Numbered from the stretch's first letter, positions 1 to 55,733 are shown. The stretch: 55,733 bases of DNA from Nitrospirota bacterium (GCA_015484595.1 WFMM01000053.1:1-55733), one strand, 5' to 3'. Notes: generated from the letters alone by a model not told the origin. Program-made: numbers and translations.

Positions 1-2487
1 AGAGAGATAGACCAAAAAACTATCCGTCGTCTCATACTGGTTGACACGAAACAGGCTGACAGACTTGGCCCAATGGCTGAACTGGCAAGGTCAAGGGAGA
101 TAAAAATACACATCTACGACCATCATCCCTTCACAGCAGACGACCTGAGGGGTGAACTGGAGGTGGTTGAAGAGGTAGGTGCCACGACTACCATCTTTGT
201 TGAGTTAATCAGGGAAAAGAGGATACCCCTTAGCCCTGAAGAGGCAACAGTGATGTGTCTTGGTATTTACGAGGAGACAGGCTCTCTCCGTTTCCCCTCC
301 ACCACCGAAAGAGACCTGATGGCAGTGGCCTATCTGCTTAAGAAGGGGGCAGACCTCAGGGTGGTATCCAGATTCATCAGGCTTGAGATGAGCAGAGAGG
401 AACTTGAGCTTCTAAACGAACTGATCAGATCCTCAAGAGACATTGACCTTTATGGACTGAGAATCCGAATCGTTAAGGCCACCCACGACGAGTATCTTGG
501 TGATGCTGCTTACATAGCTCACAGGATAATGGAGATGGAAGACATTGACGCACTATTTATGCTTTTACTGATGGAAGGGAAAATCCTTATCGTTGGCAGG
601 AGCAGGGTTCCAGAGGTGGATGTTGCTTCGGTGCTTGAAAGGTTTGGCGGTGGAGGGCATCCAGTGGCAGCCTCAGCAAGCGTTAAGGAAGGAAGCCTTG
701 AGTTAGTGGAAGAAGAGCTCACCAGGATAATAAACCAGACCGTAAGGCCTGAAAGACAGGCAAAGGACATAATGACCTCACCGGTTATAACCATTTCACA
801 CAACACCACCATAAAGGAAGCTGAACTGATTATGACCCGCTATGGAGTCAATGTGCTTCCTGTGCTTAGGAATGGAAAGTACTTTGGTCTGCTTTCTCGT
901 GAGGTGGTTGAGAAGGCCCTGCTTCATGGCTTTGGAAAAAGCAGGGTTGAGGAGTTTGCAACCACCGATGCTGAAACAACCACGCCAGAGAGGCCGGTTG
1001 AGGAGGTAGAGCAGATAATGATAGAAAAAAATCAGCGTTTCATGCCTGTGCTGAAAGACCAGGAGGTAGTCGGTGCTATCACGAGAACAGACCTTTTAAG
1101 AAACATATACGAGGAGACCCTGAGAAGAAGGCGGATTTCAGAGGAGCATCGGCAGGAAAAGCCCTCCATGGGAAGGAACATAAGGCGATTAATCGAGGAG
1201 CGGTTCCCAGGGGAGGTGGTTGAGATACTTAAGAAGGCAGGTGAGGTGGCTGAAAGGCTTTCCTTCAGGGCCTATCTGGTGGGTGGCTCGGTAAGGGACC
1301 TGCTCAGAGGTGAAAGGAATCTTGATATCGACATAGTGGTGGAGGGAGATGGCATTGAGTTTGCCAGGGCACTCTCTGAGGAGTTCTCTGACGCAAAGCT
1401 CCTTACCCATCGGAGGTTTAACACTGCAAAGCTAAGGGTTAACAGCCTGACCATTGACATTGCAACTGCACGCACCGAGTACTACGAAAAACCTGCCTCC
1501 CTGCCAAAGGTGGAGGTGTCTTCCATAAAGAAGGACCTCTATCGCAGAGACTTCACGATCAATACCCTTGCGGTAGCCCTGAACCCGGGGAGGTTTGGAC
1601 AGCTTCTGGATTACTTTGGCGGTCAAAGGGACCTTAAGGAGCGGACCATTCGGGTGCTTCACAACCTGAGCTTCGTTGAGGACCCCACAAGGGCATTCAG
1701 GGCTGTAAGGTTTGCCGAACGGTTTGGCTTCAGGATAAGTAAGCACACCGAAAAACTGATAAAGTCTGCCCTTCGACTCAGGCTCTTTGAAAGGCTTTCA
1801 GGAACAAGGATATTTGACGAACTCACCCTCACCTTTAAGGAGACTGACCCTGTGGCAGCAATAAAAAGGATGTCAGAGTACGGGCTGCTTTCTGTTATAC
1901 ATCCCGAGCTTAGGTTTACCGATGAACTCAGGGACAGACTCAACGCAATCCACGAGGCACTTATATGGTTTGACCTTCTGTTTTTAGAGGACAGGGTTGA
2001 CAGGGCAAAGGTCTTTATTATGGGGCTTCTTTCTGTGCTTGACAGAGAACAGAGGGCTCAGGCTTTAAAAAGATTGAGCACCCCTGACAAAGAGGCAGAA
2101 AGGATACTTAAGGCAATGGACGAAACCCTCAGGGCAATCAGGACCATCAGGCCCGACGACCCTGTGAGTGTTTATCGGACGCTTTCAGGACTTGCTACAG
2201 AGACCCTCCTTTTTCTCATGGCTGTATCAGGTAAGAGGCTTATACAGAAGGCCATCTCAGATTATCTCCTGAAACTACGGTATGTAAAACCCCTGACAGG
2301 AGGAGAAGACCTGAAAAGGCTTGGAATTAAACCAGGCCCTGTTTACTCTGAGATTCTCAATGCCCTTTTAGATGAAAGGCTCAGGGGAAATCTAAAGACC
2401 AGAGAAGAGGAGTTAGAGTTTGTAAAACGTTATGTAAACAGTCATGGAAAAGAGCTTTCCGGATTATCTGAAAAGATATCTTCCTGA
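1..2487 (+). CDS. DHH/DHHA1-CBS-domain tRNA nucleotidyltransferase (CCA- or A-adding type), 5'-truncated by the window edge
   Basis: Frame is open from base 1 (REIDQKTIRRLILVDT...). Contains DHH motif (IYDHHP), GGGHPVAASA (DHHA1), a CBS pair, and class II nucleotidyltransferase motifs GGSVRD..DIDIVV, ARTEYY, DLYRRDFTIN, EDPTRAFRAVRF. Confidence 0.9.
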   Translation, partial: REIDQKTIRRLILVDTKQADRLGPMAELARSREIKIHIYDHHPFTADDLRGELEVVEEVGATTTIFVELIREKRIPLSPEEATVMCLGIYEETGSLRFPSTTERDLMAVAYLLKKGADLRVVSRFIRLEMSREELELLNELIRSSRDIDLYGLRIRIVKATHDEYLGDAAYIAHRIMEMEDIDALFMLLLMEGKILIVGRSRVPEVDVASVLERFGGGGHPVAASASVKEGSLELVEEELTRIINQTVRPERQAKDIMTSPVITISHNTTIKEAELIMTRYGVNVLPVLRNGKYFGLLSREVVEKALLHGFGKSRVEEFATTDAETTTPERPVEEVEQIMIEKNQRFMPVLKDQEVVGAITRTDLLRNIYEETLRRRRISEEHRQEKPSMGRNIRRLIEERFPGEVVEILKKAGEVAERLSFRAYLVGGSVRDLLRGERNLDIDIVVEGDGIEFARALSEEFSDAKLLTHRRFNTAKLRVNSLTIDIATARTEYYEKPASLPKVEVSSIKKDLYRRDFTINTLAVALNPGRFGQLLDYFGGQRDLKERTIRVLHNLSFVEDPTRAFRAVRFAERFGFRISKHTEKLIKSALRLRLFERLSGTRIFDELTLTFKETDPVAAIKRMSEYGLLSVIHPELRFTDELRDRLNAIHEALIWFDLLFLEDRVDRAKVFIMGLLSVLDREQRAQALKRLSTPDKEAERILKAMDETLRAIRTIRPDDPVSVYRTLSGLATETLLFLMAVSGKRLIQKAISDYLLKLRYVKPLTGGEDLKRLGIKPGPVYSEILNALLDERLRGNLKTREEELEFVKRYVNSHGKELSGLSEKISS

Positions 2488-3550
2488 AAACAGAATAAAC
2501 AGTGACAACCTTCAGTCACTTCAGTATGAGGGGCTACAGTATTTTCGCCTTAAAAAGGACATCTCGGGTTATCCAAGAGGAACGGTCTTTACCGAGGGTG
2601 CCTTAGTGCAGGGATACCAACGAATAAAGAGGATACTTGCACTTAAGGAAGGGATAAGACGGTACATAAAAGGTGAGTTCTATGTTGAAGAAAAGATGGA
2701 TGGCTACAATGTGAGGATTAAAAGGATAAAAGACAGGGTTTACACCTTCACGAGAGGAGGTTTTATCTGTCCCTTCACAATGGACAGGCTTGAGGATTTT
2801 ATCAGTCTGAGTTTCTTTGAGAGATACCCTGACCTTACCCTCTGTGCAGAGGTGGTGGGCCCTGAAAACCCCTACAACTCTGAGCCTGCACCTTACATTA
2901 AAGAAGACATAGCCTTTTTCGTATTCGATGTAAAAGACCCAGCTGGAAGGAGCCTTCCGCTTCCTGAGAGATACAGTATCTACGAAGACCAGTCCCTCAA
3001 TTCTGTGAAAAGGTGGGGGCCCTTTACCCTTAAGGACACAGAAAAAATAAAGGACATCATCAGAGAGCTCGACAGCCTTCAAAGAGAGGGCATAGTCATA
3101 AAGGATATCCATGCAAGGGAAGAGTTAAAATATGTTACCCCTGGCTCTTGCATTCGCGACATAAGGGCCACTGCACATCTGATACCAGAGATACCAGGTG
3201 GATTCTACATCCAGAGGCTTATCAGGCTTGCCATGACATTAAGGGAGTTTGGAATCCCCTTAAGTGAAAGCCTCTTTGTCGAAACTGGCAGGGCACTTTT
3301 AGAGCCCTTTAACGAAAGCCTTGAGGCAGTGGAGAATGCCGAAAGGATAAAAGAGGTATTCCGTATCAGGGTAAACAGAAAGGAGACCATAGACAGGCTC
3401 TTTCATCATTTAAAGAAGACAGGAATAAGTGCAAAGCTCATATCGGTTGAAAAAGAAAAGGACAAATACAGGGTAACCTTCACAAGGACCTTTCCAAAGG
3501 GCACAAAACTCTTGAGGCGCGCACTGAGGGGCTATGGTTTTTATGACTAA
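2444..3550 (+). CDS. ATP-dependent RNA ligase, Rnl3/Pab1020 family
   Basis: Motif I EKMDGYNVR, TRGGFICPFT, CAEVVGPENPY, FFVFDV, REGIVIK, LKYVT; 368 aa as in Rnl3 ligases. Confidence 0.85.
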   Translation: MEKSFPDYLKRYLPENRINSDNLQSLQYEGLQYFRLKKDISGYPRGTVFTEGALVQGYQRIKRILALKEGIRRYIKGEFYVEEKMDGYNVRIKRIKDRVYTFTRGGFICPFTMDRLEDFISLSFFERYPDLTLCAEVVGPENPYNSEPAPYIKEDIAFFVFDVKDPAGRSLPLPERYSIYEDQSLNSVKRWGPFTLKDTEKIKDIIRELDSLQREGIVIKDIHAREELKYVTPGSCIRDIRATAHLIPEIPGGFYIQRLIRLAMTLREFGIPLSESLFVETGRALLEPFNESLEAVENAERIKEVFRIRVNRKETIDRLFHHLKKTGISAKLISVEKEKDKYRVTFTRTFPKGTKLLRRALRGYGFYD

Positions 3551-4182
3551 ACCCCTGCCTTTGCCTTTTTGATTGCACTGAGGAGATAATCTCTGAACTT
3601 CTCAGGGAAAAGCCACTTGATTCCCAGTTTCTCAGCCCACTTTATGACGCCCTGGTCTGCCGTTACAAGCAATGCGTCAAGCTCTCTGGCAAGAAGTATC
3701 AGGTCAACATCCTCTTTGGAGTCAATAATTCCCTCCCTCAGTGCCTCACGATACTTCTTTCTTAAATCCTTTATCACCTGAGAGGTGTCCTTTTTGCCGC
3801 TGTCTCTTACCGCTGTTTCAGCAACCCTGAGGCCCTTGTTTATCCTGTTTCGGATGTCCTCAATCAGCTCGTAAAGCAGAAAGGCAGGAAACATTAACTC
3901 ATATCTGCTTGGGGGTTTTTGATGAAGGATTATCAGGAGGTCTCCAGGTATCCTTTCTCTGTCTATAAAGTTCAGAAGTTCCTTGAATATAGAGGGAGGC
4001 ATGTAAAACTCAAGTATGGGTATCTGGGCTGCAAGAAAAAGAAAACCCTCCAGTGCCTCGGTGGGGTTGTCACCAAAGTACTTTCTTACATCAGGATTTA
4101 CAAACAGACTGGTATCAAGAACAACCCTGCCAATCCTTGGTGGTTTTAGCTGACTGTCATACAGATTACTCTTTTTTATCAA
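3547..4182 (-). CDS. RNA-free ribonuclease P (HARP, aq_880-like PIN-domain protein)
   Basis: VLDTSLFVNP, FYMPPS, IRNRINKGLRVAE, YREALREGIIDSKEDVDLILLA.EL..LLVTAD.G..WAEKLG. Start is uncertain: TTG at 4182 chosen, ORF track extends to 4272. Confidence 0.9.
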   Translation of the reverse strand: MIKKSNLYDSQLKPPRIGRVVLDTSLFVNPDVRKYFGDNPTEALEGFLFLAAQIPILEFYMPPSIFKELLNFIDRERIPGDLLIILHQKPPSRYELMFPAFLLYELIEDIRNRINKGLRVAETAVRDSGKKDTSQVIKDLRKKYREALREGIIDSKEDVDLILLARELDALLVTADQGVIKWAEKLGIKWLFPEKFRDYLLSAIKKAKAGV

Positions 4183-5485
4183 CTTTACAGGTTCCGTAAA
4201 GATTGAATGTAAAGGTGTTCCACTCTTTGCAGGATGGACACCTTGCTGAGTATTTATCTCCAATGTATCCACAACTGTTACAGCAATAGGGTATCTTCAG
4301 GATAGAGCCAATGTTAAGGGTATCTATAAACTCCTGTGAAGCCCTGTCGTACTGGCCACGCTTGTGGAAAATCATACCTTTCATCATTGAAATCTCAGAC
4401 GACAGATTGGGGTCATCAATGCTTTCCAGGGTTTCAAGTGCATCATCAAGCATCTCTAACCTGTAGTAAAGCTTGGCAAGAAGGAACTTCATGGTGCTGT
4501 CAGCACCTGAGGCTATTGCATCCTGATAGATGTTTATAATCCTTGAGGGGTCTCCCCTCTTAAGCAGTAACTCCTCAAGCCTTGCAGCAAGCACCAGAGA
4601 GCCCTGTCGTTTAAAGACATCTTCAAGGTAGTTAATTGCCTCATCCTGACGGTTTTCCCTGAGCATTATCTTAGCTATGGCAAGATGAGCAGGCACAAAG
4701 GAGTCGTCCTGTTTGAGTAACGACCTGAGCCCCTTTGAGGCCCTGTCAAACTGGGCTTTATCTGCTATCTCTCTATACAGTTCAAAACTGTATCCCCTAA
4801 GACGCTCTTCAATGGCCCTTTTCTGTCCCTCATCATTAACCTTCTTAAGCAGTGCCCTGTGTAGCTCCACAAGCTCTTCCCATCTGTTAAGGCTGTCAAG
4901 GATTTCACACTTTTTGTAAAGGGCTCTAAGGTTGTCGGGGTCCTCCTTAAGCACATCGTTTATCAGATTGAGTGCCTCCTCGGTATTACCCTGCCTTGTC
5001 TTTATCTCTGCTAACTGAAAAAGCAGATAGGCGGTCTCACCTTCCATACCAAGGGCCTTCCTGAAATAGTTTTCTGCCTTAGGAAGCTCTCCCCTCTCAA
5101 GGTATAGCTCTCCTAACCTTATAAGGGCCTCCCGATTGTTTTCATCCTCAGCTGTTATCTCCTTTAGCAGGGAGATCGCCTGCTCTGTCTTTCCTGCATT
5201 CAGCGCGGAACTCGCCTCTGAAAAGAGTCTCTGAAGCTTTCTGTGTTTCTTCTGGCGTCTTTTTGTCTGAAGGGAGTTAAAGAACCTCTTTGTATCCCTT
5301 ACTGCGTATATGGCAAAAACAAAGACAGCCCCGAGGCCAAAGGATATAAGCATCAGCAGTATCTTTGAAACCTGGTAGAAGGTGTTTTCAGAGAGATAGA
5401 CATCAACCACCTCACGATTGTAGATGGCAAGGTAACCTGCTGCCACAACGAAAAGAAACAGTAAAAAGGCCGTAAACTTACTCAT
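4166..5485 (-). CDS. lapB: LapB-like lipopolysaccharide assembly protein (N-terminal LapA-like TM region, TPRs, C-terminal rubredoxin Cys motifs)
   Basis: Two N-terminal TM helices, TPR repeats, C-terminal CxxCG...CPxC..W. Confidence 0.7.
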   Translation of the reverse strand: MSKFTAFLLFLFVVAAGYLAIYNREVVDVYLSENTFYQVSKILLMLISFGLGAVFVFAIYAVRDTKRFFNSLQTKRRQKKHRKLQRLFSEASSALNAGKTEQAISLLKEITAEDENNREALIRLGELYLERGELPKAENYFRKALGMEGETAYLLFQLAEIKTRQGNTEEALNLINDVLKEDPDNLRALYKKCEILDSLNRWEELVELHRALLKKVNDEGQKRAIEERLRGYSFELYREIADKAQFDRASKGLRSLLKQDDSFVPAHLAIAKIMLRENRQDEAINYLEDVFKRQGSLVLAARLEELLLKRGDPSRIINIYQDAIASGADSTMKFLLAKLYYRLEMLDDALETLESIDDPNLSSEISMMKGMIFHKRGQYDRASQEFIDTLNIGSILKIPYCCNSCGYIGDKYSARCPSCKEWNTFTFNLYGTCKVDKKE

Positions 5486-5925
5486 CAGTGATGATACCTC
5501 ATTCCTTTCTTTATTGTTATTGCCCTGTAAATCTGCTCCAAGAGCACGAGACGGGCAAGCTCATGGGTCATGGTCATGGGTGAAAGAGAGATTATGTCCA
5601 TTGCCCTTTGCTCAACCTCCTTTGATACCCCAAAGGGACCGCCTATAACCATTACTGCTCTATCCACTGAAAAGAGATACTCGGAAAACTCCAGAGAGTT
5701 CATAAGCCTTCCCTTTTCGGAAAGCAAAATGTACTCAGGGGCTTTCCTTAAGATCCTTTCAGCCTCTCTGAGCCTTGCCCTTTCTGAGTCCTTACCCTTT
5801 TCCTCCTTTAACTCTATCACCTCTAAGCTCAGGAATCTCTTTATGAGCCCTGTGTACTTCTTAATACCTTCCCTTACAAAGGGTTCCTTTGTCCTGCCAA
5901 CCCAGAGGATGCTAATCTTTCTCAA
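5485..5925 (-). CDS. rlmH: 23S rRNA pseudouridine-1915 N3-methyltransferase RlmH
   Basis: IGGPFG, SLSPMTMTHELARLVLLEQIYRA..I..G..YHH. Confidence 0.95.
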   Translation of the reverse strand: MRKISILWVGRTKEPFVREGIKKYTGLIKRFLSLEVIELKEEKGKDSERARLREAERILRKAPEYILLSEKGRLMNSLEFSEYLFSVDRAVMVIGGPFGVSKEVEQRAMDIISLSPMTMTHELARLVLLEQIYRAITIKKGMRYHH

Positions 5926-6259
5926 AATCTATCCTCGGGGCGTCTATCCAGAGCTTTTCGATCTGGTAATAATCTCTTGTCTCCTCCTCAAAAACATGCA
6001 CGATCACATCTGCAAAATCCAACAAAACCCACTTGCTGAAGTTGTATCCTTCAACTGAGGAGGGTCTGATACCCTTTTTTTTCATCTCTTCTTCTATGTA
6101 ATCGACTATGGCTCTTACCTGTGTGGTGCTTTCACCTGAACACACTACAAAGTAATCGGTGATTATAGAGAGATGCTTGAGCTCAAGGACCTCTATGTCC
6201 TTTGCTTTTTTCTCTTTAGCTAATTTTACTATAAACTCTGCCTTCCTGATACTTTCTAT
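5912..6259 (-). CDS. rsfS: Ribosome silencing factor RsfS (Iojap); start codon apparently non-canonical (ATA at 6259)
   Basis: Frame extends upstream of the ORF-track GTG as IESIRKAEFIVKLAKEKKAKDIEVLELKHLSIITDYFVVCSG. Has WVLLDFADVIVHVF and YYQIEKLW. Sits in the nadD-rsfS-rlmH context. Confidence 0.9.
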   Translation of the reverse strand: MESIRKAEFIVKLAKEKKAKDIEVLELKHLSIITDYFVVCSGESTTQVRAIVDYIEEEMKKKGIRPSSVEGYNFSKWVLLDFADVIVHVFEEETRDYYQIEKLWIDAPRIDFEKD

Positions 6260-6279
6260 CTTTCTCTTACCCCCTGCTT

Positions 6280-6936
6280 TCAGTCTCTGTACAATCCTTT
6301 AGAAATTATATATGATTCTACTGATTCAGGCAACAGGTATTTTATACTTCCCCCCTTTTTTATAAGATTTCTTATCTCGGAAGCTGATATGTTTAGCCCC
6401 ATAACGGGAAGCACATAGAGGGTCCGTCCACTGGTAAGCTCAAACCTCTTTATCCCCTTTTCTGTCTTTTCAGAGCCCTTTACGATGTATGGTGAGCTGT
6501 AAATCTCCGAGATGTCGTGGGTGGGTCTGTTGACAACTGCTATATCCGTAAGTCTGATAACTTCCTCAGGTCTGTACCAGAGCGTAAGCTCAAGAAACGA
6601 ATCAATTCCCATTATGAAGACAGACCCCTTACCCAAACCAGGGGTCTCCTCTATCTCCCTCAGGGTATAAACCGTATAAGAAGGCCCCTTTCTCCTTAAC
6701 TCGATCTCGGAAAGCTCGAAGCAGGGATTTCCCTTGATGGCCATCTTTACCATCTGGAGTCTGTCATCGGCACCAGCCACATCCTCCTTCTTCAGGGGAG
6801 GAATGGAGGAGGGGATAAAAAGAATCTTTTTTAAGGAAAGTCTCTGTCTAACCTCCTCAGCAAGCCTAAGATGACCAAAGTGGATGGGATTAAAGGTGCC
6901 ACCAAAGATTCCTATCTGCGGTTTATGGTTGCTCAA
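6280..6936 (-). CDS. nadD: Nicotinate-nucleotide adenylyltransferase
   Basis: GIFGGTFNPIHFGHL, SYTVYTL, ISASEIR, IKYLLP. Confidence 0.95.
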   Translation of the reverse strand: MSNHKPQIGIFGGTFNPIHFGHLRLAEEVRQRLSLKKILFIPSSIPPLKKEDVAGADDRLQMVKMAIKGNPCFELSEIELRRKGPSYTVYTLREIEETPGLGKGSVFIMGIDSFLELTLWYRPEEVIRLTDIAVVNRPTHDISEIYSSPYIVKGSEKTEKGIKRFELTSGRTLYVLPVMGLNISASEIRNLIKKGGSIKYLLPESVESYIISKGLYRD

Positions 6937-6950
6937 AGAAAAGCCGACCC

Positions 6951-7142
6951 CTATTCAGTAATGGTAATTGCCTCAACAGGACAGTTCTCCTCTGCAGCCT
7001 CACAGCATCCCACATAATCGCAGGCATCGGGGTCTATCACCCTTGATTTACCTATCTCTTCATCCAGCATGAAAACCGCAGGGCATATCTCTGCACAATT
7101 ACCACAGCCAATGCATTTATCTTCGTCAATGGTTATCTTCAT
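6951..7142 (-). CDS. Small ferredoxin (single 4Fe-4S type)
   Basis: CIGCGNCAEICP and ENCPVEAI; 63 aa. Confidence 0.9.
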   Translation of the reverse strand: MKITIDEDKCIGCGNCAEICPAVFMLDEEIGKSRVIDPDACDYVGCCEAAEENCPVEAITITE

Positions 7143-7151
7143 AACGGATAA

Positions 7152-7892
7152 TTATAACAAATAAAAGAGCAAAAAGATAATCTCGTTTATCTCTGCCACT
7201 GTGCCGAGGGTATCACCTGTAAGTCCACCAAATCGCCTTGAAAAATAAGAAACCATCCCAAGGGTTACCAGAAGACAAAAAAGCAAGGATGCCCATCCCC
7301 TGAATACCGAGGCAAACAGAAGCACCGCCAGCACGGTGCTCAGGGTGGCTTTCAGAAACTGACCTCTTCCTGTGTGTTTTACAAAGATGTACCCAAGCCC
7401 CTCGGTCTTAGCTGCCTTTCCGTAAAACATGGCAACCACCATTGCCCAGGCACCTGCCATCGGGAATACCACCAGTGAATCAGGACGCCCTGACTCTATT
7501 GCCAGTGAAAACAGTGCAAACTTAAGAATCAACACAAGTATCAATGCAGTAACCCCGGCAGGTCCTGAGGTGCTTTCTTTCATGATACGAAGGCAGTCAT
7601 CAGTCTCCTTCCGTGATGCAATGGCATCGAAGGTGTCGGAAAGTCCGTCAAGGTGAAAGGCACCGTTTATAAGCACATGGGCAATAAGTATCAGTGCAGC
7701 CGTTATCTCTACAGAAAAGAGGTTGTGTAGCAGAAGATAAATCCAGTAAAGTATCACACCTCTAATCAGTCCCACTATGGGAAATGACGAGGTCGAGCCC
7801 CCTATCTCCTCTTCACTGCATTTAAGGGGCTCAGGATAGGGCAGGGGCAGTATGGTAAGAAAGGAAAGGGCATACATAAGGCTTTTTAGCAT
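7152..7892 (-). CDS. cobS: Adenosylcobinamide-GDP ribazoletransferase (cobalamin synthase)
   Basis: [32 protein letters not shown]; hydrophobic. Confidence 0.93.
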
Positions 7893-8944
7893 TGTTTTTC
7901 TCCCGTGACTCCTGCCTCGTCAAAGGTTGCCATCTCGCGGTATATCTTAAGCCCTGCGTCTATAATTGTCATTGCCAGGGCTGCACCAGTGCCCTCGCCG
8001 AGTCTGAGGTCAAGGTCAAGTATTGGCCTTAGGCCCATGTGCTCAAGCATAACCCTGTGTCCAACCTCCTGAGAGTTATGGGCTGCAAACATGTAATCCC
8101 TGACAGAGGGATTCAGTGCATAGGCTATCAATGCCCCAGCAGTTGAGATGAAGCCATCCACCACAACTGGCAGTCCAAGGGAGGCAGCACCGAGGCAGAG
8201 CCCTGCAATGCCACCTATTTCAGCTCCACCTACCTTTGAGAGCACATCAACAGGGTCTGAAGGGTCTGGACTGTTTATCTCTATTGCCCTTTTTATCACA
8301 TCAACCTTTCTCTTAAGTGCCTCATCCCCTATACCCGTCCCCCTTCCTGTTACCTCAGAGACATCCCTGCCTGTAATAACGGCTGCAATTGCAGAAGAGG
8401 GTGTGGTGTTTGCAATGCCCATCTCTCCTGTTGCAAACATCCTGTATCCCCTTTCAGCGTACTGTCTGGCAAGCTCCACTCCCACCTCAATACATCCAAG
8501 TGCCTCTTCACGGCTCATAGCAGGCCCCTTTGCCATGTTTTTCGTTCCATAGAGGACCTTTCTCTTTTCAAGCCCCTGGATGTCCTCAAAGTCGTGGTTT
8601 ACTCCGATGTCTACTACCACCACCTCTGCACCTGCATGACGGGCAAGCACATTTATTCCAGCACCACCATTTATGAAGTTAAAGACCATCTGACGGGTTA
8701 CCTCTGAGGGATAGGCTGAGACACCCTCCTCAGCAACACCGTGGTCACCTGCAAAGGTAAAGACCACCTTGCGGGGGATGTCGGGCATTGTGTCTTTGTA
8801 GATGGCCACGAGCCTTCGGGCAAACTCCTCAAGCCTCCCAAGGCTTCCAGGAGGTTTTGTAAGATTATCAAGCCTCTTTTGAGCAATCTCATAAAGGGAA
8901 CTATCCACTGGTTTAATACTTTTCAGGACATCCTCAAGCACCAT
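7886..8944 (-). CDS. cobT: Nicotinate-nucleotide-dimethylbenzimidazole phosphoribosyltransferase
   Basis: [37 protein letters not shown]. Confidence 0.96.
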
Positions 8945-9050
8945 GACTCTCTCCTCCTGTGCATATTTGTAATTAAAACCAAACAGGATTAATTATACAA
9001 TATCTAAACCCTTATAAGTCTTGCACAAAGATAGGTATATTTCTTAATAT

Positions 9051-9204
9051 GCACAGCGAGCGCACATATCTGCTCTTTGGGTATCTCGCATTCAGACCGG
9101 CCTTAATGATTGACCCGACCTCCGAAAATCCTTTAAAATGCATAGTGTAGCATTTGCAAAGCGAATCAGATCAATAGGGCATTTCCTTACATTCGCATGC
9201 TGTG
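9051..9204 (+). ncRNA. Candidate structured non-coding RNA upstream of tRNA-Leu (identity unknown)
   Basis: Long-range pairing CACAGCGAGCG/CGCATGCTGTG, TGCTCT-TTG/CAA-T-AGGGCA, TCGC/GCGA, and hairpin AAATGC-N8-GCATTT. Promoter-like TTGCAC..TAATAT just upstream. Strand not certain. Confidence 0.3.
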
Positions 9205-9227
9205 AAAGAGGCATGTTAATCAACCAA

Positions 9228-9312
<85 letters not shown>

Positions 9313-9379
9313 CTGAAAAATAAAAAGCTGTCGTTTTAAAGCCTCCCTGAAACAACCCTCAGCCGCAGGGATGTTTTTC

Positions 9380-9408
9380 TTGACAAATACTATACATTTG
9401 TATAGTAT
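9380..9408 (+). promoter_or_regulatory. sigma70 promoter of lexA with overlapping palindromic operator (candidate LexA box)
   Basis: TTGACA (9380-9385), 17 bp spacer, TAGTAT (9403-9408). Perfect inverted repeat ATACTATACA-TT-TGTATAGTAT at 9387-9408. Confidence 0.75.
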
Positions 9409-9427
9409 ATATAAAAAGGGGTGTTTT

Positions 9428-10030
9428 ATGAAGCTTACGAAGGCACAAAAGAGGGTCCTGGATTTTATACTCCAGCATATCAGAGAAAGGGGATATCCTC
9501 CCACTGTAAGGGAGGTGGCCAGGGCCTTTGGCTACCGAAGTCCCCTTTCGGCAAAACAGCACATAGATGCGCTTGTGCGAAAGGGTTACCTCAGGCGTGC
9601 CTCAGGTGTATCAAGAGGGCTGTCGCTGGCGATGCCACTTTCTAATGCATCAAGCCTTAGCCTTCCTGTGGTAGGCACGATCAGGGCTGGCTCTCCAATA
9701 CTTGCTACGGAAAACATAGAGGAGTACATAACCGTAAGCAGAGAGCTCTTTCCCCTTGAGGAGGGGTTTGGCCTCAGGGTGGTTGGAGACAGCATGAAGG
9801 ACGCTGGCATCCTTGAGGGAGACATTGTAATAGTGCGCCCGGGAGTTGAACCCACACAGGGTGACATTGTGGTTGCCCTCGTGGAAGATGAAGCCACTGT
9901 AAAGAGACTGTTTATAGAGGATGGGACGGTGATATTAAAGCCAGAGCATCCTGATATGAGGCCCATGAGGTTTAAAGCAGCAGATGTCAAGATTCTTGGA
10001 AAAGTAGTTGGGCTTATAAGGAGGTTCTGA
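9428..10030 (+). CDS. lexA: SOS repressor LexA
   Basis: N-terminal wHTH GYPPTVREVA..FG, cleavage site IRAG(S)P, catalytic GDSM and ATVKR. ATG at 9428 follows SD AGGGGTG. Confidence 0.95.
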   Translation: MKLTKAQKRVLDFILQHIRERGYPPTVREVARAFGYRSPLSAKQHIDALVRKGYLRRASGVSRGLSLAMPLSNASSLSLPVVGTIRAGSPILATENIEEYITVSRELFPLEEGFGLRVVGDSMKDAGILEGDIVIVRPGVEPTQGDIVVALVEDEATVKRLFIEDGTVILKPEHPDMRPMRFKAADVKILGKVVGLIRRF

Positions 10031-10031
10031 G

Positions 10032-10286
10032 ATGGTTGAGATAGATGAGCCTGTGGCAGTGGTGGCAACCTTTTATCAGGGAAGAATAAGACCAGAGAGA
10101 TTCAGGTGGAATGGAAGGCTTATCCAGGTTAAAAAGGTCACCTACCACTGGATTGAGAGGGATGGCCTGAGAGAGGTGCATTCCTTTTCTGTGACAGACG
10201 GTAAGACCCTATACAACCTCTCCTACGAGACCGACACCCTTTCGTGGAGGCTTCAGGCCGTGGAAACGGAAGGGGATAATTTATGA
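10032..10286 (+). CDS. Small DUF6504-like protein (resembles the C-terminal domain of ImuB-type proteins)
   Basis: P..F.W.GR...V......W....(HSFSV)...G..Y.L.Y.....W.L pattern; starts 1 nt after the lexA stop. Confidence 0.65.
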   Translation: MVEIDEPVAVVATFYQGRIRPERFRWNGRLIQVKKVTYHWIERDGLREVHSFSVTDGKTLYNLSYETDTLSWRLQAVETEGDNL

Positions 10287-10340
10287 TTTAAGATTTAAGA
10301 TTTTAGATCTTAGATTTGGGGTTTGGGATTTGGGATATTG
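10286..10340. repeat. Degenerate heptamer tandem array (GATTTAA/GATTTTA/GATTTGG)
   Basis: gatttaa gatttaa gatttta gatctta gatttgg ggtttgg gatttgg gatattg. Confidence 0.8.
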
Positions 10341-10435
10341 CCTTTGATGGTATAATAGGGCATGGTACCCACCCTGCTGGACAGAAGCGGGGCTCCTGCT
10401 TCCCTATTTCAGGCAGCAGCCTGAAGACAGTTAAA

Positions 10436-10768
10436 GTGAAGCACAAAAGGTACTGCGTTAAGACCTGCATCTATATTCCCCTTACTGTCTTTGTCTTTTG
10501 CCTGGCAGGATTGCTCGTTACCATCTTCGGGGTAAGAGACAGGATTGCAATTGAAGAGGAAGAACGCTTATGCATTATGATACAGACCCATCAATTGCTC
10601 CATAATCCCATTGAGCGGATGATTATAGTGAAGACCGTGGTGGAGAGAAAGTACGGAAGCACTGTATGGACAGGTGCATATACACTTTTTGGTCTCAGGT
10701 ATGCAGAGGTAAGAGCTGTTTGTGACGGAGAGGCAGAGGTGTTATGGAGGCGGTGGTTTGGCAGATGA
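10436..10768 (+). CDS. Hypothetical single-TM protein (start uncertain, GTG 10436 chosen)
   Basis: Hydrophobic stretch IYIPLTVFVFCLAGLLVTIFGV; upstream TGGTATAAT extended -10 at about 10348-10356. The ORF-track N-terminus runs through the repeat array. Confidence 0.5.
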   Translation: MKHKRYCVKTCIYIPLTVFVFCLAGLLVTIFGVRDRIAIEEEERLCIMIQTHQLLHNPIERMIIVKTVVERKYGSTVWTGAYTLFGLRYAEVRAVCDGEAEVLWRRWFGR

Positions 10769-10773
10769 AAAAG

Positions 10774-11208
10774 CTAACCAACAAGAGGATTCTTTACAGT
10801 AATGCCTTTAAAGCGGCTGAAGTCACGATCGGCGCTCCAGAGTTCCTTCACGCCATGTTCAGTGCATATTGCGGCAACTCTTGCATCGTGCACCATTGGA
10901 CCCTTTATCTTTCCCTTCTTTATAGAATCCCTGAGTACAGACCAGTGCATCTCTGTCTCAGAAAGGAGCACCAGAGAAGGGGACTCCAGCCATGCCTCTA
11001 CCTGTTTGATAGCTATATCCCGAGGACTTGGTGGATTAAAGATTCCTGGATGGGTAACGATTGCCAGAAACTCATGAATGCAGGGCCAGGGGATTGCCCA
11101 GGATTTGTGTCCTTCGGCCAGGGTCTTTATACACCTGAAGGCCTCTTTATGCCAGGGTGTGTCCTCTCTGTGGGCATAGACAAGAATGTTTGTATCAACT
11201 GCAATCAT
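10774..11208 (-). CDS. vapC: VapC-family PIN-domain toxin
   Basis: IAVDTNILVYA, HEFLAIVT, VHDARVAA, LWSADRDF. Confidence 0.92.
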   Translation of the reverse strand: MIAVDTNILVYAHREDTPWHKEAFRCIKTLAEGHKSWAIPWPCIHEFLAIVTHPGIFNPPSPRDIAIKQVEAWLESPSLVLLSETEMHWSVLRDSIKKGKIKGPMVHDARVAAICTEHGVKELWSADRDFSRFKGITVKNPLVG

Positions 11209-11450
11209 CCACCCCTGCCCTGGTATATCTGTCTTCTTATCTCCTCCCAGGAGGCATCTCTGAACTCAGGAGAAAGCCCCCTGCCCTTGAAGGTAGCCTT
11301 TTTAAGGCGGAATGTCCTCTGTCGTTTTTTCTCTTCCACCACCCGCCTGAGACCTTCCTCAATGAGTGCCTTCAAGGTGGTGTTGTCTCGTCTGGCAATC
11401 TTCCTGGCCTCTTCAAAAAGACCATCAGCAATATCTACGGTTGTTTTCAT
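11205..11450 (-). CDS. VapB-like ribbon-helix-helix antitoxin
   Basis: MKTTVDIADGLFEEARKIA...TLKALIEEGLR; ATGA overlap with vapC; TTGACA upstream on the minus strand (11482-11487). Confidence 0.85.
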   Translation of the reverse strand: MKTTVDIADGLFEEARKIARRDNTTLKALIEEGLRRVVEEKKRQRTFRLKKATFKGRGLSPEFRDASWEEIRRQIYQGRGG

Positions 11451-11513
11451 ATATCTATATATATCACATAATATTGCTCTATGTCAAAGGAAGATGACTT
11501 CCTCTGAAAGAGA

Positions 11514-12743
11514 ATGCTGGCTATGGAAAGGGTGATACTTTTAATAGACATGGATGCCTTCTTTGCCTCGGTGGAGCAGCAGTCTAATCCGTCCCTGAGG
11601 GGTAAGCCCATTGCCGTAGTTGGTGCTGGAAAAAGAACCGTGGTTACCACTTCATCATACGAGGCAAGGGCACGGGGGGTAAAGACCGGCATGAACCTCT
11701 ACGAGGCAAAGCAGGTCTGCCCTGAGCTTACAGTGGTGGTGGGCAACAACCACAAGTACACCTATACATGCACAAAGCTCAGGGAGCTTTATCTCCAATA
11801 CACACCCGATGTGGAGATATACTCGGTGGATGAGGCATTTCTTGATGTTACCACCACAGAGCACCTCTTTGGAGGGCCCCTTCAGATAGGAAAGATGATA
11901 AAAAGGGAGATAAAGAGGCGTTTTGGAATAAATGCCACCGTTGGTATTGGCCCAAACAAACTGATTGCCAAACTTGCAGCCGACCTTTCAAAGCCTGATG
12001 GCCTTAGGTGGATAAAAAAACAGGATGTGCCCCATGTGCTTGAGAATCTGCCAGTGGAGGAGCTCTGGGGAGTGGGAAAGCGTATGGCAGAGCACCTTGG
12101 GAGGCTTGGCATAAGGACCTGTGGAGAGCTTGCCCGCACACCGGTTGGGGTGCTAAGGAGCCGATTCGGCATTGTGGGCGAGCACCTTAAACGCATGGCA
12201 CAGGGGCTTGATGACTCGCCTGTGGTGGCAGATGGTGAAGAAACAGAGGATGTAAAGTCCATAGGCCACAGCATGACCCTGCCAGAGGATGTCCACAGGA
12301 TGCCCGAGATCAGGGCCTATTTGCTTTTACTTTGCGACAGGGTCTCATTCAGGGCAAGGCAGTACGGATACAAGGGCAGAACAGTCACGCTGATTATACG
12401 GTACAGGAGTTTTGAGACCTTCTCGGTAAGAAAAAAACTCGACACGCCCACTGACGACAGCCACAGGCTGTTCAGGGCGGTCTGCGAGCTCCTGGATGGT
12501 TTGCGACTGAGGGAGCCGGTGAGGCTTCTTGGGGTCTCAATGGGCTCTCTGCAAAGGCAGTCAGGACAGCTTGCCCTGTTCCCTGAGCAGGACCGCAGAA
12601 GAAGGCTTCTTGAGACCATGGACAGGATAAACCTTCGCCACGGCCTGAGAAGTATCGTATGGGCAGCAACCCTTGAGCCAAAAAGGCAGCCAGGGGTGAT
12701 ATCCCCTGCCTGGCGGCCAGAGGGGGTGCACAGAAGTCTTTAG
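11514..12743 (+). CDS. dinB: Y-family DNA polymerase IV
   Basis: IDMDAFFASVEQ, SYEAR..GVKTGM, YSVDEAFLD, KLAADLSKPDG, clamp motif QLALF, C-terminal DRIN.RHG...SPAW tail. Confidence 0.93.
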   Translation: MLAMERVILLIDMDAFFASVEQQSNPSLRGKPIAVVGAGKRTVVTTSSYEARARGVKTGMNLYEAKQVCPELTVVVGNNHKYTYTCTKLRELYLQYTPDVEIYSVDEAFLDVTTTEHLFGGPLQIGKMIKREIKRRFGINATVGIGPNKLIAKLAADLSKPDGLRWIKKQDVPHVLENLPVEELWGVGKRMAEHLGRLGIRTCGELARTPVGVLRSRFGIVGEHLKRMAQGLDDSPVVADGEETEDVKSIGHSMTLPEDVHRMPEIRAYLLLLCDRVSFRARQYGYKGRTVTLIIRYRSFETFSVRKKLDTPTDDSHRLFRAVCELLDGLRLREPVRLLGVSMGSLQRQSGQLALFPEQDRRRRLLETMDRINLRHGLRSIVWAATLEPKRQPGVISPAWRPEGVHRSL

Positions 12744-12775
12744 TGTAACAATACAGAAGTCTTTAGTGTAACAAT
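12730..12775. repeat. Perfect 23-bp tandem duplication overlapping the dinB stop
   Basis: ACAGAAGTCTTTAGTGTAACAAT x2 (12730-12752, 12753-12775). Confidence 0.95.
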
Positions 12776-12828
12776 ATAGATCTTAGATGCTTTGATTCCG
12801 TAGCCCTGGAAGGTGGTAGTTAACGCCA

Positions 12829-14241
12829 TCAGTGGTGCATTGCCATGTCGGCCGGGCTTCCAAGGCCAATGGAATCGAGATAGCTGTATATCTCTTTCAG
12901 CCCCTTTTTGATTGCCCTTTTTCCGTAAAGTCCAATGCCTGCGTAAAACCACTCAAACCTGGCAAGGTTCTTAAGTATATACTTCCATGAATAAAACCTT
13001 GCCATTGCCTTGAGGGTCTCTATCTGAAGTGTGACAGGGTCAAGTTCCTTTGGCCTGAACACTATGTGATGGGCATCGTATTTACTCCAGTCTGTATGAA
13101 GAAGCCTTCCCTCATCGCGCATTTCGTAAAAGAAGGGCGTGCCTGGAAGTGGGGTAAGTATCACGAACTGAACCGTGTCAATGCCTAACTTTATCGCGAA
13201 GTCTGCAGTCTTTCTTATTGTGTCAACATCGTCTGTGTCTGCACCGAGCACGAACATGCCGTGTATGTAGATGCCGTGATCCTTTACTGCTTTTATGCAT
13301 CGCACAATGTCATCTAAGTCCTGACTTTTGTTGTATGCCTTAAGGGTGCGTGGGTTTATGGACTCAAACCCGATGTATGTGGTGTCACAGCCAGAGTCAG
13401 CCATGAGTTTCAGGAGTTCCTCATCTCTTGCCACATCAGTGCGGACCTGTGCAGACCACTTAAACTTTATGCGCTCTGATAGCACAGCCCGGAGTATCTC
13501 CTTTGTCCTTTTCTTGTTAGCCGTGAAGTTGTCGTCAACGATAAACTTGGTTGCCTTTGAGATACTTGAGACATAGCGGAACTCTTCAACGGTCTTTTCA
13601 ACCGACTTAAAACGATACTTTCTTCCAAACATCTGGATGACCGAGCAGAACTTACAGTTAAAGGGGCAGCCACGGGATGTGGATACAGGATAGATGTTTG
13701 AAGGGTTCCATTTGTGCACGAGGCTGAAGTCTGGCTCGGGCAGACTGTCAAGGTCGGTTATTAAAGGATAGGGAGGGTTGTTTATCACTTTTCCGTCTCT
13801 GTCTTTGTAAGAGATGCCCTTTATGTCCTTAAGCGGAGGCTTTCCAGTGCTTAGGTGTCTTACCAGTGCTGGAAGCGAGTAGTCACCCTCACCTCTTACC
13901 ACGAAGTCAGCATGCTCAAGGGCCTCATCGGTCATGAAAGAGGGGTGCGCACCCCCGATTATTACAGGGATACCCTTTTCTCTCAAACGATCAGCGATAA
14001 TGTAGGCCCTTACTGCAGTGGGTGTGATGGTGGAGATGCAGACGAGATCAGAGTTTTCTATATATGACCAGTCTGGCTCTGCTGTATCTTCGATAAAGGC
14101 CTTTACCTCAAAGCCCATGTCACGGAGTATCGTGGAAAGGAGCACTGCACCAAGCCGTGGGATGGGAAATTTGCTGTAAACATGTGCTCCAGGAGAGCGT
14201 GCCTCAATAAATGAAATCCTTCTAACTTCCATTTCATCCAT
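12829..14241 (-). CDS. B12-binding-domain radical SAM protein
   Basis: IGGAHPS, RGEGD, TSRGCPFNCKFC, DDNF, GFES, TPLPGT; ATG at 14241 preferred. Confidence 0.9.
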   Translation of the reverse strand: MDEMEVRRISFIEARSPGAHVYSKFPIPRLGAVLLSTILRDMGFEVKAFIEDTAEPDWSYIENSDLVCISTITPTAVRAYIIADRLREKGIPVIIGGAHPSFMTDEALEHADFVVRGEGDYSLPALVRHLSTGKPPLKDIKGISYKDRDGKVINNPPYPLITDLDSLPEPDFSLVHKWNPSNIYPVSTSRGCPFNCKFCSVIQMFGRKYRFKSVEKTVEEFRYVSSISKATKFIVDDNFTANKKRTKEILRAVLSERIKFKWSAQVRTDVARDEELLKLMADSGCDTTYIGFESINPRTLKAYNKSQDLDDIVRCIKAVKDHGIYIHGMFVLGADTDDVDTIRKTADFAIKLGIDTVQFVILTPLPGTPFFYEMRDEGRLLHTDWSKYDAHHIVFRPKELDPVTLQIETLKAMARFYSWKYILKNLARFEWFYAGIGLYGKRAIKKGLKEIYSYLDSIGLGSPADMAMHH

Positions 14242-14287
14242 TATACGCCTTTTTGTCCTGAAATGCAATAGGTGAGGGTTGAATCAA

Positions 14288-14525
14288 GAGTTATGAGTGT
14301 TGAGTGTTGAGTTTATGGTTTTTTTACTAAACACTCAAAGCTATGCACTCAAAACTAAGAACTACTCCCTACACGCTACACCCTGTCTTTCAGAGCAGAA
14401 GCGCAGAAGTGCGGAAGTGCAGAAGGTTTGGGGAATTGAAAAATTAGAATTTAGTATTTGTTTAGGATTTAGAGATTAGGATTTAGGATTTTTTGTTTAC
14501 TATATGCTCTGTGTCCTCTGTGGTT
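14288..14525 (+). repeat. Modular palindromic intergenic element, copy A
   Basis: (GAGTGTT)n arm, core CTATGCACTCAAAAC (14341), CTACACCCT, 8-mer GCAGAAGT x4, (TTAGGAT)n, CTCTGTG..CTCTGTGGTT tail. Confidence 0.9.
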
Positions 14526-14569
14526 GGGTTTTATGCTATGTTCAAAGTCGTGATAAAATAAGACTGGTA

Positions 14570-16858
14570 ATGAAGAGGGTACTGATAAGGATAAGGGGAC
14601 GGGTACAGGGCGTTGGTTTCAGACCTCATGTCTTTAACCTCGCAACAGCACTTTCCCTTAAGGGCACCGTGAAAAACTCCTCAAAGGGCGTTACCATAGA
14701 CATTGAGGGAGAAAGGGTTGATGAGTTTATTAAACGGCTTAGAACATCGCCTCCACCACTTGCCGAGATAGAGGAGATCCATACCGAGGAACTTCCACCT
14801 GTCAATTACAGCGACTTCAGCATACTTCACAGCGAGGAAGAAGGCAGTTTTACCCATGTCTCACCTGATGTCTCAATTTGTGATGACTGCCTTAAAGAGA
14901 TGCTTGAGCCTTCAGACAGACGGTATCTTTATCCCTTTATAAACTGCACAAACTGTGGTCCCCGCTATTCCATAACCCTTAAACTTCCCTACGACAGGCC
15001 AAACACCACGATGAAGGTCTTTCAGATGTGCAGTGATTGCCTCAGGGAGTATCAGGACCCCAGGGACCGAAGATTTCACGCTCAGCCAAATGCCTGTCCT
15101 TCATGCGGTCCTTCTCTGACATTCAGGCTTACAAACAGAGAGCTTGAACACCTTTTGACTGAAGACCCGCTTGAAAGCACCATAAGGCTCATTCAGACTG
15201 GAGGTGTGGTTGCGATAAAGGGGCTTGGTGGGTTTCACATTGCCTGTGATGCCCTTAATACCAGGGCTGTGGAAAGACTGAGGGTGAGAAAGCGGAAAAG
15301 CAACAAGCCCTTTGCCCTGATGGCACCTGAGATTGATGCTGTAAAAAGGTTTGTTCATTTAGAGTCTGAGGATGAGCGTCTACTTTCTTCAAATAAAAGA
15401 CCAATAGTTCTTTTAAGAAAAAAAGAGAGATGCCCGATTCCTGAGGCAGTGGCTCCAAAAAACAGCTACCTTGGTTTTATGCTTCCCTACACACCCCTGC
15501 ACTATCTGCTTTTTTACTACCCTGTCAGTGGAGTTGCTCAGCCGAACTTTCAGTGTCTGATAATGACAAGTGGCAATCTTAGGGAGGAGCCCATAATTCA
15601 CAGAAACCAGGATGCCCTGGAGAGGCTTTCTCCTCTGGTTGATGCCTTTTTGTTTCACGACAGGGAGATTTTTATGAGGGTTGACGACTCGGTGATAAAG
15701 GAGGGGGTATTTATAAGGCGGGCAAGGGGATATGTGCCAGAGCCTGTAATGCTTGATGATGAGGGGCCTGAGGTGCTTGCCGTTGGGGCTGACCTTAAAA
15801 ACACCTTTACCCTTACCAGGGAACACTATGCAGTGGTCAGTCAGCACATCGGGGACATGGAAAACTTTGAGACCCTCTGTTTTTTTGAGGAGGTGCTTGA
15901 AAACCTGAAGTCTCTATACAGGATAAACCCGATGCACATAGCAGCAGACCTTCATCCTTCCTACATGAGCCGTCAGTGGGCAGAAAGGCAGGGTATTCCT
16001 GTTACTTACATCCAGCACCACCATGCACATGCAGCCGCTGTTATGGCAGAGCATGGAATTAAAGAGCAGGTCTTTGCAGTGGTTCTTGACGGCACAGGGT
16101 ATGGAACCGACGGGACAGTCTGGGGTGGAGAGTTTCTTATGGCAGGTATTGATGGTTTTAAGAGGCTTGCCCACTTTGAATACCTGCGCCTTCCAGGTGG
16201 TGAGATGGCAATAAAGGAGCCCTGGAGAATAGCCGTATCGGTTATTAATGACCTTTATGGAGGGCAATCTCAAAGATACCTAAGTGCCCTTGGATATTAC
16301 GATAGATTCCCGCCTGCGCAGATAGAAAGCATAAGAAAGATATCAAGGCTAACCCATTTCAGTCCCAAAAGTTCAGGCGCTGGACGGCTTTTTGATCTGG
16401 TTGCATCAATCACTGGGCTCGTTGACCTTAACACCTATGAGGCAGAGGCCCCGATAGCCCTTGAGTCCATGGTATGTGATGCGGTGGATGAGGGGTACGG
16501 GTTTAGCATCCTGACCGACTCAATACCCTGGAGGGTGAGCTTCAAAAAGGCTCTTAATCAGATGATTGATGGGGTTCTTAGGGGTGAGGCGGTTGAAATT
16601 ATCTCCACAAGGTTTCATAATACAGTGGCTGAGGCTGTCTGTGAGGTTATGGAGAGACTGAGAGATAGGGAAGGTGGCCTGGCCAAGGTGGTGCTTTCAG
16701 GTGGTGTTTTTCAGAATGTTTATCTTTTAAGGAGGATCAAAAAGGGGCTTAAGAGCAGGGGATTTCAGGTCTATTTTCATAAGAGGCTTCCACCAAACGA
16801 TGCCTGTATATCCCTTGGGCAGGCCTATATTTTAAGAGAAAGGCTTAATGGTTTATGA
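14570..16858 (+). CDS. hypF: Hydrogenase maturation carbamoyltransferase HypF
   Basis: Acylphosphatase domain GRVQGVGFRP, Zn fingers CDDC/CTNCGPR/CSDC/CPSCGP, KGLGGFH, QHHHAH, DGTGYG, PPND. Confidence 0.97.
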   Translation: MKRVLIRIRGRVQGVGFRPHVFNLATALSLKGTVKNSSKGVTIDIEGERVDEFIKRLRTSPPPLAEIEEIHTEELPPVNYSDFSILHSEEEGSFTHVSPDVSICDDCLKEMLEPSDRRYLYPFINCTNCGPRYSITLKLPYDRPNTTMKVFQMCSDCLREYQDPRDRRFHAQPNACPSCGPSLTFRLTNRELEHLLTEDPLESTIRLIQTGGVVAIKGLGGFHIACDALNTRAVERLRVRKRKSNKPFALMAPEIDAVKRFVHLESEDERLLSSNKRPIVLLRKKERCPIPEAVAPKNSYLGFMLPYTPLHYLLFYYPVSGVAQPNFQCLIMTSGNLREEPIIHRNQDALERLSPLVDAFLFHDREIFMRVDDSVIKEGVFIRRARGYVPEPVMLDDEGPEVLAVGADLKNTFTLTREHYAVVSQHIGDMENFETLCFFEEVLENLKSLYRINPMHIAADLHPSYMSRQWAERQGIPVTYIQHHHAHAAAVMAEHGIKEQVFAVVLDGTGYGTDGTVWGGEFLMAGIDGFKRLAHFEYLRLPGGEMAIKEPWRIAVSVINDLYGGQSQRYLSALGYYDRFPPAQIESIRKISRLTHFSPKSSGAGRLFDLVASITGLVDLNTYEAEAPIALESMVCDAVDEGYGFSILTDSIPWRVSFKKALNQMIDGVLRGEAVEIISTRFHNTVAEAVCEVMERLRDREGGLAKVVLSGGVFQNVYLLRRIKKGLKSRGFQVYFHKRLPPNDACISLGQAYILRERLNGL

Positions 16859-17922
16859 AAAAAGCCGATGCAATAAGAGGATATCTTGAGAGGATTATGC
16901 AGAAGATCGGGCGGCCTGTTCGCCTGATGGAGGTCTGTGGCACTCACACGGTCAGCATCTTTCGTCACGGGATAAGGTCTCTGCTGCCAGAGGGGCTTGA
17001 GCTTTTAAGCGGCCCTGGCTGCCCTGTTTGTGTTACATCCATTGAAGACATCGACAGGGCGATTAAGATTTCGGAACAAAGCGGAGCAATCCTTACCACC
17101 TTTGGCGACATGATGAGAGTCCCTGGCTCATACAGGAGCTTTTATGAGGCACGGGCAGAGGGGGCTGACATAAGGTTTGTCTATTCACCCTCAGATGCCC
17201 TGCGTCTTGCAAAAAAGACCCCTGAGCGGAAGGTGGTCTTTTTTGGAGCAGGCTTTGAGACCACCTCTCCCCTTGTTGCCTCGGTGATTAAGGTGGCCCT
17301 GGAAGAGGGGATTAAAAACTTCTATGTCTATTCGGTTCACAAGCTTGTGCCACCAGCACTGAGGGCACTTTTGCAGGATAAAGAGGTCAGGGTGGATGGG
17401 TTTATACTGCCAGGGCATGTAAGCACCATAATCGGCATAAGGCCCTATGAGTTTTTGGCATCAGAGTTTAACCGTCCAGGTGTGATAACCGGGTTTTCAC
17501 CTGATGAGATCATCGAGGGAGTGGGTATGTTACTAAGGCAGATTGCCTCAGGCAGGGCAGAGATAGAGATTCAGTACAAAAAGGTGGTAAGACCTGAAGG
17601 AAACCCGCAGGCCTTAAAAATCCTTTACGAGGTCTTTTCCGAGGCAGACTCCTACTGGCGGGGCATCGGAAACATCCCCTTAAGTGGGCTTGAACCATCA
17701 GAAAGATACAGCTTCGTGGATGCAAAAAGGGTGTTTGACATATCTGTGCAATCAAAACCCGAGCCAAAGGCATGCTCCTGTGGTGAGGTGCTAAGGGGGG
17801 TTAAAAAGCCAACGGACTGCCCGCTCTTTGGCAAGGCCTGTACCCCTGAAAGACCAGTGGGAGCCTGTATGGTAAGCACAGAGGGAAGCTGTTCAGCCTA
17901 TTACAGGTACGGAAGGTATTAG
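16855..17922 (+). CDS. hypD: Hydrogenase maturation protein HypD
   Basis: MEVCGTHT, GPGCPVCV, GFETT, PGHVS, CMVSTEGSC. Confidence 0.97.
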   Translation: MKKADAIRGYLERIMQKIGRPVRLMEVCGTHTVSIFRHGIRSLLPEGLELLSGPGCPVCVTSIEDIDRAIKISEQSGAILTTFGDMMRVPGSYRSFYEARAEGADIRFVYSPSDALRLAKKTPERKVVFFGAGFETTSPLVASVIKVALEEGIKNFYVYSVHKLVPPALRALLQDKEVRVDGFILPGHVSTIIGIRPYEFLASEFNRPGVITGFSPDEIIEGVGMLLRQIASGRAEIEIQYKKVVRPEGNPQALKILYEVFSEADSYWRGIGNIPLSGLEPSERYSFVDAKRVFDISVQSKPEPKACSCGEVLRGVKKPTDCPLFGKACTPERPVGACMVSTEGSCSAYYRYGRY

Positions 17923-18665
17923 TCTTCAGTACATAGGGTGTTTATCCTGTGGGCAAGGCAACCTGCGCCAAAGCCGTTGTCTATGTTTACCACTGCAATG
18001 CCAGGCACGCAGGAGTTAAGCATGGAAAAAAGTGCTGTAAGACCGCCAAAGGATGTGCCGTAACCTGTGGATGTTGGCACTGCTACGATTACCTTATCTG
18101 TAAGTCCACCCACCACAGAGGGCAAAGCCCCCTCCATACCGGCAACCACAACCAGCACCCTGGCCTTTTGTATATCCTCTTTGTAGTTAAAAAGCCTGTG
18201 TATCCCTGCCACTCCCACATCCAGTATGGTCTTAACGCTGCTTCCAAGAAAGGATGCAGTAAGTGCTGCCTCCTCAGCCACTGGCAGGTCAGAGGTGCCT
18301 GCAGAAAGCACGAGCACCGAGCCTGTCTTTTTCTTTTCCTCACCTGCCATGATTATGCGGGAGGCAGGATAAAACCTTGCAGCCCTGATGCGTAATGCCC
18401 TTTTTATCTCCTCTGAGGCTCGGGTGATAAGGAGTCTTTTAGACTTCCTGTAAATACTCCTTGCAATACTTACCACATCCTCAGTGGATTTTCCCTCGGC
18501 AAAAACCACCTCAGGAATTCCCTGTCGTAGGTGGCGGTGATGGTCAACATGTGAGTTGGTAAGCCTTTCAAAGGGCAGGTCTTTCAGCCTTTCAAGGGCC
18601 TCTTTCTTGGAGATACTGCCCTTTGCAACCCCTTCAAGCAGGCTTTTTATTTCTTCAATATTCAT
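17919..18665 (-). CDS. larB: Nickel-pincer cofactor biosynthesis protein LarB (PurE-like)
   Basis: DHHR..RQG.PEVVFAEGK, AGTSDLPVAEEA, DVGVAGIHRL, AGMEGALPSVV, VPTS.GYG, VNIDNGFGAG. Confidence 0.92.
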   Translation of the reverse strand: MNIEEIKSLLEGVAKGSISKKEALERLKDLPFERLTNSHVDHHRHLRQGIPEVVFAEGKSTEDVVSIARSIYRKSKRLLITRASEEIKRALRIRAARFYPASRIIMAGEEKKKTGSVLVLSAGTSDLPVAEEAALTASFLGSSVKTILDVGVAGIHRLFNYKEDIQKARVLVVVAGMEGALPSVVGGLTDKVIVAVPTSTGYGTSFGGLTALFSMLNSCVPGIAVVNIDNGFGAGCLAHRINTLCTED

Positions 18666-18689
18666 ATTTCCGAACTATTTCGATATCTT

Positions 18690-18979
18690 AACCACAGAGA
18701 ACACAGAGCACACAGAGCACACAGAGTATATAGTAAAACAAAAAATCCTAAATCCTAAACATTACAGGGTGTAGGGGGTAGTTTTTAGTGTTGAGTGCAT
18801 AGTTTTTAGTGTTTAGTAAAGAGACTAACTCATCACTCAAAATTCAACACTCAACACTAACTAAACCCCCCAATCCCACCCAACGCAATTAACACTATTA
18901 ACCCGATAAACGCTATTAACGCAATTAACGCAAAAAACGCTATTAACTCGATAAACGCTATCAACGCAACTAACGCAAT
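18690..18979 (-). repeat. Modular palindromic intergenic element, copy B
   Basis: On the minus strand: 9-mer (TTGCGTTAA-like) x~11, GGGTGGGATTGGGGGG, (GAGTGTT)n, core CTATGCACTCAA (18791-18802), CTACACCCTG, TTAGGAT x2, (CTCTGTGTG) x4. Confidence 0.92.
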
Positions 18980-19960
18980 TTACCATCTGATAAGTGCTGA
19001 GCCCCAGGTCAGGCCTCCTCCAAACGCCTCAAGCAGTATGTAGTCGTCCTTTTTTATCCTGCCTGTCCTGACTGCTTCGTCAAGTGCAATGGGGATTGAT
19101 GCTGCAGAGGTGTTACCGTGTCGGTCAAGCGTGAGCATCACCCTGTCAAGACCCAGACCAAGCCTCTTTGCAGTGGCTGCTATTATACGGTGATTAGCCT
19201 GATGTGGTATCAGCAGGGAGAGTTCCTCTGGCTTTACCCTGTTTTTCTTAAGTGTATCTACAACCAGCTTCTCAAGGGTCCTTACTGCAACCCTGAAGGT
19301 TTCGTTTCCACGCATCTTTATAAAGTGAAGACGGTTTTTCACGGTCTCCTTTGTTGCAGGCATCCTTGAGCCTCCTGCAGGGATATGAAGCAGGTCCCAC
19401 ATGGAGCCGTCTGCATAGATGTCAACCGAGAGCACCCCCCTTTTAGCCTTTGTTTTTTCAAGCACCACTGCACCAGCACCATCGCCAAGGAGCACACAGG
19501 TGGTGCGGTCCTGCCAGTCAGTTGCGCGGGAGAGCGTTTCTGCACCAACAAGTAGTATCCTTTCGTAGGTACCTGAGCGTATAAATGCATCTGCCACAGA
19601 AAGGCCGTAGATAAAGCCTGAGCAGGCAGCGTTTAAGTCAAAGGCAGGGGTGTCCTTTGCTCCTAATTTGTGCTGAAGTATGCAGGCCGTTGAGGGAAGA
19701 AGCATATCAGAGGTAACCGTGGCAACCAGTATGAGGTCAATGTCCTTTGGCTTAAGCCCTGCTGCCCTTAGGGCCTCCCGTGATGCCATGAGGGCAAGGT
19801 CTGATGTGGCCTCCTCCTCTGCTGCAATCCTTCTTTCCCTGATGCCGGTTCTTTCCCTTATCCACTCATCCGATGTCTCAACCATCCTTTCAAGGTCAAA
19901 ATTGGTAAGGACCCTTTTGGGCAGATAAGAGCCTGTTCCGATAATCCTTGAGCGTACCAA
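18980..19960 (-). CDS. fabH: 3-oxoacyl-ACP synthase III
   Basis: AACSGF, GDGAGA, PHQAN, GNTSAASIP, FGGGLTWG. Confidence 0.97.
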   Translation of the reverse strand: MVRSRIIGTGSYLPKRVLTNFDLERMVETSDEWIRERTGIRERRIAAEEEATSDLALMASREALRAAGLKPKDIDLILVATVTSDMLLPSTACILQHKLGAKDTPAFDLNAACSGFIYGLSVADAFIRSGTYERILLVGAETLSRATDWQDRTTCVLLGDGAGAVVLEKTKAKRGVLSVDIYADGSMWDLLHIPAGGSRMPATKETVKNRLHFIKMRGNETFRVAVRTLEKLVVDTLKKNRVKPEELSLLIPHQANHRIIAATAKRLGLGLDRVMLTLDRHGNTSAASIPIALDEAVRTGRIKKDDYILLEAFGGGLTWGSALIRW

Positions 19961-19978
19961 TTATCCCTTTTGACCTCC

Positions 19979-21013
19979 TTATACTGGTTCTGGCTGCTCA
20001 GAGGGCTGACTCAGCACATCCCTGTAACGGGCGAGCTCAGCCACTATCTCCTGATAGAACCTCTGTTTTGCAAATTTGTTAGCCAGTTTCAGGGCATTTC
20101 TGATGGCCTTTGAGCTTGAACGGCCATGGCTTATCAGACAGGTGCCGTTTATGCCAAGAAGTGGTGCTCCACCGTATTCTGAGTAATCGGTTTTGCGTTT
20201 GAAGTTCCTGAGTGCAGGCTTCATAAGCATATAGGCAAGTTTCCCGGTAGCAATATTTGCAATCTCCCTTTTAAGCATCTTTATAATGGTATCAGCAAGA
20301 CCCTCGCTTACCTTAAGGACGATATTCCCCACAAAACCATCACATACAATCACATCTGCCTGACCGGTAAAGATGTCTTTACCCTCTATGTTTCCTATAA
20401 AGTTAATTCCTGTGTTTTTTATTAACTTGAAGGCCTCCTTTGTAAGCTCGTTTCCCTTGGTGTCTTCCTCACCTATGCTCAGTAGGGCGACCCTTGGCTC
20501 TTCAATTCCGAGAATCCTCTTTGAAAAGGCCCTTCCCATGAGGGCAAACTGAAGGAGATTTTCAGGGTCTGAATCCACATTTGCCCCTGCATCTAAGAGG
20601 ACAAAGGGGGTGGTAAGTGTGGGCATGGTGGTGGCGATTGCAGGACGATGAACACCCTCAGACTTTCCAAGCATCAGAAGCGAAAGAGCCATGACCACAC
20701 CAGAGTGACCGGCACTTACAAAGGCGTCTGCCTCGCCGTTTTTAACTAACTCTATGCCCCTTCTGATAGAGGAGTCCCTTTTCCTCCTAATTGCAGTAGA
20801 GATGTCGTCTTCCATCTCTACCTGCTCAGAGGCATGAAGGATGGAAAGCCTCTCCTCTGGGTAGCGTTTGCCCTTTAGTTCTGCCCTGATGCGGTCGGTG
20901 TCACCAACGAGAACGACCTCTATATCCTGAGTTTCCAATACAGTCTCAACTGCACCTTCAACAGTAGTGCGGGGGGCATGGTCTCCCCCCATAGCATCCA
21001 GAGAGATCCTCAT
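19979..21013 (-). CDS. plsX: Phosphate acyltransferase PlsX
   Basis: LDAMGGDHAP, LDAGAN, IGEEDTKG, CDGFVGNIVLK, GGAPLLG, HGRS. Confidence 0.97.
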   Translation of the reverse strand: MRISLDAMGGDHAPRTTVEGAVETVLETQDIEVVLVGDTDRIRAELKGKRYPEERLSILHASEQVEMEDDISTAIRRKRDSSIRRGIELVKNGEADAFVSAGHSGVVMALSLLMLGKSEGVHRPAIATTMPTLTTPFVLLDAGANVDSDPENLLQFALMGRAFSKRILGIEEPRVALLSIGEEDTKGNELTKEAFKLIKNTGINFIGNIEGKDIFTGQADVIVCDGFVGNIVLKVSEGLADTIIKMLKREIANIATGKLAYMLMKPALRNFKRKTDYSEYGGAPLLGINGTCLISHGRSSSKAIRNALKLANKFAKQRFYQEIVAELARYRDVLSQPSEQPEPV

Positions 21014-21201
21014 AGCTCTTCTTTTTCTACTATCTCAAGAACCTTTCTTTCTTTGTAGGTTCCACAGCTGAGACATACCCTGTGTGGAAGTTTGAACTCA
21101 CCGCATTCAGGGCACTTTACCATTGAGGGGATGCTACCCTTCCAGTTAGCCCTTCTTTTGTCTCTGCGACAACGGGAATGTCTGGAATGTGGATTTGCCA
21201 T
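21010..21201 (-). CDS. rpmF: 50S ribosomal protein L32
   Basis: MANP..RHS..RRDKRR, CPECG...PHRVC..CG.Y. Confidence 0.96.
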   Translation of the reverse strand: MANPHSRHSRCRRDKRRANWKGSIPSMVKCPECGEFKLPHRVCLSCGTYKERKVLEIVEKEEL

Positions 21202-21202
21202 T

Positions 21203-21721
21203 TCAGTTCTCCTTTCTGCTGGATAAGAGTTTTTTTAGTATCGAAAGACGAGGGTCTATCTCGTCTTTTTTACAGTTACAGCTCTGAAGATTAAGGTCTG
21301 TGCCACAGACAGGGCATAGCCCCTTACACTCATCAGAGCAGAGGGGCTTCATTGGAAGATTAAGAAGCAACTGCTCCTTCACCACATCGGTGATGTCGAT
21401 TTCGTCGTCCTTATAATAACCAATCTCTGATTCGTCTCTTCCTATTTCGTGAATCTCTTCGGTGCTCATCTCCTCGATGGGTAGGTATGTCAGGTCAACA
21501 CTCAGCTCCAGGTCTCGCTGAAACTCTATAAGACAGCGGCTGCACTGAAGACAGACCCTGCCAGAGATGCTACCACTTATGTTTAGCTCAGAGGCCTTCC
21601 TGGTCAGGAAAAACTCTGCCTTTACATCTCCCATGGGCCTTGCAAGGGAGTTACCCTCAATGGGCTCGTTGAAGGAGACCCTGAGCCCTTCATCTTCGAT
21701 TTCTGATACCGTGATCTTCAT
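21203..21721 (-). CDS. yceD: DUF177/YceD family protein
   Basis: CSRCL, LPMKPLCSDECKGLCPVCG.DLN...C.C, DPRLS.LK; upstream of rpmF; ATG 21721 with SD AGAGG. Confidence 0.9.
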   Translation of the reverse strand: MKITVSEIEDEGLRVSFNEPIEGNSLARPMGDVKAEFFLTRKASELNISGSISGRVCLQCSRCLIEFQRDLELSVDLTYLPIEEMSTEEIHEIGRDESEIGYYKDDEIDITDVVKEQLLLNLPMKPLCSDECKGLCPVCGTDLNLQSCNCKKDEIDPRLSILKKLLSSRKEN

Positions 21722-21907
21722 TTTTTCCTCTAAAAGCATGGTTCCCTGTGATTGATTTGCTACCTTTCCCTTTGTCACGGAGAGGTTCTATTATTTTATC
21801 ATTATTCTATAAAATGAAGATACCCTTTCAGGGATTTGTGCTTTTCGGGGAATTAACATTATAATTTTTAAGATACTGGTGTCAAGGGAAAGAAATGAGG
21901 TGTAATG

Positions 21908-22108
21908 GTTATAGGGTTAATCGCGTTTATTGCGTTACTTGCGTTGGGTGGAATTGGGGTGTGTAGTTAGTGTTGAGTTTTGAGTGTTGAGCGTTGAGTT
22001 AAGGTTTTTTATTAAACACTGAAAACTATGCACTCAAAACTAAAACTACACCCTATACGCTACACCCTGTAATATTTAGAATTTAGATATTAGAATTTAG
22101 AATTTTTA
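21908..22108 (+). repeat. Modular palindromic intergenic element, copy C
   Basis: 9-mer (TTGCGTT..) x3-4, GGGTGGAATTGGGG, (GAGTGTT)n, core CTATGCACTCAA (22026-22037), CTACACCCTG, (TTAGAAT)n. Confidence 0.92.
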
Positions 22109-22126
22109 GCTGTATAGGGGGATTAT

Positions 22127-22405
22127 ATGGGTAAGACAAGGGTGCACCTGTTTATTGAGGGAAGGGTTCAGGGAGTATGGTACAGGGCCTTTACCCGTGA
22201 TGTGGCAATGAAACACAACATAAGGGGCTGGGTGAGAAATCTCCCTGACGGAAGAGTTGAGGCTGTTTTTGAAGGTGAGGAGGCTGATATAGAAAAGGCA
22301 GTGGCTGAGTGTTACAAGGGGCCGCCTGCTGCCCGTGTGACAAAGATAGACATTGACCGCCAGCCCTACAGTGGTGAATTCAGCGGGTTTGAGATTAGAT
22401 ATTGA
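22127..22405 (+). CDS. acyP: Acylphosphatase
   Basis: GRVQGVWYR, GWVRNLPDGRVEAVFEG, GPPAARV, FEIRY. Confidence 0.96.
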   Translation: MGKTRVHLFIEGRVQGVWYRAFTRDVAMKHNIRGWVRNLPDGRVEAVFEGEEADIEKAVAECYKGPPAARVTKIDIDRQPYSGEFSGFEIRY

Positions 22406-22672
22406 ATGCGTTGATCGCGTTAATTGCGTTCATCGAGTTAATAGCGTTCATTGCGTTACTTGTGTTCTTTGCGTTTATCGGGTTAATAGTGTTAATTGCG
22501 TTGGGTGGGATTGGGGGGTTTAGTTAGTGTTGAGTGTTGAATTTTGAGTGATGAGTTAGTCTCTTTACTAAACACTAAAAACTATGCACTCAAAACTAAT
22601 AACTACACCCTACACGCTACACCCTACACCCTGGAATGTTTAGAATTTAGGATTTAGAAATTAGGATTTTTT
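22406..22672 (+). repeat. Modular palindromic intergenic element, copy D
   Basis: 9-mer x~11, G-rich block, (GAGTGTT)n, core at 22582-22593, (CTACACC)n, (TTAGGAT)n. 22471-22593 is the exact reverse complement of 18791-18913. Confidence 0.93.
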
Positions 22673-22676
22673 ATTT

Positions 22677-23624
22677 ATGGACATAATAGAAAATATACTT
22701 TCAGGTGTCTCGATTCCTGAAGAGGAATTAATAGAGTTTGTAAAGACGGCTCCATTACACAGGCTTTTTTTCGTTGCCTCTGAGCTCAGAGCCCGTTACA
22801 GAGGGAGTTATATTGACCTCTGCTCAATAGTAAATGCAAAGTCAGGCAGGTGTGCCGAAGACTGTAAGTACTGTGCCCAGTCTGCACATTACAAGACCGG
22901 GGTAGAAAGTTATGGGCTTCTGGATGTGGAGAGGATTCTTGAACGTGCTAGTGAGGCAAAGGCACAGGGGGCAAGGAGATTCTGCATAGTTACAAGTGGT
23001 AAAAAGCCCTCAGAAAAGGAGCTCAGGCGTATTGCCCTTGCCATTGAGGGAGTAAGAGACCTGGGGCTTTTACCCTGCTCTACCCTTGGTCTTCTTGAAA
23101 GAGATGAACTGGCCCTTCTTAAGGAGGCAGGGCTTTACAGGTATCATCATAACCTTGAGACAGCAAGGAGCTTCTTCAGTGAGGTCTGTTCAACCCACAG
23201 TTATGAAGACAAACTCAGAACCATTCAGTCCGTTAAGGATGTGGGGCTTTCTCTTTGCTCAGGTGGCATATTTGGCCTTGGTGAAAGCTGGAGCCAGCGA
23301 CTTGAGATGGCTCTTGAACTAAAGAGGATCTCTCCTGATTCAGTTCCCGTAAATTTTTTGATACCCATAAAGGGCACTCCCCTTGGTGAACGCCCCAGGC
23401 TTGACCCTGTAGAGGCGTTAAGGATAATCAGCTTGTTAAGGATTGTTCTTCCTGATAAAGAGATAAGGGTCTGTGGTGGCAGGCTTCAGGTGCTTGGTGA
23501 GTTTAACTCAATGGTCTTTCTTGCAGGTGCTGATGGCCTTCTTACGGGTAACTATCTCACGCAAAAGGGAAGAAACGCAGCAGATGACCTCCAGATGATA
23601 AGGTCTCAGGGCCTTTCCTGTTAA
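22677..23624 (+). CDS. bioB: Biotin synthase
   Basis: NAKSGRCAEDCKYCAQS, YHHNLET, CSGGIFGLGE, VPVNFL.P.KGTP, GNYLT. Confidence 0.96.
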   Translation: MDIIENILSGVSIPEEELIEFVKTAPLHRLFFVASELRARYRGSYIDLCSIVNAKSGRCAEDCKYCAQSAHYKTGVESYGLLDVERILERASEAKAQGARRFCIVTSGKKPSEKELRRIALAIEGVRDLGLLPCSTLGLLERDELALLKEAGLYRYHHNLETARSFFSEVCSTHSYEDKLRTIQSVKDVGLSLCSGGIFGLGESWSQRLEMALELKRISPDSVPVNFLIPIKGTPLGERPRLDPVEALRIISLLRIVLPDKEIRVCGGRLQVLGEFNSMVFLAGADGLLTGNYLTQKGRNAADDLQMIRSQGLSC

Positions 23625-23625
23625 T

Positions 23626-24603
23626 ATGAAACCCACCTTCCACTTTAAACAGGTAAACCACCTGTTAGATGACCCTGTGGTTTATGTAAGGGTTATCAGA
23701 GAGGGCTATGCCCTGCTTTTTGATGCAGGAGAGCTACACAGCCTCAATTCAAGAGAGATTCACAAGATTAAGCATCTCTTTGTAACCCACATGCACATAG
23801 ACCACTTTATTGGTTTTGACAGGCTTATAAGGGTGCTTTTAAGTAGTGAAAAGACCCTTCATGTTTGCGGCCCAAAGGGTATAATTGATGCAGTAAAGGG
23901 TAAACTTTCAGGCTACACATGGAACCTGATAGTGCAGTATCCCCTGTGTATTGAGGTAAAGGAGTTTTCAGCGGGCACCATGAGGTGTATGCGGTTTTCA
24001 GCAAAAGAGGGCTTCAGACCTGCCCCGAAAGAGCCTGACAGCACCCCACCGTTAATCTTTGAGAACGAGCTCTTTGAGGTAAGCACAATGGAGTTTGACC
24101 ACGGCATCCCTGTGCTTGGCTACAGGGTTCAGGAAAAGGAACATCTAAATGTCGACACGGTCAGGCTTGAGAGACTGGGGCTTACCGTGGGGCCCTGGCT
24201 TGGAAGACTTAAGGAGCTTATCCGAAAGGGAAGGCTTGATGACAGGGTTTCTGTGACTGGAACAGACAGGCAGGTGTTGGTTGGGGAGATGCTTTCAGAG
24301 GGCGTTGTAAGACGAAGCAGGGGACAGAGGTTTTCCTATATTATGGACATTGCCCCTACTGATGAAAACATCCAGAGGGCAATAGATTTCGTAAGAGGCT
24401 CGGATGCACTTCTTATTGAGGCCTACTTCCTTGAAGAGGACAGAGAAAGGGCCATTCAAAGGAGACACCTTACTGCAGCACTTGCAGGCAAACTTGCAAG
24501 GGAGGCATCTGTTAAAGAGGTATTTCCACTTCATGTATCTCCAAAGTACAAGGGCTCTGAGGATAGGGTCTTAAAGGAGCTTTATGAGAACTTCAGACAT
24601 TAA
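23626..24603 (+). CDS. Ribonuclease Z-like metallo-beta-lactamase-fold hydrolase
   Basis: LFDAG, THMHIDHFIG, DHGIP..GY, GPWL exosite region, IEAYF, HLTA, HVSPKY. Confidence 0.85.
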   Translation: MKPTFHFKQVNHLLDDPVVYVRVIREGYALLFDAGELHSLNSREIHKIKHLFVTHMHIDHFIGFDRLIRVLLSSEKTLHVCGPKGIIDAVKGKLSGYTWNLIVQYPLCIEVKEFSAGTMRCMRFSAKEGFRPAPKEPDSTPPLIFENELFEVSTMEFDHGIPVLGYRVQEKEHLNVDTVRLERLGLTVGPWLGRLKELIRKGRLDDRVSVTGTDRQVLVGEMLSEGVVRRSRGQRFSYIMDIAPTDENIQRAIDFVRGSDALLIEAYFLEEDRERAIQRRHLTAALAGKLAREASVKEVFPLHVSPKYKGSEDRVLKELYENFRH

Positions 24604-25669
24604 ATCTAAAGTTTATTATATCTCCATCCTTTACCTCGTATGTTTTACCCTCAAGCCTCAAAAGTCCCCTCTGCCTTGCCTCTGCCATTGAACCTGAGGC
24701 AATGAAGTCGTCATAGCTTATTACCTCAGCCCTGATAAAACCCCGCTCAATGTCAGAGTGGATCTTTCCAGCAGCCTTCTGCGCAGGGGTTCCCTTCTTA
24801 ATCGTCCATGCCCTGCATTCGTCTTCACCGACAGTGAAAAAGGATATAAGCCCAAGGTGTTCGTAACAGACCCTGATGAGTCTGTTCATGGCAGGCTCCT
24901 TTATGCCAAGGTCTTCAAGAAATGCCTCCTGCTCCTCAGGTGAAAGCTGGGCTATCTCCATCTCTATCTTTCCTGAGAGCGTAACAGTGGGGTCGTTGAA
25001 TCTTTTGTTAAACTCTTCTAAAAGCTCCTTTTCCTTTGGTGTGTTAAGGGATGCCTCATCAAGGTTAATCACCATTACCTCTGGCTTAAGCGTAATAAAC
25101 TGTAGATGCCTCAGGGCAAGGAGTTCCTCTTCAGAAAACTCTACATCCCTGAGGGGTCTTTCGGACTCAAGGGAGGCCTTGCACTTTTTAAGCACCTCTT
25201 CCTCCTGAGGGTCTGTTTTTTTGCCCTTCTTTTTTGCCTCCGAAATACGCTCAAGCCTCTTTTCAACCAGCTCAAGGTCTGAAAATATAAGCTCAAGTCT
25301 TATGGTCTCGGCATCCCTTAATGGATTTACATCTCCAAGGGGATGGATTACTGAGTCGTCACTGAACCCCCTTATGACATGGACAATGGCATCCACATCC
25401 TTTATCAGGTCAAGGACCTTTCGGTTCTGGGCAAGGTCTCCCTTTGTGATGCCAAGATAGTCAACATACTCAACCGTAGCATGGGTTGTCTTTCGAGGCC
25501 TGTAGATTTCACTTAGCCTGTCAAGCCGCTCATCAGGCACCTTTACCACTGCTATGTGAGGCTCTGCCTCGGTGGTTGTGTAGATGGTGGTTGGAATGTC
25601 CATACCCGTAAGGGCATTGAATATGGTGGTCTTACCAACATTTGCTGCTCCAATGATACCGATCTTCAT
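24593..25669 (-). CDS. ychF: Ribosome-binding ATPase YchF
   Basis: GAANVGKTT, VPDERLD, DAIVHVIR, NLDE, FFTVG..E.RAWTI, AAGKIHSD, EGKTY.VKDGD. Confidence 0.95.
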   Translation of the reverse strand: MKIGIIGAANVGKTTIFNALTGMDIPTTIYTTTEAEPHIAVVKVPDERLDRLSEIYRPRKTTHATVEYVDYLGITKGDLAQNRKVLDLIKDVDAIVHVIRGFSDDSVIHPLGDVNPLRDAETIRLELIFSDLELVEKRLERISEAKKKGKKTDPQEEEVLKKCKASLESERPLRDVEFSEEELLALRHLQFITLKPEVMVINLDEASLNTPKEKELLEEFNKRFNDPTVTLSGKIEMEIAQLSPEEQEAFLEDLGIKEPAMNRLIRVCYEHLGLISFFTVGEDECRAWTIKKGTPAQKAAGKIHSDIERGFIRAEVISYDDFIASGSMAEARQRGLLRLEGKTYEVKDGDIINFRFNV

Positions 25670-25696
25670 AGATTAAGCTCCCTTCATTAATTATTA

Positions 25697-25839
25697 AGGG
25701 TGTAGGGTGTAGCGTGTAGGGAGTAGTTATTAGTTTTGAGTGCATAGTTTTTAGTGCTTAGTAAAAAAACACAGCAACTCAAAATTCAACACTCAACACT
25801 CAAAACTCAACACTCAACTACCCCCTACTCCCTACTCCC
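25697..25839 (-). repeat. Modular palindromic intergenic element, copy E (minimal hairpin core)
   Basis: Minus strand: GGGAGTAGGGAGTAGGGGGTAGTT-(GAGTGTT)n-loop-CTATGCACTCAAAAC-AACTACTCCCTACACGCTACACCCTACACCCT; core at 25736-25747. Confidence 0.92.
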
Positions 25840-26526
25840 TCAGCCCTGTCTTTTTAATTCGGCTTCTGATGGCCTTATGTAAAGGGGTGTAAGGGTTGCT
25901 GGGTCTGAAAATTCACCCCTCTGTGCCTTTTTCATTGAAGCCCAGGCAAGTGCTGAGGGCAGAGGGTGCATAAGGGCTCCCTCTGCAAACACTGCCATAT
26001 CGGAAAGCTCCCTTTTTATAACATCTCTGTATCGCTCTGTGCCAGTGCCTGCAAAGAGGGTTTTGTCTTTAATCATGGAGATAATCCTCTCAACTGGACT
26101 AACGCTGTCCTCTGTAAGCCTTTCTATCTCACCACCCTGAGCCCTGAAAAGGGCACCATAGACCTCCTTCTTTCTTGCGTCAAACAAAGGACAAATTGTG
26201 TAGCTTGAATGAATAAACTGATGGGCAAAGGCCTCAAGAGAGGACAGGGCCACCACTGGTTTTCCTGTGGAAAAACAAAGTCCCTTTACAGTGCTCAGGC
26301 CAACCCTGAGCCCTGTAAAAGAGCCAGGCCCTATGGAGATGCTGAAGAAATCTACATCCCTTATGTTAAGTGATGTAAGCCTGAGCATATGCTGGATGGA
26401 AGGCACAATAGAGGCAGAGTGCCTCCTCTGGCTACCAAACCGTGCCTCTGCAAGCAGGCCCCTGTGGCTGTCAAAGAGACAGACCCCACCGACCTCAGAA
26501 GATGTCTCAATTGCAAGGGTAAGCAT
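25840..26526 (-). CDS. tsaB: tRNA threonylcarbamoyladenosine biosynthesis protein TsaB
   Basis: LAIETS, GPGSFTGLRVG, DARKKEVY, PLYIRPS.AE. Confidence 0.95.
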   Translation of the reverse strand: MLTLAIETSSEVGGVCLFDSHRGLLAEARFGSQRRHSASIVPSIQHMLRLTSLNIRDVDFFSISIGPGSFTGLRVGLSTVKGLCFSTGKPVVALSSLEAFAHQFIHSSYTICPLFDARKKEVYGALFRAQGGEIERLTEDSVSPVERIISMIKDKTLFAGTGTERYRDVIKRELSDMAVFAEGALMHPLPSALAWASMKKAQRGEFSDPATLTPLYIRPSEAELKRQG

Positions 26527-26536
26527 AGTTAATACC

Positions 26537-26590
26537 GTTTGAGCTGTTTGAACAGTTTGAACCGTTTGAACCGTTCGAGCCGTTTGAACT
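26537..26590. repeat. 9-bp tandem array GTTTGAACC x6
   Basis: gtttgagct gtttgaaca gtttgaacc gtttgaacc gttcgagcc gtttgaact. Confidence 0.92.
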
Positions 26591-27312
26591 TATTTTTTTA
26601 ACCTTGCCCTCAGGATACCAAGGTATTTGTTAAGAAAGTGGTCTCTCGATAAAAAGGGTATAACCGGAGCACTTCTTACACCCAGGAGGTTTAACTGCTC
26701 TATAATTGCCTTGTCTGACGGATCGTATCCAAGCCCTACCCTGAAGGACTTAATAGCAGCCCTTTTGTCACCTTTAAGTAGCTGAACCTTGCCAAGGTGA
26801 AGGTACAGGGTAGAGAGGATAACCTCTGAGCCAACGGTTCTTGAGGCCTTTTTTATGGCCTTTTTACAGTGCCTCAGGGCCTCATCAATCAGCCCCTTTT
26901 CGGCAATCAGGTATCCGTAATAGGAGTTTAACATTGGGTCATCAGGTAGTTCCTTCAGGGCATTCCGTGCTATCTCTGTGGCATCCTCTAACTGACCCTT
27001 TGAGATAAGGCGGTTTATTTCTCTGAAGATGGTCTCCCTTGCCTCTAAGAAGAAGTTGTTTTTCTTTATCTTTTCAACCACGCTCTGGTGCTGTTTGTTC
27101 ATCAGGTCATTGAGGTCTGCATCCCTTTCAAGCACCTTCTGGGTGATGGTCTTTACATGTTTTCCGCTTTTGTAAACCGAGGTCTTTATGAGGATGTTTT
27201 CCTTTTCATACTTGTCTGTAATAATAAAGTATTCGCTTCCCTGGTGAGAGAGTTTTGTATTAAACTGACGGTCTTTGCTTGAGGTGATCTTTATAATGCC
27301 ACGCTTTTCCAT
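26590..27312 (-). CDS. TPR-containing hypothetical protein
   Basis: TPR-like helices (SYYGYL.A, YLHLGKV.L..G.K..AI..F..GL..DP) and C-terminal LG.R..P.IPFLSR...LNKYLG. Confidence 0.7.
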   Translation of the reverse strand: MEKRGIIKITSSKDRQFNTKLSHQGSEYFIITDKYEKENILIKTSVYKSGKHVKTITQKVLERDADLNDLMNKQHQSVVEKIKKNNFFLEARETIFREINRLISKGQLEDATEIARNALKELPDDPMLNSYYGYLIAEKGLIDEALRHCKKAIKKASRTVGSEVILSTLYLHLGKVQLLKGDKRAAIKSFRVGLGYDPSDKAIIEQLNLLGVRSAPVIPFLSRDHFLNKYLGILRARLKK

Positions 27313-27354
27313 AGGTTGATAATTCTTTAAGATGAAGCTTAATGAGTTTTATTA

Positions 27355-28749
27355 TTATAACCTTATTGGCAGGACAAATGTTACCTTTGTTCCCTTTCCC
27401 TTTTTGCTTTCTATGCTTACCTGTCCACCGTGTTCGTCTATCACCTTTCTGGTCATGGCAAGACCAAGGCCAAGACCCTGCTGTTTGGTGGTAAAAAAGG
27501 GTTCGAATACCTTTGGAAGCAGTGTCTCTTCTATCCCTTCTCCTGTGTCTGTGATGGATATGGAAACGCTCTTTCTGGCATCGTCTCTGGATACCTCAAC
27601 CGTAAGTGTTCCACCTTCTTTCATGGCATCTATTGCATTTACCAGTGCGTTAAAGAGACAGGTCTTTATGAGCTCTGCATCAAGCTCTAAAAGGGCCGGG
27701 TCACCTGGATAGTTTCGTACAATCTTTATGCCTGCCCTTTCAGCCTTTGCCATTATAAGCGAGAGGGTGTCTTCCACAAGGGCCACCACATCAACCCTGG
27801 ATGGCTTGAGCCTGAGGGGTTTTCCGTACTGGAGGAAGTTTTCAACCAGGCTATCAAGTCTTTTTATCTCCTGCTTTATGTTTTTAAGGAGCTCCTCTGT
27901 ATCACCACTACAGTGTCCCTTAAGGTGGTCAATGCTAAGGCTTATAAAATTAAGGGGGTTTCTTATCTCGTGTGCCACAGAGCGTGACAGCTCTCCAATG
28001 GTGGATAGGTGCTCGGCCTCCCTCAGCTTTTGCTCCATCCTCCTGAACTCCCTGAGCTTCCTTATCATCTGGTTGAAGCTTTCCTTAAGCTGGCCTACCT
28101 CGTCTTTTTCAGTGACCTCAAGCTCTATGTCAAGGTCTCCTGAGGCAACCCTCCTTGAGGCAGTGACGAGCTCTTTTATGGGGCGGGTGTATCTTTTTGA
28201 AAGCCACACAGTGATTATAAACCCTACGAGCAGGATTAACAGGGTAACCACGATGCGGAGTTCGAAGTTCTTTTTCAGAAAGGAAAGGGTATCCCTGTTA
28301 CTGACCGTGACATGTACATATCCCTGGTGCTCTCCTTTTATGACTATTGGAAGGACGATGTGATAAAGGTCGCCCTCCCTGGTGACAAACTCTCCAAGCT
28401 CCGACTTAAAGACAAGCTCTGTGATGTTTTCAGGTGCAGGCTCTCCTACCTTTAAGGGATTTGAGCTTGCCCTTACCTTTATCTGACTGTCTATGATGCT
28501 TATCTCACTTACTCCCCTGGACTTGAGTCTTTTCAGATAACGATACAGTTCCATTATGTCCTGTCCCTCGGTCTTTGATATCTCCTGTATTGCAAGGTGT
28601 ATTGCCTCGGTAATCTCGGTGGTCTTTTTCTGAAGCTTCTGAAGAAGGAGCCTCTCGGAGTATATACCAAAAAGGGTCATCATCAGAAGCAGAGAGGCAC
28701 TGAGTGACAGGATCATTATGATTAGTTTTTTGTTAAGACTCCAGCGCAT
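27355..28749 (-). CDS. Membrane sensor histidine kinase (HAMP, HisKA, HATPase)
   Basis: Two TM helices, HAMP DEVGQL..SFN.M, AHEIRNPL, NAIDAM, DTGEGI, PFFTTK, GLGLGL. Confidence 0.93.
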   Translation of the reverse strand: MRWSLNKKLIIMILSLSASLLLMMTLFGIYSERLLLQKLQKKTTEITEAIHLAIQEISKTEGQDIMELYRYLKRLKSRGVSEISIIDSQIKVRASSNPLKVGEPAPENITELVFKSELGEFVTREGDLYHIVLPIVIKGEHQGYVHVTVSNRDTLSFLKKNFELRIVVTLLILLVGFIITVWLSKRYTRPIKELVTASRRVASGDLDIELEVTEKDEVGQLKESFNQMIRKLREFRRMEQKLREAEHLSTIGELSRSVAHEIRNPLNFISLSIDHLKGHCSGDTEELLKNIKQEIKRLDSLVENFLQYGKPLRLKPSRVDVVALVEDTLSLIMAKAERAGIKIVRNYPGDPALLELDAELIKTCLFNALVNAIDAMKEGGTLTVEVSRDDARKSVSISITDTGEGIEETLLPKVFEPFFTTKQQGLGLGLAMTRKVIDEHGGQVSIESKKGKGTKVTFVLPIRL

Positions 28750-29803
28750 ACTCCTCCTCTGAAATTATACCACCACCTACCACAATGTCTTGGGCGTAAA
28801 AAACCGCTGACTGCCCTGGTGCTGGCGCCCACTGGGGATTTTCAAATCTCAGAAGACAGCTGTCTTTACGGATATCAAGAAGCTCTGCAGGCTCGTCCCT
28901 CATCATTGACCTGACCTTTGCGGTGACCCTCTGCACAGGGCTTGTTAGCCAGTTTACCTCTTTTACATAGACATCTCTTCTGTAGGCAAGCTCCCTTGGC
29001 CCCACATATATGGCGTTTTCCTCAGGTGATATCCTGATTACATAAAGAGGCTCTGTGTGAGGGATGTTAATGCCTCTGCGCTGTCCCATGGTAAAGTGAA
29101 ATATACCACTATGTGTGCCTATCTGTTTTCCCTTTATGTCATACACAGGGCCTGGCCGTTCAGCCTCTGGTGCTATCTCCCTTATAAAGCCAGCATAGCC
29201 TGTCTCTCCGATAAAGCATATCTCAACGCTTTCTATCCTTTCTGAAGCAGGAAGCCTCAGTTTTCTTGCCAGTGCCCTTACCTCTGCCTTTTGCATGTAA
29301 CCAAGGGGAAAGATGCATCGGGAAAGGGTCTCAGTGCTTAAGACATAAAGAAAGTAGGACTGGTCTTTGGCAGGGTCGGATGCCCTGGCAAGGTGACTTA
29401 CACCGTTTATCCTTACGACCTTTGCATAGTGTCCTGTTGCAATAAACTCTGCCCCTTCCTCATTAGCAACCCTCTGGAGTAAAGGAAACTTTATGTGCTT
29501 ATTGCATAGAACGCAGGGGTTAGGGGTTATGCCTTTAAGGTAGCCCTCAACAAAGGGGTCTATCACCAGCTCCATAAACTCTTCTCTTGCGTTGAGCATT
29601 CTGTGGGGGATGTCAAGCATAGAGCAGGTCTCCTCTGCTGCCCTCACAGACTCAAGGCTACAGCAGGTCCTTGGATTTACCCTGCCTCTTGCCTCAAACA
29701 AAAGCAGACTAACCCCTATTACCTCGTAGCCCTCCTTTTTCAGCAGATAGGCAGCCACAGAGGAGTCAACACCACCGCTCATTCCAAGAACCACTCTTTT
29801 CAT
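28733..29803 (-). CDS. mnmA: tRNA-specific 2-thiouridylase MnmA (CC-motif type)
   Basis: MSGGVDSS, TCCS, TPNPCVLCN, ATGHYA, KDQSYFL, EICF, T.GQRRG, APGQSAVFY. Confidence 0.96.
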   Translation of the reverse strand: MKRVVLGMSGGVDSSVAAYLLKKEGYEVIGVSLLLFEARGRVNPRTCCSLESVRAAEETCSMLDIPHRMLNAREEFMELVIDPFVEGYLKGITPNPCVLCNKHIKFPLLQRVANEEGAEFIATGHYAKVVRINGVSHLARASDPAKDQSYFLYVLSTETLSRCIFPLGYMQKAEVRALARKLRLPASERIESVEICFIGETGYAGFIREIAPEAERPGPVYDIKGKQIGTHSGIFHFTMGQRRGINIPHTEPLYVIRISPEENAIYVGPRELAYRRDVYVKEVNWLTSPVQRVTAKVRSMMRDEPAELLDIRKDSCLLRFENPQWAPAPGQSAVFYAQDIVVGGGIISEEEYALES

Positions 29804-29819
29804 TTAATTAATTATACAC

Positions 29820-29921
29820 TTATTGCGTTTAATGCGTTTATAGCGTTGATTGCGTTAGTTGCGTTAATTGCGTTAATAGCGTTTATCGCGTTTATCGCGT
29901 TGATTGCGTTGATAGCGTTTG
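29820..29921. repeat. 9-bp tandem array (TTGCGTTAA-like) x~11, same unit as in elements B/C/D
   Basis: ttgcgttta atgcgttta tagcgttga ttgcgttag ttgcgttaa ttgcgttaa tagcgttta tcgcgttta tcgcgttga ttgcgttga tagcgtttg. Confidence 0.93.
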
Positions 29922-30269
29922 ATACTTTTACCTTATTTAATTTAAAATTGTTACAGGGATTAAATAACCAAACCCCAGTTCTTGATTTTCCTGAGAGGTC
30001 TCTTTTTGGGTATAGTTCATCTCTGAGTCCCCCAGGAAAAACTTCAGAAATTAGAATAGACAAAAAATTGACAGCTCGACAGAATTTTACTAGCTATTAA
30101 TCCTCTTTCGCTTTATAAAATGACGAAAAAAGCTTTGTATTTAGGGGAGTTAGGTTAATAGAGATATTCTGGCATTTATATTGCTATACATACTTAAACT
30201 GTCAGGTAATCCGGGTGTCTGTAAACGAGGCGCCCCTTTGAGCTAAAAAAAGAAGGGAGGTAAAAAGCC

Positions 30270-30488
30270 ATGATGAACTGCTGGGAATTCAAGAAGTGTG
30301 GTCGTGACAAGTCAGGTGACTGTCCTGCCTATGTTAAAAGGGCTGGCAAGGTATGCTGGATAGTGGCAGGAACCATGTGTGGTGGTCAGGTGCAGGGCAC
30401 CTTTGCAAAAAAGATTCGCACCTGCATAGATTGTGACTTTTATAAGTACATAAACAAGAGGGCAAGGGAAAGGCTTGCTGTAAAATAA
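30270..30488 (+). CDS. Small Cys-rich 'two-CW' domain protein
   Basis: NCWEFKKCGR...CPAY...CWIVAGTMCGG..QG.FA.K...C..CDFY; strong SD AGGGAGGT. Confidence 0.8.
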   Translation: MMNCWEFKKCGRDKSGDCPAYVKRAGKVCWIVAGTMCGGQVQGTFAKKIRTCIDCDFYKYINKRARERLAVK

Positions 30489-30531
30489 AGGATTATTGTG
30501 ATTATTATTTCTTTTCTATGTATAGAAATAG

Positions 30532-30563
30532 AGGGCCATCTTTATATAAGTGAAGGTGGCCCT
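30532..30563 (+). terminator. Stem-loop after the two-CW gene (possible terminator)
   Basis: AGGGCCATCTTTAT/GTGAAGGTGGCCCT stem; no clear U-tract. Confidence 0.4.
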
Positions 30564-30712
30564 GCATATTAGTGTCCAGCCTTATTCAGATAGGCATCCT
30601 TTAAAAATACCCCTCACACCACTTTGGTAGACCTCTCACTTGCTAAGACCCTGCAGGACCCTGTTTAATATGCTTTAGTAAGATTCCAAAACGATAAGAT
30701 ATCTAAATCTTT

Positions 30713-30770
30713 TCATAATGATTATAAATTATCTGATCTTGACTAAATACATTTAGTAATGTTATTACTT
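30713..30770 (+). promoter_or_regulatory. rnf promoter region with a Fur/PerR-like box and a second palindrome
   Basis: TCATAATGATTATAA (30713-30727), TTGACT -35 (30739-30744), palindrome ACTAAAT-AC-ATTTAGT (30742-30757). Confidence 0.45.
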
Positions 30771-30810
30771 ATAGGTTTTTTTACCTACTCCAATTAGTAG
30801 AGGAGGTCAA

Positions 30811-32118
30811 ATGGCACTTCTTACATTCAAAGGTGGTGTTCACCCTCCGGATAACAAGGAACTGGCAGCAGGAGCTGCTATAAAAGAGGCCCAGCCACCA
30901 AAGCAGGCAGTCATTCCCCTCAGTCAGCACATAGGTGCACCCTGTAACTGTGTGGTTGAGGTTGGACAGGAGGTAAAGAAGGGACAACTCATTGGTGAGC
31001 CAACGGCCTTTGTTTCAGCACCAGTTCATGCCTCAGTCTCTGGCAAGGTGGTTGCTATTACGCAGGTTCCCAATGCCATGGGCAGGATGGTTCAGGCCGT
31101 GGTCGTGGAAAACGACGGTAAGGAGGAGTGGACACAGCTACAGGACAACCCGGATTACATGAGTCTTTCACCTGATGAGCTCAAGGAAAAGATAAAGAAT
31201 GCAGGCATCGTGGGAATGGGTGGTGCTACATTTCCAACCCATGTGAAGCTTTCTCCACCAAAGGAAAAACCCATTGATGTGGTGATCATAAACGGTGCCG
31301 AGTGTGAGCCCTATTTAACGGCTGACCACCGCCTGATGGTTGAAAGACCTGAGGATGTGGTCGAGGGGCTTAAGATACTCATGAAGGTGCTTGGCGTAAG
31401 CAGGGGATACATTGGTATAGAGAACAACAAACCCGATGCCATAGAGAAGATGACAGAGGCAGCCTCAAGGGAGCCAAACATAGAGGTCAAGGCCCTTCAG
31501 GTAAAGTACCCGCAGGGTGCTGAGAAGATGCTCATCAAGGCGATAGTTGACCGTGAGGTACCTGCTGGTGGGCTTCCCATGGATGTGGGGGTGGTTGTTC
31601 AGAATGTGGGTACAGCAGTGGCAATCTTTGAGGCCTGCCGTTACGGAAAGCCCCTGATTGAAAGGGTAGTCACCGTGACAGGCAGAGGGGTCAAACAGCC
31701 AGGTAATCTTCTTGCAAGGATTGGAACTCCGATTGGCCAGTTGATAGAGGAGTGTGGAGGCTTTTCTGACAGCCCAAAGAAGGTGATACTTGGTGGACCC
31801 ATGATGGGCTTTGCCCAGTTTTCCCTTGATGTGCCTGTAACGAAGGGGACATCAGGGGTGCTCGTGCTTTCTGAGAAGGAGTATGTCTCGGCAGAAAAGT
31901 ATGGCCCCTGTATACGATGTGGCAGGTGTGTGGATGCCTGTCCAATGGGGCTTATGCCTTTGATGTTGAGTCTGCTATCAGAAAAGGGGTTTTACGAAGA
32001 CACAAAGGAGTACAACATTATGGACTGCTTTGAGTGTGGAAGTTGCACCTATGTCTGTCCTGCTAAGAGACCCATCGTCCAACACATAAGACTTGCTAAG
32101 TCTTTAATCAAGAGATAA
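30811..32118 (+). CDS. rnfC: Rnf complex subunit C
   Basis: FKGGVHP, QHIGAP, GIVGMGGATFPTHVK, NGAECEPYLT.D, YPQGAEK, two CxxCxxCxxxCP motifs. Confidence 0.97.
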   Translation: MALLTFKGGVHPPDNKELAAGAAIKEAQPPKQAVIPLSQHIGAPCNCVVEVGQEVKKGQLIGEPTAFVSAPVHASVSGKVVAITQVPNAMGRMVQAVVVENDGKEEWTQLQDNPDYMSLSPDELKEKIKNAGIVGMGGATFPTHVKLSPPKEKPIDVVIINGAECEPYLTADHRLMVERPEDVVEGLKILMKVLGVSRGYIGIENNKPDAIEKMTEAASREPNIEVKALQVKYPQGAEKMLIKAIVDREVPAGGLPMDVGVVVQNVGTAVAIFEACRYGKPLIERVVTVTGRGVKQPGNLLARIGTPIGQLIEECGGFSDSPKKVILGGPMMGFAQFSLDVPVTKGTSGVLVLSEKEYVSAEKYGPCIRCGRCVDACPMGLMPLMLSLLSEKGFYEDTKEYNIMDCFECGSCTYVCPAKRPIVQHIRLAKSLIKR

Positions 32119-32130
32119 AGGAGTGATAGG

Positions 32131-33141
32131 ATGGCGGTTACAAACAGGCAACAGGAACTGGTTGTTACAGTAAGCCCCCATGTAAGAAGCGAAGAGTCCA
32201 CGGCAAAGATAATGTGGACTGTTACCCTCAGTCTTTTGCCAGCCTTTGTAATGGCTGTATATTACTTTGGCCCAAGGGCAGTATATGTCACAGCACTTAC
32301 TGTGATTGGCTCATTGTTCAGTGAGTGGCTGATAGAGCGGATGGCAGGCAAAGAGATAACCCTTTCTGACGGAAGCGCCTTTTTGACAGGGGTGCTTCTT
32401 GGTATGAACCTTCCATCCTCTGTTCCCTTTTACATCCCTCTGGTTAGTTCTTTCGTGGCTGTGGCAATAACCAAACAGCTATTCGGAGGGCTTGGTTACA
32501 ATATCTTCAACCCTGCCCTTATAGGAAGGGCCTTTGCGCTGATTACATGGCCAAGGGCAATGACCACATGGTTTACCCCAACCGCAGCCTTTGTGGCAAT
32601 GGATGCAAAGACCACGGCAACCCCGCTTGGGATACTGAAGGAAGAGGGGATGCACAAGCTGCTTGAGGTCTTTGGCGACAAGATGCACCTTTATCAGAGT
32701 CTGCTCATGGGGCACAGGGCAGGCTCACTGGGTGAGACATCGGTGATAGCGATACTGATAGGCGCTGCCTTCCTCCTTTACAAAAGATACATATCACTTC
32801 ACATACCCCTTTCATTTATCGGCACTGTAGCAGTTCTTACATGGGCATTTGGTGGCAAACAGGGTCTTTTTACTGGTGACCCCATAGTCCACATCCTCAG
32901 TGGTGGTTTGATGCTTGGTGCCTTCTACATGGCAACCGACTATGTTACATGCCCAACGGTGAAGAAGGGACAGATAATATTCGGCATAGGCTGTGGTGCG
33001 TTGACGGCACTGATCAGGCTAAAGGCAGGTTACCCTGAGGGTGTCATGTTTGCCATACTGCTTATGAACTGTTTTACTCCGTTAATTGATCGCAATCTCA
33101 AGTCAAAGGTCTTTGGTGCCAGAAAGGAGGCATCTAAATGA
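32131..33141 (+). CDS. rnfD: Rnf complex subunit D
   Basis: SPH, KQLFGGLGYNIFNPA, FMN site TTATPL, GSLGETS, MATDYVT.P, GYPEG. Confidence 0.96.
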   Translation: MAVTNRQQELVVTVSPHVRSEESTAKIMWTVTLSLLPAFVMAVYYFGPRAVYVTALTVIGSLFSEWLIERMAGKEITLSDGSAFLTGVLLGMNLPSSVPFYIPLVSSFVAVAITKQLFGGLGYNIFNPALIGRAFALITWPRAMTTWFTPTAAFVAMDAKTTATPLGILKEEGMHKLLEVFGDKMHLYQSLLMGHRAGSLGETSVIAILIGAAFLLYKRYISLHIPLSFIGTVAVLTWAFGGKQGLFTGDPIVHILSGGLMLGAFYMATDYVTCPTVKKGQIIFGIGCGALTALIRLKAGYPEGVMFAILLMNCFTPLIDRNLKSKVFGARKEASK

Positions 33142-33797
33142 CATTTAAGGACATCCTGAAGATAACCTTCAACCTGGTGGTGCTTTACCTTGCTGGTGCA
33201 CTTTTGCTTGCTGCTGTGTACTCAAAAACAGCACCTGTTATTTATCAGAAGGTGCAGGAAGAAAAGGCAAGGACGCTCAGGGAGATGATGCCAGAGGCTC
33301 AGAACATCGTGAAACTCGGCGAGTGGCATCCCCACGAAAAGGAGGCCGAGTACTTTGAGGCTCAGAAATGTGGTCAGCTGAAGGTCAAAAAGGTAAAGGA
33401 TGAAAAGACTGGCAAAATGAAAGAGATAAAGCAGTGTATAAATCCCGAGACCATTGGTTACATTGTGCAGAGCTTTGCAAAGGGGTACTCAAGTTATATA
33501 GATATCTTCTTTTCTGTTGACAAGAACTTCGTCATCCAGAACCTCAATATCCTTGAGCAGCATGAAACCCCTGGTCTTGGTGATGCTGTCCAGAAGGACT
33601 GGTTTATGAAGCAGTTCAGGGGTAAGGATTTAGAGCATCTTGTGGTTGACAAGACAGGAACCAGAAAGGACTACATACAGGCCATCACTGGCGCTACCAT
33701 CTCTTCAAGGGCAGTAACCGAGGATGGTGTCAAGAAGGGAATTCTATTCCTTATGAAAGCCTTGAAGAAAGGAGAGGTGAAACATGGAGCATCATGA
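33138..33797 (+). CDS. rnfG: Rnf complex subunit G
   Basis: N-terminal TM, GYSS.I, ETPGLG, FMN site ITGATISS. Confidence 0.93.
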   Translation: MTFKDILKITFNLVVLYLAGALLLAAVYSKTAPVIYQKVQEEKARTLREMMPEAQNIVKLGEWHPHEKEAEYFEAQKCGQLKVKKVKDEKTGKMKEIKQCINPETIGYIVQSFAKGYSSYIDIFFSVDKNFVIQNLNILEQHETPGLGDAVQKDWFMKQFRGKDLEHLVVDKTGTRKDYIQAITGATISSRAVTEDGVKKGILFLMKALKKGEVKHGAS

Positions 33798-34425
33798 GGA
33801 AAAGATAAGCTATCTGCAACTCATAAAAAACGGTGTATTCAAGGAAAACACCATATTCAGACTGGTCATCAGTCTCTGTCCATCAATAGCGGTTACCAAC
33901 AGCGTAAGAAACGGATTTTTGCTTGGAATGGCCGTTCTTTTCGTTCAGAGCATGGTCAACACAACGGTGGCCCTCCTTAGAAGGTTTATTCATCCCCGCA
34001 TCCGTATCCCCATCTTTATGCTCATAATCTCAGGCTGGGTCAGTGTGGTCGATATGATCATGGCTGCCTACGCAAGGGCTGCCTATAAGGAGATAGGTCT
34101 TTATGTGGAGATTATCGTTGCCTTTGCATCCATCCTTGCGAGGGCAGAGATGTTTGCAAGCAAGAACAGACCCCTTGCAGCCTTCTTTGATGGTTTTGGC
34201 TCAGGGCTTGGTTTCATGATAGCACTGGTTGTGATCAGTTTCTTCAGGGAGCTCTTTGGAAGTGGCTCCCTTGCGGGCATTCCTATAATACACGCAAAAC
34301 CCCTGCTCATCATGATAATGCCAGCAGGTGGTTTTATTGCAGTGGGGCTTTTGATGGGATTTTTCAACTGGATTGATATCAGATTTTACGGTGGTAAGGG
34401 TGCTGGTGGTGCAGCAGGGCACTGA
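33784..34425 (+). CDS. rnfE: Rnf complex subunit E
   Basis: EN..F...ISLCPSIAVT, IRIP, RAE.FASKN, RELFGSG, PAGGF. Confidence 0.93.
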   Translation: MEHHEEKISYLQLIKNGVFKENTIFRLVISLCPSIAVTNSVRNGFLLGMAVLFVQSMVNTTVALLRRFIHPRIRIPIFMLIISGWVSVVDMIMAAYARAAYKEIGLYVEIIVAFASILARAEMFASKNRPLAAFFDGFGSGLGFMIALVVISFFRELFGSGSLAGIPIIHAKPLLIMIMPAGGFIAVGLLMGFFNWIDIRFYGGKGAGGAAGH

Positions 34426-34492
34426 GTTTGAATTTATATGCCCTTTTGTGTAATAATTAATAAAGTGATTTGTTTATAAAAGGGAGGCTATT

Positions 34493-35086
34493 ATGAGTCA
34501 CGAGTTTTTGAAGTTGTTCGAGTTATTCATAGCCGCATCAGTAATAAACAACTTTGTCTTTACCCGTTTCCTTGGACTCTGCATATTCTTTGGTGTTTCA
34601 AAGAAGATGGAAACCGCCATTGGAATGAGCATTACCTTCACTGCAGTTATGGTCATTTCAGCCGCATTAAGCTGGCTTATCTTTACATACATAATGGTTC
34701 CTCTTGAGATAACATTCCTTAAGATAATAATCTTCATCGGTGTGGTGGCTGCCTTTGTTCAGGGTGCTGATACCATTATGCGAAAGGTCAGCCCTGGACT
34801 TTATTATAAACTGGGTGTTTATCTTGCACTAATATCCACAAACTGCATTATAGTGGCAGTGCCACTTATAAATGCCGAGTCACATTACAACTTCCTTGAG
34901 AGTCTTTCCTTTGGTCTTGGCTCAGGTATAGGTTTTGCCCTTGCCCTTACCATAATGGCCAGCATTCGTGAAAAGCTTGAGCTTGCTGATGTGCCAAGGC
35001 CGTTTAAGGGAATGCCCATTGCATGGGTTACAACAGCACTTATTGCCCTTGCCTTTACTGGTTTTTCAGGGCTTATCACCCTTTAA
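34493..35086 (+). CDS. rnfA: Rnf complex subunit A
   Basis: NNFVFTRFLGLC.FFGVSKK, LI.TNC, IREKL....VP.PFKG.PI. Confidence 0.95.
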   Translation: MSHEFLKLFELFIAASVINNFVFTRFLGLCIFFGVSKKMETAIGMSITFTAVMVISAALSWLIFTYIMVPLEITFLKIIIFIGVVAAFVQGADTIMRKVSPGLYYKLGVYLALISTNCIIVAVPLINAESHYNFLESLSFGLGSGIGFALALTIMASIREKLELADVPRPFKGMPIAWVTTALIALAFTGFSGLITL

Positions 35087-35108
35087 TTAAAGATTGGAGG
35101 TCGGATAG

Positions 35109-36287
35109 ATGATAGACCATGGTTTGATTAAAGAGGTCTTAAATCTTATAGGAAACCTGAACCTGCCCGAGTTTATTAACCATATACCACTTCCACATAT
35201 CGGTGTTGGTGCAGGTGTTGAGCCAAGAGAGTCGGTTGACCTTGTAGAGACCCTTAAGTTTACCGCCTTTTTTATACTCGGTGTGGGAGCGGTTTTCGGT
35301 TTTGGTCTTGCCTTTGCAGCAAAGAAGTTCTCCGTAAAGCGTGACCCGAGGATTGACCAGGTAAGGGAGTATCTGGCAGGTGCACACTGCGGTGCCTGTG
35401 GTTATGCAGGCTGTGAGCAGTACGCAGAGGCAGTGGTTCAAAACCCTGATGTGCCTCCAAACCTCTGCACCCCTGGTGGTGAAAGGGCTGCCAAGATGGT
35501 TGCCCTTATCACTGGCAAGGAAGCGGTGGCCACAGAGCCTAAGTTTTCAAGGATTATGTGCCAGGGTGACTGGCAGAAGTCAGTAAAGAGGTTTAAGTAC
35601 GAGGGTGTGGAGGACTGTCGTGCAGCAGTGCTTGCAGGCGGAGGAGACAAGGCATGTATTTATGGCTGTCTTGGATACGGAACCTGTGCAAAGGTTTGTC
35701 CCTTTGATGCAATACACATGAACGAAAACCACTTGCCCGTGGTAGACATGGGTAAGTGCACGGGCTGCAGAAAGTGTGAGGCTGCCTGCCCTAAGAAGGT
35801 CATAGAGGTGCTTCCAGGCAGTAAGGCTGTGGTGGTTGCATGTCACAGCCGTGACAGAGGGGCTGACACAAGGAAGAACTGTCAGATTGGCTGCATAGCA
35901 TGTGGTGCCTGTGAGAAGGTCTGTCCCTTTGATGCCGCAAAGGTTGAAAACAATGTATCAAGGATTGATTACGATAAGTGTCGTGTATGTGGCCTCTGCG
36001 TGAGAAAGTGCCCAACAAAGGCAATCGTTGACCACATGCCCACAAGGCCAAAGGCATTTATTATAGAAGACAAATGCATTGGCTGTAATGCCTGCATGAA
36101 GGTATGCCCCGTTAATGCTGCCTATGGTGAGCTTAAGAAGGTCCACACCATTGACCAGTCAAAGTGCATTGGTTGTGGTATCTGCACTGCAAGGTGTCCA
36201 AAGCAGGCAATAGACGGCACCTTCAATGCTCAGGAGGTCTTTAGAAAGGCTGAGGAAAAGAGGCAGGCTAAAAAGGTAGCAGCCTAA
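35109..36287 (+). CDS. rnfB: Rnf complex subunit B (polyferredoxin type)
   Basis: TM helix, CGACGYAGC, C.YGCLG.GTC..VCPFDAI, then several CxxCxxCxxxCP motifs. Confidence 0.93.
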   Translation: MIDHGLIKEVLNLIGNLNLPEFINHIPLPHIGVGAGVEPRESVDLVETLKFTAFFILGVGAVFGFGLAFAAKKFSVKRDPRIDQVREYLAGAHCGACGYAGCEQYAEAVVQNPDVPPNLCTPGGERAAKMVALITGKEAVATEPKFSRIMCQGDWQKSVKRFKYEGVEDCRAAVLAGGGDKACIYGCLGYGTCAKVCPFDAIHMNENHLPVVDMGKCTGCRKCEAACPKKVIEVLPGSKAVVVACHSRDRGADTRKNCQIGCIACGACEKVCPFDAAKVENNVSRIDYDKCRVCGLCVRKCPTKAIVDHMPTRPKAFIIEDKCIGCNACMKVCPVNAAYGELKKVHTIDQSKCIGCGICTARCPKQAIDGTFNAQEVFRKAEEKRQAKKVAA

Positions 36288-36757
36288 TACAGGCCAGACC
36301 TTGAAAGTGCCTCCACTCTGCCTCGTGGGAACTGATGCTTAAGCCTGCCGTTTCGGTACAAAAGGCAGCCAATCACGGTTGAGTCATAGAGGGCTATGAT
36401 GTAGCCCTCTTCCCAGTTATGTTCGGTAATCTCAAGGTATCCCCTTCTTAGGAGTTCCGAAAGCTCCTTGCGGCTTAACTCCTTTAAGTGTCTGGATGCA
36501 CTGTCACCAACGAGCTGAAGGCCATAGGTGGTGGGTTTTAGCCACCTTCCCACCTTTCTAAGTATCCTCAGCCCAGGAAATTCTATCCTTTTCATCTCAA
36601 GTGCCTTTGTGACTATCTCATTGTTTGGGGAATCCGAAAGCATCCATACACTTCTTCCTGTCTCAAAGAAGCTAAAGCCATTGAAACGCTCAGGTGGTAT
36701 CCCGAAACGCTCGTAAAAGTAGGAGGTGATTCTTTCTCTGTGCGCCAGTTTAAGCAT
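36284..36757 (-). CDS. Hypothetical protein resembling the RsmF/NOL1 C-terminal (pre-PUA/PUA-like) region
   Basis: ERFGI, GLRILR....LKPTT..LQ..G, EGY.I..Y....IG pattern. Confidence 0.5.
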   Translation of the reverse strand: MLKLAHRERITSYFYERFGIPPERFNGFSFFETGRSVWMLSDSPNNEIVTKALEMKRIEFPGLRILRKVGRWLKPTTYGLQLVGDSASRHLKELSRKELSELLRRGYLEITEHNWEEGYIIALYDSTVIGCLLYRNGRLKHQFPRGRVEALSRSGLY

Positions 36758-37095
36758 CAGTGCACAGGGCCTGTCGAAAGTAGTCGTTCTACCTCTTCCA
36801 GGACTGCCCTGTAAGAGATGGCACCGTAGATGAAGGGTGTTCCGTTTATTAACACCACAGGTAGAGACAATAGACCGTGACTGACGAGCTCTCTGACTTC
36901 GGTGAATCTGCTTTCATCCTCTAAAAAGAGGTCTATGTACTCCACCAGCACGAGGTTTGGATACTGGTAGTCCAGTGCTGCCTGAAGCTCTTCAGCAAAG
37001 GCCTGATTGTTTACTCCCTCATCATAGTAGCTTTCGCTGAAGTTTAAATCCTCAAAGGGATTATCCAGTATCTGTATATGAATACGCTGTAACAT
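36757..37095 (-). CDS. Thioredoxin-like fold protein (DUF1462/YuzD-like) without cysteines
   Basis: YP..V.VEYIDL...LPVVLING.P..YG pattern. Confidence 0.5.
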   Translation of the reverse strand: MLQRIHIQILDNPFEDLNFSESYYDEGVNNQAFAEELQAALDYQYPNLVLVEYIDLFLEDESRFTEVRELVSHGLLSLPVVLINGTPFIYGAISYRAVLEEVERLLSTGPVH

Positions 37096-37103
37096 ACTAC
37101 CCC

Positions 37104-37979
37104 CTACTCCCTACCCCCTATCTTTACTATAAGATTATCAATCAGCCTTGCCTTTCCATAAAGGAGGGCAACGGCAAATACCGCCTCTTTTTTGCCGTAT
37201 ATTTTAACATCAACATCTCTTAAGTCTTCAAGTGTCTCAGGGTCGTATAAAGAGGCGTACTGAATCTCCCTTACATGGGGTGACTTTCTTAGATGCTCAT
37301 TCAGTGTCTCTACAGCTCTGGAAAAACTCATGCTTTCCATGAGGGTCTTTTCAGCCTCCTTCATTGCAAGGTATATAAGGTTTGCACCCCTTCTTTCGTC
37401 TTCACTGAGGTAGCTGTTTCTTGAGCTCATGGCAAGCCCATCGGGCTCCCTTACAGTGGGGCAGGGAACTATCTCTATGTCGAGGTTCAGGTCTCTTACC
37501 ATGGTCTTTATGATAAGGGTCTGCTGAAAGTCCTTAAGACCAAAGTATGCCCGTGTGGGCTTTACGATGTTAAAGAGCTTAAGCACCACCGTGGTCACAC
37601 CCCTGAAGTGACCTGGTCTGAAGGCACCACAGAGCTTTTCAGAAAGCCCCTCAACTGTCACATAGGTCTTAAACCCCTCAGGGTACATCTTTTCAGGGGT
37701 TGGCAGAAAGAGGGCATCCACCCCGAGGGATTCCAGTTTTTTTCTGTCTCCTTCGAGGTCTCTTGGATATCTGTCCAGGTCTTCCTGTGGTCCAAACTGT
37801 ATGGGATTTACAAAGATGCTTACAACGGTGATGTCATTTTCCTCAAGTGACCTTTTTACGAGGCTCAGGTGCCCCTCGTGAAGTGCACCCATGGTGGGCA
37901 CAAATCCAATGGTTTTCCCCTTAAGTCTGAGGCCCTTTGAATAACTCTGCATATCAAGGACATCGTTAAAGACCTTCAA
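37104..37979 (-). CDS. panC: Pantoate-beta-alanine ligase
   Basis: FVPTMGALHEGH, SIFVNPIQF, RPGHFRGV, FGLKDFQQ, REPDGLAMSSRN, RLIDN. Confidence 0.97.
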   Translation of the reverse strand: MKVFNDVLDMQSYSKGLRLKGKTIGFVPTMGALHEGHLSLVKRSLEENDITVVSIFVNPIQFGPQEDLDRYPRDLEGDRKKLESLGVDALFLPTPEKMYPEGFKTYVTVEGLSEKLCGAFRPGHFRGVTTVVLKLFNIVKPTRAYFGLKDFQQTLIIKTMVRDLNLDIEIVPCPTVREPDGLAMSSRNSYLSEDERRGANLIYLAMKEAEKTLMESMSFSRAVETLNEHLRKSPHVREIQYASLYDPETLEDLRDVDVKIYGKKEAVFAVALLYGKARLIDNLIVKIGGRE

Positions 37980-37985
37980 TTTGCC

Positions 37986-39038
37986 TTAAGCCTCCTTTAT
38001 CATCCTGATTAGTTCATCAAGCATCTCGGTTTCCCGAACCTTCTTTACAACCTTTCCCTTTTTAAAGAGTAAACCCTCTCCTTTGCTTCCTGCCACACCG
38101 AAGTCAGCCTCCCGTGCCTCACCAGGGCCGTTTACTGCACATCCCATTACTGCCACTGTGAGGGGTTTCTCAATGCCCTCTATCCTTTTTTGTAGCTTCC
38201 TTGCAATGCCCTGTATGTTTACGGTACATCTTCCACAGGTAGGACAGGATACAAGATTTATACCATGCTTTCTTATCCCCAGGGTTGAAAGTATCTCATA
38301 GGCCACCCTGACCTCGTCATAGGGTGGGGCAGTAAGTGAGACCCTGATGGTGTCTCCTATCCCCTCTGAAAGCAGTATTCCAAGCCCAACAGCACTTTTT
38401 ACAATTCCCAGCGGAGGTGGGCCTGCCTCGGTAATGCCTATGTGAAGGGGGTAGTCAAATCTGCTTGAAAAGAGCCTGTAGGCATTAACGGTAAGGGGGA
38501 CATCGGTGCCCTTTAAGGATACCTTTATCTGGTGAAAGCCAAGCTCATGGAGCATCTCAATCTGTCGGGTGGCAGCCTCCACGAGGGCATCTGCTGTGGG
38601 ATGGCCGTATTTTTTCAGCAGGTCCTTTGGCAGAGAGCCTGAGTTAACACCTACACGGATGGGTATTTTTCTGTCCTTAGCTGCCTCTACAAGTTCTCTT
38701 ACCTTCCACTTTGCACCAATGTTTCCAGGGTTTATCCTCAATCCATGAGCTCCCTGCTCTATGGACTTTAGTGCAAGACGCCAGTCAAAGTGGATATCAG
38801 CTATAAGTGGGATGGATATCCTTTTTGTGATCTCACCTATTGCCTCTGCAGCAACCATGTCAGGCACAGCCACCCTTATAACCTCACAGCCGAGGCGTTC
38901 AAGCCTTCTTATCTGGCGGACTGTGGCATTAACATCCCTGGTGTCTGTCTTGGTCATAGACTGAACAACCACAGGGGCATCGCCACCAATCTTAACTCCT
39001 CCAAGGGTTATCTGTCTCGTCTTTTTTCTTTCAAGCAT
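37986..39038 (-). CDS. ispG: HMBPP synthase IspG
   Basis: VQSMT, ADIHF, RINPGN, RVGVNSGS, HIGITEAG, GDTIRVSL, CPTCGR, MGCAVNGPGEA. Confidence 0.97.
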   Translation of the reverse strand: MLERKKTRQITLGGVKIGGDAPVVVQSMTKTDTRDVNATVRQIRRLERLGCEVIRVAVPDMVAAEAIGEITKRISIPLIADIHFDWRLALKSIEQGAHGLRINPGNIGAKWKVRELVEAAKDRKIPIRVGVNSGSLPKDLLKKYGHPTADALVEAATRQIEMLHELGFHQIKVSLKGTDVPLTVNAYRLFSSRFDYPLHIGITEAGPPPLGIVKSAVGLGILLSEGIGDTIRVSLTAPPYDEVRVAYEILSTLGIRKHGINLVSCPTCGRCTVNIQGIARKLQKRIEGIEKPLTVAVMGCAVNGPGEAREADFGVAGSKGEGLLFKKGKVVKKVRETEMLDELIRMIKEA

Positions 39039-39089
39039 GGTGATTTATTATAACCCAATTCTTCATCTTCCTTCCCTACCCCCTAATAA

Positions 39090-40073
39090 TCATTTGCCTC
39101 TAAACCACTTTATAGCCCTCTGGTGTTCGTGATTTGTTACAGAGAAGTGATGTCTTCCGTCCCCAGTTGCAACGAAAAACAGATATGGCACCTTTGCCGG
39201 ATAGAGGGCTGCCTTTATCGACTTAAGCCCTGGTGAGGCAATTGGACCAGGTGGAAGCCCTTTAATCAGGTAGGTGTTGTATGGAGAGGGTCTTTTAAGG
39301 TCCTTACGAGTTATCCTTACAGGCGGTGGATAGATTCCGTATACTGTAGTTGGGTCAGACTCAAGGGGCATGCCCCGTTTAAGCCTGTTGTGAAAGACCG
39401 CTGATATTAAGGGACGCTCTTCGTCAACCTCTGCCTCCTTTTCTATAAGTGAGGCAAGGGTAAGAAGCTGTTTTTCCGTAAGACCAAGGCTCTGTGCCCG
39501 GGACCTCATCTCCTCTGTAATGTGGGCTCTCAGGTTTCTTACCATCTCTTTAATCACCCTTTGGGCTGGGCAGTGTTTTGGAAAAAGATAGGTGTCCGGG
39601 AATAGGTAGCCCTCAGCAGAGGGGGCATCTATCTTAAGCTCATTAAGCAGGGTTATGTCCTTTGCAGCCTTTAAAAACTCCTCACTTTCTGTTATTTCAA
39701 GGTCTTGAAGTCTTTTTGCAATCTGCCACAGGTTAAAGCCCTCTGGTATGGTAACCCTTACGAGCTCAACATCCCCTCTTGTTAGTTTTTTTAAAACACT
39801 GTAGTCAGAGATAGCTCCTTCAAAACGGTATATGCCTGACTTTACGCTGTATTGAAGACCAAGCAGGCGACCCCAGAAGACAAAGAGCCTTCGGCTTTTA
39901 AGGATACCCTGATTGTCAAGGAGCCTTGCCACCTGGCTGAAGCTCATCCCTTCTGGCACTTCAATCTCAACCGTGCTTTTTATCCTGTGCTTTAAGAAAA
40001 AGGGGTTTGTAAAGGCATAGACGAAGGCAAGAAGTAGTGCCAGCGTAACGAAGAGGACCTTGCTTTTTTGCAT
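39090..40073 (-). CDS. mltG: Endolytic transglycosylase MltG
   Basis: TIPEG, EGYLFPDTY, LASLIEKE, VFHNRL..GM.L.SDPT, YNTY...GLPPGPI.SPG. Confidence 0.95.
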   Translation of the reverse strand: MQKSKVLFVTLALLLAFVYAFTNPFFLKHRIKSTVEIEVPEGMSFSQVARLLDNQGILKSRRLFVFWGRLLGLQYSVKSGIYRFEGAISDYSVLKKLTRGDVELVRVTIPEGFNLWQIAKRLQDLEITESEEFLKAAKDITLLNELKIDAPSAEGYLFPDTYLFPKHCPAQRVIKEMVRNLRAHITEEMRSRAQSLGLTEKQLLTLASLIEKEAEVDEERPLISAVFHNRLKRGMPLESDPTTVYGIYPPPVRITRKDLKRPSPYNTYLIKGLPPGPIASPGLKSIKAALYPAKVPYLFFVATGDGRHHFSVTNHEHQRAIKWFRGK

Positions 40074-40132
40074 AGATTTATAATACCCAAAAGAAAAGGA
40101 GAAATTCTAACCTCAGTTCCACCTCGTAGGTG

Positions 40133-40165
40133 GAAATAAAAAGGGCAGGCCCTATGGCCTGCCCT
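40133..40165 (-). terminator. Rho-independent terminator of groEL
   Basis: Minus strand AGGGCAGGCC-ATAG-GGCCTGCCCT followed by TTTTATTT. Confidence 0.85.
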
Positions 40166-40190
40166 CTGAAAAGTGGTTGTTGACTGTTTA

Positions 40191-42026
<1,836 letters not shown>

Positions 42027-42046
42027 TTTAGCTCACTGAAAAACCT

Positions 42047-42310
42047 CTATTCTTCAACTATTCCCAGGATGTCTTCTTCTTTGATAATAAGATACTCTGT
42101 GCCGTTCATCTTCACCTTTGAGCCTGAATACCTGTCAAACATCACCTCATCTCCAACCTTTACCTCCTTCACCTCAGCACCCACTGCCTCCACCTTGCCT
42201 CTCTGGGGCTTTTCCTTTGCAGTGTCAGGCACATAGATTCCGCCTGGTGTCTTTTCAACATCTTCAGTGTAGGAAATAAAGACCCTGTCCTTTAATGGTT
42301 TGAACTTCAT
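42047..42310 (-). CDS. groES: Co-chaperonin GroES
   Basis: KPLKDRV, T.GGIY.PDTAKEKP..G.V.AVG, E.DILG. Confidence 0.98.
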   Translation of the reverse strand: MKFKPLKDRVFISYTEDVEKTPGGIYVPDTAKEKPQRGKVEAVGAEVKEVKVGDEVMFDRYSGSKVKMNGTEYLIIKEEDILGIVEE

Positions 42311-42409
42311 AGGCTACCACTCCTTTCTTTTAGATTTTTAAAGCCCTGACAGGGCTTTGTGACCTGGATTCAGAGTTAAGGGCAATAGCTTCAATTTCTT
42401 CTCTATTTG

Positions 42410-42436
42410 TTAGCACTCGCTCTTATCGAGTGCTAA
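42410..42436 (-). promoter_or_regulatory. CIRCE element (HrcA operator)
   Basis: Perfect TTAGCACTC-N9-GAGTGCTAA upstream of groES, next to a TTGCCT..TATATT promoter on the minus strand. Confidence 0.96.
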
Positions 42437-42542
42437 TATAATGTTTTTTTGTCCTTAAAGGCAAGGGCACAGAAGGGCGAAAAAGATTGTTTATCGGGTA
42501 ATACCTGAATTTAATGGGGATAAACTAAAAAAATCAGAAAAA

Positions 42543-43406
42543 TTATCCTGATATCTCCTGTTTTTTCTCTTCGATGAACCTCTGAAGCTCTTCGTTGAAT
42601 ATATCTCTCTGTTGTCTTACCTCCTGGGGTATGCGCATATTGTAGAGCTTCATTCCCTCGTTAAGCTGTGAGGCAAAGACCTCCTGGAAGTTACCCTGTC
42701 GGATTGCTTCCTTTACCTTTTCGGGGTTGTAAAGATAAATGTCGGCAAGGATGGTCTTTACGAGCCTTCTTGCCCTTTCTACACCTGCATCTTGAGATGT
42801 CACGGTCTGTTGTGTCTGTTCGGGCTGTGTGGCTTTGTCTTCCTGTGGTGAAGGCCCGGTTTCTTTAGGTGCAGAAGGTGCCTGGGGTTTTTCTCCTGTG
42901 GCCAGATATCTGACCTTGTCTGTCAGGAGTTTCTCTATCTCGTGTGCCTCGATGTAGTCGTCTGCTCCGTGGAGGGATTCGGGTTTTCTGCGGTACTTTT
43001 CTTTATCGTATATGCTTCCGATTATTATGACCTTTATGTCTGAGGTCTCCTTTCTCTCCTTAAGCCTTTTACAGACCTCAAAGCCGTATATTTTGGGCAG
43101 TGAGACATCGATTATCACCAAAAAGGGATGCTCCCTCATGGCCTTCACCATTGCATCGATTCCATCCTTTGAAACAAGCACATCGTATCCCTCTGCCCTT
43201 AAAAGGGATGTGCACTTTTTAATAATCTCATCATCTGGATGGGCAACCAGCACCAATGACCTGTTAATCTCCTTGAACTTCTTTTTTGCCTTTCTTACCA
43301 GGAATACACTGCTACATTTAGGACACCTAAAACGGCTGCCCTCTGGAGAGATCTTTTCATCCGGAATCCTTAGCTTTACCTTACACTTTGGACAGACTAC
43401 TATCAC
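42543..43406 (-). CDS. Zinc-ribbon (MJ0042-like) response regulator with an unknown C-terminal helical domain
   Basis: CPKC..CPKC, REC domain (IIDVSLPKIYGFEVC), Pro/Gln linker, ARRLVKTILADIYLYN. Confidence 0.8.
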   Translation of the reverse strand: MIVVCPKCKVKLRIPDEKISPEGSRFRCPKCSSVFLVRKAKKKFKEINRSLVLVAHPDDEIIKKCTSLLRAEGYDVLVSKDGIDAMVKAMREHPFLVIIDVSLPKIYGFEVCKRLKERKETSDIKVIIIGSIYDKEKYRRKPESLHGADDYIEAHEIEKLLTDKVRYLATGEKPQAPSAPKETGPSPQEDKATQPEQTQQTVTSQDAGVERARRLVKTILADIYLYNPEKVKEAIRQGNFQEVFASQLNEGMKLYNMRIPQEVRQQRDIFNEELQRFIEEKKQEISG

Positions 43407-43409
43407 TTT

Positions 43410-44093
43410 TTACCTCCACCTGACCCGAGGCCTCCGCCTCCTGGGTAACCACAGTTTTATGGTTAACAACCCAAAGAAAAACCCGCCAATGTGAGCAAAC
43501 CAGGCAACTCCACCCTGAACACCTGCTCCCTTGCTGAGCAGACCATTAAGGACCTGAAGTATCCCCCAGAGCCCTATTACCAGGGCAGCAGGGAGAGCCA
43601 CGATATCTATAAAGAAACCAAAGAATATTAAAGTATGCACTTTTGCATGAGGATAAAGCAAGAGGTAGGCACCAAGGATGCTTGCAACTGCACCGCTTGC
43701 CCCTACCATGGGCACCCTGGACGAGGGGGCACTTAGTGCCTGTGCATAGGCTGCCACAGTGCCTGAAAGTAGATAAAACACAAGGAACCTGATGTGGCCG
43801 AGCCGGTCTTCCACATTGTTTCCAAATATCCAGAGGTAGAGCATGTTTCCAGCTATGTGAACAAACCCTCCGTGCATGAACATGGATGTAAAAACAGTGA
43901 GTGGTTGAGGTATGGGCTGGGGGCCCTTTAGCTGAACAAGGTAGTGTGGGACAGCACCATAACTGAATATTATCCTTTCCATGCCAGCAGGATGTCCAAG
44001 CTCAATCAGAAACACAAGAATGTTTAGCACAATCAAAAGGATTGTTACAAAGGGAAAGGTCTCAGTGGGATTATCGTCCTTAAAGGGTATCAT
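43410..44093 (-). CDS. Rhomboid family intramembrane serine protease
   Basis: MIPFKDDNP, TSMFMHGG..HI.GNM, GASGA, AHIGGF. Confidence 0.95.
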   Translation of the reverse strand: MIPFKDDNPTETFPFVTILLIVLNILVFLIELGHPAGMERIIFSYGAVPHYLVQLKGPQPIPQPLTVFTSMFMHGGFVHIAGNMLYLWIFGNNVEDRLGHIRFLVFYLLSGTVAAYAQALSAPSSRVPMVGASGAVASILGAYLLLYPHAKVHTLIFFGFFIDIVALPAALVIGLWGILQVLNGLLSKGAGVQGGVAWFAHIGGFFFGLLTIKLWLPRRRRPRVRWR

Positions 44094-44246
44094 TTGCCTG
44101 TTCCGTTTTTTTAATTATAAGTTACCACCTTTTATCTGTCAATAAAAGTTGTATTTTTATTTTGATTATTCCAGTAGTTAGTGTTTTATTTTAATGTAAA
44201 AAATTTAAATTCATTATATATCTTCTAAAAATATAATATTTTTTCC

Positions 44247-44275
44247 TTGACAAATTTATTCAAAAATGATTTAAT
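44247..44275 (+). promoter_or_regulatory. sigma70 promoter of the HD-GYP/kinase operon
   Basis: TTGACA, 17 bp, TG-A-TTTAAT; ATG only about 11 nt downstream with no SD. Confidence 0.55.
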
Positions 44276-44286
44276 TATTTCTGAAT

Positions 44287-45306
44287 ATGTTAAATGGACT
44301 AACATTTCCTGTTACCCCTTCTGTTCTAATAGTAGATGACATACTGTCCAATCTGGAACTGGTTGAGGCAGTACTTACAGGGGAGGGTTACAGAGTTTTA
44401 AAGGCGACTAACGGAAGGGATGCCATCAACATTTACGAGCAGGAGCAGCCTGACATTGCAGTCCTTGACATAATGATGCCTGATATTGATGGATATCAGC
44501 TCTGTCAGATACTCAAGGACATGGCTGGAAAGAGGTACTTCCCAATAGTCCTTCTTACTGCATTAAACGACAAAGAAAGCAGAATAAAGGGAATAGAGTG
44601 TGGTGCAGACGATTTCATATCAAAGCCCTTTGAGCCCCGTGCGTTTCTTGCCAAGTTAAAATCTCTTTTGAGGATAAAGTTCCTTTACGATGAACTGGAC
44701 CACTCTGAAAACATCATCCTGACCCTTGCGGTTGCACTTGAGGCAAGGGACCCCTACACAAGGGGACATTCCACCAGGGTGGGAGACCTTTCAAGGAAGT
44801 TTGCCGAATACATAGGTCTTAGCAGTTATGACCAGGACATGATAAGGAAGGCAGGGCTTTTACACGATATTGGAAAGATAGGGCTCAGCGAGAGCCTTCT
44901 TATGAAGCCTGCCCGTTTGACTGAGGAAGAGCACGATGTGATAAAACGACACCCCATTATAGGGGAGGAGATATGCAGACCACTTAATTCACTTCAGTTC
45001 ATACTCCCTGCCATCAGGCATCATCACGAGCGGTGGGACGGAAAGGGCTTTCCTGATGGACTGAAGGGTGAAGAGATTCCCCTTTATGCAAGGATACTTG
45101 CCATTGTTGATTCCTTTGATGCCATGCTTTCTGAAAGGCCCTACAGGAAGGGGCTCAGTTTCAGCGAGGTGCTTGATATATTCGTTAAAGAGAGGGATTA
45201 CGGGCAGTGGGACCCGGTGCTTGTTGGAAATTTTATTGACATGCTGAGAGTCCTTGGTGAGGACTACATGATAAACAGCAGGTATACCTTTAGCCTGGAG
45301 AGTTAA
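44287..45306 (+). CDS. Response regulator with HD-GYP cyclic-di-nucleotide phosphodiesterase domain
   Basis: REC (VDD, LDIMMP), [33 protein letters not shown]. Confidence 0.93.
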
Positions 45307-45307
45307 G

Positions 45308-48300
45308 TTGATAAGGATTGCCGTTGTTGGAGGGAACATAGCAGGTGGGGCTCTTATTTCTCTTTTAAGGACAGAGCCAAACATCAAGATAGTTGGGATA
45401 TACGAGGAAAAGTTAGATGCCCCTGGTGCGATGCTTGCCCAGAAGTGGGCGATACCCGTCTTTAGCAGTATTGAAGAGTTAGTCAAGCACAACCCTTCCA
45501 TAGTGATAAATGTCCTTCCTGAACCAGAGATAACAGAGAAGATAAAAAGGGTCTTTAGCCCGGATGTGGAAGTCATAAATGCTAAGGCTGCCAAGATGCT
45601 CTGGGATTTCATAGAAAGGCAGAAAAAGGCAAGGGTTGAAACCGTAAAGACCCTCCAGAACCTTAACTCCCTTACTGCCCTTACCTCTTCAGTAGCAAAG
45701 CTGAACCTGAAGGGTTTTTTGAAGCATTCCCTGAAGAAGGCACTTGAGATTGCCGAGGCACCTGCGGGAAGTCTTGTGACCTATTCAGAGGGGAGGCTTC
45801 AGTTACAGTGTTCAATGGGCCTTAGCAAGCAGTTTATTGAGGGGACGAGCTGGGACATGATATCAGGCGGGCTTACCGAGAAGGTGGTTAAGGAGAAAAA
45901 GATCGTTGAGATTTACGATACCCTGACGAGTGAGTACAACAACCCAGCCCTTATGATAGAAAACATAAGGGCAGTGCTTGCACTTCCAATACTCTTTGGT
46001 GATGACTGTGTGGGGATAGTTTTTATTGACGACTTCAAACCAAGGAGGTTTTCGACCCGACAGAAGACCACCATAATCCTGCTTACCAGGATTATTGCAA
46101 ACACGATAAACTGGCTTTCAGGCGTTGAAGAGCTGGCTCGTGTTCAGACAGAGATGCAGGCACTGATGGACAGTGCAACTGACCTCATAGTCCTTACCGA
46201 CAGGGAAGGGAGGATAACCGACTCAAACAGCAGATTCCTTGACTACAACCTTAGCAAGGGTGAGCTTGCTGGCATGATGATAGGAGAGCTCTTTGAAAAA
46301 GAACAGGGCTCACTACTTGAGGAGATGCTGAAGAAGGCATCGGTTGTTCATGAGATGCGAGTAAGACTGAAGGAGGAACTAAGGCTGAAGACAGGCATTG
46401 AGGAGCTGATACTTAATGCAACCCCCGTTAAGACAGCCGATACTCAGGCAGAGGGATACATCATTTCCATGGAGGATGTATCAGAGAAACTTAAGCTTAC
46501 AGAGGAGTTAAGGGAGGCAAAGAAGTCACTGGAGTCTCTTAATCAGATGTTAGAGCAGAAGGTGATTGAACGGACAGAGGCGCTTGAGAGGATGAACAGG
46601 GAGCTTGAGAAGGCAAACGAACTGAAGGGCCGATTTATCGCCAACATGTCCCACGAACTGAGGACACCTCTTAACTCAATAATTGGATTTTCTGAAATCC
46701 TCCTTGAGGAGACCTTTGGCAAGCTAAACGACGACCAGATGAGGTATGTCCGTAACATTCAGAACTCTGGTAAACACCTGCTTGAGCTTATAAACAATGT
46801 GCTTGACCTTTCAAAGATTGATTCAGGAAGGTACGAGCTTCAGTACGAGACCTTTTTCGTTGAGGATGTGATTAACGAGGTGGTTGAGACGATGAAGCCC
46901 ATGGCAGAGTCAAAGTCGCTTAACATCGTCATCAACATAGACCCTGAGATAGACACCCTCACGGCAGACAGGGTAAAGGTTAAACAGATACTTTACAATC
47001 TGCTTTCTAATGCCATAAAGTTTACACCCGAAGGCGGCAGCGTCTCGGTTAGTGCTCACAGAGACAGGATAAACGACGAAGAGGCAGTAAGGTTTGCCGT
47101 TAAAGACACGGGTGTCGGGATACCGCCTGATGACCTCGACAGGATATTTGATGAGTTTGAGCAGATAGACACATCTCTTTCAAGACAGTACGGTGGTGTG
47201 GGGCTTGGACTTACCCTTACAAAGAGGCTCGTGGAGCTTCACGGAGGCAGCATATCTGTTGAAAGCACACTCGGTAAGGGAAGCACCTTCTACTTCACCC
47301 TGCCGGTGGCCCGTGAGGTAAAAGAGGAGGTAGTGGAGGAGAAGAAGGAGGAGTTCCTGGAGGCTGTTCAGCTTAATTATCCCTGGACGAAAAAGGATGC
47401 ACCCCTGATACTGGTTGTAGAGGATGACAAGGCCACGGTAGAGCTTCTTACGATACACCTTACACAGGCAGGTTACAAGGTGGCCCATGCTTACAATGGA
47501 GAGGAGGCGATTGAGAAGGCTCGCACCCTCCGTCCCTTTGCCATAACCCTTGATGTGATGCTTCCCAAAAAGGACGGCTGGGAGGTGCTTCAGGAGTTAA
47601 AAAGCGACGAGACCACTGCAAACATACCGGTTATCATTCACTCCATTGTTGACAACAAAGACCTTGCCTTTGCCCTTGGTGCAACGGACTACATACTTAA
47701 GCCCCTTGACAAGGACATCCTGCTTGAAAAACTAAACGAGATTGCAGCCACAAAGGTAAAGACAGGGCTTCCTGCAACGGTGCTACTTATAGAGCCTGAA
47801 GAGTCAGAGGCAGAAAAACTGAAAGAGCTTCTTCAGGACTCAGGCACCATAGTCTATGTTGCAAATGACCTTAAAAAGGGCATGGAGCTTGCCATAGCCA
47901 TAAGGCCAAACCTTATCATGGTCAATGTGGACACAAAAGATGACTCCGATGGTTTTGACATCATCGAAGAGCTTAAGTCCTCGCCTGCCACAAGGGATAT
48001 CCCCATTTTCGTGATGTCTGAAAAGGACCTGTCCGTTGAGCAGCGCCTTGACATGCTTGGTAAGATTGACAGGGTGCTTAAAAAGAGGGCCTTTGACACA
48101 AAGGAACTCATCGAGCACATCAAGGAGCTTGAGATAATCTATCCAAAGAGGGCAGGGCTCGTTGACGGTGTTACAGGGCTTTTCAGCCATAGGTACTTTC
48201 ACATCAGGCTTGCACAGGAGATAGAAAGGGCCGAAAGATACAAGCTTCCTCTGATTCTCGTAATGATTGACATCGACCACTTTGGAAATTACATTGAAAA

Positions 48301-48670
48301 GGCAGGGCAGTACAACGCAAATACTGTACTGAAGAAAGTGGGAGACCTGCTTAAAAGGAACATCAGGGGCTCAGACATAGTGGTTCGTTACGGCGGTGAC
48401 TCCTTTTCGGTGGTTTTACCAAATACGGTGCTTAACGCTGGTATATCCTTAAGCAACAGATTTAATGCCATAATCAAGAACTTTCCTTTCCCACAGGAGG
48501 AGGTGCAACCCAAGAAGAGGATCACCGCAAGCGTGGGCCTTGCCTTTTACTCAGGACAATCACCAGAGGAGCTCATTCTCTGTGCTGAAAAGGCACTTTC
48601 CTATGCCATATCAAAGGGTGGCGACAGGGTTGAGGTATTCTCAAAGGAAATCGAAAGCTTCAAGGTCTGA
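45308..48670 (+). CDS. Hybrid histidine kinase: Rossmann-like N-terminus, GAF, PAS, HisKA/HATPase, REC, degenerate REC, degenerate GGDEF
   Basis: [10 protein letters not shown]; MSHELRTPL; NAIKFT; DTGVGI; GLGL; LDVMLP; RGSD...RYGGDSF. Confidence 0.9.
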
Positions 48671-49151
48671 GAGATTTTACGACTGTATAGACACCAGGGT
48701 AGGGCCACTCTGTATCGTTTACACTGAAAGGGATGACGAGACCCTGATACTGAAGGTTCTTTTTGGCACAAAACGCTTAGATGCAAGGAAGAGGCCCCTC
48801 GGAGATGAGATAAAAAGACAGTTTCAGGAGTTTCTTGACGGAAAAAGGAGGGCCTTTACACTCAGATACCTGGCCGAGGGGACGGAATTCGAAAGGCAGG
48901 TCTGGGAGCTTACATCCAGCATACCCTACGGTGAGACCCGTACCTATAAGTGGATTGCAGAAAAGCTTAAAAAACCCCGTGGGGTAAGGGCAGTTGGACA
49001 GGCTCTTAAAAAGAATCCCCTGCCACTTATTATTCCCTGCCACAGGGTCATCCAGTCTGACGGCAACATCGGCGGATACTCATCAGGCATTGATATAAAA
49101 AGAAGACTGCTTGAGATGGAGTATTATAATAATTTAAGCACTAAGCACTAA
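48630..49151 (+). CDS. ogt: Methylated-DNA-protein-cysteine methyltransferase (start uncertain)
   Basis: GT.FERQVW, IPYGET.TY, RAVG.A...NP...IIPCHRV, GGY..G...K..LL. Confidence 0.92.
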
Positions 49152-49206
49152 TTTCTAAATCCTAAAAGAAAATTGTTTAGAAATTAGAGTTTCGAATTTA
49201 GGATTT
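49135..49206. repeat. Heptamer-built palindrome between convergent genes (possible bidirectional terminator)
   Basis: CTAATTTCTAAA (49148-59)/TTTAGAAATTAG (49176-87) and AAATCCTAAA/TTTAGGATTT; units TAAGCAC, TAAATCC. Confidence 0.7.
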
Positions 49207-51139
49207 CTCTATACAATACTGTCCTGTTTCTTCCTGAGTTTTTTGCTTTGTATAGGGCCTGGTCGGCTTTTTCGATGAGGGCCTCCCTTGTGGTGGCATC
49301 GTCAGGGTAGGAGGCAATGCCGAGGCTCAGGGTGACCGTTATCTCGGTGTCTTCGGTTTTTATAACTGTCTTTTGAACCGTCTTTCTAAGACGCTCGGCG
49401 ATCTTTTCTGCATTCCTTGCCCTTGATTTAAGGGTGATTATGGCAAACTCCTCTCCACCGTAACGGGCTGGAAAGTCTATCTCACGAACCGTCCTTTTTA
49501 TAATCTCTGCCAGTTTCTTAAGTACCGCATCACCTGCTGGATGCCCATAGGTGTCGTTTACCCTTTTGAAGTGGTCTATGTCAAGAAGGATAAGGGAAAG
49601 GGGCTCGCCGTATCGCTCAGCCCTTTTAAGCTCCTCGTCAAGCCTTTCCTGAAACCTTCTGTGGTTGTAAAGACCCGTCAATCCATCGGTAAAGGCCAGT
49701 TGCTTTATCTCTTCGTGTAGCAGTGCCTTTGATAGACTCTCAGAGGCCTGATTGAGATAAACCCTGAACAGTGAGATATGGGATTGATTGAAGGCTTCCT
49801 TTTTTTCAGAGACAGCCATGGCAATGCCCTGAAGCCTTTCATTGACAAAAAGAGGCATCGCAATGAGGCTTTCAAAAGGGGGAAAACCCTCGGGAAGGGG
49901 ATTTTTTTTGTCAAATCTGCTCAGTTCATTAATGGAAATGCTTTCTTCCCTGTAAGTATGAATCCTGTCAAGAAGGGTTCCCCTCAGTTTTTTAATGCTT
50001 ACCTTTTCTGTCCTCAGGGGAAGCTTATCTGATGTATAGACCTGATAGCTTGCAGCCCTTCGCCATAAAACAATCCCGCCTGCACCTGAGAGTTTCTGAA
50101 TAGAGCTGGTTATGGTTTTTATCATCTCTTCAACATCCAGTATTCTGGTAAGAATAGAGCTTTCGTTGTGCAGTATCTTAAGGGAACTTCCAGCAAAATT
50201 AAGCACTGAAAGCAACCTGTGACGGTGAAAGGTCTGTGCTACAATGGAGGCAATGCCCCTTAACACCTCGAGGTCCTTTTCGTTAAATGCCCTGTAACGA
50301 AGGCTCTCAGCGCATATCACACCAAGTGCCACCTCCTGGTCAACCACTGAGGAGACCGCAATTGACCTTACAGGTGCATCCGTGACATAACCACTGTCAA
50401 GGATTTCACCATCCTCAGAAAATACCACCCTGGCATCCCTTTCCTTAAGCACGGTCTGTATTAACCCACCATCTTCCACGGATGGAGCCTTTTCAGAGGT
50501 TGAAAGATAACACCTAAACCCTGTGTCCCTTTGTAGAAAGAGGTGGACATCCTCTGCAATCAAGGCCTTCTGGGCAATGTTAAGCAGCTCCATTATCTCG
50601 CTTTTTAGCTTTTCCTCTTTTACAATGTGTGAAGACAGGGCAAGGTCTTCGTTTATCTCCTTTGCCTCGTTGGCTATAATCTGGGCCTCCCTTTTCAGGG
50701 TTTGAAGTTTTTCTGAATAGTTATGGATGGTTCTTTTGTTTTTATAGGCTGTGATAAAGAGGGTCAAAGAGGGCAGGTATATAAAAAGAAGGAGCCAGAG
50801 GGATGACTTCTCAGGGGATGTAAGCAGCTCAGGGATGTGTAAAACAGGCTGAACAAGCATAAGAAGCACAAAGGACCGCCTTTGAACAAAGACCGATGCA
50901 GTAAGGGCTAACGGGATGTGAGCATGGTGAATAAGCCCTGTGTGTCTTAGCTGAAACAGGCTCTCTAAAATAAACTGTACAGTAAAAACAGAAAGTCCCG
51001 AAAGGTATGGTTTCTTTTTTTGGTTAAAAAAAGCTATGTATATCAGGTAGCCACATAGCAGGGTCAGGATGGTCAGGTTGTAAAGCGGTTTCCTTTCAGC
51101 GGTTTTAAGGTATAAAAGGATGCCCACAAGGGCTATCAA
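49184..51139 (-). CDS. Membrane-bound GAF-GAF diguanylate cyclase
   Basis: N-terminal TMs, two GAF-like regions, TDGLTGLYN, DIDHFKRVNDTYGH..GD, I-site REID, RYGGEEF. Confidence 0.93.
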   Translation of the reverse strand: MIALVGILLYLKTAERKPLYNLTILTLLCGYLIYIAFFNQKKKPYLSGLSVFTVQFILESLFQLRHTGLIHHAHIPLALTASVFVQRRSFVLLMLVQPVLHIPELLTSPEKSSLWLLLFIYLPSLTLFITAYKNKRTIHNYSEKLQTLKREAQIIANEAKEINEDLALSSHIVKEEKLKSEIMELLNIAQKALIAEDVHLFLQRDTGFRCYLSTSEKAPSVEDGGLIQTVLKERDARVVFSEDGEILDSGYVTDAPVRSIAVSSVVDQEVALGVICAESLRYRAFNEKDLEVLRGIASIVAQTFHRHRLLSVLNFAGSSLKILHNESSILTRILDVEEMIKTITSSIQKLSGAGGIVLWRRAASYQVYTSDKLPLRTEKVSIKKLRGTLLDRIHTYREESISINELSRFDKKNPLPEGFPPFESLIAMPLFVNERLQGIAMAVSEKKEAFNQSHISLFRVYLNQASESLSKALLHEEIKQLAFTDGLTGLYNHRRFQERLDEELKRAERYGEPLSLILLDIDHFKRVNDTYGHPAGDAVLKKLAEIIKRTVREIDFPARYGGEEFAIITLKSRARNAEKIAERLRKTVQKTVIKTEDTEITVTLSLGIASYPDDATTREALIEKADQALYKAKNSGRNRTVLYREILNSKL

Positions 51140-51162
51140 GAAATAGGGAAGGGTGGTGTCTA

Positions 51163-51444
51163 TTAGCTCTCTCTTCCTCGCCTCTTTTCCTCCTCTTTAA
51201 AGAACCTTTTGTAAAGGACATCCCACTCTGGCGTGCCTTCTGCAGGTCTTTTTGACATGGAGTTAATCTTTCTTCTTACTGCCTCGTCGATCTCCTCTCC
51301 CAGCTTAAGCTCATCCATGATGCTCCTTCTTATCTGACGCCGAATCTTACCTTCCTCTTCTAACACTGCTATAAGGTCTCTCTTTTTAAGCTCCCTGAGG
51401 AGGATGTGGCTCATGTGGGTTATCTTTTCGTCTGAAAGCATCAT
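51163..51444 (-). CDS. DUF507 family protein
   Basis: LSDEKI.H.SH, E.IDE.VR.KI.S......EGT.EWD.LY pattern. Confidence 0.75.
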   Translation of the reverse strand: MMLSDEKITHMSHILLRELKKRDLIAVLEEEGKIRRQIRRSIMDELKLGEEIDEAVRRKINSMSKRPAEGTPEWDVLYKRFFKEEEKRRGRES

Positions 51445-51722
51445 AGTATGAGGTTTCTCTCCCTGACAAGTTTCTGTTTTGTAAGGTCAAAGAGTCTTTT
51501 GTAATCAAGCCGTTTATTTTCAATCTCCTCTTCAAACTGCTTCAGTATCTCTCTGACCTCCTCATTGAGCCTGTCTTCCACCATAAGCTCATCAAGCAGT
51601 ATGTCGTGGGTCTGGTTGATGAGTTCTTCCCTGTCCACCTTCGGCTCAATGTACTTTTTCCTCAGGAGGTCTTCCACTATCCTCCTTGCCATAGGTTGAA
51701 CCCATGAACGGGGAATGCGCAT
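51441..51722 (-). CDS. DUF507 family protein
   Basis: MRI...., EDRLNEEVREIL, DY..LF...K.KL..ER..IL pattern. Confidence 0.8.
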   Translation of the reverse strand: MRIPRSWVQPMARRIVEDLLRKKYIEPKVDREELINQTHDILLDELMVEDRLNEEVREILKQFEEEIENKRLDYKRLFDLTKQKLVRERNLIL

Positions 51723-51723
51723 C

Positions 51724-51945
51724 TTATCTTTCCATAAATGGCAGAAGGGCTATGTTTCTTGCCCTCTTTATGGCGGTTGTCAGCTCTCTCTGGTGTTTTG
51801 CACAGGTGCCTGTCATCCTTCTTGGAAGTATCTTACCCCTTTCGGTCATGTAATTCCGCAGGGTCTTGTAATCCTTATAGTCTATAAAGGGCACCTTGTC
51901 AGCACAAAACCTGCAGAACTTTCTGCTGTGATACCTTCTTACCAT
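51724..51945 (-). CDS. rpsR: 30S ribosomal protein S18 (Zn-binding form)
   Basis: [25 protein letters not shown]...AIKRAR..ALLP. Confidence 0.98.
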
Positions 51946-51962
51946 ACCTGCTCCTTTCTATA

Positions 51963-52265
51963 TTGAGCCTGTTTAACAGGCTCGAAGTTATTGATTTTTA
52001 ATCAAGATTACTTTCTTCAAAAATATTTAACCTCTACTTTGAGGGGCTCTGCCCCTCAAACTCCCCACTAATGAAAAATTTAATTCCTTATTTTGGGGTT
52101 TCAAAGGGGCCATGCCCCTTTGAGGGGCTCCGCCCCTCAAACTCCCCATTAATGAAAAATTTAATTCCTTATTTTGGGGTTTCAAAGGGGCCATGCCCCT
52201 TTGCCTAAATATCAAGGATCTATTATTTTCGGGGCTCTGGGGGCAAAGCACCCAGCGTAACCCCT
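51963..52265. repeat. REP-like element family 2, copy between ssb and rpsR, with an 81-bp tandem duplication
   Basis: Hairpin TTGAGCCTGTT-TAACAGGCTCGA. Units 52041-52121 and 52122-52202 differ at 2 positions; each has GAGGGGC..GCCCCTC and AAAGGGGC-CAT-GCCCCTTT hairpins. Confidence 0.9.
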
Positions 52266-52288
52266 TATTTTCTTTATCAGCCTCATAA

Positions 52289-52681
52289 TCAAAATGGTTC
52301 CAGTTCTGTTGATTCCTCTGGTGGGACGATGTCATCGTCAATGCCAGAGGTTGTGGGGCTTTCGCGCCTTGGGAGAAACCTTACGGTGTTTGCTATAACC
52401 TCAAACTTGCTTTTTTGCTGACCTTCGTACTCCCATCTTCGCTCCCTGAGTCTGCCTTCAACCAGTACGGGGCTTCCCTTTGAGAGGTACTGGGTGGAGC
52501 TTTCAGCCTGTTTCCCAAAGACCACCGTATCTATAAAAAGGGTCTCGTCCTTGAATTCATCGCCCTGTTTAACCCTTGAGTTAACGGCTATCCTCATGGT
52601 TGCAACGGCAGTGCCTGATGGTGCATAGCGGAGTTCGGGGTCTCGGGTCAGGTTTCCTATTAGGATGATCCTGTTAAACAT
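52289..52681 (-). CDS. ssb: Single-stranded DNA-binding protein
   Basis: NR.ILIGNLTRDPELR, YL.KG..V.VEGRL, acidic tail ending LEPF. Confidence 0.97.
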   Translation of the reverse strand: MFNRIILIGNLTRDPELRYAPSGTAVATMRIAVNSRVKQGDEFKDETLFIDTVVFGKQAESSTQYLSKGSPVLVEGRLRERRWEYEGQQKSKFEVIANTVRFLPRRESPTTSGIDDDIVPPEESTELEPF

Positions 52682-53044
52682 CTAAGCCTCTTGCGGTGCT
52701 TCTTCGGTTAAGGTTTCCTCAGGCTGCCTGAGCTCGTCAAGCAGTGCCTTTTGCTGTTTTTTCCCTAACTTGACGAACATAAACTTAAAGACAGGCTCGT
52801 AGACCCTGTAGAAACGCTCCAGCTTTGCAATTGCATCAGAGGGTGCCTTGAAGGTGTAAAGGATGTAGTAGCCCTGGGTTCTTTTATTAAGCTCGTAGGC
52901 AAGCTTTCTTCTGCCCCAGTTGTCTTCTTTCAGGATGGTTCCACCGTATTTTTCGATGGTTTCTTTGCACTTGTTCGAGACCTCTGTGACTTCTTCATCA
53001 CCAAGTGAGGGCTCAACGATTACGATGTTTTCGTAGTAATTCAT
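52682..53044 (-). CDS. rpsF: 30S ribosomal protein S6
   Basis: MNYYE..VI..P, WG.RKLAY.....G.Y; ATG 53044 after SD AAGGAGGT. Confidence 0.96.
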   Translation of the reverse strand: MNYYENIVIVEPSLGDEEVTEVSNKCKETIEKYGGTILKEDNWGRRKLAYELNKRTQGYYILYTFKAPSDAIAKLERFYRVYEPVFKFMFVKLGKKQQKALLDELRQPEETLTEEAPQEA

Positions 53045-53054
53045 AACTCTTTCT

Positions 53055-53106
53055 GACCTCCTTCTGGATATATAGCCCTCCCTCAAAGAAGAAGGGCAAG
53101 GAGACG
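53055..53106 (-). promoter_or_regulatory. S6:S18 ribosomal-protein leader (rpsF leader RNA)
   Basis: Minus strand CTCCTT-GCCCTTC...GAGGGC-TATATAT-CCA-GAAGGAGG: anti-SD stem, upper stem, CC motif in the internal loop next to the SD. Confidence 0.7.
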
Positions 53107-53370
53107 ATGCCTGCTCCTTAAATGAACTATTAAGGATAACCAATCGTGGATTTATAAGTCAATAGGGTTTCAGGGTATTCACAAGGAGATGGTAGATCTG
53201 AGCAGTGTCAAAAGTGTTTCAAGCTGTATTTTAGTAATTGCTGAATTAATGAGAATTTTTTAAAGGCGGATCTTGCATCATCCCTTTTCCCTCTGTTACA
53301 ATGGCACCAAGAGGAAGTAGTTAAAGGGCAAGTATTTTGGTGATACTAATTAAGGTATTGATTTTAGTAA

Positions 53371-53910
53371 ATGCACGAAGACAGGTTATTAGAAAAGTTT
53401 GAAAAGGAAGTGCTCATCTTTATGGATGATCTATATAGGATGGCGGCCCGGTTTGCCTCTCTGCCTGAGGAGGCTGAAGACCTGACGCAGGAGACCTTCC
53501 TCAGGGCATTTAATGCCTATTGCAAGGGAACTCGTATAAGAAACCCAAAGGCATATCTTTTCAGGACACTTAAAAACATCATCATCGATAGCATGAAAGG
53601 GAATCTAAACAAGGAACATGTTTCAATAGATGATGTATCGCAGGAAATCCCTGATCCAGGGGGATTCAATCCAGAAGATGCCCTTCTGATGAAGTCTGCA
53701 AAGGGTAGGCTACAGAGGGCACTGCAAGAGATGCCGCCTGAATACAGACTTGCCCTGCTACTTCGTGATTATGAAGGGCTCAGTTATGCTGAGATATCAG
53801 CTATTATGGAATGTCCTGTAGGGACTGTGAGGTCAAGGATAAACAGGGCAAGGAGCATGCTTAAGAAGGCGGTTTTTGAAAAAGAGCATAAAAAGGCCAG
53901 CGGTGCCTGA
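53371..53910 (+). CDS. ECF RNA polymerase sigma factor
   Basis: AEDLTQETFLRA, AYLFR..KN, GLSY.EI..IM.CP.GTVRSRI.RAR. Confidence 0.94.
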   Translation: MHEDRLLEKFEKEVLIFMDDLYRMAARFASLPEEAEDLTQETFLRAFNAYCKGTRIRNPKAYLFRTLKNIIIDSMKGNLNKEHVSIDDVSQEIPDPGGFNPEDALLMKSAKGRLQRALQEMPPEYRLALLLRDYEGLSYAEISAIMECPVGTVRSRINRARSMLKKAVFEKEHKKASGA

Positions 53911-53913
53911 GAA

Positions 53914-53941
53914 GGAACTTTATTAAGTTTTAAAGGTCATA
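53914..53941 (+). promoter_or_regulatory. Candidate ECF-type promoter in front of the anti-sigma gene
   Basis: GGAACTT-N15-GTCATA. Confidence 0.45.
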
Positions 53942-53962
53942 TATTGAAAGGGAGAGCGAGAA

Positions 53963-54706
53963 ATGAGGTTACCCTGTAGATGGGTCAATCACCTGATCGG
54001 TCAATATATTGATGGAGAACTGAGTCCTGTAAAAACTGCAATAGTTAGAAAGCATCTCAAGACATGTAAGGTGTGCAATACTGAGATGCAAGAGATGCTT
54101 TCATTAAGGACCATTCTTAGGGATGTTCAGTCAGAGATCATCCCTCCTCAATACCTTAAGAAACAGATAATTTCAAGAATTGAGTCAGAAACAATCCCCT
54201 CTCAGAAAAGAAGATGGTTTTTTCAGCCTGAATTTTCATGGGGTATTGTTACACTTTTAGTTGTGATTTTTATGCTTTCAGTGCTTATAGCAACAAAGCC
54301 AGATGCAAGGGCATGCCGGGTGGTTCAGTCTTTGAGTCAAAGACCTGCAAGGGTCTTTAAGAAGCTTAGGCAGGCTGAACTTTCAACGATTCTGAAATTT
54401 ATGCCGGATAGCCCCGAGATAATAGTGCCTAACAGCCTTGCACTTTTTAACCTCTCTGAATATGGCCGTGGTGAGGTTATCATCGCGCAAATGACGGTCA
54501 ACATAGACGGTAAAGTAATGACTTATATGCATGGAAGCGATAGTATTTTAAAGCCAATGTTTCCATCAGGTGTCAGGCTGTATCCTGTTAATGTGGAGGG
54601 AAAGACATTTCTTATAGGAGACTTTAAGGGTTACAGACTTGTGTACTGGTACAGTGATAACAAACCCGTGGCAGTCCTTTTACATCACCGTTCATCCCAG
54701 ATATGA
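53963..54706 (+). CDS. Zinc-binding (zf-HC2) transmembrane anti-sigma factor
   Basis: C...YIDGEL...HLKTCKVC (HxxxCxxC) and one TM helix; directly after the ECF sigma gene. Confidence 0.88.
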   Translation: MRLPCRWVNHLIGQYIDGELSPVKTAIVRKHLKTCKVCNTEMQEMLSLRTILRDVQSEIIPPQYLKKQIISRIESETIPSQKRRWFFQPEFSWGIVTLLVVIFMLSVLIATKPDARACRVVQSLSQRPARVFKKLRQAELSTILKFMPDSPEIIVPNSLALFNLSEYGRGEVIIAQMTVNIDGKVMTYMHGSDSILKPMFPSGVRLYPVNVEGKTFLIGDFKGYRLVYWYSDNKPVAVLLHHRSSQI

Positions 54707-55733
54707 CGGAATACAATCTCAGAAAGAGGCTTTTCCTTGCTTTTTTTCTCATAATTATCATTCCTCTGCCGATATTCTTTATCGTTGGTATAAAAGGATT
54801 GATACCCTATATGGAAAAGATGGAGATGTATAGATTGATGAGGGATACCATTAACATTGCTGGGATGCTTCAGGCAAGAACAAAGGAGTTTAAATCAGAG
54901 GTATTGTTCCTTTCTGAATCACAGTATTTAAAGGAATTGATCAACAACAAGGGTGATAAAAACAGAACGAGATCAGCACTGGAGACCTTCTTTGTATCTT
55001 TCTCAAGACATAAACCTATCTATTATCAGATCAGGTATATTAATGAGAAGGGTATGGAAGTAGTGAGGGTCAATGATGGCAGGCCTGTTCCTGTTGAAAG
55101 ATTGCAGGATAAAAGTAAACGATATTATTTTATTGAAGCCATGAAACTCAAAAAGGGTGAGATATATGCATCCCCTATGGATCTCAACAGGGAATGGGGT
55201 AAGATAGAGATGCCCTTCAGACCTGTTATAAGGTATGCAACCCCTGTTTTTGATGAAAGAGGCAACAAAAGGGGAATTGTTATCACAAATGTAGATGCCA
55301 GGCAGTTTCTGAATGAGTTGCAAAAAAACGCAATAGACGAGTCAATAAGGCCAATGCTTATTGATAGTAAGGGCTATTACCTTTCTCATCCTGACAGGAG
55401 CAAGGAATGGGGTGGACCCCGTGATCTTAACACGGGTGAGAATATAAAAAAGGATTATCCGGATTATGTGGTGAAGAGACTTCAGTCGAAACGTGCGGAT
55501 GTGTTCCTTGACAGCAAGACAAAAAAGGTCTTTGCCTTTGCACCTATATATCCTGGCACCGATGAAAGGAATGCATGGTGTTTTGTCCAGGAGGTCTCTC
55601 TGGATTATGGTGGTTTTAAGACCGTTATGTATCTTAAAAGACTTATTATAATCCTCACGACTATATCCATCATTGCTGGCACCTATCTCAGTTATTTACT
55701 TGCAGGATGGCTTTCAAGGATTACCTGTAGAGA
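54703..55733 (+). CDS. Cache-domain membrane sensor protein, 3'-truncated by the window edge (not in the ORF track)
   Basis: ATG 54703 overlaps the previous TGA. Reads MTEYNLRKRLFLAFFLIIIIPLPIFFIVG..., YQIRYINEKGMEVVRV, QDKSKRYYF, SPMDLNRE, PVIRYATPVFD, GYYLSHPD, then a second TM near the end. Confidence 0.85.
   Translation, partial: MTEYNLRKRLFLAFFLIIIIPLPIFFIVGIKGLIPYMEKMEMYRLMRDTINIAGMLQARTKEFKSEVLFLSESQYLKELINNKGDKNRTRSALETFFVSFSRHKPIYYQIRYINEKGMEVVRVNDGRPVPVERLQDKSKRYYFIEAMKLKKGEIYASPMDLNREWGKIEMPFRPVIRYATPVFDERGNKRGIVITNVDARQFLNELQKNAIDESIRPMLIDSKGYYLSHPDRSKEWGGPRDLNTGENIKKDYPDYVVKRLQSKRADVFLDSKTKKVFAFAPIYPGTDERNAWCFVQEVSLDYGGFKTVMYLKRLIIILTTISIIAGTYLSYLLAGWLSRITCR

Follow-up and report, generated by a model that had tools for sequence, protein, structure and literature searches.

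REP/REPIN sequences and BIMEs are abundant intergenic palindromes, often located within operons and homogeneous within a genome; the REP unit is a short imperfect palindrome of ~20-40 nt with a conserved GTAG head, and RAYT is a Y1 (IS200/IS605-like) transposase. Other described systems join palindromes or tandem repeats to neighbouring genes in different ways. In Coxiella burnetii the stem of the S23p intervening sequence (IVS) of 23S rRNA is cut by RNase III and the number of its tandem heptamers varies between strains (Warrier et al. 2016, PMC4990558), and the same paper also places IVSs in Leptospira and Xanthomonas. The TAACTGA heptamers of Beggiatoaceae, cyanobacteria and Bacteroidetes are reported to be almost all intergenic, to lie "forward" just upstream of start codons in arrays of 2-6 units and to have a patchy phylogenetic spread suggesting transfer (MacGregor 2015, PMC4679880), and heptamers are reported to affect reporter activity in Nostoc (bioRxiv 10.1101/2022.06.06.494920). 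The quadruplex-forming GGGNATC heptamers of Xanthomonas and Nostoc prefer four units, lie between aligned ORFs and are described as showing, in general, no association with mobile elements (Rehm et al. 2015, PMC4692102).

Here we describe a repeat family from an uncultured Nitrospirota bacterium, five members of which lie in the window, the whole stretch of 55,733 nucleotides that was analysed. The repeat shares with REP/REPIN its abundance, its intergenic and often intra-operonic position and its homogeneity within the genome, but it is much longer, consists of phased 7-nt words, has no RAYT and is linked to a gene for a four-helix-bundle protein instead of a Y1 transposase. With the 23S rRNA IVS/S23p elements, related cassettes of this genome have in common the protein family (PF05635/TIGR02436), an ORF in the loop of a stem formed by terminal inverted repeats, 5'-arm tandem heptamers that vary in number between strains, signs of horizontal acquisition and ORF decay. 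The differences are that the 23S IVS occupies helix 25 or 45 while the cassette here lies in mRNA spacers between stop codon and SD, that the arms here are long multi-word heptad arrays, and that the five elements, unlike the 23S IVS, lack an ORF and have multiplied to ~87 loci, with RNase III cutting predicted. Like the TAACTGA and GGGNATC arrays, the arrays here consist of tandem heptamers that are mostly intergenic, biased in strand toward the adjacent gene and close to start or stop codons; the TAACTGA paper describes one word and no hairpin and is silent on four-helix-bundle or IVS genes (a search of PMC4679880 for "four helix", "intervening sequence" and "S23" gave 0 occurrences), whereas several word families here form ordered, co-polar mosaics around a palindrome. 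G-rich heptamers that lie on the antisense strand up to 50 bp before a start, or on the sense strand where they touch or overlap a stop, are shared with GGGNATC, but the G-rich array here is one arm of a hairpin with its complement as the other, and its G4 potential is putative. The original prediction of an undescribed system was too strong: those relatives that carry a gene are the IVS/S23p elements already in the literature, as are oriented arrays of heptamers beside genes. For the combination of these known parts in mRNA spacers we found no published description.

Results

Five elements belong to a dispersed hairpin family

The prediction of five elements, A-E, between 14,288 and 25,839, and of none at 30-55 kb, was confirmed on reading the sequence: on the contig of the window an nhmmer profile matched these five loci and no others, and TRF reported a single small short-period array at 30-55 kb (49135-49151). 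The features are as follows.

14269..14390, +, element A hairpin: 5' arm of GAGTGTT words, then a loop, the conserved core-bearing 3' half and CTACNCC heptads (nhmmer 108.7 bits, sequence read)
14395..14425, +, element A 8-mer array GCAGAAGY x3.9 (TRF)
14450..14491, +, element A TTAGGAT heptamer array (TRF)
14505..14523, +, element A CTCTGTG-type words, in word and orientation as in the 3' arm of the GxxExxY cassette on contig C152 (sequence read)
18693..18726, -, element B 9-mer array CTCTGTGNN x3.8, the word of the GxxExxY cassette's 3' arm standing alone (TRF)
18743..18759, -, element B TTAGGAT heptamers (TRF)
18758..18878, -, element B hairpin (nhmmer 122.7 bits)
18882..18980, -, element B 9-mer array GCGTTNATN x11 (TRF)
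21858..21885, -, perfect TTGACA-16-TATAAT promoter-like site toward the divergent gene, outside the repeat (sequence)
21908..21952, +, element C short 9-mer array and G-block (sequence read)
21953..22078, +, element C hairpin (nhmmer 124.1 bits)
22074..22105, +, element C TTTAGAA array x4.6 (TRF)
22408..22502, +, element D 9-mer array x10.6 (TRF)
22506..22638, +, element D hairpin (nhmmer 136.6 bits)
22639..22669, +, element D TTTAGAA/TTAGGAT array x4.4 (TRF)
25691..25840, -, element E, in fully palindromic form with (GGGAGTA)n and (GAGTGTT)n, a loop, the conserved 3' half and (CTACNCC)n (nhmmer 123.7 bits)

All five sit between protein-coding genes, not in 23S rRNA. Domain matches agree with the downstream genes as previously named, hypF, larB, acyP, bioB and ychF: HypF domains, an AIRC domain (LarB-like), acylphosphatase, radical SAM plus BATS (BioB-like) and YchF. 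Gene positions are those of our own crude ORF caller, by which, with distances to start codons being approximate, the element C array reads TTTAGA-17-TAGAAT (9/12 promoter positions) 21 nt 5' of the acyP start and the element D array stops 7 nt before the ATG of bioB, which has no SD. The promoter-like site at 21858..21885 is conserved in all four congeners.

The 12-nt core CTATGCACTCAA is exact in 5/5 elements (chance expectation 0.26 matches; six matches in 0/100 shuffles), and CTACACCCT is likewise common to all five, as had been claimed. Across the 2.1-Mb host genome we found 87 profile-defined loci, dispersed singly over at least 60 contigs, and the core is exact in 29 of them, so that the "invariant" core holds for the window and not for the family. 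The unit is a ~120-nt imperfect hairpin made of 7-nt words with ~40 bp of pairing, a folding energy of about -42 kcal/mol per copy and, in A-E, loops of ~20 nt. The long imperfect hairpin that had been proposed thus stands: the 32 strongest genomic copies have a mean MFE of -41.4 kcal/mol (z -5.6 against mononucleotide shuffles), with a longest unbroken helix per copy of median 11 bp and never 20. GTAG and CTAC pair at the inner stem base, and the whole unit is an imperfect palindrome, meaning that terminal inverted repeats are present, with the outer AAGACAGGG...CCCTGTCTT pairing in some copies.

The arms pair in registers shifted by whole heptads. The covariation check came back negative, with 0 consensus pairs from RNAalifold over 39 copies and no column pair used by at least 50% of copies; sense and antisense MFE did not differ (p 0.41). 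The zero consensus pairs and the lack of a better-folding strand give no support to a conserved RNA fold for the repeat. In agreement with the statement that the element could not be assigned to a known family, Rfam gave no match near its gathering score (sole match MIR781, scoring 24 bits where the threshold is 88, E 0.83). The best conserved part of the hairpin is the 3' half with the core, which is free of G or C tracts and conserved far beyond what pairing alone needs.

Flanking arrays share one polarity but not one order

Hairpins are often flanked by co-oriented direct arrays of a 9-mer, TTAGAAT or CTCTGTG. Polarity within a mosaic is near-absolute (74 flanking arrays co-oriented with their hairpin, 3 inverted), and the 9-mer array lies upstream in 33/37 cases. 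The proposed fixed order of blocks did not survive the genome-wide count, in which TTAGAAT is upstream of the hairpin 14 times and downstream 13 times and 21/61 hairpins have no flanking array at all. Of the 1606 arrays with a period of 6-11, 728 lie in spacers; for the leading word families the intergenic share is 90-100%.

That the elements are always co-oriented with the downstream gene is true of the five, but the spacers of A and C separate divergent genes, so that either orientation meets a co-oriented gene. Genome-wide the rule fails. Among the 44 loci of at least 80 bits, tandem gene pairs hold 18 co-oriented and 7 antisense copies (binomial p 0.043), 13 copies being divergent, 2 convergent and 4 at contig edges; all 86 non-genic loci give 33 co-oriented and 20 antisense (p 0.098). 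The non-palindromic arrays are strongly biased relative to the gene (TTAGAAT, 70 co-oriented and 18 antisense, p 2e-8; 9-mer, 33 and 11), and where gene strand and GC skew conflict, 21/28 arrays follow the gene. The 9-mer array has almost exclusively a single orientation, and no cassette was seen to use it as an arm; leftover arms therefore cannot account for every module.

Words of the mosaics bracket four-helix-bundle and GxxExxY genes

The host genome (G000) has three PF05635 genes and one GxxExxY gene. Both gene types, whose co-occurrence the original prediction had proposed to check, were found with the repeat's words, which ties the repeat to gene cassettes. The C169 PF05635 gene, which is intact and lies in the acs operon, is bracketed by (GAGTGTT)n and (AACACTC)n, which are the arm words of the repeat, and the C152 GxxExxY gene by CACAGAG and CTCTGTG 9-mers, the module that also closes elements A and B. 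The hairpin itself carries the arm words of the four-helix-bundle cassette and not those of GxxExxY (PF13366) cassettes; the C152 cassette supplies the CTCTGTG module. The C169, C105 and C152 cassettes all lie between protein-coding genes, and in the C169 and G015 cassettes the four-helix-bundle ORF (TIGR02436, 117 bits) occupies the loop of an inverted-repeat stem.

This layout extends beyond the host. Inverted word arrays flank 20/27 PF05635 genes of the bacterial family and, in other members of the phylum, 13/13 relatives of the C169 protein; G256, G292, G237 and G273 (54-57% protein identity) share the words TTTTGAG/TGTTGAG...CTCAAAA/CTAAAAA. When 1909 genes were ranked by complementarity of their upstream and downstream flanks, the two four-helix-bundle genes that were scored came 5th and 6th. 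The sequence that flanks the C169 gene on its 5' side is matched by a profile of the 5' arm (E 0.0016), the 3'-arm profile has no match to this cassette at E <= 0.01, and no copy with the CTATGCACTCAA core in this exact subfamily holds a cargo gene. G000 has 43 adjacent arm pairs, its 3 "split" pairs are neighbouring full elements, and no S23p or four-helix-bundle ORF lies inside A-E. The elements are therefore linked to the cassette by common words and a common layout, and not by homology that can be aligned over the whole element.

A cassette has moved between genera and hairpins turn over

At the acsE-acsD junction, G000 and G015, which belongs to another genus, carry the full cassette with cargo 95.6% identical (third codon positions 93.4%), while the flanking genes are 78.9% (acsE; third positions 48.3%) and 77.0% (acsD; 51.4%) identical. 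The same junction is empty in G002 (~38 nt), carries an internal deletion in G001 and holds a gene-less hairpin of another word in G003. The C169-type cassette has undergone lateral exchange as one unit, with the arms as its limits.

Comparison of orthologous loci, as the original prediction had suggested, revealed both empty and filled sites among the congeners. In three congeners the presence or absence of one module at the five window sites does not depend on that of another, and 0/5 sites keep the full hairpin in G001, G003 or G002. Site B in G001 and G003 lacks the inner GAGTGTT hairpin and keeps its flanking arrays, site D lacks its inner arms in the same two genomes, and site E keeps the 3' half in G001 only, being empty in G003 and G002. 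No target-site duplication was recognisable at A-E or at the acsE-acsD junction, where boundaries lie in repetitive words. Of 15 G001 sites, 14 are syntenic; 6 of these are occupied in G000 and 8 are without a hairpin. Orthologous copies are 80-92% identical, a divergence not above that of coding DNA, and they rank 6, 2, 2, 4, 1 and 2 in similarity among 66. G001 has many hairpins and, of this cassette, only an internally deleted copy, and G003 has 0 of three PF05635-type matches, which makes current mobilisation by the cargo protein doubtful.

Discussion

We favour, with a probability of roughly 0.55, the reading that the elements are gene-less members of an IVS-like hairpin-cassette family that are probably transcribed and may be cut by RNase III. 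The full form would be a small PF05635/TIGR02436 gene, for the protein encoded in 23S-rRNA intervening sequences, with a tandem array of a 7-nt word on one side and the inverted complement of that array on the other, placed after one gene's stop codon and before the next gene's ribosome-binding site. The gene-less hairpin has multiplied to ~87 loci, persisting at some orthologous sites across species and being gained or lost at others. The mosaics are presumably transcribed with the neighbouring gene, and by analogy with the rRNA IVS the long stem would be cut by host RNase III, which would make insertion little harmful; the gene for this enzyme, rnc, is present in the host genome, but the shortness of the unbroken helices (median 11 bp) counts against this reading. 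Arrays may grow and shrink through heptad slippage, the words may be recognition sites for the cassette protein, and TTAGAAT arrays near start codons may be promoter or leader modules. The over-conservation of the 3' half relative to pairing points to a sequence-specific function that the cassette explanation does not name.

A minority chance, perhaps one in several, goes to the mosaics being host cis-regulatory modules and not selfish DNA, which is compatible with a cassette origin via domestication. TTAGAAT arrays would then be portable promoters or A/U-rich translation leaders, and the hairpin with its C-rich heptads either a signal by which the mRNA is processed, stabilised or insulated or a binding platform for a global regulator. 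Among TTAGAAT arrays of at least three units, 70 face a gene on the same strand and 8 a gene on the opposite strand, and their unit number peaks at four (41 arrays, against 30 with three and 9 with five), which corresponds to the 29-nt span of TTTAGA-17-TAGAAT. Of 44 arrays with at least four units, 20 end 5-29 nt before a called start codon, some without an intervening SD; the hairpin 3' end lies 14-61 nt from the start in 12/18 co-oriented G000 copies, and reading by eye placed an SD and start codon after it in 11/15 G001 copies. The strongly conserved 3' half and the retention of orthologous copies fit as well, and the TAACTGA arrays upstream of start codons and the Nostoc heptamers that affect reporter activity are published parallels. 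Against this reading speak the loss of the full hairpin from every window site in the congeners (only E being half-kept, in G001), the 8/14 syntenic G001 sites that lack it in G000, functionally unrelated downstream genes, the 7 antisense copies among 25 strong ones in tandem context and the array-free third of hairpins (21/61).

We regard it as improbable that the G-rich and C-rich heptads (GGGTGTA/CTACACC, G-block) are G-quadruplex or i-motif repeats of the Xanthomonas/Nostoc type with the hairpin incidental. The positional rule of Rehm et al. is matched, as the G-rich strand lies antisense within ~50 nt upstream of a start, or begins in sense at or just after a stop: 6/7 antisense copies start the array at -17 to +5 nt of the stop, whose TAG is inside the array in 3 of them. 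Yet the tract-free 3' half is the most conserved part, G-rich and C-rich blocks are mutually complementary and predicted to pair, and many arrays have only 2-3 GGG tracts.

The "non-autonomous REP/BIME-like" description stands insofar as this is a dispersed intergenic hairpin repeat with GTAG/CTAC at the inner stem base, but kinship with REP/RAYT, or descent as a MITE from an IS, is very improbable. PF01797 has 0 matches in G000, which is 96.4% complete, whereas the same search matched 6/14 control genomes; the proposed search for an HUH/RAYT transposase or reverse transcriptase found neither in the genome. No parental IS element with the same ends emerged from ORFs between split arms or from the Y1 and RT searches, no transposase-sized ORF lies between arms, filled and empty sites show no recognisable target-site duplication (their boundaries being in repetitive words), and ~120 nt of heptad arrays with ~40 bp of pairing contrasts with the 20-40 nt of a REP. 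A role for the hairpins as folded, attC-like sites of recombination in cassettes of the integron type is scarcely credible: imperfect palindromes with a conserved unpaired motif, gene co-orientation and a cassette link would suit it, but copies are scattered one by one through housekeeping operons with no array beside an integrase, and no more than four tyrosine recombinases are encoded in the genome, two of ~300 aa and two of ~400 aa.

The IVS-like cassette reading can be widened, tentatively and at well under even odds. Word-array hairpins might be the ends of a widespread, undescribed class of mini-cassettes with four-helix-bundle (S23p/Avd-like) or GxxExxY nuclease cargo, which would insert between stop codon and RBS or into an rRNA helix and be removed by RNase III, with the words as binding sites of a multimeric cargo protein; gene-less offspring would spread like REPINs, and some modules, such as TTAGAAT x4, would have been co-opted as portable promoters or leaders. 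If so, removal by RNase III would make the cassettes behave like protein-free "RNA-level introns", and word-binding by the cargo protein would explain why there is one word per protein clade across 44-60% sequence divergence.

A genome-wide family of intergenic hairpin repeats

The original prediction described five palindromic elements in the window. Inspection of the sequence placed all five at their proposed positions, and a domain check returned the downstream genes under the names they had been given:

Element A: 14288-14525, plus strand, upstream of hypF
Element B: 18690-18979, minus strand, upstream of larB
Element C: 21908-22108, plus strand, upstream of acyP
Element D: 22406-22672, plus strand, upstream of bioB
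Element E: 25697-25839, minus strand, upstream of ychF

The 12-nt core CTATGCACTCAA, for which 0.26 matches would be expected by chance, is exact in 5/5 elements. The window is contig C53 of a 2.11-Mb draft assembly (G000; 170 contigs, 45% G+C), in which the exact core occurs 29 times. Using an nhmmer profile derived from the hairpin portion of these 29 core-bearing copies, we obtained 150 matches in G000 that resolved into 87 loci, 86 of them outside called genes; on C53 the profile found only the five known elements. Among the species genomes scanned, the CTATGCACTCAA subfamily was restricted to G000 and its congener G001, with a further occurrence on one metagenome contig, and the exact 3'-half pattern was confined to 6 loci of the sister species genome and one metagenome contig.

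With the core setting the orientation, a complete copy comprises, from 5' to 3':

Optional array of the 9-mer GCGTTNATN
G-rich block or (GGGTGTA)n
(GAGTGTT)n
Loop of about 20 nt that includes TTTTTTACTA
3' half, ACTAAAC ACTAAAA ACTATGC ACTCAAA ACTAAAA, well conserved, non-repetitive and heptad-phased
(CTACNCC)n
Optional arrays of an 8-mer, TTAGAAT/TTAGGAT and CTCTGTGNN

An outer inverted 8-mer, AGACAGGG/CCCTGTCT, was set aside: 131 of its 159 occurrences fall within genes, which marks it as a common coding word. Other repeats lie nearby or adjoin hairpin copies: at window 10279-10336, outside 14288..25839, heptamer arrays of ATTTAAG (x5.6) and GATTTGG (x3.4) abut in a convergent spacer, and tandem units of about 95 nt adjoin hairpin copies at G000 C158:28350-28720 and C8:18700-18770, each forming a GC-rich hairpin of GAGGGGC...GCCCCTC followed by AAAGGGG...CCCCTTT. 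At window 14504-14572, the longest hypF ORF opens at 14504, within CTCTGTG words; the acylphosphatase domain directly follows an in-frame ATG at 14570, the likelier start.

Hairpin arms pair by words rather than by positions

The complementary parts of a copy are the G-rich and C-rich heptads on the one hand and GAGTGTT and the AACACT parts on the other. Each hairpin is predicted to fold with about 40 bp of pairing across about 121 nt, at a mean MFE of -41 to -42 kcal/mol (z -5.6 against mononucleotide shuffles), but the stems are interrupted, with a longest perfect helix of median 11 bp and maximum 19. The original prediction had proposed a test for covariation. RNAalifold returned 0 consensus pairs on 39 aligned copies, drawn from the window (5), the rest of G000 (20) and G001 (14 of 15 fetched; L053 was omitted as a near-duplicate of L052). 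In this alignment no pair of columns serves as many as half of the copies, and pairing registers shift between copies by exactly 7 nt, with peaks at i+j = 130, 137, 144 and 151. What is kept is thus the complementarity of words, not of positions. Folding does not differ between the sense and antisense strands (p 0.41), and a permissive E-value scan of window 14000-26100 against Rfam gave only a chance microRNA match. No feature singles out the hairpin copies as RNA with a specific fold.

Small-gene cassettes have arms of the same words

Among possible partners of the repeat, the original prediction had listed four-helix-bundle (4HB) and GxxExxY proteins, RAYT transposases and reverse transcriptases. 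Genes of the first two kinds are present in G000, which holds three PF05635 genes (TIGR02436, 'four helix bundle protein') and one GxxExxY gene on contig C152 that is broken by a TAG, while no Y1/RAYT transposase and no reverse transcriptase was found in this genome; PADLOC defence models gave no match. Four tyrosine recombinases are also present in G000. The PF05635 gene on contig C169 separates acsE from acsD within the acs operon, with (GAGTGTT)n upstream and (AACACTC)n downstream, followed directly by the Shine-Dalgarno sequence (SD) of acsD. It thus forms a cassette, that is, a small gene between a tandem word array and the inverted complement of that array. The PF05635 gene on contig C105 is flanked by TATTGGT/ACCAATA words, which recur as an upstream module in some mosaics, and the C152 GxxExxY gene by CACAGAG/CTCTGTG 9-mers. 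The module that ends elements A and B is the 9-mer of the C152 cassette, on the side and in the orientation that fit a 3' arm. All four cassette genes are co-oriented with their neighbour genes. Of the profiles made from the two hairpin arms, that of the 5' arm matched the C169 gene's 5' flank with E 0.0016, and that of the 3' arm had no match to the C169 cassette at E <= 0.01.

When complementarity between upstream and downstream flanks was scored for 1909 G000 genes, the two scored 4HB genes ranked 5th and 6th, and an unbiased search of G000 for inverted arrays of the same word recovered the C169 and C152 cassettes. No cargo gene was found inside an exact CTATGCACTCAA-subfamily copy.

PF05635 is present in 19/23 genomes of the bacterial family, and in 20 of the 27 loci analysed there the flanks form an inverted repeat (z >3), each locus with its own word; the 7 loci without inverted flanks include cases with direct arrays. 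Relatives of the C169 protein (E <= 1e-25) occur in 19 of 301 sampled phylum genomes, G000 counted, the best non-self relative in this sample being 60% identical, and all 13 fetched loci (13/13) carry inverted word arrays (z >3). Four of these genomes (G256, G292, G237 and G273) share the words of this element, TTTTGAG/TGTTGAG...CTCAAAA/CTAAAAA. One word is retained among proteins that have diverged to 44-60% identity, which suggests that it may be recognised by the cassette protein. A search of viral contigs returned no relative of the C169 protein.

Such words occur at several further loci. On contig C17 of G000 (1-800 and 4683-5069, L002), a PF05635 gene has its own inverted words and lies directly after a CRISPR array with a repeat of about 36 nt; the sole RNase III gene of the genome is on the same contig, 4 kb away. 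A figure legend in PMC10910872 names '23S rRNA IVP' as a CRISPR-linked domain. The TATTGGT/ACCAATA cassette, found at G000 C105:3400-3950, G001 C1:68949, G004 C116:6101 and G011 C68:4553, lies just upstream of the formate-tetrahydrofolate ligase gene, an equivalent place in two genera. Window 26534-26589 holds six tandem units of a different 9-mer, ACCGTTTGA (GGTTCAAAC when rotated and complemented), in the spacer of two minus-strand genes, and this word also flanks a PF05635 gene in the relative G010 (contig C2). At G000 C8:25157-25489, a gene for a 77-aa thioredoxin-like protein with a CPNC motif lies inside inverted CTCTGTG-type 9-mers and ranks 3rd of the 1909 genes in flank complementarity; given this rank, it may represent a further cargo type, the third, or else a host gene that solo arms happen to enclose.

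Exchange and decay of a cassette at the acsE-acsD junction

The acsE-acsD junction of G015, a genome of a different genus, holds the same cassette as that of G000. The cargo genes are 95.6% identical (93.4% at third codon positions), whereas the flanking genes are only 78.9% (acsE; third positions 48.3%) and 77.0% identical (acsD; 51.4%), and divergence restarts directly at the acsE stop codon. That the cargo is far more alike than acsE and acsD shows that the C169 cassette was exchanged laterally between the genera as an arm-bounded unit. Across the four congeners and G015, the junction is found in a series of states:

G002: empty spacer of about 38 nt
G000 and G015: full cassette
G001: 5' arm and about 105 nt of the ORF; a deletion has taken out the remainder of the ORF together with most of the 3' arm
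G003: gene-less hairpin with a different word (TGGTGTA...TACCA)

Having all four states among close relatives, the junction is a ready-made natural experiment. Elsewhere in this operon, which encodes CODH/acetyl-CoA synthase (G000 C169:4300-15800), nearly every spacer holds a short GAGTGTT-type hairpin without the outer CTAC arms, at 6612-6698, 10552-10642, 12646-12743 and 15672-15755.

Modules turn over at orthologous sites while copies persist

Comparison of orthologous loci, proposed as a way to find empty sites, revealed plain short spacers in G002 at the window sites. Across the congeners, modules at the five sites have been gained and lost independently: at sites B and D, G001 and G003 retain the 9-mer array, G-block, loop motif and CTACNCC heptads and are missing the inner GAGTGTT/AACACT arms, and at site E, G001 retains the 3' half alone. 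Of 15 hairpin sites in G001, 14 are syntenic in G000, and G000 has a hairpin at 6/14. These six orthologous pairs rank 6, 2, 2, 4, 1 and 2 of 66 in similarity, at 80-92% identity, and so have descended vertically, with divergence no faster than that of coding DNA. The repeat is therefore long-lived and either constrained or homogenised, chiefly in the 3' half, a pattern that junk-DNA readings of a simple kind leave unexplained.

Polarity of the mosaics and its bias towards gene direction

The claim that the element is always co-oriented with the next gene fails genome-wide. Of the 44 loci scoring 80 bits or more, 18 read in the same sense as the two genes of the tandem pair around them and 7 are antisense (p 0.043); the others lie in divergent (13) or convergent (2) spacers, which carry no information on orientation to the next gene, or at contig ends (4). 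Elements A and C themselves sit in divergent spacers. In 6/7 antisense hairpins the G-rich outer array begins -17 to +5 nt from the stop codon, and in 3 of those 6 the stop TAG lies inside it. This placement of G-rich heptads obeys the rule published for GGGNATC repeats in PMC4692102. The direct arrays outside the palindrome are more strongly biased, with 70 co-oriented and 18 antisense for TTAGAAT/TTAGGAT (p 2e-8) and 33 and 11 for the 9-mer (p 0.0013). Within mosaics, flanking arrays have the polarity of the hairpin in 74 cases and the opposite in 3; 21/61 hairpins are bare, with no flanking array. The proposed fixed order of modules stood for the 9-mer, which is upstream in 33/37, and did not for TTAGAAT (14 upstream, 13 downstream). 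Where gene strand and local GC skew conflict, orientation goes with the gene in 6/7 cases for the hairpin, 9/13 for TTAGAAT arrays and 6/8 for 9-mer arrays, which favours orientation tied to transcription rather than replication, GC skew being a weak proxy for replication because it partly mirrors gene strand (72% of genes are on the G-rich strand).

TTAGAAT arrays may be promoter or leader modules, a role compatible with their belonging to cassette-related mosaics. (TTTAGAA)4 reads TTTAGA-17-TAGAAT and agrees with 9/12 promoter positions; four is the commonest number of units (41 arrays, compared with 30 of three units and 9 of five); of the arrays with at least 3 units, 70 face a gene on their own strand and 8 a gene on the other; and 20/44 arrays of at least 4 units end 5-29 nt before a called start codon, some of these without an SD. 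The placement parallels that of the TAACTGA arrays described in PMC4679880. A conserved promoter upstream of element C was rejected, since the perfect TTGACA-16-TATAAT there belongs to the divergent gene, on the minus strand. At window 22639-22679, bioB has no Shine-Dalgarno sequence and its ATG lies 7 nt past a four-unit TTAGAAT/TTAGGAT array, so that its transcript may be leaderless and start from the array.

A link between intervening sequences, heptamer arrays and operon-spacer repeats

Our analysis demonstrates kinship in words and layout between the hairpin repeat and 4HB cassettes, together with lateral exchange, a decay series, heptad-register pairing and polarity. In the mechanism that we propose, mosaics would be transcribed together with neighbouring genes and the long stem would be cut by host RNase III, a gene for which is found in G000; with such cutting, an insertion that parts a stop codon from the next SD would do hardly any harm. 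We give cutting of the stem by RNase III about one chance in three. The precedent is the S23p-bearing 23S rRNA intervening sequence (IVS) of Coxiella, for which PMC4990558 describes a stem cut by RNase III and a 5' arm of tandem heptamers in variable number.

Each ingredient has a published relative, in IVS/S23p elements, oriented heptamer arrays and REP-like hairpins. A literature search, with subscription journals and supplements outside its scope, returned nothing that joins the three and no four-helix-bundle cassette in mRNA spacers; MacGregor 2015 (PMC4679880) mentions neither four-helix proteins nor IVS or S23.

Three phenomena have so far been described separately, namely rRNA IVS with orphan S23p, oriented heptamer arrays and REP-like intergenic hairpins. 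The locus described here unites them, as the same words serve as arms of 4HB cassettes and as stems of a gene-less operon-spacer repeat. If the link is general, PF05635/TIGR02436, a large family without known function, would gain its first testable role, in binding or mobilising word arrays, and the unexplained heptamer arrays of cyanobacteria, Beggiatoaceae and Xanthomonas would have a possible origin.
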